A DNA stretch of 64,000 nt from Botryllus schlosseri (GCA_051294905.1 CM119372.1:27530001-27594000); one strand, 5' to 3'. Counted from the first letter of the stretch, positions 1-64,000 are shown. The notes: generated by a model not told the origin, from the sequence alone. Numbers and translations are program-made.

Positions 1-718
1 AGACATCATGCGAGAAGATGAATCATGACATCGTAAAACTGTCGGGTTATATAGTGCAGCTAGTAGACCTATGACGTAACACAATTTTATGTGGAATATT
101 TTAAAATCTACTGAAGATTGATCTGGTATCAGAGCATTTGAGCGGTTTAGCCTAATTCTGGTTTGGATATAGTCATGATAAGTATAGGCTGTGGTTACTG
201 TCATCGCCAAGGTCAAATTAAATCAGCGTTACATTTTGCCTTCGATTATTATTGGAACATATGAATAACAACTTTATTATAATCAATATTGGGTCTTAGA
301 AATAGTATTGCTTCGTAACCTTTTTAGCGATCGTATACCCTTGTGCCTCCAATACGATTTTTCTTAGCCCCTGTCCATTTCAAACACAATTTCTGATGAT
401 TCCTATATTAAAATCGGAAAGCCAATTCACATAAAATCACGATTAGCGCGAATACTATTTTCCAGTTGAATAAATTTGCCCCGATAATATTCCACAGCAT
501 TCCTGGTTAAGAACGCCTGGAATTGAAATGTCCAATCGACGAAGAATTCATTGGTGTTACAGCTGTAGAGCATACTACTACCTTACTCCCCGCCGATAAT
601 AACATGGATAAAGAGAGCAAACAACACCCAGCATGTAACCAACTATACGCCACGGGGTCACAGAATACCAATAATTGCCATACTCACCTGATTAGATAGC
701 TATAGATAGAGTATAGAC

Positions 719-1912
719 CAGTGTTCGGGAACCTATGGCTCGCGAGCCATATATGACTCTTTTGGGTATAAGATATGGCTCTTTGCGCCAAATATATATT
801 TTTGTAATAAATTGACCAATATTGAAGCGTCTTGTTGTTAAATTTCCATCATGGCCAAAATAATTATCCTCGTGGCAGTATAAACATATCTTTCAGAGGC
901 AAAGACAATGCCGTCTTCCGGTTTAGGGGCTCGGACCCCCTCCCTTCAAAATCCTCAAATTTAAGTTACTGTCACGCCGGCGGCCAATATCACTCGCGAA
1001 TTCTTTGCGCCAGTATTGTTTATGTTATACTGGAGCCGAACCTCGGCTCCTGGTAATAGGCAGGCTAATGATTAGTTCTGATTGCGCCGTTTATTCAGTT
1101 GCCTTATATAACGACTACTCGTGTTGTTGAGATGTCTCTTCTGTAATAAATGTTTATCGTGTGTCGACATCGTCTCGTGGTGCAACAGAGAGTACAGGCT
1201 CTGTATCCTGATGTGGTTGGTGGCAGCGATAGGATTCGAACCCACGCCATCGAAATGGCTGGTGACACAAACCTCCTCGCGATGTATCCGAATCGAAGTC
1301 TTGAATTGTGCGATACGTTGACTCAAAGAGCATAGGAGACATGGCGGCGCCCATTTCAAAACGCAGTGTAAATACGCATTGTCTTCCTGATCTACGGCAC
1401 GAAATGAACTGTTGTGGAAGTGACATTCACAATTACAAACTCGAATTACAAACAACGCCATAGCTATCCACGTTCCACGTTCTCCACGTACTGTGTAGTA
1501 GGCTACTGGCGATAAAATGTATGCGTGTAGCGCAACGTTATGTTACCGCCGAATACTTTGAGAATTGAGAAGTCGATAAGTATTTAGATTTTCGGAATCA
1601 GTGTGACAGTCACATTCGATTAATATCAGCTGTAAAATTCTAAGCTACTTACGATGAATTGCGTTATCATTGGTGAGGCTTGGCCCGTCTGCATCTTACC
1701 TTTATTTTCGTACAATAGAAGAGACCAGTTTTACAGAAAAAATGTGACGCACACGAGGGATCCCATGCAGTGAGTTTGAATAAGTGCTACCATGGCGTCA
1801 CGAATTTCGAATTGTGACGTAACAGTTGATTGGCATGTATGGCTCTTAGGGAGTGGAGACTGAAAAATGGGGCCAATAGGACTATTCGGGCAAAAAAGGT
1901 TCCCGACCACTG
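719..1912. mobile_element. Non-autonomous hAT-type element (MITE), family copy 1
   Basis: TIRs CAGTGTTCGGGAACC / GGTTCCCGACCACTG; 8-bp TSD gtatagac (711-718) / gtgtagac (1913-1920), 7/8 match; inverted homolog at 53725-54657. Confidence 0.85.
1218..1264 (-). pseudogene. 3' half of a tRNA-Leu-like sequence including terminal CCA (tRNA fragment or extended PBS-like sequence)
   Basis: Reverse complement CACCAGCCATTTCGATGGCGTGGGTTCGAATCCTATCGCTGCCACCA shows a long variable arm (GCCAT/ATGGC), a GGTTCGAATCC T-loop and an acceptor strand plus CCA. No 5' half is present. Confidence 0.7.
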
Positions 1913-2199
1913 GTGTAGACCTTACGCAACGCAAGCTACGGCCTTTTGATATATTACTACTCCCCCTGACAGTTTCCCAGATTGTTGCATCCGTAGGATT
2001 ACCAAGTCACCGTTCCGAGTCGCAAGGCCGTCTCTGATTTTAACATTTGACCCGACTCATCTCAATTCAATTTTATTTAATCACCCAGTCAATCTGAAAT
2101 CGAATAATTTTACGAGAAGGTCGCACCAAACCAAATTACAATTTTCAGTCACGAATCATCAACGGGTCATGTTTTATCATCATGAACTAGAAATGCGAC

Positions 2200-2439
2200 G
2201 TAAAAGCTGATCTTCTACCGCATGGTAGTTTTTAAAAGTGATATGATAGTGAAGTTTGTGGAAATTTCAGTGATTTTTATGGTAGTTTCAGCGTGAACTT
2301 TACGTTCTTATATCTACAAAGAATAGATGGAACTTAAATATATTGTTGAATACTTGAAATTCCAAAATGCCGTCGTGGAGCGCACAAAATGCTCTCGCGG
2401 GCCGCATGCGGCCCGCGGGTCGCGTGGTTAAGACCTCTG
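2200..2439. mobile_element. Terminal fragment of a hAT element related to the 5897-8876 element
   Basis: Resembles ~8670-8876, with GCGGGCCGCA subterminal motifs, and ends in AGACCTCTG. Left boundary approximate. Confidence 0.6.
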
Positions 2440-2940
2440 ATCTATATCGTCTGCTATCGGTTCAACGAATTATATAATAATTGTAATACTACGATTTTTT
2501 TATTCATCCAGCTCATGCGCCGTCTGTTTGACACCCCTGTTTAAGATCATTAGTCACGCCGGTTTAGACAATCTCTTACAGAACATGCATAATAGTTGGT
2601 GAGAGGGGAGGTGGGTTAGTCCCTTGCCCAAATCCAATTCTTTCTATTGGATAAAAATTGCGATCCTCACCCGATCGCATACTCTAGATACCCCCAGACT
2701 TTCGAACAACTTATATTAAATATTGGTACAAGTAAACTATACTCAGCATACATTTTGATGCTAATAAGTGATCCTCTCGGATGGATATGAAACACAGAAT
2801 GACTTGCATAAGAACTAAACGAATATAATGTATGATAAATTTATTATGGGACCACTATCTGTAGCATGATACATTGTTAGCAGTGACGTGATGTGAGGTT
2901 CGTGATTGGTGATGCACTGACCCATATATATTTTCCAAAG

Positions 2941-3038
2941 TGGTTGCTGATGAGGTTGATGACTTTTTTCTAATTACATTACCAATCTTCAAACGCTGGC
3001 TATATGTAAGAAGCTACTATACATCTGCACAATTGAAG
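2941..3038 (+). CDS. Candidate internal exon of an unidentified plus-strand gene
   Basis: ttttccaaag| acceptor and |gtatgt donor; open frame VADEVDDFFLITLPIFKRWLYVRSYYTSAQLK; phase-compatible with candidate exons 5073-5184 and 9521-9576. No homology recognised. Confidence 0.3.
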
Positions 3039-3529
3039 GTATGTATGTATGGATGGAAGATACATAACAGCTATCAGTAAGGGAATGTAACTGCTATCCG
3101 CTACATTTTGGTCGTCTCAACTACACGATTCATACTACAACTTCGGTTTTCGAAATCGACAGCAAGTGGTTTCTAGGTTTGCATTTGAAACAAACGGTGT
3201 CTTAAAACACTCTGTTTGAAAGATGTTTTAAAACAGTGTTTCAGAAAATAACCAGAAAAAATATTGTTTTTTTCAAATGTTGTATTAAATATGCCATAAT
3301 TGTATAAATACTTTCGCAATAACAAAGCATGCAGTATGAGCCTACGGAGGAAATTCCCCCAATATAATCGATTATACGATGTGGGGTGGCTGGAAACCTC
3401 GAAATCTTCGTAGGTTTAACAGTTACGGCATGTGGATATATATTATTGCTACGGAATGGGTGTTTTGATATTGATGATGCTTCAAAACGATGTAGTGCCG
3501 GTTAAAGATATTTTTTTGGCTGTTTAAGA

Positions 3530-3683
3530 CAGTGCTCGGGAGCTATTCTCCTCGAAGGAGCCATACTTACAATATATTTTCAATTGTCAATGTCAATCCA
3601 CAATTAAGAATTAGTGACGTCCCGGTTAAAAAAAACTTGAACAAAAACAAGGGCAATGTTTTAAACTTGTTTGTTTTAAAATG
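3530..3683. repeat. Dispersed repeat (MITE end fragment)
   Basis: Similar to 56240-56400 (CAGTG...GAAGGAGCCATA...GTGACGTC...TTGTTTTAAA). Confidence 0.55.
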
Positions 3684-4060
3684 CAACGCTAATTGTTTCA
3701 CTGCTTGTCGGGCCGTAATGGTGGAGCGTCCTGCTTTTTAATCGGTAGGTCGTGTATCTATATTCTTTTCAGATCAAAGACCTGATTGATAAAACTCGTA
3801 GCATGCTCACGTGGCGCTCAGAAAGTTCGAGAAAGCATGCAGGGGTAGTGAAATAAGAATTGGAGAGCATTACGAGGCCTCACTTGTCCAGCGGCATATG
3901 AACATTATTACTAATATTGCTATATGACCACATTCATTAGGCGTCCTCATCAAGTCCGCTTTAGTCATAATAGACTTTATGGTGCTCAAGTCCGCCACAG
4001 CTTTATATCAATGATATTCAATAAAAAAAAATAACATAAGAAATAGTCACTTCGAAAAAT

Positions 4061-4918
4061 CGGCGCTTCTTCGATATACGCCCGAGATCGAAACAGTGTT
4101 TCACATGTAACCAGCAAGTGTTTCCCATGAACACGATCAAATTTTATAAACGTCAAAATAAATTTTTTTTGCATGTGGAGAGACGGATATTAGGGTTGGA
4201 TGTGGTCAAAGTTGGGGTTAGGGATATCAGGGTTGAGGGAGATTATGGTTGGGGGTAGGTAGATATTAGGGTTGGAGGTGGGTTAGGGTCAAAGTTGGTG
4301 TCAAGGTATCCCAAGATTAGGGTTGGGATATTATGGTCGGGAGAGTATGGAATATCGTGTTCCACACTCCAAACTTATTCTTGGGTTACCCTAACCCCAA
4401 CCCAGCTCTAACCCCATCCCCTAACCCTAATATCCCACCTCCCCAACCCTAATATCCCCCTCTCCTCCAACCCTAATATCACCATTTCCTAACCCTAACA
4501 TAGCTCTAACCCTAACTCTAAACCCATCCCCTGACCCTAATATTCCCCCTCCCCAACCCTAATATCCCCCTCTCCTCCAACCCTAATATCCTTATTTCCA
4601 TCCCTATCACAGCTCTAACCCTAACACAGCTCTAACCCTAACCCTAATATTCCCCCTCCCACACCCTAATATCACCCTCTCCTCCAACCCTAATATCCCC
4701 CTTTCCCAACCCTAATACCCATCATTCCTCGAACCCTAAAATCCTCCCTCCCCAGTCCTAATACCCCCCTCTCCTCCAACCATAATATCCCCGTTCATCA
4801 ACAAAGGCAAAAAACAATTTATTTTGACGTTTAGAAATTTTATTGTGTTCATGTGAAACATTTGTTGGTGTCATGGGGAGCACTGTTTCGATCTGGGGCG
4901 TATATCGAAGAAGCGCCG
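4061..4918. mobile_element. Foldback-like non-autonomous DNA element with internal degenerate TTAGGG/CCCTAA arrays
   Basis: ~110-bp TIRs (CGGCGCTTCTTCGATATACGCCC.../...GGGCGTATATCGAAGAAGCGCCG); flanking direct repeat aaaaat (4055-4060, 4919-4924); TTAGGG-rich left interior and CCCTAA-rich right interior. Confidence 0.8.
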
Positions 4919-5072
4919 AAAAATCTTCTATTTAACCAACCAACTACTTACAGACTCCAAGTCTTATAATATTATATATGTTTATTGCTATGTTACATGA
5001 GTCTATGTACTGTGCTTGCAACAAAATCATCGAGCATAAAATACAAACGTCATATATTTATTTCTACGTTAG

Positions 5073-5184
5073 CCAACAATCAGTGAAGCAGATTATACTC
5101 CGACAATACCGGGGCCAGCGTATACGAATTCAACAAGCATAATAGCTTACCGGCTCACATCACAAACATCAGATCCGCATGGAG
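5073..5184 (+). CDS. Candidate internal exon of the unidentified plus-strand gene
   Basis: tctacgttag| acceptor and |gtaaga donor; open frame PTISEADYTPTIPGPAYTNSTSIIAYRLTSQTSDPHG. Confidence 0.3.
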
Positions 5185-5896
5185 GTAAGATATAAAAATC
5201 CCCCCACACATTTATGCATTTACACATTACATCGATTCGAGCTAAAAATATTGTAGGACAAGTCTTCTTTCAAACGTCCATATGTAGTAACTTTAATGTT
5301 TTCCGTGCTGTGATCCTCTTATTGTTGGGTTTCTGTTGCATCACTCAAGTCTAAAATTTACCGAATACATATAGCATCAGTTAATCTTAGTATAGAAACC
5401 GTATTACAGGTCGTTAGCATATTCTACTGTGCTGCTGCACTGCGTTCATATGATAATTGAGCATCAGTATCTTTACGAAGAGACCCAGTTGAAAAATCGA
5501 TTTTTTTTTTCGAACAATAATATCGGGGAGAAAGTTCACTGGTGAAATCCAACGCCGTCTACGCAGGTGAAACTGGTTCTAAGGTTTATCTGAGCATCTC
5601 GTCCTATGTGTCGCACGTTCTTGGGGCGTCAAAAGAGCCCACAGAATGACCCGATGCCAGACCTTGTCGGTGACGTCTTATTTGGGGATACGAATGGTGA
5701 TACACAATGTTCTTTGCAATTCTCTACCGGTTGACGATTATAGCCTACCCCCGACGCGTGTCAGTCAGGAATATTCTATTTTTATTTTTCAATATGAATA
5801 TATTAAATAATTGTGTACTTTGCTTATACTATTTCTTGAACATTTTCCCACTGTTCAATAAAAATATATATAAATTAAACTAATAATAATTTAGCC

Positions 5897-8876
5897 CAGA
5901 GGTCTCAAACTCAAATGTGGTCGCGGGCCAAATTCTAGTTTTTGACGATGCCGCGGGCCGCAGCCCCGATTGGGGTATTCAATGTCTTTACAGGTAAAAC
6001 ATATGTGATGGGATTATATTGTCCAATTGAAGTTGAGCCAACCTTGCAGACTGAAATTCCACACACACCGTCACAAAATGTGATTTACTATTTTAGCAAT
6101 TCAGGTCTGAAAAAAAAAATCACATTTAGAAGTGTTTGAATGAAATTGTTGTTGTACATGATTGGAGCAATACGGAATGAAATGCAAAGAGGCGGCGATT
6201 CGGAATGAAATGCAAACGTACAAATAAACAAATAAGAACACAATACACGATAAACAGAAGTAGGCTAATGATATATACTCATATCTATAGCTGTAGTCAT
6301 TTTTGGCTACTCAATTGGCAGCGCTTTTGCTTGACAAGGGCCGCAATATTGGGCTTGAACTTGTCAGCAGAAATCAATCTCAGAACCGCTTGTAGATGTT
6401 CATCTGTGATGCGTGACCGTCGCAGAGTCTTGTTGATATTCATGGATGAAAAAAATTGCTCACATACATAATGTGCTTCCAAACATTGCCATAATTCTTG
6501 CTGAAGCAGATACTAACTTCGGAAATCTGTCTCGTGAAATAAACATGTAGAATTCTGGTATCCCTACCTCAGCATACTTTTGCTTCAGCATAGTATCACA
6601 TTGCAGTTCCACTAACTCCATCTGCAATTCTTCAGTCACGCTGTCAATTTCCACAGCAAATGGCGTTGAAAAAGTCGAAATTGCGGTGCCAATGCTTCAA
6701 ATTCAGCAAAGCGCACTTCAAATTGCTGATGTAAATCAGACAGCAAATCTGTATATTCTTTCATGCATTCGGCTTCAACTTTTCCCAATGACTTCAGAGT
6801 TGAGAAATGAGCCAAATTCCCCTCCCTCAACTGCTTCATCCATAAACGTAGTTTGACTTTGAACGATTTCACATGATCATACATATGTGTAATAATTTGT
6901 TTTTTACCTTGAAGCTGCAAGTTCAATTCATTCAAATGATGTGTAATATCTGTTAGGAAAGCAAGATTGCATTGGAAAGTAGCATCAGTTAACGAAGGAA
7001 CAGCCTTTTTTTCATTTGCATGAACGAAGTGATTTCATTTCTGAGTGCAAAGAAACGCTTCAAAACATTTCCACGACTCAGCCATCTTACTTCAGTATGA
7101 TAACGTAGTTCACCATACTCGGAGTCCATTTCTGCAAGAAAGGATTTAAACTGTCGGTGATTCAACCCCCGAGATCGTATAAAGTTGGCTGTTTTAACTA
7201 CAACATCCTTCATTTTCAGACTTTTACTACAAAGGGCTTCTTGGTGTACGATACAGTGTATACTAGCGAAGTTATTCGTCTCGGATTCATGACTGTTTAG
7301 TTTGTTTTTCACAAGTCCAACTACACCCACATTGTCAGAACGCATTGCCGGTGCACCATCTGTGGCCAAACATATCAGCTTATCCCATGCCAAGCCGTAT
7401 TTATCGAAACACTTTTCCAAAGCTTCAAATATATCACGCCCTGTTGTAGTACTCTTTAATGGCATTAATTCTAGAAACTCTTCCGTCAAATTCAGGATGT
7501 AGTCAACACCTCTGATAAACACAGCACACTGTGCGGTATCTGAGATGTCTGTGCTCTCATCTAGGGCAATCGAAAAAGCTTCAAAGTCCTTCATCGCCGC
7601 AACTAATTGATGCTCCACATTTGCTGCTAAATCGGTGACCCTGCTTGCCACTGTATTTGGGGATAAACTGATGCCTTCAAACAGCTTTCTTTTACTTGGA
7701 CATAAAATGTCACTTGCCTCTAAAAGGCATTCTTTTCTGAACAAACCCTCGGTAAAGGGACGTGAGGTCTTTGCTATCATTTCACTGAGAACAAAGTTTG
7801 CTTTTACAGAATCTTCGCTTGACTGAGTAAAATTGGCAAAGAAACTTATTTGTTTGTCAAATGATGATCTCAGTTGGTTAACTTTTTCGTCTCCTACTTT
7901 GCCCTGGTAAGCATCATATTTATCGCGGTGCATTGTTTTGACGTGCCGACGCATGTTATACTCCTTCATTACTGCTATCTTTTGCTGGCAAATAAGACAA
8001 TAACTAGTGTCTCTGAGTGCTGTGACAAAGTATAACTCCTCCCATTTATCTTGAAAAACTCTTCCTTCGTCTGTGATTTTTCTTTTTCTCGAAGCAGAAG
8101 ACATGTGTAATAGCAATTATTTCTATACTAAACTAGCCTTCACCTGGACAATACATTTGAACATTATGGCAAATTCCACCTGACTGATGCAATTTCCTTC
8201 TGTAGCTTCTGCGCTTCAGCTATCTCGGGCCTCACATGAACGGGTATGTATCCATGGGTTCAGGAATTTGTATCTTCGCGATTGCGCAGGCAACACGAGA
8301 ACACACCAGTCCTCAGGGCTATAATAAAATGATTAAATATATTCCTACGGTACAAGATAACGCAGGTACCATAATGAAAACAGACGACCTGTCAAACCCG
8401 CACGCTGCATATACACAGTAACATAACTCCACATCAACCACCAGCTACCTCTGATCCTTGATGCAATCCAACCTAGAGACACTTTCACACACAGCCATCT
8501 CCAGATCCCAGTCGGAACTGACTAAACATGCCATTCCCAGCCATACCACGTGCAACATAGATTAGAAACGGAAATACCGAACGTTATAGAACCCTAGGTT
8601 TTTACATTATGCTGTGATGACAACTTCACGGATGTGAATACTAAATAGGCAATATGACGAAATAACAGTTCATCCGCTCCGCATGGTAACGTTTGAAAGC
8701 GATGTGCTAGTGAAGTTTGATGAGTAATTTGCGGTTTATGGAGCAATTTTAGAGTGAATTTCAGCTTTTCAAATCAGAAAAAATGTGACATTTATTATTG
8801 CCAAATATTTGAATATTCCAACTGTCGACGCGGGCCGCACAAAAAGCTCTCGTGGGCCGCGTGTTTGAGACCTCTG
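5897..8876 (-). mobile_element. Full-length hAT DNA transposon (SPIN/Buster-like), coding region disrupted
   Basis: TIRs CAGAGGTCTCAAAC / GTTTGAGACCTCTG; perfect 8-bp TSD atttagcc (5889-5896, 8877-8884); internal transposase. Confidence 0.95.
6297..8116 (-). pseudogene. hAT transposase (GTF2IRD2-like/SPIN-Buster type), frameshifted
   Basis: Consecutive ORFs 6989-8116, 6636-6935, 6460-6654, 6297-6482. Motifs: CLIC..H..H (BED-like), SIALDESTD, TDGAPAM, HCIVHQEAL, EVRWLSRG, MFGST/CEQFFS dimerisation region. Confidence 0.92.
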
Positions 8877-9520
8877 ATTTAGCCCATAATATTAGGTATA
8901 TATACAAATTACAGAACACAAACTGTACTTCGCAAAGAAACATCTGGTGATTATTTAAAGTTGTTGCACACTCTTTGCGAAAAGGATGTGCATTTCCACC
9001 CTTGTACCATCCCTGATATACGGGTATGAATATACATCCATGGCACCCAAAACCCACACTTATACCGGAGTAAAAACATAGAGTAGGTCTACAGCATTTT
9101 GATCCAAATCATACATGCAGGGACGTAGGAAGGTATGCATGTAGTCGCGTAGGATTTATGACCGCGATATGATTCTGAGTTAGGTTCTGTTTTCGTATAC
9201 CACCCTACTCGGCTCTTTGGATGTTAATACACACATTTTTTTCGCTGGAAGTACAGGCGCGTAACCCACAAATGTCACGACATCTCGGTAAAATGTGCTT
9301 CATTAAACTACTTGGGTAAGTAATTTTCAATTTATACGTTTTGCAATTCCTCATAAAGTATTTGCATAACATTTTATTGAATTTATGGCATCATTTGAGT
9401 TTAAATGGACGAGTTTTAGTATATTGAATTATTATGTTGGTAATCCCGGTAATTCAGACTTTCATTGGTTATATCTTTTTTTCCTAGCAAATATTTGAGT
9501 TAAAATAATTTAATTTTCAG

Positions 9521-9576
9521 GTTTCTGCATGTCTCCTAACAAACATCCGAGTTTCAATCGATGTGAGAAGGCTTGA
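9521..9576 (+). CDS. Candidate terminal exon of the unidentified plus-strand gene
   Basis: Strong acceptor taattttcag|; phase-1 continuation (G)FCMSPNKHPSFNRCEKA*. Confidence 0.25.
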
Positions 9577-9676
9577 GAACTAGGTCATGTGTCTGAAATC
9601 TGTCGTGCTGCAAATCGCCGCAGCACACCAATTGCGCATTAAGCTACTTTACTTGTAGCTAGAACTAATGCCTAAT

Positions 9677-9899
9677 TCACTCATCACTTGCCTCAGTAAT
9701 ACGATGATAGGTATATACGATGCTATCGATCAAATGAGAAGATATTGTTGTCAAATCGGAATACGTGTCTATGGTGTAGATTCTCTCGCCGCCTTTCCTG
9801 CCGTTTGCAATCATCCTGAGTTGGTCAAAGAATTTCATGTAGGCCCCGTCTCCAACTGCGATTGCCGTCACTATCCCTGTCTCTCCGTACTTCTTCCAC
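9677..9899 (-). CDS. VWA-domain protein, terminal coding exon
   Basis: Acceptor tttttcgtgcag|G; frame WKKYGETGIVTAIAVGDG..FDQLRMIAN..RIYTIDTYSDL..IDSI matches the C-terminal strands and helices of a VWA domain; phase 2 joins the exon ending at 48995 (TG|G = Trp). Confidence 0.75.
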
Positions 9900-10204
9900 C
9901 TGCACGAAAAAGTTCATCCACGTATCTAATTCTGTCGTTTTCCAGCCTGATTCGTATCGGAGCTGTAGAATCATAACAGATGGGAAGGCAATAAACTGAT
10001 ATCCGAATGATTTGCGCTTGACAAAATCCGAAGCGTAGCATTAGGCTTCAGGTTAAATCTTGTCTTAACCTTGTGCTAACGCTGTTCGTTGGTCACGACT
10101 TCACAGCAATGTCATTTACAATAACTCACGTAGCTCTTTACTATCTACTTCGTATGCTGTTTTCGACAGTGGGAAAGCAGTGTCGAAACGTTTATCCAGT
10201 TTAA

Positions 10205-10861
10205 CGGAATATATCTTAGTAATTAACTTGGTAATAATAAATAACACAAAGTCAGTGGACTATCTTGAAACATGACGGGAAATGAAAGATATTGGTAACG
10301 CCGTATAATGGTTATCACTAGGGCAAGTTTTTGCAACTTTTGCAACTTTTTTTTACAGCTTCTGGAAGCTTCCTAAATACTCGTAAGATATGTAAAATGC
10401 TGTTTTAAGCTGTTTGAAGGAATCTTATAGTGCCACTTTTTCCAGCTTTCGTCCCTTTTTTTTCATGCAATTCTTCGCAACATTTTGCAACTTTTTCGGT
10501 TTTTCATGAAAGTATTTTTGATTTTGGTGAAATATACGGCCAAATTTGACTGAAATACCGTAAATCAGCACTGAAGCAACGCTCTTACGAGTATTTTGGG
10601 AGCTGAGCCAGAAAATTGACCTTTTTTTAGTCAAACTGGGAAGTTGGCTTTTTTTTAGTCAACCGCGCAAAATGTGGTCTTTTAGTGCAACTTTAGTGAA
10701 AAAATAAATGCTACTTTTTACTGCAACTTTTGTCAAAAAAAAAATGCAACTTTCCTCGGATTTAACTGCAACAAAAACTTGCTCCAGTTATCACATACAG
10801 TACGATATCTCGAAACGTTGTACAGGAAATGATCAATCCAACAGGACATGTGATGTGATAT
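10205..10861 (+). repeat. Left part of an older dispersed repeat 'D', split by two insertions; resumes at 32359-32690
   Basis: 10205-10318, 10795-10861 and 32367-32690 join to match the uninterrupted copy at ~46895-47375. Confidence 0.8.
10319..10786. mobile_element. hAT-type MITE 'A'
   Basis: TIRs TAGGGCAAGTTTTTG / CAAAAACTTGCTCCA; perfect 8-bp TSD gttatcac (10311-10318, 10787-10794). Confidence 0.88.
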
Positions 10862-11029
10862 CAGTGGTGGCTTTTGGGGTAGGCGAGGTAGGCGGTCGCC
10901 TAGGGCCCCCCTGGTTGATTTACGCGCTTTCGAGGCCCCTCCTCAGTTTACGCGCTTTTTTCAACTATTTCTCCGGTTTACGCGCTTTTTTTCAAGTATT
11001 ACCATTTTCCGAATAACCGCGGAATCCTT

Positions 11030-12130
11030 GTATCCATAAAGAATCTTGGTATTGTACCGTAAAGAGGGGTCAAACATCAATCCACATTTTTTAGTTATCA
11101 TTTTACGAATAAACACAAAAATCCATGCACCAATGTAGAATATGGTACCGTAAGCAATTGTCGATCATTAAATTCCTGCACTTGGTGCAAGAGCTCACTT
11201 CGATTTTATAATCTCTATCCATTTTGCCATTAGTTAAAGGCCCCCCCTCCTACATTTACCCGAATGTTATCATTTTGCAGATAACTGCGAAAATACATGT
11301 ACCCATGTAGAATATAATACCGTAAACAGTAGTCAACCCGCTAAAAGAGCTTACTTTGATTTTATAGGGGGGGGCCTCCTACATTTATGCAAATTTTAGT
11401 TATCATTTTGCGAATAGCGGTGAAAATACATGTAGGCATACTGCCTACATATGTAAAATATAGTACCGTAAGCAGTAGTCGATCATTAATTTCTGCAGTA
11501 GTTGCAAGAGCTCACTTTGATTTTATGATCTCTATCCATTTTGACCGTAGCTAAAGGGCCCCCCTCCTACATTTACGCGAATGTTATCATTTTGCAAATA
11601 ACTGTGAAAATACATGTACCCATGTAGAATATAATACCGTAAACAGTAGTCAATTATTAAATTTCTGCGCCCGCTAAATTGGCTTACTTTGATTTTATTA
11701 GGAGGGCCTTCCTTCTTCATTTATGCGATTTTTGGTTATCATTTTACGAATAACCGTGAAAATATATGTACCCATGTAGCATCTGGTACAGTAAACAGCA
11801 GTCGATCATTACATTTCTGCATCAGCTAAATAGCTTGCTTTGATTTTATGAGGCGCCCCCCTACATTTATGCGAATTTTCGCTATCATTTTGCGAATAAC
11901 CGTGAAAATATATTTGCCGATGTCGAATATGGTACCGTAAACAGTCTATCATTAAATTTCTGCACCCGCTAAAAGAGCTTACTTTGAATTCATGTGGGCC
12001 CCCCCTCCCACATTTATGCGAATTTTCGTAATCATTTTGCGAATAACCGTGAAAATACATGCAGGCCTACAGATGTTGTGGAATATGGTACTATAAACGG
12101 TGTTCGATAATTGAATTTCTGTGCTTGTTA
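11030..12130. repeat. Internal minisatellite of element B (~140-190-bp degenerate units)
   Basis: Recurring ATCATTTTGCGAATAACCGTGAAAATACATGTACCCATGTAGAATATGGTACCGTAAACAG...GAGCTTACTTTGATTTTAT; the same array is at ~19600-20510. Confidence 0.85.
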
Positions 12131-12886
12131 AAAGAGCTTACTTCTATTTTATGTCAATGAGGTCATATTATAACGTAATGAATTATTATTGAATATATAC
12201 TTCCTAGTGGCAGCAGTGTATATTTCAGTGCATCAAAATTTTCCAGTATATGTTTGTGTGAGATTCTACTTGCTAGCTCTTGATGCCAGCTTTCATATGG
12301 TATGTTAATTTCTAATGAAGCGAGGCCACACTGAGCCTGAATATCCAAAATATCAAAGGAAATAGTCATTTGAAAAGCCAATGAAAGCATGTAGGCTATT
12401 ATAGCCTATATATTGTTGTTTACTGAGCCATTCTCATGACTCAACATATTTGTTGTGAATTAGGCCTTTTTTGAATGGAAATCCATTCTCGGGGTTGTCA
12501 TGATTTGTTCATTTCTTGTCTGGCAGCTTCCTAAGCACTCAAAGGTTATGCATTATGGTGCTTTAAGCTGTTTGCAGGAATCTTAGATTGCAACTTTTCT
12601 TCATTTTTTCAAGCAATTTTTGCAGCTTTTCGATTTTTCATGCAACTCACTTTTTACTGGAAATATTTGGTACTATATGTAAATAGATCGCTTGATTATT
12701 TCACTGTGGTTTGAATTTGAGGTCATTTCAGATTTGACGTACATTCAGGCTAGACCGCCGTAAATTATATTACCACTGGGCCAATTTTTTCAGGCAATTG
12801 ATTTTGTCGAAGGCGATTACACTGAGTTTTGAGACAGTAGTAGTAGTATAGATCGGTCGCGAACTAACATGGGCTCTTATGGGGGC

Positions 12887-13142
12887 GGTCGCATGCGGCT
12901 GGCGAAACTCGTGGTGGCATGCGGCTTTTTAGACCCCCCCCCCTCTCGGTCGCATGCGGCTATTGCGTCTTATGGGAGCGGTGGCATGCGGCTCTTATTT
13001 CTTATGGCAGGGGTCGCAAGCGGCTGGGAAACCCGGGGTGGCAAGCGGCTCTTTTGTCTTATGGCGGGGGTGGCATGCGGCTATTTGTGTCTTGTGGTCG
13101 CACGGTAACCCTTTTCAGTATAGGGATCGGTCGCACGCGGCT
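12887..13142. repeat. Subterminal array of GGT(C/G)GCA(T/A/C)GCGGCT motifs (mirrored at ~30487-30740)
   Basis: About 8 copies of the 14-bp motif within the first ~300 bp of each arm. Confidence 0.85.
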
Positions 13143-13199
13143 TCGTTGTTGGCATGTCGTACTCTCAGGTATAGGCTGCGTTGACATGTCGTAATTTCA

Positions 13200-13990
13200 G
13201 TAAAAGGTGTGAAATAGTCAGCCGCATGGTAATGTTTTGGTAATTGGTTTGTCACAGAACCGGCGTAGACGGTGATCCGAATATCAACAATACCAACGGA
13301 CACAAATTAACACTTCAAATAGGTGTGAAATATTTGTAATATCCTATGAGTGCTCACAAGATAACACATCAGACAGACATCTCTCGTGGTTTGGTGTTAC
13401 AGAGGCAGGAATCACGCACAAGTAATATTTTGTCACAGAACCGGCGTAGACGGTGTTCCAATACCAACAATAGCCGCGTTCACTTGCTTACACTCCAAAT
13501 AGGTGTGAAATATTGGTAAAATCCCGCGATCGCTGACAAGATAATACCTAAGACATAACCATCTTTCGCGGCTTCGTGTTACAGACACATCGATCGCTCA
13601 CGCGGTGAAATTTTCGTAAGCAGTTTGTCACAGAACTTGATTTCGCTCGTAAGATTTAATAAGTGACGAATAACAGATCGCCAGTGTCGGTAACTTGAAT
13701 AGCGACAAATTGTCACTTATTTCTACTCTAACCCTAATCCTTTGTGAAGTGTACGCTTATTCAAAAAAGGTGCGAAATAATTTTAAACTCCTACGATCGC
13801 TCACAAGATAACACCTATAAGACATAACCCTCTCTCGTGACTTGTGGCTACATACATCCCAATCGCTACAATGTAATATGTTGGTAGTTTGGTACAGAAC
13901 TGGATTTCACGAGTCTGATATAATAAGAATATTACCTATTAAGTAATAAGCACCGAATAACAGAACCGGCGCAGACGGTGACTTGAATAT
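13200..13990. repeat. Degenerate ~180-260-bp tandem repeats in element C arm (mirrored at ~29640-30425)
   Basis: GTCACAGAACCGGCGTAGACGGTG at 13251 and 13432, with further partial units near 13627, 13892 and 13960; recurring AGGTGTGAAATA and CACAAGATAA. Confidence 0.8.
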
Positions 13991-16900
13991 CCAAGATTTG
14001 ATACTTTCCGCGATCGCTATATGTTTCGCGTTGACTTTGGTTGCGTGATGCGAATCATGAGAATATTCAATCAATGTGTCAATTTGTCAACTTGAAATGA
14101 AACTCACTACACAAACCAAGTTGATTCGTATTTGAATGTGTTGATCCGGTACAACTCTAAGCCTTTGAGAAATCCATTTACCGCAATCAGTTGATTCGAA
14201 CGTAACCTGAATATTGCTGACTCCAACTTCAGTCGCATCGGATTATTCGCACATTCCGCGCTGCTGTTTCACACCTATAGAATCAATACAATCTAGCTTA
14301 ATGAGAATCGGGAATCGTAAGTATGCACATACAATCGTTGTATTTATTACTGGGGAAATCAAACGCCTAACAAAAACACGCAACTTACCATTTGGCCAAC
14401 TCTAGCATTACCAAAAAATCTAGATATTGTTGATTGAAAATCCTTGAGTCCCAAATGTTATAGTACCGCATCCGAATCCATTCGCGGGATGTACTAAAGG
14501 TAAATCCAAATAATCCAGAATGAAATATTTGGACTTTGACATAATCTGAATTGAAATAGATTAACAAACATAACTGCCAACTTTCACCCAGTCACATTTC
14601 GAAATTATATGCATATTGATTTGAAACAAGTAATGAAATATTACAACTATATTCGCGATCGAACTTTTCGTTTGGCAAAGATAGTTTCAGAAATACTATC
14701 ACTATGATATCTCAACATTTTAACATCTTGCCATACACAAAAGAGTAAAATACAAAAATCTTGTCAAGTCAACCCGTTTGTAACTTACCCAACCAACTCA
14801 ACAGTATCCTTATGAAAAGTAGACAAGACTACGCAAGTAATCACCACAATCCAAAATCCATAACAAGTTCGGTTGTATTCATAGTCCGCCAACTCGTATT
14901 TTTTTATTCAACTGTAAAAGTCGTTACTATTCTGTAACCTGAAGTAATTACTACTCGGTGTGCACAGCTTGAGATTAACATATGTTTTGAGTATATGATA
15001 TTTGAATGTCTGACCAACGTAGTTAATAATTCATTTCTTACGATCAAACGCCGGTGTTACATTGAAAGTTATCATACTGCAAACATAGGGATTGACACAG
15101 TGATTTGCCATATGACGTATATTTTGTAATGCTCGACCATGACTTGATTATTAAATTATTCACGGTAATTAGACTTGGTGTTTTGGTAAAGGTTATTATG
15201 ACAGCAACAAACTTTTCACTATCATGATTATTAAAACATCAATTTGTAAAGCCAGACTTACATGTGCGAAATGTTCTTGATTCGGATATTATTCCGGATT
15301 GGTACAAAACAATCGTTGTATTGCAGACAACCGAAAATACTTTAAAAATGCAATCGTTCACAATAATTAGGACTAAAGATGAAACAACAATATCGGTATA
15401 ATTACATTCAACAACCAGTACAATTATTAAAATCCATTGTTTGCGATAACCGGTGCTAAAGATGTAATAATCCCATTATTCATACATTGAACACCCGATA
15501 CAAAATGCTTAATTATCGCAATTCGTAACGAGTAATTGAAACGACTACGTGTGGAGTTAGTATATCACAATATCGTTACTATTGAATCCAACGATTGATA
15601 CGATTTATTGGTGGAATTTGTGACAGCGAATTGAAACATCCATACCTTACAGAGTGTGAAATATCACTTTTGGTATCGAGTACCAGTAGAAGCGGGTGAA
15701 CAATACTTGATTCGTGACTCGTCGTTGTACTTGCTGAATGTAAAAAATTACAAGGTTACACTCTAAGACCTTGATCAGCACAAGAGCAATTTGGAATATC
15801 ATTACTGACTGCAGCCTATTCTACTAGACAAAACTCACGACAATAATAGAATCAAAATATGTGCTACACTGAAATCTACAAAATGTGTTTGTATTGTTGT
15901 TAGTGATCATACATTATCATTTGAATCTTCTAAAGTAATTGTAATCATAAAACCAAACTACTGAAAGTCATTACCAACACAAAAACAGTTTGCATGATAT
16001 TCACCAAACACATCCTTACTCAGTATGCATAAATTATTTGTAGAGTGCATACCATCAAAGAAATCTGGAACACAACCAACACCGAAAATGATAAATGCGT
16101 TTCGCGTTACTATTGACACAAGTTCATTTCTATCAAGCGAAATAAACGCCATCACAAAACTCAGAGCATGCAAAGGTCTTGATTGATGTGAATTTCGATT
16201 TGGGTCTTATGATACCAGCAAGCATTTTAGAAATATTATGATTCGTTAAACCAAAGTCGTACGCCCGATTAATAGTTGATTGGAAACTTGATCACGTACC
16301 TCAATCATTACAGAAGGGTATAACACCATTGTCCGACAATCTTTTGCAAAAAGGATCGAAACCAAGTCACTCAAAGTCGTTGCCGTCACATAAACAATTT
16401 GTACGACGTCTGATAAATGTATCCTATAGTTAGGTGTACTAGAAATATTTGTAAAACACACTCCGGTAAAGAAATCGACGAAAAGATATCCTACACCTAG
16501 ATCTGGTAAAACTATTTTGCACTTTTTGTTCGTTGGTATGGTATCCATTTTAATTTTTCCATTTCCTCTCGTCAAAGTAGATGTAATCATAGTCACGAAA
16601 GAACTTACTAGGACGTGCTTGAATTCTAGACATAGTTCTGATTTACCCGACACAAGACCCAAGGGCAACCCTAGTTTCAACCGAGCACACATATCCAAAA
16701 TATCACACACTTCGCTATTCCTAAAGCACAAACACCCGATACAAAATATTACTTGTTGTGTTTTTGCGGTCTCATCTTCACAATATCACACACAATACGA
16801 ACGATGGGTATGTGAAACATGGCGTAGACTTGAATCACACCAACCTGGAAGATTATTTACTCACTTTTTACATAACGGAAATTGATCAACATCACGTCAT

Positions 16901-18224
16901 CGGTGTGTATCGGTTTTTCTAGATACAAACTATATGCTAGTGTAGCGGAAAATAATTTAGTGTAAGAAAAACAATTTTCACTCTCTTGACTCATGAAAAC
17001 AACAGACGAGTCTTCCTTCAATATTTTTTTTGTGTCAACTAGGTGCTTTGTATGATACGATCGATATCCCCGCGACTTTTTCAGATCGCAATATGAAAGA
17101 TATTTACATCACACAAAATATTACTCCACTCGATATCCCCCATACTATACTAAACCGCGGAATGATTGGCCAGACTCTACAAAGTGTTTTGATATCGTTT
17201 TTACACGAAAGGTTACGTATGTAAATATTCAAATAATCGCAAACGCAACTATAGTACTTACAGAAATATCATATAGTTGTTGTAACAAAGTTGTATGAAT
17301 ATACTATTGAATTGCATACTAAAGTTTTGTACCTTCAAGAACCTCTTCAAAGTTGTATGTGTACAATGTTTATCGTGAGTCCTACACATTGATGATACCC
17401 GTCCGAGTTTGACTTTTAGAAAATATTATGTCGACATACTGATGTCTTTCAAAAACCAAATCATGGTCACTACTTGGGAGGTCTATCAATGTCATGGCAG
17501 TAATCTATAGTTACTTCCACCAAAGAGTATGTATTCGACTTACGTTCCACAAATCTAACGCACAAAACAATTTACTTTACTTACGAGAAGCGCCGAGCCT
17601 ACCATCAAAACAACTAGAAGGTGGAACTATATTAAAAACGTCGCTAGCCTTTGTGCACCAGCTGTAAATCACACAAGTAACAAGTTTCAAGATTCTGGTT
17701 ATTGAAAAAGCGTTAGAGTGTTTCTCCTGCGCCAAGTCGTTATGTTGACGAAAGCGTATATTGTAATATCATGATCGATTTGCATTCGTTGGTCACAAAC
17801 TGTCACTACTCTAAATAATTCTTTTTCACTCAAACACAAACGCATACTTGTCACCATTCGTTTTCATCAAGTACGAGTTCAAGAAACTTACTACGACATG
17901 AATTTTTATTTTTATGTTGTGTAAATAGGTAATAATTAATTCAAGTAACACTATATCAACATCATCGAGTTGTGCTAATAGATTTACATGTGGTCTTGTG
18001 GTTTTCATCGGGACATACAGCACGAACTAACTGTAGACTCCTCTCTGTTGTACAGCTACTCGGTAATCGAAATGCATTAACATGTAAACAACGATCTTGT
18101 TTCGTCACACCAAAAATATGTTCACTGTCGCGATACTCCGCACAAGACGTGCATAGCCTTTTCACACTCGTAATAGTATACCAACGTCAAGCGATAACGT
18201 TTAACAAGACCAACGACACTGAAC

Positions 18225-18745
18225 CCACGACGTTTACCTATGTGAAATTCCCACTTTCACTTGCCAGTCCATCGTTTACCTGACTAAACATATTATTTTC
18301 CTTTGGAGATCTGATGTTTACCCAGAGTAAGAAACCTTTTTCACTTGGAAATCTATTTTTTCCTTGGCTAACAAACCTTTTTTCACTTGTAAATATGTTT
18401 TTTCCTTGGCTAACAAACCTTTTTTCACTTGGAAATCTATTTTTTCTCTGGTTAACAAACCTTTTTCCCGGGTAACAAACCTTTTTCCCTGAGCAACAAG
18501 CCATTTTCACTTGGTGGTCCGTCGTTTACCTGAGTAAAAATATCATTTTCCTTTGGGGATCTGGCGTTTACCCGGTGTAACAATACATTTTCGCTTGGAA
18601 AAATACTTTTACCTAGAGTAACTAATCATTTTCTCCTGGGTAACAATCCCTTTTCGTCTGGAAACTATCATTTAACTGAGTACCAATACCGTTTTCACTT
18701 GGAAATACATTTTTCCCTGGGTAACAATACCATTTTCGTTTTGAA
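18225..18745. repeat. 21/42-bp minisatellite in element C arm (mirrored at ~24885-25405)
   Basis: Repeated TAACAAACCTTTTTTCACTTGGAAATCTATTTTTT; produces the repetitive FPSEKRFVSQGKN ORF. Confidence 0.85.
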
Positions 18746-19420
18746 AACTGACAACCACACCGGCCAATTTGATATTTTTGTATATTGTTACAACGAACAG
18801 TGACGGAAATATACACTGACTACCGGTTTCAGAGTACACCCCATCGGTCGTATCACGTCAATATCATCGGTTAACCACATACAATATACTCTTGTACACC
18901 GAAATGCACGCTTTGGAAAATTGGACAATAGGCTGCGATAGTTCTGTGATGTCCGGGTTCGTGCTTTAGATTTTCCAGAGTCAAAATGTCTGAATAAAAC
19001 ACCTCCTTGACGATGGTTGGTATGTGGATAACGGTGTTCGGAAAACGGTTGGATTTATGTCGCCCATCGCGATAACAATTCCTGGTCGAGTTTTCCTCCG
19101 GCATGTTTGCTATATTGTGTCTTTATTGGTCAATGTATGTCTCGACATTCAGTTTGAAATCGGAAATGATAAAGTATGTAACCGGATCCGGATATCAACT
19201 CTGAATCGATAAACCAATGAACGATATTCAAAGTAAACATGTCACACCCTGTGTTTCCACGAAAAAATACCATCCAGACATACGTCGCGCTTGTTTGCCC
19301 ACATCAGTATACGCGCAAATGGAGGTGTGTGACATTGCATGCAATGTGTTGGTATACAAACATCGATCCACAGACATTATCATAGCCGGTAGTTTTGATG
19401 TAGATCGAATGTCACCCGAT

Positions 19421-22400
19421 CAGTGGTGGCTTTTGGGGTAGGCGAGGTAGGCGGTCGCCTAGGGCCCCCCCTGGTTGATTTACGCGCTTTCGAGGGCCCC
19501 CCCTCCTCGGTTTACGCGCTTTTTCCAAATATTTCTCCGGTTTATGCGCTTTTTTTCAAGTATTACCATTTTCTGAATAACCGCGGAATCCTTGTATCCA
19601 TAAAGAATATGGTATTGTACCGTAAAGACAGGTCAATCATTAAATCTCATTTTTTAGTAATCATTTTACGAATAACCACAAAAATCCATGCGCCAATTTA
19701 GAATATGGTACCGTAAGCAGTAGTCGATCATTAAATTTCTGCGCTAGTTGCAAGAGCTCACTTTGATTTGATGATCTCTATCTATTTTTCCATTAGCTAA
19801 AGGGCCCCCCCCTCCTACATTTACGCAAATGTTATCATTTTGCAAATAACTGAAAATACATGTACGGTACCCATGTAGAATGTAATACCGCACACAGAAG
19901 TCAATCATTAAATTACTGCACCTGCTAAAAGCTTACTTTGATTTTATGAGGGGGGGGCCCTTCTTCATTTACGCGATTTTTGGTTATCATTTTACGAATA
20001 ACCGTAAAAATACATGTACCCATGTAGCATATGGTACCGTAAACAATAGTCGATCATTGAATTTCTGCATCCGCTTAAAGAGCTTACTTCGATTTTATGA
20101 GCCCCCCCCCTAAATTTATGCAAATTTTAGTTATCATTCTGCGAAGAACCGTGAAAATGTATGTACCGATGTGGAATATGGTACCGTAAACCGTCGATCA
20201 TTAAATTTCTGCATCTGCTAAAAGAGCTTACTTTGATTTTATGAGCCCCCCCCCCTACATTTATGCGAATTTTAGTTGTCATTTTACGAGTAACCGTGAA
20301 AATATATGTACCCATGTAGAATATGGTACAGTAAACAGAGGTCGATCATTAAATTTCTGCACCTGCTAATAGAGCTTACTTTGATTTTATGAGCCCCCCC
20401 TCCATTTATGCCAATTTTAGTTTATCATTTTGCGAATAACCGTGAAAATACATGTAGGCCTACCCATGTAGAATATTGTCTTGTAAACGGTGTTCGATAA
20501 TTGAATTTCTGTGCTTGTTAAAAGAGCCTACTTCGATTTTATGTTAATGAGGTCATATCAGTGCATCAAAATTTTCCAGTATAAGTTTGTGAGATTCTAC
20601 TTGCTAGCTCTTGATGCCAGCTTTCATATGATACCGTATGTTAATTGATAATGAGCCGTGTCCGCACTGAGCCTGAATATCCAAAATATCAAAGGAAATA
20701 GTCATTTGAAAGCCAATGAAAGCATAGGCTATTATAGCCTATATATTGTTGTTTACTGAGCCATTCTCTTGTTGTGAATTGGGCCTTTTCTGAATGGAAA
20801 TCCATTCTCAGGGTTGTCATGATGGTAAATTTGTTCATTTCTTGTCTGCGGATTAGCAGCGTATTTTCAAAGCTTTACCATGCTCAATGTGCACCCGGTA
20901 CAGTCAGTCAGAAAGTGTTTATGGTGTTGTCAGAAAGTGTTTTTTTTATCACAGGTGGATGTCTTTTAATTGGTGGTGTACTATAGATAGATATGCAATA
21001 CATCTTGCATGCAGGACAGTTTCTAGCGGCCTGATGCCTGATATTTCATGCCTCAAAAATCTATGTCAATACTTGAAAGGTTTGAATGGCTATCATTGAG
21101 AAAGGTGTACGAAAGGCTACATATATTCAATTTGTTGTGAGGTTGATAATTTAATGTGATGTCACAGAAAAAGACCAAAATGAGACCAAACAATAAGCAA
21201 TGGAATCAATTTCAGCAGGGCAGAAGAAAGAATTAAATGATCACAAGTCAAGTTTTTGCAACTTTTTTTACAGCTTGTGGCAGCTTCCTAAATACTCGGA
21301 AGTTATGTAGTATGGTGTTTTAAGCTGTTTCGAGGAATCTTATATTGCGACTTTTCTTCATTTTTTCAAGCAACTTTTTGCAGCTTTTCGATTTTTCATG
21401 AAACTCACTTTTTACTGGAAATATTTGGTACTTAATGTAAATAGATCGCTTGATTATCATCACTGTCGTTTAAATTTGAGGTCATTTCTCAGTTGACATA
21501 CATTCAGGCTAGACCGCCGTAAATTATATTAGCCTACTACTGGGTCAATTTTTTCAGGCTATTGATTTTGTTGAAGGCGCCAACACTGAGGTTTGCGACA
21601 GTGCCTTGGATACGCATCGATTCGAGTATCTCATACCTTAATAATGTCAAGAAACTTATCCATAAATGTACTTTTTTAGTGTAACTTTAGTGAAAAATAA
21701 ATGAAAAATAAATGCAACTTTTTACTTCAACTTTTATGAAAAATATGTGCAACTTTCCACGGATTTGACTGCTACCAAAATTTGCCCTAAGATCCGGTGT
21801 TGCATAAGACAATTTTGACCATTACACTCTTGCAATGGGCTACCAGTTCAATATAAATGTGACTCGGTAAACAGCATATTTAGTAAGGCGCACTCGTCAG
21901 TTGACAACCGTACTTTTCATTAGCTACGATGAGTTTGGTATCACTCAGTTATATGTGATGTTGTAATTGGTAGCATCAGTATCTCCTAATTACTGCAGTC
22001 AAGTATCTGTCACAATGCCGCGAGCACATGCTAAATGTAAGTCAGGATCTCGGAAAAGGAAGTGGTTCAGATTTGGAAAGAAAGTGACAATGCAAATTTT
22101 GAACTGCGACACAAATATTTATTTAACCATCTGTTTCAGCTCAGGAATGTTCTGCACAAATTGAGGATGATGCTGTTTTTCCACCAACTATATTGCCTTG
22201 TAGACTTGAATGATGTAACAGTGCTTTCAAATACGTATATTGTATTTGATTGTAGTGGTCTTTTGTCTATGCTAGTTGTGGCGTTTTAGGTTTAATCCAA
22301 CCAGGCAAGTTCTTACAGACAAAAAAATTTTTTCTATAACTTACAATTTTTTCATTAGTGCGTGTTGTTTCGTGTGTGTAACTGTTTATTTACAAATTGC

Positions 22401-23232
22401 GCTGCTACTATAGTACCGTATGTCCGTATACTTCAAGGTTTGTTGTTGTTGTCATTGTTACAATGCGAATATCATGGTTTGTGATTTTGATTGTTGCGTC
22501 ATACTTTGCCGTTTTGATTTTGCTTTTAAATCTATTTAAATGCCTTAGGTGTGCAGTTAACTCTTGAAGAGAGGCACCCAAAAATTATCCGAGTTCAATA
22601 AATATTATATTACAATGGATGTTGTATTGAAAGCTATATTCTTACAGATCATGGAACTAGCTCTTCACAGGTGATACCAGTACTGATGTGTTCCTGTGGT
22701 ATTACTGGTGTTGTACCACATTGCCGCACATTTTGCTTTTATGCCTTATCATGCAACAAAATCTTCTTTGTAGCAAAAAGATATGCCCAATCCAGCACCT
22801 GACTGAAACCTTGACGTGGTGTGCTGGCTTATTACTAATGTCAGCCGACAGCTTTCTGGATTTATGTGGTATATTTGGCGTGCAGTTGCCTTATTATACT
22901 ATCATGTCATGCTACATCCCATAATTCTTCTACATAGGTGGGTCTGGGCACGCGCTGTAGTTCACTTGAGTCACTTGTTTTCGAATATGCCAAGTCGTTT
23001 ATTGTACTGTGGCATGACATTATAATTATTTTATATGCTGAAAGTTTCAACATGATGTACAGACAAAGCACTACCGGAACAGTGTATACGTGGTGTAGAA
23101 CAATAAAAGTATCGTTAAGCGCTAGTGAGGGGGGTCTGGGGGCGTAGCCCCCCAGAAGTTGCGATAATATAGATAAGGAGGGCCCCCCCGGAAGTTTCGC
23201 CTAGGGCCCCCCCAATCGTAAGGCCACCACTG
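19421..23232 (+). mobile_element. Intact copy of hAT-type family B (B'), inserted in the left arm of element C
   Basis: Same ends as B; perfect 8-bp TSD cacccgat (19413-19420, 23233-23240); the right arm shows the empty site near 24205-24220. Confidence 0.93.
21247..21790. mobile_element. A-family-related MITE remnant embedded in family B
   Basis: Similar to 10319-10786 (AGTTTTTGCAACTTTTT...GCAACTTTCCACGGATTTGACTGC...TTTGCCCTA). The equivalent segment in B is the one split by element C. Confidence 0.7.
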
Positions 23233-23280
23233 CACCCGATAACAATACCAATAAGCCACATTGCAATGACTCTGAGTCCG

Positions 23281-24168
23281 CGCTATTACATCGATATTTC
23301 GACACCGTTCGCTGATTTACTCGATGGTGTTATCGTGTTGTTACATTGCAAGATAGTCATGACCCTATCTCCGGACAGATCACCCAGACCAATTGGATAC
23401 ATCGGTCGATATCCGTCGTGTTGTCGACACCGAAGTTTTCTGCTGAGACTGCAGCGATTGACCAATGTGAACTATCGAAGTACGGTGCTCGAAATGATTG
23501 CGATCAGTCTTTCAGTCACGATGCATGGATGTCGCTACTCCCACATAACGACTCCAGATAAATATCGTGCAAATCTCGGACTGATACTGTGATCCAATAA
23601 GGTGTGTCTCTGTGAAGACTGCAATCGTACACCACAATAGAACACTACCTCGTGATTTCACACGCAATCAAAAAACACATCATCGTAAGGGTCCATTTCG
23701 CCCGGTGCCATTTCGAAACGGTCATCGCCACAAGAGATCGGTAACATTTTGAAACCATCATCACCACAAGGCTATCGACGTCGTTTCAGTTGGTCATGTC
23801 AATCCGTTTTACAAAGTACCGTTTTTCGAGTCCCTGCACCATAGTGTTACGACACAGGCAAGATGCATCGGTGGAAATAATAAAACACAGAAGGCACACT
23901 TTGGTGTTATTTGACATAGGTTTTACACCTGAAGAACCTTACATTCGAGCGATGCATTGGAACGACGCTTGTATTATTGACGTCGAAGGAACAGAAATGT
24001 ATCGATTTATCGGTTTCGTACATATCCAGAAAAAATCTGGTTATATGATTGTACACGGTGAATGTCTGTGAACGCTCTATTGGAAAATTCTGTGCAGTTC
24101 ACTTTCACCGTCGTGCGAATAACCCATGTTATGGTTCCATGTTTGTGTGTCTGTATGTCATGCTCAGA
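23281..24168. other. Unique central spacer (loop) of palindromic element C, 888 bp
   Basis: Inverted identity ends at ...TCTGAGTCCG (23280) and resumes at CGGACTCAGA (24169). Confidence 0.85.
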
Positions 24169-27100
24169 CGGACTCAGAGTCATTGCAATGTGGCTTATTG
24201 GTATTGTTATCGGGTGACATTCGATCTACATCAAAACTACCGGCTATGATAATGTCTGTGGATCGATGTTTGTATACCCACACATTGCATGCAATGTCAC
24301 ACACCTCCATTTGCGCGTATACTGATGTGGGCAAACAAGCGCGACGTATGTCTGGATGGTATTTTTTCGTGGAAACACAGGGTGAGACATGTTTACTTTG
24401 AATATCGTTCATTGGTTTATCGATTCAGAGTTGATATCCGGATCCGGTTACATACTTTATCATTTCCGATTTCAAACTGAATGTCGAGACATACATTGAC
24501 CAATAAAGACACAATATAGCAAACATGCCGGAGGAAAACTCGACCAGGAATTGTTATCGCGATGGGCGACATAAATCCAACCGTTTTCCGAACACCGTTA
24601 TCCACATACCAACCATCGTCAAGGAGGTGTTTTATTCAGACATTTTGACTCTGGAAAATCTAAAGCACGAACCCGGACATCACAGAACTATCGCAGCCTA
24701 TTGTCCAATTTTCCAAAGCGTGCATTTCGGTGTACAAGAGTATATTGTATGTGGTTAACCGATGATATTGACGTGATACGACCGATGGGGTGTACTCTGA
24801 AACCGGTAGTCAGTGTATATTTCCGTCACTGTTCGTTGTAACAATATACAAAAATATCAAATTGACCGGTGTGGTTGTCAGTTTTCAAAACGAAAATGGT
24901 ATTGTTACCCAGGGAAAAATGTATTTCCAAGTGAAAACGGTATTGGTACTCAGGTAAATGATAGTTTCCAGACGAAAAGGGATTGTTACCCAGGAGAAAA
25001 TGATTAGTTACTCTAGGTAAAAGTATTTTTCCAAGCGAAAATGTATTGTTACACCGGGTAAACGCCAGATCCCCAAAGGAAAATGATATTTTTACTCAGG
25101 TAAACGACGGACCACCAAGTGAAAATGGCTTGTTGCTCAGGGAAAAAGGTTTGTTACCCGGGAAAAAGGTTTGTTAACCAGAGAAAAAATAGATTTCCAA
25201 GTGAAAAAAGGTTTGTTAGCCAAGGAAAAAACATATTTACAAGTGAAAAAAGGTTTGTTAGCCAAGGAAAAAATAGATTTCCAAGTGAAAAAGGTTTCTT
25301 ACTCTGGGTAAACATCAGATCTCCAAAGGAAAATAATATGTTTAGTCAGGTAAACGATGGACTGGCAAGTGAAAGTGGGAATTTCACATAGGTAAACGTC
25401 GTGGGTTCAGTGTCGTTGGTCTTGTTAAACGTTATCGCTTGACGTTGGTATACTATTACGAGTGTGAAAAGGCTATGCACGTCTTGTGCGGAGTATCGCG
25501 ACAGTGAACATATTTTTGGTGTGACGAAACAAGATCGTTGTTTACATGTTAATGCATTTCGATTACCGAGTAGCTGTACAACAGAGAGGAGTCTACAGTT
25601 AGTTCGTGCTGTATGTCCCGATGAAAACCACAAGACCACATGTAAATCTATTAGCACAACTCGATGATGTTGATATAGTGTTACTTGAATTAATTATTAC
25701 CTATTTACACAACATAAAAATAAAAATTCATGTCGTAGTAAGTTTCTTGAACTCGTACTTGATAAAAACGAATGGTGACAAGTATGCGTTTGTGTTTGAG
25801 TGAAAAAGAATTATTTAGAGTAGTGACAGTTTGTGACCAACGAATGCAAATCGATCATGATATTACAATATACGCTTTCGTCAACATAACGACTTGGCGC
25901 AGGAGAAACACTTTAACGCTTTTTCAATAACCAGAATCTTGAAACTTGTTACTTGTGTGATTTACAGCTGGTGCACAAAGGCTAGCGACGTTTTTAATAT
26001 AGTTCCACCTTCTAGTTGTTTTGATGGTAGGCTCGGCGCTTCTCGTAAGTAAAGTAAATTGTTTTGTGCGTTAGATTTGTGGAACGTAAGTCGAATACAT
26101 ACTCTTTGGTGGAAGTAACTATAGATTACTGCCATGACATTGATAGACCTCCCAAGTAGTGACCATGATTTGGTTTTTGAAAGACATCAGTATGTCGACA
26201 TAATATTTTCTAAAAGTCAAACTCGGACGGGTATCATCAATGTGTAGGACTCACGATAAACATTGTACACATACAACTTTGAAGAGGTTCTTGAAGGTAC
26301 AAAACTTTAGTATGCAATTCAATAGTATATTCATACAACTTTGTTACAACAACTATATGATATTTCTGTAAGTACTATAGTTGCGTTTGCGATTATTTGA
26401 ATATTTACATACGTAACCTTTCGTGTAAAAACGATATCAAAACACTTTGTAGAGTCTGGCCAATCATTCCGCGGTTTAGTATAGTATGGGGGATATCGAG
26501 TGGAGTAATATTTTGTGTGATGTAAATATCTTTCATATTGCGATCTGAAAAAGTCGCGGGGATATCGATCGTATCATACAAAGCACCTAGTTGACACAAA
26601 AAAAATATTGAAGGAAGACTCGTCTGTTGTTTTCATGAGTCAAGAGAGTGAAAATTGTTTTTCTTACACTAAATTATTTTCCGCTACACTAGCATATAGT
26701 TTGTATCTAGAAAAACCGATACACACCGATGACGTGATGTTGATCAATTTCCGTTATGTAAAAAGTGAGTAAATAATCTTCCAGGTTGGTGTGATTCAAG
26801 TCTACGCCATGTTTCACATACCCATCGTTCGTATTGTGTGTGATATTGTGAAGATGAGACCGCAAAAACACAACAAGTAATATTTTGTATCGGGTGTTTG
26901 TGCTTTAGGAATAGCGAAGTGTGTGATATTTTGGATATGTGTGCTCGGTTGAAACTAGGGTTGCCCTTGGGTCTTGTGTCGGGTAAATCAGAACTATGTC
27001 TAGAATTCAAGCACGTCCTAGTAAGTTCTTTCGTGACTATGATTACATCTACTTTGACGAGAGGAAATGGAAAAATTAAAATGGATACCATACCAACGAA

Positions 27101-30100
27101 CAAAAAGTGCAAAATAGTTTTACCAGATCTAGGTGTAGGATATCTTTTCGTCGATTTCTTTACCGGAGTGTGTTTTACAAATATTTCTAGTACACCTAAC
27201 TATAGGATACATTTATCAGACGTCGTACAAATTGTTTATGTGACGGCAACGACTTTGAGTGACTTGGTTTCGATCCTTTTTGCAAAAGATTGTCGGACAA
27301 TGGTGTTATACCCTTCTGTAATGATTGAGGTACGTGATCAAGTTTCCAATCAACTATTAATCGGGCGTACGACTTTGGTTTAACGAATCATAATATTTCT
27401 AAAATGCTTGCTGGTATCATAAGACCCAAATCGAAATTCACATCAATCAAGACCTTTGCATGCTCTGAGTTTTGTGATGGCGTTTATTTCGCTTGATAGA
27501 AATGAACTTGTGTCAATAGTAACGCGAAACGCATTTATCATTTTCGGTGTTGGTTGTGTTCCAGATTTCTTTGATGGTATGCACTCTACAAATAATTTAT
27601 GCATACTGAGTAAGGATGTGTTTGGTGAATATCATGCAAACTGTTTTTGTGTTGGTAATGACTTTCAGTAGTTTGGTTTTATGATTACAATTACTTTAGA
27701 AGATTCAAATGATAATGTATGATCACTAACAACAATACAAACACATTTTGTAGATTTCAGTGTAGCACATATTTTGATTCTATTATTGTCGTGAGTTTTG
27801 TCTAGTAGAATAGGCTGCAGTCAGTAATGATATTCCAAATTGCTCTTGTGCTGATCAAGGTCTTAGAGTGTAACCTTGTAATTTTTTACATTCAGCAAGT
27901 ACAACGACGAGTCACGAATCAAGTATTGTTCACCCGCTTCTACTGGTACTCGATACCAAAAGTGATATTTCACACTCTGTAAGGTATGGATGTTTCAATT
28001 CGCTGTCACAAATTCCACCAATAAATCGTATCAATCGTTGGATTCAATAGTAACGATATTGTGATATACTAACTCCACACGTAGTCGTTTCAATTACTCG
28101 TTACGAATTGCGATAATAAAGCATTTTGTATCGGGTGTTCAATGTATGAATAATGGGATTATTACATCTTTAGCACCGGTTATCGCAAACAATGGATGTT
28201 AATAATTGTACTGGTTGTTGAATGTAATTATACCGATATTGTTGTTTCATCTTTAGTCCTAATTATTGTGAACGATTGCATTTTTAAAGTATTTTCGGTT
28301 GTCTGCAATACAACGATTGTTTTGTACCAATCCGGAATAATATCCGAATCAAGAACATTTCGCACATGTAAGTCTGGCTTTACAAATTGATGTTTTAATA
28401 ATCATGATAGTGAAAAGTTTGTTGCTGTCATAATAACCTTTACCAAAACACCAAGTCTAATTACCGTGAATAATTTAATAATCAAGTCATGGTCGAGCAT
28501 TAAAAAATATACGTCATATGGCAAATCACTGTGTCAATCCCTATGTTTGCAGTATGATAACTTTCAATGTAACACCGGCGTTTGATCGTAAGAAATGAAT
28601 TATTAACTACGTTGGTCAGACATTCAAATATCATATACTCAAAACATATGTTAATCTCAAGCTGTGCACACCGAGTAGTAATTACTTCAGGTTACAGAAT
28701 AGTAACGACTTTTACAGTTGAATAAAAAAATACGAGTTGGCGGACTATGAATACAACCGAACTTGTTATGGATTTTGGATTGTGGTGATTACTTGCGTAG
28801 TCTTGTCTACTTTTCATAAGGATACTGTTGAGTTGGTTGGGTAAGTTACAAACGGGTTGACTTGACAAGATTTTTGTATTTTACTCTTTTGTGTATGGCA
28901 AGATGTTAAAATGTTGAGATATCATAGTGATAGTATTTCTGAAACTATCTTTGCCAAGCGAAAAGTTCGATCGCGAATATAGTTGTAATATTTCATTACT
29001 TGTTTCAAATCAATATGCATATAATTTCGAAATGTGACTGGGTGAAAGTTGGCAGTTATGTTTGTTAATCTATTTCAATTCAGATTATGTCAAAGTCCAA
29101 ATATTTCATTCTGGATTATTTGGATTTACCTTTAGTACATCCCGCGAATGGATTCGGATGCGGTACTATAACATTTGGGACTCAAGGATTTTCAATCAAC
29201 AATATCTAGATTTTTTGGTAATGCTAGAGTTGGCCAAATGGTAAGTTGCGTGTTTTTGTTAGGCGTTTGATTTCCCCAGTAATAAATACAACGATTGTAT
29301 GTGCATACTTACGATTCCCGATTCTCATTAAGCTAGATTGTATTGATTCTATAGGTGTGAAACAGCAGCGCGGAATGTGCGAATAATCCGATGCGACTGA
29401 AGTTGGAGTCAGCAATATTCAGGTTACGTTCGAATCAACTGATTGCGGTAAATGGATTTCTCAAAGGCTTAGAGTTGTACCGGATCAACACATTCAAATA
29501 CGAATCAACTTGGTTTGTGTAGTGAGTTTCATTTCAAGTTGACAAATTGACACATTGATTGAATATTCTCATGATTCGCATCACGCAACCAAAGTCAACG
29601 CGAAACATATAGCGATCGCGGAAAGTATCAAATCTTGGATATTCAAGTCACCGTCTGCGCCGGTTCTGTTATTCGGTGCTTATTACTTAATAGGTAATAT
29701 TCTTATTATATCAGACTCGTGAAATCCAGTTCTGTACCAAACTACCAACATATTACATTGTAGCGATTGGGATGTATGTAGCCACAAGTCACGAGAGAGG
29801 GTTATGTCTTATAGGTGTTATCTTGTGAGCGATCGTAGGAGTTTAAAATTATTTCGCACCTTTTTTGAATAAGCGTACACTTCACAAAGGATTAGGGTTA
29901 GAGTAGAAATAAGTGACAATTTGTCGCTATTCAAGTTACCGACACTGGCGATCTGTTATTCGTCACTTATTAAATCTTACGAGCGAAATCAAGTTCTGTG
30001 ACAAACTGCTTACGAAAATTTCACCGCGTGAGCGATCGATGTGTCTGTAACACGAAGCCGCGAAAGATGGTTATGTCTTAGGTATTATCTTGTCAGCGAT

Positions 30101-33100
30101 CGCGGGATTTTACCAATATTTCACACCTATTTGGAGTGTTAGCAAGTGAACGCGGCTATTGTTGGTATTGGAACACCGTCTACGCCGGTTCTGTGACAAA
30201 ATATTACTTGTGCGTGATTCCTGCCTCTGTAACACCAAACCACGAGAGATGTCTGTCTGATGTGTTATCTTGTGAGCACTCATAGGATATTACAAATATT
30301 TCACACCTATTTGAAGTGTTAATTTGTGTCCGTTGGTATTGTTGATATTCGGATCACCGTCTACGCCGGTTCTGTGACAAACCAATTACCAAAACATTAC
30401 CATGCGGCTGACTATTTCACACCTTTTACTGAAATTACGACATGTCAACGCAGCCTATACCTGAGAGTACGACATGCCAACAACGAAGCCGCGTGCGACC
30501 GATCCCTATACTGAAAAGGGTTACCGTGCGACCACAAGACACAAATAGCCGCATGCCACCCCCGCCATAAGACAAAAGAGTCGCTTGCCACCCCGGGTTT
30601 CCCAGCCGCTTGCGACCCCCGCCATAAGAAATAAGAGCCGCATGCCACCGCACCCATAAGACGCAATAGCCGCATGCGACCGAGAGGGGGGGGTCTAAAA
30701 AGCCGCATGCCACCACGAGTTTCGCCAGCCGCATGCGACCGCGCCCATAAGAGCCCATGTTAGTTCGCGACCGATCTATACTACTACTGACAGTGCCTTG
30801 GATACGAATCGATTCGAGTATCTCATACCTTAATAATTTCAAGGAACTTATCCATAAATGTACCTTTTTAGTGTAACTTTAGTGAAAAATAAATGCAACT
30901 TTCCACGGATTTGACTGCAACCAAGATTTGCCCTAAGATCAGGTGTTGCATAAGACAATTTTGACCATTACATTCTTCAAATGGGCTACCATTTCAATAT
31001 GAATATGACCCTGTAAACAGCATATTAAGTAAGGCGCACTCGTCAGTTGACAACGTACACTTCTACGATGAGTTTGGTCACTCATTTAAAAGTTCCGTTG
31101 TAATTTGTTGCATCAGTAGCTCCTAATTACCGTACTCTAGTCAAGTAGCTGCTACAATGCCGCGATTACATGCTAAATGTAAGTCAGAATCTCAGAAAAG
31201 GAAGTGGTTGAAAGAAATGACAATGCAAATTTTGAACTGCTACACAAATATTTTAACAATTAATGTCAGCTCAGGAATGTTCTGCACAAATTGAGGATGA
31301 TGCTGTTTTCCCGAACAACTATAATGCCTTATGTCTTGAATGATGTAACAGTGCTTTCAAATACGTATATGGTATTTGATTGTAGTGGTTTTTTGTCTAT
31401 GCTATTTGTGGCTTTTTAGGTTTAATCCAACCAGGCAAGTTATTACAGACAAAAAGATTTTCTCCATATCTTACAAATTTCTCATTAGTGAGTGGTATTT
31501 CGTGTGTGTAACAGTTTATTTACAAATTGCGCTGCTACTATAGTACCGTATGTCCGTATACTTCAAAGTTTGTTGTTGTTGCCATTGTTACAATGCGAAT
31601 GTCATGGTTTGTGATTTTGATTGTTGCATCATACTTTGCCTTTTTGGTTTTGCTTTTAAATCTGTTTAAATCCCTTTGGTGTGCCGTTAACTCTTGAAAA
31701 GTGGCACCCGAAAATTCTTCTAGTGCAGGAAATATTATATTACAATGGATGTTGTATTGAAAGCTATATTCTTACGGATCGTGCAACTAGCTCTTCACAG
31801 GTTATACCAGTGCTGATGTGTTCCTGTGGTATTACTGGTGTTGTACCATGTTGCCGCACATTTTGCTCTATGCCTAATCATGCAACAAAATCTTCTTGGT
31901 AGAAAAAAGATAGGCCCAATCCAGCACCTGGCTGAAACCTTGACGCGGTGTGCTGGCTTATTACTAAAGTCAGCCGACAGCTTTCTGGATTTATTTTTAT
32001 ATGGTCTATTTGGCGTGCAGTTGCCTTGGTATACTATCGTGTCATGCTACATCCCATAATTCTTCTAAATTGGTGGGTCTCGACACGCACTATAGTTCAC
32101 TTGAGTCACTTGTAAAAAATTGACAAGTAGTACTTTGGCATGTCATTATAATTATTTAATATGGTTACAGTTTTATCATGATGTACAGACAATGTAGTAC
32201 CGGAACAGTGCATACGAGGCGTACAACAATAAAAGTATCGTTCAGCGTTAGTAAGGGGGGTCTGGGGGGCGTAGCCCCCCAGAAGTTGCGACAATGTAGA
32301 TAAGTGGGCCCCCCCCAGAAGTTTCGCCTAGGGCCCCCTAATCGTAAGGCCACCACTGTGTGATATAATATGTGTATGGTGATATACGAATATATATATT
32401 TGTGTGATACAGCGTAATTCATTCATTTACTCATTCAAATCGGAGATATCCAATTCGACATTTTTACTGTGGTGCGAGTGGCTCAATAAAGTTACAAGTG
32501 CGGGATACAGAATCAAAAGTACGTTTGTCCGTGTGATCTTGACTAGATATGTACGAAACCGGTGCTTTGTGTGGTACGTCAGTCAAAGTTGTTCACTTCC
32601 GTTGGACGCTGGTCCGCCGAAAGGTAAATATATGCAGTGAATCCTACAAGTAACCGTCTGGAGTCAGATTACACAAGTTTAACATCGTAAAGGCATGCAG
32701 CCTGCACTATATTGTTGACCCCGACTTTCGATCTCAACCGATCGAGCAATGAACAGGCAGAGGGGCGATGAAGACAAGATCCGCCTAAAACATTCGGCGA
32801 GAAAGACCATCCAGCCGCACAAGGAACATTTACATTCTACATACTTGTTTCGACGAGGGCTAGGCTACCCCTCGAATTGGGAAATCAGTCACACACCCAT
32901 AACTTTATTAATAATGAAGCAATGTTTCTGAAATTCGGACACAAGGTGCTTTGTTAGACATCCTAACTTTGGTGAAAATTGGTTGAAAAATGGTCAATGA
33001 TTTTAAACTTTCATCAGATTTTATGATTTTTCAAACTAATTATTTGTGAAATTTTTTGAGGGTGCTCATTATAGATTCTGGTTACCCCAAATTTTTGGAT

Positions 33101-34568
33101 CAAACTCTTTTTTTCAACAAGGGTTATTCACTAAAAACAAAATTGAAAAATGGAAAGAAAAAAAATTGCAAAATTATGAATTAGATGAACCTAAAGCAGA
33201 CTTGGTCAAAGTGCGGCCCGCGAAGCTATTTTGTGCGGCCCGCGAAAGGTTGCTTGGAATTCAAAACATAAAACTTGCTTGTTGACTGACTAAATCCATA
33301 GGCTGTATCAAATGAACAGGAAATTCGTTTACTTTGAAGCCCGATGATTCATATGCCACGATTAGGCTGCCTACGTACCTGGCATGCGTAATCCAGATTC
33401 AAAATAAAGGCAGTGTGACAAAGTATGAGTAGCAATTGAAGACACAAGAAATTATTCTTTCCGTATAGTTTAGTTAAAACCTTCCTTGTTTACATTATCA
33501 TATTACGCATTATACGACATGTGTTTCAATTTGTGGCGTGATATGTTTCCAAATCCATAATTCGTAAAACAAGTCAATCAGTGCTCGCGATTACTATATG
33601 ACTCATCATATGTATCACCTATAAAGGATTAAGGGGAATGCCAAAAAAAGACAGCCGAAAACTGAAATTCCTAGAAGGTTTAGATTTAGAATTTAGAGCA
33701 CTAAATATTCTTACACTGAAGTCAGTGGTCAACCCATCCTTTCAGTGCTTGCCGATCATGTCGCCTAGATTAAGGATTTTAATTTAAGTCGGTCTTATGA
33801 CAAAAGCACGAAGCACTCGGTCATCAAGGGAAGGCGAAGTTAAGAATAACTGCACTGAAAAAAAAATTTACCTCGATTTACCGCGAAATGTCTGGAAGCA
33901 GGGTGGCCAGCCACTTGGCAGTAATATAACATTACCGTCACTCAATGTAAATCCAACTTACAACCGTCCGGTAATCTAACTTTACATGCCAGCCTGTAAT
34001 GTTACAGTCACCTCTGGTATATTCAATCTACATTTTCTTCTGTGTACATTTACCACCGAGACTGTAATTTTACCGCCTTACCTACCTACCTACCTACCAC
34101 CCTACCTACTGTCCTTGTAAATCAGATTACATGCCAGCTTGTAAATTCACGTCTCAGCCTACATCCATACCTATCCCGAAGCAACGCGATGCCAAAATAC
34201 CGCAAGTTTCCTCACGCTCTCAAGACGACATTAGGACAACTGTATATTCATTCATGATTCACGATGAAAAAGTATTGCTGCTGGAGGTTGTTTAGGAGGC
34301 ATGCAAATATAGCACGAGTGGTCCCAAGAAAAGGTTGTTGTTGTTGTTGTTTATTAAACAAAAAACTGGCGCTTATCGCCTGACGGCCTTTTGCACCACA
34401 GTCATTGAGCATAGTACACAGATAAGGGAGTTAACACGAAATAATGATCAATAGCACAATGATGTAGAATCAATCAAGTGAGATAAGGTGATTCCAAAAA
34501 TTGATTCACTCACGAACATTACAGAAATAAATTACGAACATTACAGAAATAAATTACAGACTATACGT

Positions 34569-37500
34569 TTATAAATAGCGGTTGCACGATAACACAAATT
34601 CAACGACATACGGGACTATACGAGAATCAGTGAGCAAATCATCAATACAGAAATTCACTTTTAATTGAACACATTTATCCATAAGAAATGAACGATGAAA
34701 GTCATATTTAGGGCAACTAATTAAGAAATGATCCACAGTTTCGGGGTAGCGGCAGTAACAACACGCAGGAGAGTCTACCATTCCAAGTTTGAACAAATGG
34801 CCATTTAATCGACAATGACCTGATTGCAATCGAAGGATTATACTATCATAAAGGCGATTACCATAACCAGGGGAAGGATGTAGAACAGAACTGTTGAAGG
34901 ACTTGTAACGTAGGCCGTTTTCGGAGCTCTGGTATTCTTGATCCCACAATGCCATGCTGTGGCGACGGATTATGTGCCGGGCTTCTTGTTCGGAGAGCGT
35001 CGGCATATCTTCGGACATTGACGGAGTGGTGGAGACATTCTTTGCCAATCTGTCAGCTTCTTCATTGCCGTGAATGCCCACATGGCCGGGAATCCAAAGG
35101 AATGATACGTTGACGTCGAGTTCCCTCAATCGAGACAGGGAGAATAAAATATCACAAACCAGCTTATGGCGAGGATACATGTTGAAGTTACGAATGCAAG
35201 CCAGGGCACTCGAACAATCTGACATGATCAGATATTCGGTTGACGAGTTGCGATTTCGTGTAATCCAACTCAGCGCTAGGTCGATCGTTATCATTTCAGT
35301 CGAGAAGACAGAGTGCTCGGCTGAACAAGCCTGGGCAACTGAAACGTCAAGTGAAGGGATGCAAAACGCCGCTCCCCCTCCAACAAGCGATTTAGATCCG
35401 TCCGTGTATATTAGCGTGTGTGCATCGTAGTTATCGGCAACGTGACTTAAACAAGTCTGGTTATAGGCCTCAATAACGCCACGTAAAGCATTCTCCGAGA
35501 GGAGAGATAAATCAACACGTGGTTGAGGTAACAACCAAGGAGGAGACGAGGGAAGCCGGTACCTGTCCAATATGAAGCCATTGAATAGCGGTGATTTAGT
35601 ATAGGAGTTGAATGTCTGAAAGCTTGGATTTGTAAGACAGTAAATGTCATGCCAGGAATCTTCAATAATTTGGCTGATGAACGAGTTTCTCGGGTCCTGG
35701 TTCATCAGGTGGCACCGGTAATTCATTGAAATAAACTTGTGCCGCAGATGCAAAGGCATTTCCCGACATTCGGCTTGAATCACGCAAATCGGGGTGCTGC
35801 GCATGGCATTTGTACAGATCCGTAAAGCTTTACTCTGGATAACCTGGATCTCCTTCAGATGCGTGACCGGTGCAAAAAAGTACGCCGGCATTCCGTACTC
35901 CACGATGGAGCGAACGAGGGAACGGTAGACACACAGGAGACACTTCTTACTGGCTCCCCAACTTGTCCCAGTTAAGAGCTCTCAACAAATTCAATCTTTT
36001 ACTACATTTAGAGGAAATGTATTCGATATGTGCTTTGTAGGATAGCGTCTTATCAAAAACGACGCCGAGATATTTGAATGTTTCCACGAACGGTATATTC
36101 GAACCATCCAGTTGGAGAGCAAGAAGAGGTATTTTTCTTTTTCGTGTAAATAACATTGCGACGGTTTTGGATTTGGACAAGAGCATACCCCACTTGTCAC
36201 ACCATTCTTGTATGGAGTCCATAGAGCGCTGCATGGACAGAAGTAGGTCTGGGATGGAGAGACCGCAATCCCAAAGTAAGAGGTCGTCGGCGAATAGGGC
36301 ATGGGAGGTGTTTACCAACAGGGGAAGATCGGCCATCATGATTGCAAAGAGCAGAGGGCTGATGACACTGCCCTGTGGCAGGCCATTTTTTTTTAAAAAT
36401 GAACGTTGGAGAGAGAACCACCAACTCGAACTTGAAAAGATCGGTGTGACAGAAAATTATTTATCCAATTCAACGTTTGGCTCTGTTAGTTTGAACAAAA
36501 GACCGTTGCGCCATACCATATCATACGCGGATTGGATGTCCAAAAAGACTGCAATCACGGAATACCGATTGTTGACCGCTTTGTACACGGTATCATGAAG
36601 TTGCATGATGTTATCCATGGTGCTACGCCCATGACGAAATCCGGACTGAGCGGCGTTGAGAAGGGAGTTAGATTCCAAGTGCCATCTCAAGCGCCTCGTT
36701 ACCATCACCTCCATTACTTTACATAGGTGACTAGTCGGCGAAATGGGACGATAGGATTTAGCCGCAGCTGGGTCTTTCTCGCCTTTCAATATGGGGACAA
36801 CAACAGAGTGTTTCCAGGTGTCGGGAAGAAGGCCATTACTCCAAGAAGAGTTGATCAAACGGAGGATATATGTTAGAGACTTGTCAGACAAGTGCTTTAA
36901 CATTGGGTATAAGCAGGCCGTGTTATTTTTGGCATATGCCAAAACTGCCAAAAATAGCTTATTTTTGGCATTTTTCAATTTTTATTTTTGGCAGTTTTGG
37001 CATCGACCTCTAAATAGATATTTTCAGACTCGAATTAGTCATAAAAACGCTTTATTTTGGTCAGTTTATCAATAGAGACCAAAAAATGTGCAGAATCCAC
37101 TTATAATCAGTACCAACAAACAATAAGAAGAGAAAAAACCTAATGATTACATAGGTTAATAATATCAAACAAAACCACAAAATGTGCAGTATCCATTCGG
37201 CATCGGTGCCAATAAGCAAAAAGAATGAGAAGCCCAACAAACACGCTCAACACCTGATTGTTACAGCTCTTGAATAGACTTAAATTGTTTGCACTGTAAC
37301 AGTGCTTCCAAACTCAGGTCAGCAAAGTTTCTCCTGAATTAATTTTTCGCCCAACGAATCTGGGAAACATCGCTTCAACAGTAGCCGTTGAGGGAAAGAA
37401 TGTTGCCAGTCCTCCACAAAAGGTTTTCAGAGCTTCAAAATTTCGGAGGGCAGAACCGCCTTCCAAGCATCATGAAAAGAGATCACTGCGCTAGTGCCAT

Positions 37501-39656
37501 CGATCTCACCGCGGAGAGAATTTTTTTCCCGATACTTTTCCAGGAGTTACCTGTGTTGTCACTCAACACATTCTATTTTGTAGCGTGACCATCCCATCTC
37601 CATCAGTAGTCTACCGATATATTTTAGGAGGATTTTTGTCACGTCAGATGGCTTTAATATTATCAACTCACATGGAAGAGTCCTGGGAAGGTTAGCTTGT
37701 TTAGGAACAATAACGCAACAAGACTGTCTGGCAAAACGAGACTGCAGCTCAGAAATAGCCAGACTGTTTGTTGAGTCACAATGTTCAACTCGATCACAAT
37801 GCAAAAGTCGTGGTTGAATTTGGGGGTTCCAGATCCATGAGCAGAATACAATTTATATTTTAGTAATCAGTACAGCGGCAGCTTTCCATTGATACACGTT
37901 TTATCAAATTTAGCCCTCGGCAAGCCGGTCAAAAATTGCCTTTGGACAAATGGAAAGTATAACGTAAACCAAATGCAGTCAGCCGTTCAATCACGCCGTG
38001 CCCACACCATTTAGGACACCATGCTTTCTGTTCTAATGGGTGGGCAGGACCCATAGAGTAAGAATCCTGCCCTTCACACACGCTCTTCTCGCGTGTAATG
38101 CGGTCCTGTTAACACAACACCATGAAAGAAATACACTATTGGCAGGCCGTGTTATTTTTGGCATATGCCAAAAATTAAGTTATTTTTGGCATTTTCAAAT
38201 TTTTATTTTTGGCAGTTTTGGCATCTGGCTCCTAAAATGCCAAAAATAGCACGGCCTGGGTATAAGCGATATCGTCCAAGCCCGGGCTGGTGTTTCCTCG
38301 CGACGAAATTGCTGATTTCAGTTCGGCCATGGAAAAAGGATCGTTAATGATATCATTGTTAGGCGCTGAGAGACTGGTGATTCGGGAGGATATTTGATTC
38401 TCAACCGCTTCCTTCCTTGTTCGGAATGCTGACGTGTAATTGCTATCACTGCTAACCGACGAAAAGTGCAAGGCTAGAGCGTCAGCCTTCGACGTGTCGT
38501 CACTACCGGTAACGACGCCACCAATAGTGATCGGAGGTATGATATTGTAGGAACGAACACCAGAAAAGGAGCGAACTACCTTTCAAACTTTGGAGTAATT
38601 ACTGGAATCATTCAGAGAAGAACAGAAGTTTTCCCAACTTGCCCTTTTAGAAGAAAGAATCATTTTCCGGCATTCCGACCGCAAGCGTTTATATCGGGTT
38701 ACATCATTCATGCAGAAGGTCCGTTTCATTTTGAGGAAAGCAGCTCTCTTGCGTCTTACGGCTCTATCGCAAGACGCATTCCACCATGGCACAGAAGGTT
38801 TTCGGTTCGAGAAATGAGATTTTGGAATTGACGAATGCGCCGCGTCCAGTGCGCATTCTGAGAAAGTCTTGTTCAAAAAGTTTACATCTTCATAGCCCGA
38901 AGATTCTAAGCTCCTATCGATTTTTCTTTCAAAGGCCGCCCAATCTGCTCTGCGAAAATTCCACGAGTTTTTCCTGTTTGTTTCATTTGAAAACGTTTCT
39001 TTGAAAGTAGTTATCACAATAAAATGGTCGCTTCCCAGTAAACGATCCGTGACGTCGGTTCGGCACTTCGAGGATACGTCGGCTGACGCGATGGATAAAT
39101 CTAGTAGCGAGTATCGGTTTATGGCGTTAGAGGCAATATTAAGATGGGTTGGCGAGCTGCTATTCAACACCACCAATCCATTTTGGTCGAAAGCGTCAAA
39201 TAGGAGGCGGCCCCGTCGGTTATTTCGTTGCCCCCAGGAAAGATGGTGGGCATTAAAATCCCCGAAGATTATTGCACGACGTGACAGCGATTCAAGGAAA
39301 ACAAAAGCGCTATCTTCTGAAATTGCGGTAGGGCTCATATAGACGTTGCAGATGCGTAGGTGACAGATGGATATACATAACACTTCAATGCAAGATGGGG
39401 TGTCAAGTTGGATCTCAGTCGCGGGGAGAGATTCCCGCAAGAAAATGGCCAGACCACCGGAATGAAGCGAGTTGTCTTTACGAAAGACCCGAAAACCCGT
39501 CAGCTTGGGGGAATACTTATCGATGAGATGAGTCTCTTGAAGCAATATCACATCAGGGGTATTTGGTAGGTTATTGATATATTGTTTAAGCTCGGGTAGT
39601 TTACGATAAATACCTCTACAATTCCATTGGATGAAACGAAGAGCTTGATTAGACAT
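34569..39656 (-). pseudogene. LINE ORF2: APE endonuclease, reverse transcriptase, RNase H, CCHC; broken by a stop, frameshifts and a DNA-transposon insertion
   Basis: QWNCRG, LLQET, GDFNAHH, GSDHF (APE); SPGLDDIAY, SYRPIS, QSGFR, FLDIQSAYD, GLPQGS, FADD (RT); YTDGSK, WIPGHVGIHGNEEADRLAK (RNase H); CCYC..ETVDHFLISC. Confidence 0.95.
36914..38258 (-). mobile_element. hAT-derived element inserted in LINE ORF2, with a decayed transposase C-terminus
   Basis: TIRs CAGGCCGTGTTATTTTTGGCA / TGCCAAAAATAGCACGGCCTG; 8-bp TSD ggtataag (36906-36913, 38259-38266); minus-strand remnant FCGGLATFFPSTATVE/SDVSQIRW..FRRNFADLSLEALLQ at ~37261-37480. Confidence 0.88.
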
Positions 39657-41016
39657 TTACTTTAGGAGCAGGAGCCGAAAAACCATGCTTAAGGCATGCT
39701 CTGGAAACGATTTCAAGCGCATTGCATTGACCTGATTTGACAGCCTCCATCGTATATTCAACGATTCCAACAAGTAGGGAAAGTAACTGCGAAAGATCTG
39801 GGTGGGATGTTTGACACTAAGACATAGGGGTATTCTCTTCCAATTCGGTAGGCCTATGGCTAGCAGCATCGCTAACAGTATTTTCTTTCGATTTGGTCTG
39901 ACTGAAATGTCGCAAATCCCCGTCATTGGGAGCAGGAGCGGAAATGGTATGTTTGCTAAGGATCGAACTGATTTTGGTGCGACGAGGTCGTGGTTGTCGA
40001 AAATATGTAGAGTCGTTAGCAAGGACTTCACTAAAAGTCCTGTCCATATAAGAAGTAGGCAAAGAGGTAGCAACGGTGGCAGAGTTCAACACGACCTTCG
40101 CTTCGGAATAACTGATTTTTGTACGTTCTTTGATAATTTGCAGTTTAGCTTCGGTTTTATATACGCTACAACCGCCATATGCGGCACTGTGAGGTTTTTT
40201 GCAGTTGATGCAAAATTTTTCCTTCGTGCACGAGGCATGTTCGTGGTCAGAACTACCACATTTACTACAAGTTGCTTTTCCTCTACACGATTCTTTGGAG
40301 TGGCCGTACCTATTGCAGCGATAGCATCTCAAAGGGGGAGGATTATAAGGCCTAGTCCAGAACCGAAGGTAAGAGAAATTGACACTCTCAGGTACCTTGT
40401 CACAGCGGAAGTAGAGGAGAACGGCGGAACAGGAGTCGTAACCTTTGTCGACTTTCCTCTTAAGGCGTTTTACGGCTGATACTCCAACACCGCTAAGGTT
40501 GTCGAGTAGTTCTGACTCCTTGATATCTAGGGGGACGCCAGAAATGACAGCTCTGCTAGCAAATGATTTTTCGGGGTACAGAGAGGTTTTTACGTTAATT
40601 TTAGAGCCGGAAACTTTGTCTGTCAAACAGTCAGACTGGAGGAGAGCTTGAACCTGTTTCGGACTAGTGCATGTGATTAGAAGGTCTCCTGACCGAAGAG
40701 GACGAGGTCCCTCATATTCGCCGATCAATGAATAGAGTGCCCTATGCACTACTGTAGGATGGAGGCGCTTCAACGAAAGGCCTTCACCTGATACCACGAC
40801 TCTCATTTGGCTACTATGTTGTTGACCTGCTCCATCCTGAGGTCGCTCGCTCAATTCCGGTTCCTGGGTGCTAGGAGGTTGCTTCGTAGGCTGACTAGCA
40901 TAATCCTTAGCGGAGACTTTCGCTAAAGAAGCACGAGCATCGCTATCACTATCACTATTGACCACGTCCGTAGAAACACACGACAGTTTGCGTTTGCCAG
41001 AGGAAGAGACTTCCAT
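39657..41016 (-). pseudogene. LINE ORF1 gag-like nucleic-acid-binding protein (frameshift near C-terminus)
   Basis: First ATG at 41016; LRSGDLLI; knuckles CYRCNRYGHSKESC, CSKCGSSDHEHASC, CINCKKPHSAAYGGC; downstream TAA abuts the ORF2 ATG (TAAATG at 39659-39654). Confidence 0.9.
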
Positions 41017-43058
41017 CCGACACTGGCGTTGTAGATCACTAATTATTATAGAGCGCTTGTCTATCTCAGACTGCTCAGTTAGGAAGCGCAGCAAGAGGTC
41101 CGCACGCGACGACGTCTCAAGCCGAATGCCAAGAAAAGGTGAATTAATTCCAACGCCGGATAAACTTCCAATTGTTTCTTTTTCTCGTCTTCATTCCTTC
41201 TGTGTGACTAGTATCTTGCAGTTCCACTAAAAATAATTCATGCGTAAGTCGCTATACTAAGCCAAGTTGCTAACCTAGACATGACTTCTAAAGACTGAGA
41301 CAAATAGGCTAACAAAAATATAACAAGTTTTGAAGTACCGGTACTGGTACATTGTGAGTTGACGACTCCTCATTTGACATGATATAGCAGAGATTCATGA
41401 CTTAAATGATCAATGTATAGAAAGAAAAGGTGCCTCATTTGATGCGGCATGTGAGCCAAACATCGAGCAGTGGATGAAAACATATCTAAGCTATGACCCG
41501 ATAAATGTCAATAACAAGCTAACAGTTTCAACTACTCCGCGGCAGAGTATGTGGTGTCGCAGGTCATTATACAAGTCGACTAATATCCCAAAATAGAACT
41601 GAGAATGGGGCGACTGAAATATTTAAATCATGAAACCAAAGTCATCCGGGTGGTGTGCACAGTCGTAGATATTCACGGTAACCAATACTACACAGTAGGC
41701 TACTGTACCTTTTACGATGCGTATCCCATTCATCAGTCCTGAGAATCTTCAACGAAAGTCGTTACTTTCTTCAATCACAAGTCACAAGCTTCGCACCGTC
41801 AGCCTTTGCATGCCCAAAGCTCAATATTAATGGCCGACCAGTCGGCTACTCGGCTCGACACGCAGACGACTTTGAAATAAGTGATATTCATCCGCTCACA
41901 TATGCCACCAATAATATTTACTGTCCACGTTATAATGTTTAATCCAGTTTGGTTTTTCATACAGAAACATCTATCAACACCTATAGTCCCTTTCTTTTGC
42001 GTCGAATTTCGTATATATTGATATTTATTGCTCCACGTGTGGTTCCCTACTTACTTACCTAACCGGACGCTATTCGTGATGTCACAGTTGATTGTTGGTT
42101 GTTTACTACGAATCTCAGAAGAACCTGCAACGCGCAACCTAAGGTAACCTATTATAGGTCGCCGTGTCCGCCATTAAGAAATGGTCAACTGAGCCTGCTG
42201 CTGTGCTGATATTTCTAGTTAGGATAGTTCTAGTTCAGGAATAAGATTATATATCCTAAACTGATTTTTGTAACTCATTAGCCCTATCTGTTACAACAAA
42301 TCTAACCGCCGAGACCGACCGTGTAGCCATAGCCTTATAATATAATGTATATGGTGTAACTATACATTGTCAGCTGCTTCTTGCACCCAACTATGCACTA
42401 TACCGAAATTGGTACTACGGTCAACCAGTTCCGTGTGACCTAATCCTGTCTCGTGAACGAGGTTGAATCAGGTCAAATCGCAACGAGAATGATATCACAG
42501 TGACATGCACTTCCACGTGTCCACTGGTTGCTGGGGCTTGGAAGCTAATCAATTTTGCCAATAGCTTGGTAAAATGCCGTAGCAATTAACTGTCAGTAAC
42601 CTTGCGAAGAAATTCTGGTAACTTGACTTAGCAGCTAAATTAATGTAATATTACATATCAAAATGTAAAATGACAAGCTACACGCTGCTATTGGCTGCGA
42701 CCGGTAATTCGTTGTAAAATTTACAGAAATTTCTTTGTAAGTCTACCAGATTTTTTTGTGTGTGCAAGCTTCGCTCAACATAAAGGCTATTTAATCTGCA
42801 CACGGCTCGGAAGGCAGTGACCAATAATATAAGCTTTACTGTACTACTGCATGTACACTTCAGAAAAGTGGTTCTCGAACTGGGAGACGTGAAAGCATCT
42901 AGAAGGGTGGCGTGAAGCCGAAGTTTATTGAAAAAAAATTTTCGCGCTCCGCGCAATATACCCCCTCTTATAGTTGTTGATCTGTCCGACTTTAATATTT
43001 CATAATTCTCACACCAACAGCCATAATCTTCCATGCCATCAAACTATATGTTGAGATA

Positions 43059-44438
43059 CGGCCGTAAACCAAACTTTGCGCTGATTGGTCGAGAGACAAT
43101 GGTCATGGATACGGCGCAGCAACGGAGGACGCTGCATTTACCTAAGCCTGGTTGGCAGTACGATGTATTCCTATGGCCGTGTAATATTGCACAAAACGAC
43201 AAGATTACAGTTAAGTGTTTATTTCTTCATCAAAAATATCAAGGATTGGGAAAGGAAATAACATATTTACTGACACATACTAAAATACAATGCCGAAATA
43301 TTGCTGTGTTGATAAATGCATGCCACTAATGGCAATGCATTGCGGAACAACATATATTTCCATTCATTTCCTTCCACCGCGAAGGGCAGGAAGGCTTAGG
43401 AATACAGACAATAAGAAGACAGGAGTTCAAGCCTATTTTGACAAGCTTCATTTGTTCCTACCACTGTTGCAAGGGGGATTTTGCTGCTAGTGCATTAGAT
43501 ACACCAATACAGATTCGAAAATCACGTCTAGGTGCGATTCCCAGTCGCAATCTCCTTGGTAAAGCAGAATATACGCGCATTGCAAAAAGGCGGACCCTGA
43601 ACTCCATGCCGTGTCAACTGTCTTCCTGTTACCTATTCAGGAACTTTAGTTCTTTTGTTAGTCCAATTCCGTTCCGAATTATAAATTGAATTTTTTTTAC
43701 AGTGAAAAATAAGGAAATGCGATTTTGACTTAAGTAGTTGGCTGAGCATTACATCCAGATGAAATTCCTGGAGTTTTGGAATGTTTTGTTTCTATTCAGG
43801 GTCTCTTGATAGTTTGCAAATCCGAATATCCCTGTGTAATCCAAATAACAAAATGTGCTGCAGTCACTCTTTGTGGCATACATTTGGGCCTGAATTTGAT
43901 GCCAATAAGAGTGATTTACTTGTAATTATCCCGCATAGCAGTCAAATAATTAAATAAAATTTGTGATTTCCGCCCACGTTCAAATTTCATGAGCTCATCG
44001 GCTGTGTTGTTACGGTGCGGGCCACGTGTTCGAGACCTCTGATCTGATACACTAGGAGCAAAATCTTCCTTGAAAAAGTGGTAGGAATAAATGCGGCTGT
44101 CGAAGTAGGATTGAATTCCTGTATTCTTACTCTGCATTCCCAAGCATTCCTGTCCTTTGCGTTGCATTGGTGGCACTGCACTTATAAACACAGCAGTATT
44201 TCGGCATTATATTTTAGCAAGTGTTCGTAAATATTTTATCTCCTTCCCTAATTCTTATTATTATTGATGAAGAAATAAACACTTAACTGTTATCTAGTCG
44301 TTTTTAAACAGTCTACACGGCTATAGGAATATATCGTACTGCCAACCAGGCTTAGGTAAATGCAGCGTCCTCCGTTGCTGCGCCGTATCCATGGCCATTG
44401 TCTCTCGACCAATCAGCGTAAAGTTAGGTTTACGGCCG
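43059..44438. mobile_element. Palindromic non-autonomous DNA element with ~400-bp arms, each carrying a THAP-domain remnant
   Basis: Ends CGGCCGTAAACC / GGTTTACGGCCG flanked by TA. Plus arm: MPKYCCVDKC...FICSYH..KGDF...GAIPS. Minus arm: MPKYCCVYKC...RNAWE...RIYSYHFFKEDF. Confidence 0.8.
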
Positions 44439-46894
44439 TATTGCTAGCATTCTGGTTGCATTTTTCATTATTTTGTGATATCATGATAAGTGGGCGCGAA
44501 ATTGTTCACTATCATAAAGGGAGGCGTGCCTAAGAAGTTTGAGAACCACTGTTTAATAGAAGAACGTGGATAGGGGTTTAAATAGAGCTAAAATGTATCA
44601 TGTTTAACATTGTTTCGAATCATGACAGCTAATAGATATTTTTTAATTAACCGTCACTTTCTCATTACCTAATATCATCACATTCACTGGACAGCCTTTA
44701 TTAACAATGTAATTTAGAAATAAAATTAAAATGGGCTGGAGATTATAGCTATTTTTTTTCACTCGGCCCGTCAACGTATTTATTTTTCTCATTTGGCCCG
44801 CGCATGAAAATAATCACCCACCCCTGACCTAAAGGGAGAGACCACTCACTTTTAAAATAAAACAAACAGTTTTATCCGGAGGAGCATCCCAAGATACCTA
44901 TACCTACAAATTTTCATGTTGACTGGACAATTTTTTCCGCCTTAAAAATGATTTATGACTTTCAAGGTACGAAAAAAAGAAAACTACGAGAAGAAGCCAC
45001 ATTGATATCGTAACATGTTAAAGTCACACTATCACTCTAAAAATCCAAAATTTCAAACAGGAAATAGTTTGAAAAGCGCCATGATGCTATATTTTACTCC
45101 TGCATTGCTAAGTTTTCTACTTTTGACTGCCCTGGCCATTCGCATACAGTTCTGAATTAGTTGATTTCCATTCTATGATATCCATTTTCCCCATATGATT
45201 TCCCACGATTTTCAGTAGCAGCTCAATAGTCGACAATAATACGGTGAATGGCTAGATCAAAATCCGATGCTGTGCTTCATTGCATGTCTTATCAAATGCC
45301 ATGACACATCTAATGACACTGTAATGGCTGTGACACTCCAATCCAGCCTCTATCCGTGATCAATATCACTTTTGATCGTCAAAAAAAAACAGCCCCCAAA
45401 CCCAGTCACTGAGAATCTAAGAACAAACAGCCGCAAAGTGTTAAGTCGGCATACAATACTGTTTGTTTTGATTTGTTGTAACGCATCATTGATTACAGGA
45501 GTAGGATCCAAGGGCTCGGATATTCGTGGTGGGTTTAGCTGAGTTAACAATTATGGGGGAGGAGTGACTACATAGGCTCATGAAAAATTTAATTTGTGAC
45601 ACTAAGGTGAATTCAATCATTATAATACTTGGATAGATGAAAGCTAACATCTAATACAACAAATGTCAACAATTAAAGAAATCTGATTTTTTTTTCGATT
45701 TCTGGGTTAGCCTAGCCCCTTAAAACTCCAGAACGAAGCCAATAACGAATAGAACAATGTATGTTGTGTCAGAAAATGATCGGAACTCGCAGAAGTGCGG
45801 CAGATTTGCGGACAGTGGTGATCCAACCAGGCATGACACGGATCCGGAGAACAAACGCTAGATCGATTTTATTCGCTTGCAATACGACGTTAGTTGGTTA
45901 CTGTTATTGGATTATGAACAAAGTATAGTTTAGTAAAGTAACTTGCAATCATTGGGTCTAAACCCAGACAGAGGTCGCATTCCCTGCGAGTTTTATCCTG
46001 GGTTTGCTTATAATCGTGGGACGCATGCAGGAGCTTATATAGTATGATGTTTTAATAAGAGTTGTGTGTGGGTAAACCCGTAGCCTGAAGCCTACCCACG
46101 ATGCATCAAATAGCCGAATAGCTTGGTATGTATGTGTGATGAATGATTATATATTTCAAGTCTTTTGAAGAGACATTAGGCTTCTGCGATAAATCGATAC
46201 CCTTAATGCTGAATATGTCACTGAGAGAAATATGCTCAGCGGTAGTGCGTGGTAGGCCTACGTGCAAACATTTCCTTGCATGTAATTGTGAGGAGATATT
46301 AGGCCTCTGCTTTACAACGATACCCTTATGTTAAGTATATCATTGAGAAATATATGCAATGCGGTGGTGCATGATATTTGCGGACATTGCTTTGAATGTG
46401 ATACGATGAATAAGGCACACTCTCGTTCTGTAGGTATATACCAATGCTAAATGCTACGTGATATGAATTAGGAAGTTTCATATCAATTTAGAAAAAAAAT
46501 GATTGCATGTGAAAATTTGGCCTTTTATACCCATAACAGTATCTTGCTAATTAGTTTGCGTGCTAGTGATATTATCGGGTTTCTGAATGCCTAATGCCAT
46601 GTATGCTATAACGTCGTGGTAGTACCGTGTATTTGCTGATTCTAACTTTGAATGTCTTTGTTGTTTTGTGAAAATTTACTGTTGTTGATTTGAATTTTTG
46701 ATTTGTATTTCAGCCTGCATAAACTTCGAGTCATTTCAAGATTGGCCGAATGCCATGTGATGTTGGTATTTCATTCATTAGCTTACTTTACCTCTGCAGA
46801 TAAAACTGTTATTGTCTCCAAATATCATATGATTTGATATGTTCCGTTTTTTTTTTAACAAAGTTTGTTTTTGTGAAAGGGCCGAACTTTTACC

Positions 46895-47375
46895 GGAATA
46901 TATCTTGGTAACTAGCTTGGTAATATAAATAACACAAAGTCAGTATATCTTGAAACATGACAGGAAATGAAATATATTGTTAACGCCGTGTAATGGTTAT
47001 CGCATATAGCGCGGTATCTCGAAACGTTGTACAGGAAATGATCAACCCAACTGGACATGTTATGTGATATAATATGTTAATGGTGAAATACATAACGTAA
47101 TTCTTTCATTTATTCATTCAATTCGGAGATATTCAACTCGACATTTTCACCGTGGTGCGAGTGGCTCAATATAGTTACAAGTGGGGGAGACAGAAATAAA
47201 AGCACGCTTGTCCGTGTGATCTTGACTACGTGTGAACGAGACAGACTCTGTGTGGTAAGCCAGTCAAAGCCGTTCACTTCCGTTGGACGCTAGTCCGTCG
47301 AAAAGAAAGGTATGCGCAGCAAATCTTACAGGTAACCTTCTGGAGTCAGATTACACAAGTTTAATATCAATAAAG
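46895..47375 (+). repeat. Uninterrupted copy of dispersed repeat 'D' (pre-insertion reference)
   Basis: Collinear with 10205-10861 plus 32359-32690 and lacks elements A and B. Confidence 0.8.
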
Positions 47376-48158
47376 ACTTACGCACTGCGTTATACTCAGC
47401 ACCCGGAAAAAATTATCTCCCACTACTTGACTCGATTCATTAGAAATAATACTCGATTCGGATCCGGTCTTCGAATCATTGTGCCCAGTGCTACCAATGA
47501 GAATAGTGCGAACATATGATCACGATCGTGATCGAACTTTGATGAGTTCTTGTTTGGGAAGTACACGCGTGATATCGCAAATCTTCCAGTAATTTGATAT
47601 CTCTATAATATAATTCATTGAATCTAACCTATCACTAGGTGTATCATATGGTATCAACAAAGCATAATCAACATATGACCAAAATAAACCTGGTATTGTC
47701 GAAAATAACTCAGCTTCTCGAAAGTTTTCATTGACATATTACATTATTCCAATCGAACAGTATATTCATATTGAAATGAACCCGAATATTTCCGCCTGAC
47801 ACTCGTCAGGGGTAATCGTGAGTAACAAGTAGAGAATTTGGAAGAACATTGTATATCAACAGTCGTATAACAAAATATGACGTCACCAGTATGAAATTTT
47901 GAATAATAGGAGCGAAGAGAGCGCTTTATTTAAATGTACTATATTTAGAATTTAGTGATTCTCCACCTTTTTGTCTCCATTCCGCTCTTCCGATTTATTC
48001 TGAGTCTGCATTCCTCACTACCCAAAACTACCGTCGTATTTCCTTTTAACCTTTGTCCCTACGGAGCAGCTATTTGCTTGTTTGAGTACACAATACACAC
48101 AACCACACCAATACACAAGACAATAGCCTATAACTGCAACATAAAACGTTTTGTGAAC

Positions 48159-48722
48159 TAGAGGTCGACCGATATTGATTTTTGCAGGCCGATACCGACA
48201 CCGATTATTATCGAGACCCTCACAAGTCCGATAACCGATAGCATAGGCCGATATTGATATGGAAGGAGCAGAGAACCTTTTTGCCAAAAATATTATATAT
48301 TAGGCATGATGGCACTTGTACATACCACAGAAAGCAGAGCAACAAACGAGATAACTGAAATTGAAAAGAAATATTGCTCAACTGTGCAAACTTGTGATAA
48401 CCAAAAAAGCAAAATGTGATACAGAATTGCAGATCAGTCCAGTGGAGGTAGATTGTAATGCAGGAAGCGTAGTTTCCCTGCATGCTAACCCAGTTAAACT
48501 CTTCCGGCAAGGGTAAATCTGTCCCGTATACCCCTTAGCGTCGTCGATTTCTCGCGATTGAAAACGTGGAGCATCGAATTGCAATATTTTTGAATTTTTT
48601 TATGTATAAAATATCGGCGGCGATATTGGCCTTCATAAGCTTCATAGGCCAATATCGATTATCGGGAAAGTTCCAAATATCAGCCTCGATAATCGGCCAG
48701 GTCGATAATCGGTCGACCTCTT
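48159..48722. mobile_element. hAT-type MITE
   Basis: TIRs TAGAGGTCGACCGAT / ATCGGTCGACCTCTT; 8-bp TSD ttgtgaac; subterminal CCGATA repeats. Confidence 0.85.
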
Positions 48723-48994
48723 TTGTGAACCGATACCGGTAACCCTCAAAATTCATCGAACGCGTAATTTGACGTCATACTGGTCGTGCTTGTGACGTCA
48801 TCATTGATTATCCATAACCGGGAATTGGCGATATGCATTATCTTCTATATTTAACAGTCATTTACGAAAGAAAACTCGCGGCACACCTAAAAATATGTGG
48901 CTGCAGTGATATAGATGATTCTAAGCATTCGAAACAACGCAGATTCAATTGAAATTAATGAATTAGATAAATGTAATATTTTAAAGATATTTAC

Positions 48995-49092
48995 CATGTT
49001 TCTAGTAGCGGACTGTCCGACGCCTCACCGTCCGTGACAACTATTATCATCTTTTTGCTTTTTTGATAATATTCCGACTGCAGGAATTCCCA
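48995..49092 (-). CDS. VWA-domain protein, internal exon (VTDG motif)
   Basis: ttaatattccag| acceptor (alternative in-frame AG giving a start at 49077) and |gtaaat donor; WEFLQSEYYQKSKKMIIVVTDGEASDSPLLET(W). Confidence 0.8.
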
Positions 49093-49925
49093 CTGGAATA
49101 TTAAGTCCGTGAGCGAGAAGACAGATAAAAAACATCTAGTTAAATTACGAAAGTTACTGGTAACGATTAGATTATTAGGTTGATAATAATGCATCACTGA
49201 TCAAATAATTTCACAATGAAATGCAAATGGTGAATCAGGTTGTTTAGAAACGTTATGCCGCGCATATATGCCGAAGTAACTTATTATTTTGATAACTATC
49301 ACTGGCATTATTCGGCATCTTCAAAACCGTTGTCACAGCGGATCAATCAAATCCCTCGATCTTTCGTCTTCCTTCGTTACTCAATACTCACGCATTTGTC
49401 GTAACTTCCTTCACAATATCCGAATAGCTCTGCCACGGTCTTTCTCTCCTCCGTCTACCATTTACAGCATCATATGGTCGAAATAATCCCCATTCTTCCC
49501 ACCTGCCCATACTACTGAAGTCCTACTTCTCAAACCTTCTCTCAGAGGGGTTCGATATGGCTTTTTTGTGCCTCGGATACGTATATTTCCTATATACCCT
49601 GCCCGATCTAATAATACTTCCAAAGACGTATTTAATAAACAAACAGAACGGTATACATGACGGCGACTGTATGAGAATGAAGTTGTCAAATCCACATTGT
49701 CTTCTTGATCATTGGCGTGAAATTAACTCCCTTGATAGTGACATTCTATTATACAGATTAAATTTGTGAACAATGAACATAGCCACCTACACTTCTTATT
49801 TTAGGCAGCTGGCTGGCACTGTCGTTCAAGTGTAGGCTGGGAGCGTAACGCTATGTTGCCACAAAATAACTTGAGAATTGATGATTAGTATTAGCCGTCG
49901 CTGAAATTATTATATCATTTTGGAG

Positions 49926-52746
49926 CAGCGGTTCTCAACCTTTCTGGACATGCGCCCCCCTTGGGGATGGTCAAAAATATTGCGCCCCCTGACCCCCTAC
50001 ACCAGGGGTTCTCAACCCGCGGCCCGCGGGCCGCATGCGGCCCGCAGACGCTTTTTCTGTGGCCCGCGAGATCTTTCAATATGATCGCAATTACTACCGG
50101 CACAGTATTGTTGCATACGGTATCAATTTAGCTACTAAATCTCTCTTATCGCTCCGTCTCTGTTTCGTTTGATTTATTCTCATTCTTCAATGTTTTTTGG
50201 TTTCTTGATATATGATCGAGTTTAGATTCTTATTGTTCTGAATAGGTCTTCGGACAGTTCCACCTCGAGTTACACATATCACCTGATCTTAGAAAAAAGC
50301 GTTGCTAGCTAGGTCTTAGGCTAAGCAATCCATATTTTGAGGCATTGTTGAAATTGCCGGCGACGTTAAAAACGCATGGTTCAGCATTGCTTGGTATATC
50401 GCTAAACCCATGAAATCTTAGAAAAGGTGTTTCTCCAACAAAACGTTACTATACTGTGCGAATCTCCGCTGTTTCCGGAATTTAGTAGCAAGGACAACTT
50501 CACCTAACAAATTTCGAAGCTGCGGTTGTCTGATTCAACCGTGACAAGAAGAGTAACAGCAATGTCCGTTAATCTTTTGTCGCGTGTTTTGAAACACGTT
50601 GCCCCGTAGACTACTTTAACCTAGCATTGGACTAAATCTACGGACATTGCAACGCTAATTGTATTGGGGTATTCTATCAGAGTGGATATATTTGTAGACG
50701 TAATGCTGAATGGGCAAACGTGCGGAGAGGGGACTTGCAAACAACATCAACTTAACAAAGCTGACTTCTGTAACTATTGGTGCCGGGCATCAGCCATGGA
50801 AGGAAATGAGAAGGGTTGATTGGTTTGCTCAGAAATTACCCTGGACATGAGACTTTTTCTCATATCACTGAGAGCCCAAAGTGACAATGGCCTCTGTAAA
50901 GAAAAAGTTACCGTAGTTTTATACTTGCTCGCTCACGCATTAAAACAGAGAGTTCAGTTCTCTGGTGCAAGGGTTTGAAGGTGCGGCACATACCGACTTG
51001 GGAACGAATGCAATGCACGCTTCATGAAGGGATTTACTTGTTCTGTCGGAAGATGACACAATCTCACTAGAAACAGCAACTGAAAGCTTACGAACGCTGC
51101 CCATTATGCTGTAGGATGCATATAAACTAAATGCCCATACACGGCTAGTAAATAGGATATATTAGCCTAAATATAATAGCATAGTCCACAAATATACGGT
51201 AATAATGCTCTGCGGCCCGCAGCGCTTTTTGCTGTTAAAATGCGGCCCGTTACGCAAGGAAAGTTGAGAACCCCTGCCCTACACTTTTCGTCATGTATAA
51301 AAGAGCACATCATCTAATACAGAGGTAGGCAACCTTTTTGCTAATCGTGGCCCATTTCGATTACTTATGTAGCCCAAGGCCGCATCCAATGGCATAGCCG
51401 TAATGAACTAACTGGACGCGAAATACCTAATCTGTCCATATCCATTGCCGGTGAACTCCGGAGTCCGGACTACTATACTTTTAACAAAAGCCTTTTGTAC
51501 GTACCGAAATCGCGAGACGCAATGTTATGTCGCGCCGAACGCGAAAAATTTTCAGATTTACGAATGAATTCCGTAATTAATAGTAGCAGTATCACATATT
51601 ATTATCAAATATTTATCCTCTCTTAGCCCATGTGATCAGATACACCGGTAGTTTTCATTGAGGGAGTGCTTTTGAAAATTTAGGGCAAGTTATAGATGAT
51701 AATGCATCGTCGGGTGGGCCAAATGTTATTAGTCACTTGGTTGCATGCTGTTATTTCTTGACCCCCGATCAGGATTGTCGATTGTATCGGTAGTTGAAAT
51801 ATATTAAAACGTCCAAATGTACCATAAACAAATTTCTTTCGTGAGGAGCACACGATTCCGGCTCAGAGTGAGAAGGACGCTACTATATTAAAATCGAAAA
51901 ATCAAAATATGTTGCATTGTGCGGAGTGTGAAGAAAATTTCAAGATTAATTAAAATCTCTCAAAAATTCGGGAGTGAATTCGTAATTTCAATTTGCATGT
52001 CCACGGATGCCAACACATACTAATTGAATTAGGTGTTGACGGTCGCACAAATTCCCTTCTACAGCAACAGGTTGCCCTTCGCTGATCTAATAGTATAGAT
52101 ATGGTATGTCTTACGCCCAGTTTTAATCCGCATTTCACTTGTTGAGTCTTTAACATTTCTGACAAATTTCCCCAAACTTGTTTGAAAATAGTAAAAAATC
52201 ATTGAACAGGACATCAAATTATTTCAAGGTAGGTTGCACTGAGACTAATCCTAATGCTGATAGTGACTACAGAGAGCACGGCATCGTTCTGAACTGCCAT
52301 GCTAAATTTGATCACTTTTGGAATTGAAAAAATTGTGTTTATTTAGGGTAGCTTAATTGAGAGCGAAACCGGGCAACTTGCTTCTAAGACTTAGGCAGTG
52401 CAGTTCGCCAATTATTAACAACAGCTACCCAGCGCACCGAACTTTAGGCTACTGCCCAAGCTATGAAGTAATGAATGACTTACACGTGGGAATTGCTCCA
52501 AATTTTAAAAGAATATCAAAAATTTGCTCAAAGAAAGTTGAAATCAGCCTATACTCCGTTGAGCGCGACTGCTGAAGTTAGAATTTGGCGAGATTTCTTG
52601 AATACGAAATAAGTTTCATCTTTAACAATCGTCTTCTCAGAATGATTGTGAAGCACATTCTTAGTCAGAATTCATACAGACGTGGTCAATTTCTCGCGCC
52701 CCCCTGAGAGCTTCCCTCGCCCCCCCCCCCAGGTTGAGAACCCCTG
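49926..52746. mobile_element. Non-autonomous hAT-type element containing a nested MITE
   Basis: TIRs CAGCGGTTCTCAACC / GGTTGAGAACCCCTG; TSD ttttggag / gtttggag (7/8). Confidence 0.7.
50003..51276. mobile_element. hAT (Buster/Charlie-type) MITE nested in 49926-52746
   Basis: TIRs CAGGGGTTCTCAAC / GTTGAGAACCCCTG; GCGGCCCG motifs; perfect TSD ccctacac. Confidence 0.88.
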
Positions 52747-53724
52747 GTTTGGAGGAACTGATTGAACCGTGCGCAACTGCAAGTAGAACAGTTAGGGTAG
52801 GCCTATAGCTATCCTCGCGGGTCCTACACGTATTCCTTGGAAAACCTCACATAACTGTAAAAAGCGTGGTTCTGAAGAATAAACAGTTGATTCATATTTT
52901 ATCTGCAATTGTTATGTTTGCTTTAAAATCTACATAATAATAGAGTTTATGTTGGAAAAAACATATGACTCATGGACATACTATTTAAAATATGCATTTG
53001 GGTTGCAGAAGGTTCTCGACGGCTGTAGCTATAAGCTAATTGTTCGTAATTTGGATTCCATGGAAAATTATTTCCGCTCCCATACGTACGATATTTGATA
53101 GTTATCAGCAGATTTCATAATCCGTGAATGAGAGACTTTATCTGCGAATTTAGCATAATTTTCTGGCAGTTTTCTTTCGCCATCGACATATAAATTTCTC
53201 TTTTCTCAGTTTATGTGATCCGATTCATTGGCAGAGTTGATGGAAGGCTGTTTCCAAAATCTTAGAGCAAGTTATAAATCAGTGGTTCTTAACCTTGTCC
53301 CACGGACCCTCAAGAGGTGATTTGAATTTTGAAGGGGGCGGAAATGTTCAGGGGACCAAATTGGGGGCGCTGGACTCAGGGGGCGCTATTGGGGCGCTGA
53401 AGAAAATGGGCTCGCAGTAGATAGTGTACTAATGACATATGATTATATAGTAGAACAATAGTTCTATATAATATTGAGTTCTCATTGCAAACTAACATTC
53501 AACAAAATCTCTCAAATCACACCTTTTTTCGTTGCGCTCATTGCGAAGTATCCACCGACCTTGTGCAGTGGTTTATTTTAATTCATGTAAAATAGGGTTA
53601 CCATATTTTTGTGGATCCAATTCCGGACACTCTTTAGCATCCACTAGCGGATTTTACAATGATGGATGAACACATTGAAGAGTACGTCACACTAACAAAG
53701 CTTCGCCTATCGACTGTAGAAAAG

Positions 53725-54657
53725 CAGTGGTCGGGAACCTTTTTAGTCCGAAGAGCCATATCGGCCCTATTTTTTCATCTCAACTCTCAAAGAGCCAAAC
53801 ATGTCAATCAACTGTTACGCCATAATTGAAAATTCGTGACGTCATGGTAGCACTTATCCGAAATCACCACATGGGATTCCTCGTGTGTGCCATATTTTCT
53901 TCGTAAAAACTGGTATTTATTGTTCGAAAGTAAAGCTCGAAACGAGAGGTTAGGCACAGACGGGCCAAGCCTCACCAATGATAACGCAATTCATCGTAAG
54001 TAGCTTATAATTTATTATGACTGATATTAATCGAATATGACTGTCACACTGATTCCGAAAATCTAAATACTTATTGACTTCTCTATTCTCAAAGTATTCG
54101 GCGGTAAAATAACGTTGCGCTACACGCATGCAATTTATTGCCGGTACTAAACAGAGCTATCCTTACCAATCTAGAACGTGGATAGCTATGGCGTTGTTTG
54201 TAATTCGAGTTTGTAATTGTGAATGTCGGATCCAAAACAGTTCATTTTGCGCCTCATATCAGGAAGATAATGTGTATTTGAAAACTGCGTTTTGATATGA
54301 GCGTCGCCATGCCTGCTATATGCTCTTCGATTAATCAACGCATCGCACAATTCAAGATTTCGAGTTGGGTACATAGAATTCGCGACGGATATTAGCCGCC
54401 GGCGTGACAGTAACTTAAATTTGATGATTCTGAAAAGAGGGGGTCCGAGCCCCTAAACATGAAGACAGCATTGTCTTTACCTCTCAAAGACATGTTTTTA
54501 CTGCCACGAGAATAATTTTTTTGGCCGTGATGAAATTTACCAACAAGTCGCTGCAATGTTGATCAATTCAGTACAAAAATAAATAATTGGCAACGAGCCA
54601 TATCTTATACCATAAAGAGCCATATATGACTCGCGAGCCATAGGTTCCCGACCACTG
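53725..54657. mobile_element. hAT-type MITE, inverted and shorter copy of the 719-1912 family
   Basis: TIRs CAGTGGTCGGGAACC / GGTTCCCGACCACTG; reverse-complement similarity to 719-1912 but lacking ~1006-1281; TSD not evident. Confidence 0.8.
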
Positions 54658-57089
54658 GTATACAGGAATGGAGTGGAATATAGGTTCCGAATTGGCCTAT
54701 CTCTAATGTGAGCTCTGGTTATTGATTGGGTCTGCAACAGATTTTTTCACGGGCCTAATGAAATCGTCTGCATGGTAGACGTTATCCGGTCCGCCGGTTG
54801 TGTGTTTGACATCCACGCTATGCTGTTAGGTCGGTTCAGTTATCTTGTTGTGTGTTGTAACTAGGTCCGAAACAACATTTTTCCAGCCCCCTTCCGCCCA
54901 AAAAAGCACTAATCTTGGGCCCACCATAGAGTAATCGATGCAACTTCTTGCGGGCTTACCATATGCATCGGCTTGTTAAAATTTGTGAATGAATTTTGTC
55001 AATAATATTGGTTCTTCCATGTATTAATCTACTATAAAATACACCAGTAGGTTGCACATTCGGTGGTTTCCAACCTTTTATGATCACGAGCTCATTTCAA
55101 ATATGAAAATGCTACGTAATAGGCTGATTGATAAAAAAGTCAGCTTGCCCAGACTTGCGGCCTATTTTGGAAGCTAATTGCGATTACAATTAGACTCATT
55201 TCAGGATATGGTGGTTATTTTTTATTTATTTTTGATTGCCATTTTTGCGAGGGCGGTGCATGGCTCCCATATTAATATCAATATACGTTGGATTAAATCG
55301 CGACCGGTGCGAAGAAAATTTCCAATGGCATAAATCTGCTCAGCAATAAACCAAATATTGTCTGTGTTTTAAATCAAGAGCAGGAATAGTTGTATCAAAC
55401 TTTTCCAGGAAAGAAGATCTCTCTGTATTTCGACTGAAATCAATGTGTCGTTTTATGCATTTCATATGACTGTCTGTTTGTATTTGACCGGTATTTTGAA
55501 TATGCTCCTGCTGGATTCTATTATAACTAACACGACAATGAAAACATATTGTCAAATTGTGATGTCTTGCAACATACGGTTAATATATCTGCCAGAACGC
55601 AACAATGATTCAGGTAGCGATAGGGCTACTAGTGGTTGTAAGCTGCAGTAGCGAGAGGGTTAATGAACGGCAACAAAATGGTTAATGAGTGTGCGGCTGA
55701 AGTGCAAAAAAAATTTCTTGTGAAGCATCATTTTGACATCGAATGCGCATAATACGCCAGACGATCGCTTCCCATTTTGTTGACTGGTGCAGGACTAAAT
55801 TTAATGTGAGCAAATCTCTACCACATTCTTAGTTGATTTAGAAGTCAAACAAAGCGATAAAACAAAACCCAATACAATTAACTTCCCCATATTGCCAATC
55901 ACAGAGGATAATTCGGAATGTGTATATCGATCTCGAACCGAATGCTACGAGCCTGTAGGCCTTATGCGATCGTTGTTATAACAACCTGGATTTGATCCCG
56001 AAAATAGTACATACAATTATACCGTTAATTAGTCGAGTGGTCTAATAGTGAAGTCCTAACCCGGAAGCGAACTTCGACCACTTACTCATTGTTTTTACTA
56101 CAGTTCTTAAAATAGGGGGCGCCAGACTCAGGCAATTTTTGAATGGGGGCGCTTGAGAATAAATGGTTAAGAACTACGACCGTAAAAATGCCGCATAATG
56201 GTTTAGTCTAGGTTAAAGATATTTATGGTCTGTTTATTACAGTGGTCAGAAGCCTTTTGCGTCGAAGGAGCCATATTTCCCCATATTTTCAATTGCCAAT
56301 GGCAATTCCCTGTGAGGAGACAATTAAGTATTCGTGACGTCGTGGCTGAAAAACATGTCTAAAACAAGGGCCATGCTTTAAACATGTTTGTTTTAAATTG
56401 ATTCAAGTCATAAATGCAATCCGAGATATACCGCTGGTCCATATATATATTAGAATGATGGATTTTCTGCTGGTGCGAAAGACGAATCACACGTAGCTAA
56501 TCTGGACTTAGGCTAGTGACATAAATGTAGGGATCATTCGTTCCTAAAATTTAAAATCAAGGGTGATCATGAATCTTTTGACGAAACAGGTACCGGACAG
56601 CTAATAACATGTTGAACATGCAGAACATATTTGTCCTGTGATTCCAGTAAGTCATATGCTTTGCTTTCCCGAACTGGTACTGTGCCAGTTCAGGATGATC
56701 AATATACCGTTAGGAGAATATCGAGCCATAATTAAACAATTAGGAAAAGCTGTTTCGTTTTTCCCAGGTTTGAACTTTGATTGGACTGAATCAGGCAAGA
56801 ATAACATTTTTACTAATGTATTTGCATTTCAATGATATTACGCGATTTCTAAATACTGTCGCGTATCTCGTGTAACATCACACAGTTTTCGATCACGAGC
56901 AGCATGCACATTCCACATTTTCCAATTTGATGAAGTTCGTCCCCTTATACATACGAATGATCTGTTTAGATCGTTATATGTCAGTAGATATACTTCCTTC
57001 ACAGTTTAAATAGCCTCAAAATCAGTCTTTACTTTATTAACATATAGAATTACGTGATTAATTGTTTATCAGGAGGCATGGTCATAACA

Positions 57090-58168
57090 TAGGGTTAGCA
57101 TATGTTGTGATCCGGAAAAGACAACAATTTTTACAAATCACAAATCATATAAATCGGACGAGAAAACGGGTAATTTGAAAAATTATACTGGAAATTACGT
57201 TGTCTTGGCTAGACATAATGATCATTTCTCTGAATCGAATACCGAAAAACCCGCTCCAACATTAGATTTTGTTCATCCTTGCCGTCGCTGCCGCCAAAAT
57301 ACAGCTTTTTGGCGTCATATATGACATTTTGTAGTTGTGCCTGTACACTAGGGTTCTTCCAAAATGACTTTTTTTCTCAAATCGTACTGGCTACTTGATA
57401 AAAGTGTTAGGTCACGTAATTTAGGCCTACACACCAAATTTGGTTCAATTCCAACCGGTAGCCGCATTGCTACAGGAGAATAAAGTTTCTATTTAATGTA
57501 TAAAAATAAATAACAAAATTTTTTAAAATATTCTGTTCACCCCATGTAAGTGTGAGGTTGTCTATAGAAACGATGTTCACCAAATTTGGTTCAGTTCCAA
57601 CAGGTGGAATCGGAGTTATTGCCGTCGAAAATTTTGGATTTGAATATAATAGCATATACAGAAGGCACCACTATAATAAATAATTCAAGAATTGGCCACC
57701 GTAAATACTATTTTATTGATTTTCCAAATTTTTCGACGGCAATAACTCCGCTTCCACCAGTTGGAATTGATCCAAATTTGGTGAACATCGTTTCTATAGA
57801 CAACCTAACACTTTCATGGGTTGAACATAAAACATTTCAAATTTTTTGGTATTTATTTATAGATTATAAATAGAAACTTAATTATCCTGTAGCAATGCAG
57901 CTACTGGTTGGAATTGAACTAGATTTGGTGTGTAGGCTTAAATTAGGTAAGCTAACAATTTTATCAAGTAGCCAGTACGATTTGAGAAAAATAGTCATTT
58001 TTGAAGAGCCCGACTGTACACTGTACGGTGTACACTCATCTATATGTCAAGAGTATAAAGAAGGACGAGTTGTCAAAAAGGAGGACATTTGGGCGTCTTT
58101 GGAGGACATTTTTGATTTCATGAAAAATGAGGACAAATATTTCTAAAGCAGGAAGTATGGCAACCCTA
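57090..58168. mobile_element. MITE (TAGGGTT...AACCCTA) hosting a palindromic MITE
   Basis: Terminal TAGGGTTAGCATA / TATGGCAACCCTA; flanking direct repeat cataaca(t). Confidence 0.7.
57349..58013. mobile_element. Almost fully palindromic MITE, copy 1
   Basis: ~320-bp inverted arms; 8-bp TSD ctgtacac (57341-57348, 58014-58021); homolog at 60774-61434. Confidence 0.85.
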
Positions 58169-58240
58169 CATAACATTCGAGGAATGCATGCTATGAAGAT
58201 CTATTTATAATTCTTATGGCAATGACATTGCAATACTCAC

Positions 58241-58388
58241 CTCATTTGCTCTCCTCAGAGCATAATACGTGTATGTTTGAGAGTTTAAATAAGGCATGGA
58301 TTTGATGCGATTTGCTTTTTCCTCCATTGGTAAGTTGTCGTTTAGCACGTACGGTATTTCAAATTGTGTGGAGTACTCAATAGGAAGC
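58241..58388 (-). CDS. VWA-domain protein, internal exon
   Basis: atttctag| acceptor and |gtgagt donor; LPIEYSTQFEIPYVLNDNLPMEEKANRIKSMPYLNSQTYTYYALRRANE (MIDAS Thr region). Confidence 0.85.
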
Positions 58389-58452
58389 CTAGAAATGATG
58401 TGGTTATTTTATATTTAAAATATATGCTAATAACTAATGCTATCTAGCTTAC

Positions 58453-58636
58453 CCAAGGTATGCGGGATCTTTGTTAGAATATTGTAAAACCTCCGTCCTG
58501 AGATTGTTTCCCAATTTTCCATGCAGACGATCAGTGACATTGACAAGCCAATCCTTAATAAGTTGGAAATTCGAGATACCGATACTATTAGAGCCGTCCA
58601 CCACAAATATAAGGTCGAGAGGACGAGCTGGAGTAT
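58453..58636 (-). CDS. VWA-domain protein, exon with MIDAS DxSxS
   Basis: catttcag| acceptor and |gtaagc donor; TPARPLDLIFVVDGSNSIGISNFQLIKDWL...EVLQYS. Confidence 0.88.
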
Positions 58637-58843
58637 CTGAAATGGGTCCACGAATGTCAGATATAATATAATATACGGCAGTGTATCTTAATTTTTCAAT
58701 AGCTCGTAACCCGTGAGCTTTCATTAAATTTTCTCGTATTCCCTCATCATGACTGGAACAGCACTTTGTCCGGCTGCCCCCACTCGGTTTCAAAACAGCT
58801 CCAGTTCATCACAACCATTTATAAACTCGATTCATAGACTTAC

Positions 58844-58919
58844 TCTCTCCGTATCGAATAAAGTCGGGGACTATACGAAATTCGTTAAATGCAACACTGA
58901 TCGATTTGATTCCCGAGGC
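58844..58919 (-). CDS. Candidate upstream exon of the VWA gene
   Basis: Strong donor |gtaagt in phase 1, compatible with the next exon; weak acceptor; ASGIKSISVAFNEFRIVPDFIRYGE. Confidence 0.4.
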
Positions 58920-60773
58920 CTACCACAGATTTGTTGCCACGAAAAGTGTGACATATTTAAAGGTAAATGAATGAATTTAAATTTTACTATAATATTATTA
59001 CTTGCATAGGGTTGCCATGTGACTGGAATTTCCCCGACATGTCCGTAATTTCACTAGTAAAATTGCGTCGGGTGGCTAAGATTGGGAAGACTGTGAAGTC
59101 AGGACTATTCCTCGCGCCCATTCATTTGCAACTCTGATAGGGTTACCATATTTTGGAATCGAGAAAGGAGGACACTTTTTGAAAAACTTCAAACACAGAA
59201 TACCAGAGGAAAATCTAAAAATAGTTAATTTTTAATTTTTCACACTTGCGGTCGGTTGACTAAAGAAAATTTCAACATTCTCGCTCAGCGCTCAAAATAA
59301 AGTTTTTCGTTCACATTATCAGTTCGTTGACTAACAATTAAAAACAAAGTCAACTTTCCGGCTCAGCTCCTCGAATTGCCGTCAGAGCGTTACGTCAGTG
59401 CTGATTTACTGTATGTCCGATTGTCCATCGAACTTTGCCCAATGTTTAACCAGAATTACACTGGGCAACAATTTTGAACGAAACATTTGTTGACTTTGAT
59501 TTTGCACCTGATTTAAGCTAATTTTGCCGCTGGTTTTCTTCTATCACGTCAAGTTTTTGCCCTACGATATATGCCCAAAATATGCAAATTTATCACGAAT
59601 TTAGACATATTACTTTTCCATATTTACCTAGGCTCCTCCTCGCCACCTCATCCGTGTCATCGGTGTCTTATAAAAGCCTAGAGATGGGCCGTGCTATAAG
59701 TCGGCAGTTATGGAAAATAAGAATATCGGCCTGGTTTAAATGACCATACACTCTTAGCGAAAAGAGTGGTTATACACACCCAAAAAGGTGGTACACGAAA
59801 ACAGAACTTACGTAACCCTGCCGGTGTGAATGACCAGAATCCACCCCATTCCTTGCGGTGTATATCGGATATCTCACCCTAGCCATTAGAATTGATTGGG
59901 GCGGAATTTCAATATATACAGCTCACTTGAAATCCTGCATCTTCTTCCAAATGGCACGGTATTGCAAATAAACTTTCTTGATTGCATATATTCGATATCA
60001 ATTGAACCATAATAACATAAAATGGAAACATAGTTCGTGAAATAACAAAAACAGAGATCTCAGCGACGGAGAAAAAAATTCACTGAAAATACTGCTCGAA
60101 GAACATTGCCCATGTAGTATTGGGAAGTCGTCTCCTCCAGGTTTCCGAAAAACACTCTTGTACGGCGAAGGCTGAGTCACTATCTTCAGCAAGAAATTGT
60201 GGCATCATCCTGAAATCAAAATGCATATTCACAACCCAAATAACAGGCACATATGCTAACATGCATAACTTAATGAAAGACCACAAAAATAGAAGCCATT
60301 ACAAAGTATATATATTTTCACAAAGTACTTACAAAAAATCAGATGTTACACTTGCTAAGGAATTGCAGCACAGACTGTGGTCCGATAGGGTGAACTTACC
60401 GCTATAGGAAACATGTTCACACACGATCACTGTATGTGTGGGCAATTAGGCATCGACAAGATGGAAATTGATGGATAGTTTTCATGCAAACCGCATGTAA
60501 CAGGCAGACTTGGACAACTAGAAAACGTTCTTTTTTCCAAATTGGATAGGAATTATATTACAACTACAAGTTTTTTTTTCGAATTAGAGTAGAATTAAAA
60601 TTTGAGCTACACAGTTGGAAATTAGATTAAAATTATAATTACCTAACAGTTTTTTTCTTCAAATTAGATTAGAATTAGAATTACTGAAATCGCCAAAAGT
60701 TGAATCAAACTCCGTTATCATCAAATCATAGTTCATCATATGAGCATGAGAATAGCAAATTTCTACTGTGCAG

Positions 60774-61434
60774 TAGGGGTGTTCAAAAATGACTTTTTCT
60801 TTCAAATCTACTGGCTACTTGATAAAATTGTTAGTTTACCTAATTGAAGCCTGCACACCAAATTTGGTTTGATTCCAACCAGTAGCCGCATTGCTACAGG
60901 AGAAGAAAGTTTTTTATTTATTATATGAAAATGAACGAAAAAAGATTTAAAATTTCCTGTTCACCCCATTAAATTGTTAGGTTGTCTATAGCAACAATGC
61001 TCAACCGATTTGGCTCAATTCCAACCAGTGGAAGTTGAGTTATTGCCGTCACAAAATTTTGGATTTGAATAAAATAGTATTTACGGTGAACGATTCTTTA
61101 ATCATTTATGACTGTTGTGCCCACCGTAAATACTATTTTATTCAAATCCAAATTTTTCGAAATCAATAACTCCGCTTCGGCTGGTTTGATTTGAGGCAAA
61201 TTTGGTGGGCATCGTTTCTATAGACAACCTTACAATTTCATGGGTGAACAGAAAATTTTGAATATTTTTACTAATTTTTAAATAATAAATAAAATAACTT
61301 TCTTCTCCTGTAGCAATGCGGCTGCTGGTTGGAATTGAACCAAATTTGGTGTTTAGGCTTCAATTCCGTAATCCAACAATTTTACCAAGTAGCCAGAAGA
61401 ATTTGAGAATAAATATTCATTTTTAACACCCCTA
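60774..61434. mobile_element. Almost fully palindromic MITE, copy 2
   Basis: Ends TAGGGGTGTT / AACACCCCTA; TSD ctgtgcag / ctgtccag (7/8); homologous to 57349-58013. Confidence 0.82.
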
Positions 61435-62326
61435 CTGTCCAGCAAACTTGGCTTGTTTCGCACTATACAGTTCTCCTGTAGCATTTCCAGGAAAACCATA
61501 CATTAGATTAGACTTAAAATTAGACCATAGAAAGATTTCATACATTCGATTAGAATTGGAACTAGAGCATAGATACATTTCACCAATTAGAATAGCTTCA
61601 ATTAGGATAATTAGACAACTAGAATACTAGCAACACCGCCTATATCAGAAATAACTGAATATATTTTTGAAGATTCTTGCTCTTAGTAGTGTCAGATGCC
61701 ATTAGTAATTTTATATTAGTCGCGAAGATTCATATCGCAATTTTCAAAGTAGAAACCTCTGAAAATCTGCGTACCATACTTGACTATTTTTCCAACATTT
61801 CGTATTCTACTTCCACTCGGCGTAGTTTTGACTTGTATTGGGAACTGTTGCATCTACTTGTAATCGAGTATAAATTGAAGTTGGTATTCCTACATCGACT
61901 TGAGTAGCAACGCTGGTAACTTTGACCATCTCTGCTTTGGTTTACCTCATAGATGCGACTACGAAAGTTGACATCAGGTGTCATTACTAGGGCAATTTTT
62001 TTGACATGTCAAAAAAAAGTCAAAATTAGGTCAAAATTGTAGCGTTAGGTCAAAATTTGTCAAAATTGTTTACAAAATTTGTCAAAATTGTGTACTAAGT
62101 CAAACATTTTTTGACCTCTGCATTTCGTTTGTATCGTAGATTTTGCGCTGTCGGTGAACTTATCATTTGATATTTTACAGCTTGTAGCCTACTTTATAGG
62201 CCTACCGTTGTAAACGGACCATCGTCTGCTCATTGTGAATCATAAAGGGTCAAATGAAACAAATAGTGACATGGTTTTATGGTCAACGTACCACAATATC
62301 CTAGCTGAAGCAAGAATACTTGGACA

Positions 62327-62727
62327 TTGCATGGTTTTTATATCAAGAAGCGCAAGCTTAAAAATTGTGATATAGACAACATTGTCAGAATGAAGCAACA
62401 CGGTTTGTCACCAGCAGTGCGCACACAACTTGAGTGTTGTCAGCCAACAAATGCTGCTGTTGAACGTTCTTTCTCCGTTTTTGGCAAGCTACGTAGTAAG
62501 GACAGACACTTCCTACCCGAGAATGTAGGAAAGGATCTTTCGTTGTACTACAACAAATTTTAATTATTTCCACCAGAATACGCCCCCCCTATCGCCCCTT
62601 CCTATTTTCGCCCCCCGTCGCCCCCTTTGTCCATTTTCGCCCCGCTGTCGCCCCCGTCGTCATTTTCGCTCCCCTAGACCGCCAAATCGACCCTTGGGGG
62701 CGATATCGCCCACGTTGGGAACCACTG
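62327..62727 (+). mobile_element. 3' remnant of a hAT element (dimerisation-domain fragment plus right TIR)
   Basis: QPTNAAVERSFSVFGKL..KDRHF motif; TCGCCCCC subterminal repeats; terminal GTTGGGAACCACTG. Confidence 0.75.
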
Positions 62728-64000
62728 CCTTAGCCTATACATGGAAATTTGCAAATTAGCTGAATGATAATGATTACCTTGGAATATAAGCTGTTTGATA
62801 ACGATCCTTTACTGTTTCGCAGCATACGCTTCTACCGTTAAATGTGACGTTGATTTGGTTGAAATTCTATGATATTAGCTTGTATAGCAGCATCCTAAAA
62901 TTGAAAAAATAACCATGAGGCATACGGTAAACGTTTAGTTGACAATTTGGATTGGATTCGAAAGGCCCACGACATCCGAAATGTGTACTGATGTTGTAGC
63001 CTTGACTTGCTTATGCTTGTAAATAAGCGAGTTAAAGTACAATTTTGTGACTATCCTACGCATAGTATATTACTCACCAACAACATATTTGATTTCACAT
63101 TCACAGAGTAAGAGTCTGCTACTAATAGCAATCAGTCCTTGAATCTAACAAAAAGCAGATTTGTGCATATGCACAGATCGTGTGTATGTCATATCATGAG
63201 TCAAGAAGTGCATATATTATGATTTGTTTATATTAATCGAAAGGATAGTTGGATAAACTTTGGCAAGGCTATGTTTGCCTCTTCATATTGGTCAAAACAT
63301 TGAAGACCCAGCTAATCCGTGCATTGTTGCACAAGGAGTTGACCGCAGTAGTGCGCATTGCTACTCAAGCAATAGATGTCAATTTCTCATATAGAAGTGG
63401 CTATGTCAAATCCATGTCAAGCTGCTTCAAATTAAAATAAATATATGAACAGAACTCAGAGAAGTAGTTTCAAAAGAACTAGTCTGGTTGATGGGTCACA
63501 TACTCTTAATAGATAGTCTGAGTTGGCCACTGCAAAATATGTTCAATGAGGTAAGCCTGTTCCTAGTCAAGTCTCTCATATTCATAGTGATAGCAATATA
63601 GCATCGTCATATTTTCACCCATGTCATAATATAATTAACATTTACTGGCCCCAATTTACGGGGATCGAAAGATTTTATCAAATGTCCATTGCTCACCTCA
63701 GATACCATTGCTTCATATGCTTCAGCCCTTTGCTGTTTGTATGTTACACTTGTTTTCTCATGAGGAGAAATCGATAATTTCATTCTTCAAGAGCCCCAAA
63801 TTTGCGATCTTTGCCCATGCAAGTCTGAAGTAGAATAGATACCCGTAATATGTTTACCTTCCTACCATAACATAACATAATATATAATGTGTATATAGCT
63901 CAGTGATAATGACAGGGTGATTGGCCTATAAACATAGCTCTGCATAGTCAGTGCTAGGCTACCCTTTACACTTAAAGAGGTCGTGATGTGCTTTGGTAAT

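Follow-up and report, generated by a model that had tools for sequence, protein, structure and literature searches.

The window analysed here, a stretch of 64,000 nt from Botryllus schlosseri (GCA_051294905.1 CM119372.1:27530001-27594000), contains a 14-kb palindrome with Polinton-type ends that most probably represents a heritable snap-back satellite, copied and inserted by the proteins of an autonomous Polinton family of the same genome (family E). The evidence for a helper-dependent satellite comes entirely from integrated copies. Palindromic satellites are more general than the window copy, as the arrangement is repeated for at least three helper families.

Structure of the palindrome

A first-pass annotation of the window had proposed a 14-kb hairpin with two ~6.62-kb arms differing at 15-20 positions, and alignment bore this out. 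Self-BLAST returned one inverted pair (12839-19420 vs. 30788-24209; 6,582 columns, 99.74% identity), and global alignment gave 15 substitutions and one 2-bp indel between the arms, or 17 columns, six of which lie within the first 210 bp. The left arm comprises a main part of 6,582 bp (12839-19420, plus strand), which matches 24209-30788 in inverted orientation, and an innermost 40 bp (23241-23280, plus strand) beyond a later insertion, B′; there, an exact 47-bp run (23234-23280) pairs with 24169-24215. The right arm (24169-30788, minus strand) is 6,620 bp long and uninterrupted. A unique loop of 888 bp (23281-24168) separates the arms, and the native element without B′ measures 14,130 bp, in agreement with the loop size and the ~14.1 kb first estimated; inverted repeat makes up 94% of this length. 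The ends read AGTAGTAGT...ACTACTACT, conforming to the (AGT)n...(ACT)n terminal motif of Polintons, and are flanked by an exact 6-bp target-site duplication, gacagt (12833-12838 and 30789-30794, plus strand), as had also been annotated.

The palindrome is inserted in a hAT-like element, B (10862-32358), which is bounded by its own 8-bp duplication, TGTGATAT (10854-10861 and 32359-32366). B′, also hAT-like, was inserted later and interrupts only the left arm (19421-23232; ends CAGTGGTGGC...GCCACCACTG), with the 8-bp duplication cacccgat at 19413-19420 and 23233-23240. It accounts for most of the 4.8-kb spacer between the matched arm parts, and beyond it another 40 bp of left arm follow. B′ and the flanking B are paralogues of 80-88% identity; in B′, gacagt occurs a single time, at 21597-21602, confirming the empty site previously seen in a paralogue. 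We take B and B′ to be hAT-like from their ends and 8-bp duplication pattern. Cut-and-paste elements of the Foldback, Mutator or hAT type have transposase-type ends and make duplications of 8-11 bp. Membership of the palindrome itself in this group was considered and ruled out by its 6-bp duplication and Polinton ends, the 8-bp pattern being that of B and B′.

The terminal region (12839-13240, plus strand; mirror 30389-30788) consists of AGT repeats followed by short GC-rich cassettes common to family E, and it likely serves as origin and integrase site. Further inward are decayed traces of the helper's protease end (14237-14920, minus strand; matches at 14237-14382 and 14875-14920, mirrored at 29247-29392 and 28709-28754; 68-85% to family E by blastn), a 179-codon open frame that exceeds 200 shuffles (16246-16785, minus strand; mirror 26844-27383, plus strand), and degenerate 42-bp tandem repeats present in every subfamily (18296-18737; mirror 24883-25333). 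The 179-codon frame, the longest ORF in the palindrome, was not treated as a gene because it has no homologue and is not kept in divergent copies (intact in 0 of 10 divergent matches). No pPolB or integrase was detected in the palindrome by tblastn with genome-native Polinton proteins or by an integrase profile, and ATPase, protease and major and minor capsid genes were not found beyond the decayed protease-end traces. The ORFs of the palindrome matched no family in Pfam or PHROGs, and Rfam gave 0 matches. Profiles of 27 Polinton protein clusters matched just two places in 14 palindrome halves; the arm interior is non-coding and, for the most part, matches no helper gene. The initial impression that no recognisable Polinton genes are present stands for the core genes (13 ORFs, no Pfam match better than E 0.17) but has to be amended for the loop, which carries an ORF of 91 aa with homology to an accessory gene of Polintons, and for the short protease-region traces in the arms.

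Copies in the genome

In the 495.5-Mb genome, first-look candidates were most numerous for the terminus (1,788), followed by an arm piece (1,523), the loop protein (1,205) and the loop (753). Because 40-150 candidates were scored per search, family size is an estimate: the family likely has several hundred copies, roughly 700-1,200 elements, a figure based on candidate counts rather than verified copy numbers. Ten copies were fetched by terminus pair and 20 by loop match, all from top-ranked lists, which over-represent young intact copies. All 20 loop-picked copies were palindromic, with arms of 5.7-6.9 kb that were 97.4-99.99% identical. Subfamilies are 70-85% alike and mosaic, with no detectable homology in the arm middle.

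A lack of further copies with 6-bp duplications had been named beforehand as grounds for rejecting the first-pass annotation. Every copy with both ends fetched had a perfect 6-bp duplication (26/26, of 29 tested; one rearranged locus was left out), and the duplications differed; with the window included, perfect duplications are found at 27 sites. The copies are dispersed over many chromosomes with distinct duplications, and one is inserted inside a retroelement ORF. Once four copies with large insertions in one arm are set aside, the remaining 23 of 27 measure 13,683 ± 583 bp, or 0.85 of helper length, a narrow range although the interiors are mosaic.

Autonomous Polintons and shared ends

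A search of the genome with PF03175 gave no match, a false negative given that Polinton polymerases were later found by another route: PF04665 (ATPase) led to a Polinton, the polymerase of which returned 131 scored places of 248 candidates. PF00665 was swamped by LTR retroelements. Open frames of about 1,300 codons resembling pPolB occur in seven families, from which 11 elements were sampled and labelled A-G in this analysis. Family E elements are 16.0-16.5 kb long and encode pPolB (PF03175), an integrase with rve and chromo domains, and a P-loop ATPase. A 423-aa ORF is likely the major capsid protein and another is likely a cysteine protease, judging by position, weak hits and an H/D/Q/C motif pattern. 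By manual count, E-like rows number about 55 among the 131 scored of 248 candidates.

Among the seven sampled families, only E shares the palindrome termini, and the genome therefore contains an autonomous Polinton with the same ends, as the first-pass annotation had asked. The comparison covered 30 palindrome halves and 18 E ends (among 20 extra stretches, the motif was seen in 15), and the six remaining families served as controls. Best terminal BLAST matches were in E for 30/30 halves, the longest exact terminal match was 103 nt to E vs. ≤11 nt to the other six families, and in one copy the match to an E end extended for 848 bp (95% identity). The ends of both palindromes and E are strings of short cassettes drawn from a common pool, with most alleles shared; alleles seen among the 18 E ends occupy slot 1 in 21/30 palindromes and slot 3 in 17/30. 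Distinct cassette combinations were found in 28/30 palindromes and 18/18 helpers, and eight four-gamete violations indicate that terminal cassettes recombine. The protease-end relic in the arms has the same place and orientation as in E. It is clearer in the copy designated C8 (two pieces of ~20 residues, 76-90% amino-acid identity), where it also matches family F (77% vs. 89% for E). Another copy carries the left-end 215-aa gene of E in both arms (90% amino-acid identity). The shared ends and the duplication length suggest that helper proteins likely mobilise the palindrome in trans. Together, the 6-bp duplications and a family with the same termini support the original proposal of a non-autonomous, satellite-like parasite replicated and integrated by a helper Polinton.

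Families D and G were intended as satellite-free controls and were discarded as such when both proved to have palindromes. Terminus candidates numbered 548 for D and 325 for G. Eight of 10 D-terminus pairs were long palindromes without core genes, measuring 13.5-16.4 kb where uninterrupted; three had ~40-bp loops, and three had D left-end genes in both arms. The remaining two were a 5-kb short form and a locus that was not a pair. The 10 G-terminus pairs were divided equally between palindromes and full Polintons (5/10 each). A homologue of the loop gene was present in 1/8 D-type and 2/5 G-type palindromes. Palindromes of the D and G families are 13-16 kb long, and palindrome length tracks helper length in three families. 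As a separate observation, B and F termini show similar candidate terminus pairs.

The loop gene

The loop gene (23796-24071, plus strand) encodes 91 aa. Its start and stop are kept across subfamilies at about 60% amino-acid identity, and 147 of the 150 top-scored matches, a ranking-biased set, have no internal stop. Pairwise dN/dS was 0.20-0.27 in four identity bins (38 gap-free copies), and pN/pS was 0.39-0.48 with transition weighting; the pairs are not independent, and C8-like copies in the set were chosen by protein similarity. Differences between the window and the C8 copy are distributed 24/15/42 over the three codon positions. The ORFs numbered 658, of which 211 could be tested; the loop ORF occupied the top 12 rows, and the best arm ORF had p = 0.011, uncorrected. 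The loop gene is under moderate purifying selection (dN/dS about 0.25). Set against its pN/pS, the value reported for fish Maverick core genes is about 0.001 (PMC8097293).

In family G, the gene immediately following the protease encodes a 95-aa homologue (about 30% identity, profile E near 1e-9); it was found in 5/5 full Polintons and in the G reference. No homologue was detected in any of three complete E elements, in 20 stretches from E right ends, or in families A-D and F; two ORFs that follow the protease in families A-C were examined as homologues and rejected (probability 0.5% and 2.5%). Close homologues of the protein were found on short contigs (one, then six), viral and metagenome contigs yielded no relative, and Atlas matches were all under 0.9. 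The protein is predicted to be all-beta at pLDDT 80 (a first model, at pLDDT 36, was unusable). A fold search of this model returned nothing that reached E < 0.001 or Z ≥ 5; the best matches, small heat-shock beta-sandwiches (Z 4.9, rmsd 3.2, 60 aligned), were not taken to indicate function. The loop protein probably promotes propagation of the satellite itself in a helper without this gene.

Equalisation of the arms

Five sister copies were compared in 10 pairs. Each pair showed 32-49 differences present in both arms, whereas shared arm-to-arm differences numbered 0 and private ones 1-11 per copy, which indicates that the arms have been equalised along each lineage. Captured genes occupy both arms, as seen for the E left-end gene and for the loop-gene homologue in a D-type palindrome. 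Elements acquired after insertion, including B′ and a whole Polinton, occupy one arm, and the arms drift to 97.4% identity after insertion. These patterns fit equalisation in a mobile phase; chromosomal conversion is a less likely cause of equal arms, and repair in a folded strand could be an alternative source.

Discussion

In the mechanism that we propose, the protein-primed polymerase of the helper would start at the AGT terminus; the role of the end motif is discussed in PMC8097293. Once past the loop, the nascent strand would fold back and be completed using its own first arm, so that both arms would be copies of one, and one priming event would yield a product that is double-stranded over nearly its whole length. 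The helper integrase would then insert this product with a 6-bp duplication; an excision-replication-integration model has been summarised elsewhere (bioRxiv 10.64898/2026.07.28.741278). Replicating together, satellite and helper could exchange terminal cassettes as well as segments from either helper end. Following insertion, the arms would diverge like LTRs and gain one-sided insertions such as B′. The chances appear evenly balanced that the narrow length is set by packaging into the helper's capsid, a suggestion drawn from length alone; the limit could also come from replication or host selection. The copy-number excess and the hypervariable ends are at most suggestive of interference with helper replication. 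A more far-reaching reading, to which we give slightly less than an even chance, is that a class of endogenous defective-interfering satellites has arisen in one host for at least three, perhaps five, Polinton families. These satellites would be genome-sized palindromes that move in helper capsids, exchange genes and ends among themselves and with helpers, bear a selected accessory protein that originated in another Polinton family, and drive an arms race recorded in combinatorially shuffled origin cassettes.

Other explanations were weighed against a snap-back satellite. Long inverted repeats convert one another, and it is conceivable that the palindrome is a foldback-type non-autonomous transposon that borrows a Polinton integrase for cut-and-paste, with its arms kept alike by chromosomal gene conversion and with no part for a helper polymerase or capsid. 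The non-coding arm interior agrees with this, as do the copies themselves, all of which are integrated, with no extrachromosomal form observed. However, one-arm insertions, including B′ and the whole Polinton, persist; the arms drift apart after insertion, and sister copies inherit no arm-to-arm difference. Length also tracks helper length in three families, and the long recent exchanges with helper ends fit co-replication, making this explanation unlikely. A cooperative role is very unlikely as well. Here, the palindrome would be a segment of a multipartite Polinton that supplies the 91-aa protein absent from E and is co-transmitted because it helps E, in keeping with a loop gene that is selected, is a normal gene of autonomous G, and was not found in the three whole E elements or the 20 right-end stretches. 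Nevertheless, there are probably several times more satellites than E elements, the gene is missing from most palindromes of the D and G types, families A-D and F have no detectable homologue, and a 270-bp gene leaves 13 kb of palindrome unexplained.

Long inverted repeats can also give rise to double-stranded RNA, and contigs from sequencing runs that we guess to be RNA cover the loop and an arm (one raw RNA run, from another organism, gave 0 reads). Both points would suit defence elements retained by the host, in which hairpin copies of Polinton ends act as a source of small RNA against Polintons. We consider this highly improbable in view of the dispersed fresh insertions with distinct duplications, one of them in a retroelement ORF, and of arms that share ends, not genes, with the helper; the RNA status of the runs is itself a guess. 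The likelihood of an assembly or library artefact, such as a fold-back chimera, is close to negligible: the sequencing-run contigs are short and none spans the window copy, but a genuine element is indicated by the perfect 6-bp duplications found at 27 sites and the empty site in a paralogue, by 17 differences between the arms, by insertions in one arm that have duplications of their own, and by the occurrence of the same architecture on many chromosomes.

The snap-back satellite favoured here shares features with several known systems. In snap-back or copy-back defective interfering genomes of RNA viruses and parvoviruses, one helper end is duplicated as an inverted hairpin. D- and G-type copies with loops of ~40 bp and with the helper end genes preserved intact in each arm resemble these, and a helper end duplicated as a long hairpin was found in 20/20 E-type, 8/10 D-type and 5/10 G-type fetched pairs. 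Regeneration of the arms from each other is borne out by the excess of symmetric over shared differences in all 10 sister pairs, and the step at which it takes place is presumed. Unlike the palindromes, defective interfering genomes are short-lived and usually much shorter than their helper. The closest analogue is SYREC, which a 1981 paper reportedly described as palindromic, genome-length and encapsidated. SYREC is a helper-dependent symmetric recombinant of adenovirus 12 and cell DNA (PMC2396429). Like the palindromes, it places viral termini symmetrically around non-viral filler and depends on a helper with protein-primed replication. In contrast, it originated in cultured cells and is not paired with an integrase, whereas the palindromes are germline-integrated and amplified, form subfamilies, swap ends with their helper and carry a selected gene.

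Non-autonomous DNA transposons usually shrink by internal deletion, and non-autonomous Polintons are said to have been noted by Kapitonov and Jurka in 2006 and in Repbase. Such elements, foldback types included, resemble the palindromes in retaining cis-acting ends only, in being mobilised in trans, as is likely for the palindromes, and in outnumbering their autonomous partner. The palindromes differ in keeping a helper-like length, in re-equalising 6-kb arms, and in having arisen in parallel in at least three helper families. Autonomous Polintons/Mavericks share with them the 5′-(AGT)2//(ACT)2-3′ ends and the perfect 6-bp duplication (PMC8097293; PMC6431247), and a size near the ~17 kb to which autonomous elements are constrained. 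The palindrome also keeps a relic protease end and one accessory-gene homologue, but it has no pPolB, integrase, ATPase or capsid genes, and autonomous elements have inverted repeats of a few hundred bp vs. 94% of the palindrome. Vertebrate genomes are reported to have 8-287 Polintons/Mavericks each (PMC8097293), and palindrome copy number is likely far higher. By this comparison, the palindrome does not qualify as an autonomous Polinton and appears to work like a defective satellite genome.

No description of genome-sized palindromic Polinton derivatives was found in the literature searched, which included few subscription papers and lay outside Repbase, where an entry of such shape may exist. 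The string "palindrom" is absent from the accessible text of three papers (PMC8097293, PMC6431247, PMC11414722). The only palindromes described in one paper are terminal and 52 nt long (bioRxiv 10.64898/2026.07.28.741278), and an apparent absence of non-autonomous Polintons was reported in the anole (PMC3014272). Surveys that take integrase and polymerase hits as their starting point, as one did (PMC8097293), cannot detect palindromes of this kind, which may thus be widespread and have been missed.

At the scale estimated (~700-1,200 copies, 13.7 kb each), long near-perfect inverted repeats would make up about 2-3% of the B. schlosseri genome, which bears on genome stability, and arm divergence provides an LTR-like insertion clock for Polinton activity. 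Extrachromosomal replication and virions of animal Polintons are still argued indirectly, and Polinton particles are noted as not having been observed (PMC8097293). A high-copy passenger that requires no genes of its own, with helper-like length and re-copied arms, offers two direct tests, by way of episomal hairpin DNA and of capsid-protected satellite DNA. If endogenous satellites do travel in helper capsids, virion packaging in animal Polintons would have left a fossil record in the conserved length of what is largely non-coding DNA.

In the host genome (G000), the two ends of a single element were not always equal. Four of the five full family G Polintons (L187/188, L189/190, L193/194 and L195/196) had ends lacking an inverted match of at least 100 bp at 93%, and the short cassettes making up these ends differ between the two terminal repeats of one and the same Polinton. 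Among the E-type palindromes, which have the termini of autonomous family E, 3 of 26 had 4-6 differences between ends in the terminal 30 nt.

Polinton families A and B encode an ORF of 156-159 aa close to the right end (L040, L034, L045, L078) that by eye resembles a ubiquitin-conjugating enzyme, a putative label. Further divergent homologues of the gene in the palindrome loop were found at L021:7635-7937, which is G-like and lies within an insertion in the C6 palindrome copy, and at L079:4447-4725, which is 53% identical and adjoins a family B Polinton.

Family B and family F termini also come as pairs spaced 11.6-16 kb, and none of the scored polymerase matches, which cover 131 of 248 candidates, falls inside them. 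One set of pairs includes C3:33643268-33658151 and C1:3169799-3184685, and another C14:8465215-8478468, C6:3666466-3680344 and C9:3860658-3873629, each among others; these pairs may be further palindrome families.

The window also contains a broken hAT-like transposase with a Spin-doc zinc finger and DUF4371 (6639-8116, minus strand), and a fragmented non-LTR retrotransposon (34572-41190, minus strand) retaining a gag-like ORF, endonuclease, parts of a reverse transcriptase and RNase H. A related pair of fold-back elements (57342-58020 and 60766-61442) measures ~680 bp each with ~83% self-complementarity. A 145-152-bp tandem array is present both in B, the hAT-like element holding the palindrome (array at 11089-12153), and in B', its paralog inserted in the left arm (array at 19652-20543).

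Elsewhere, one E-type palindrome arm holds an inserted family E Polinton (C5:728137-744095; L072-L075) flanked by its own 6-bp duplication, accgta. At C3:23919230-23958878 (L027, L028, L036-L038), a rearranged locus carries two palindrome copies, and 6.7 kb of flanking DNA is duplicated in inverted form, suggesting that the palindromes drove the rearrangement.
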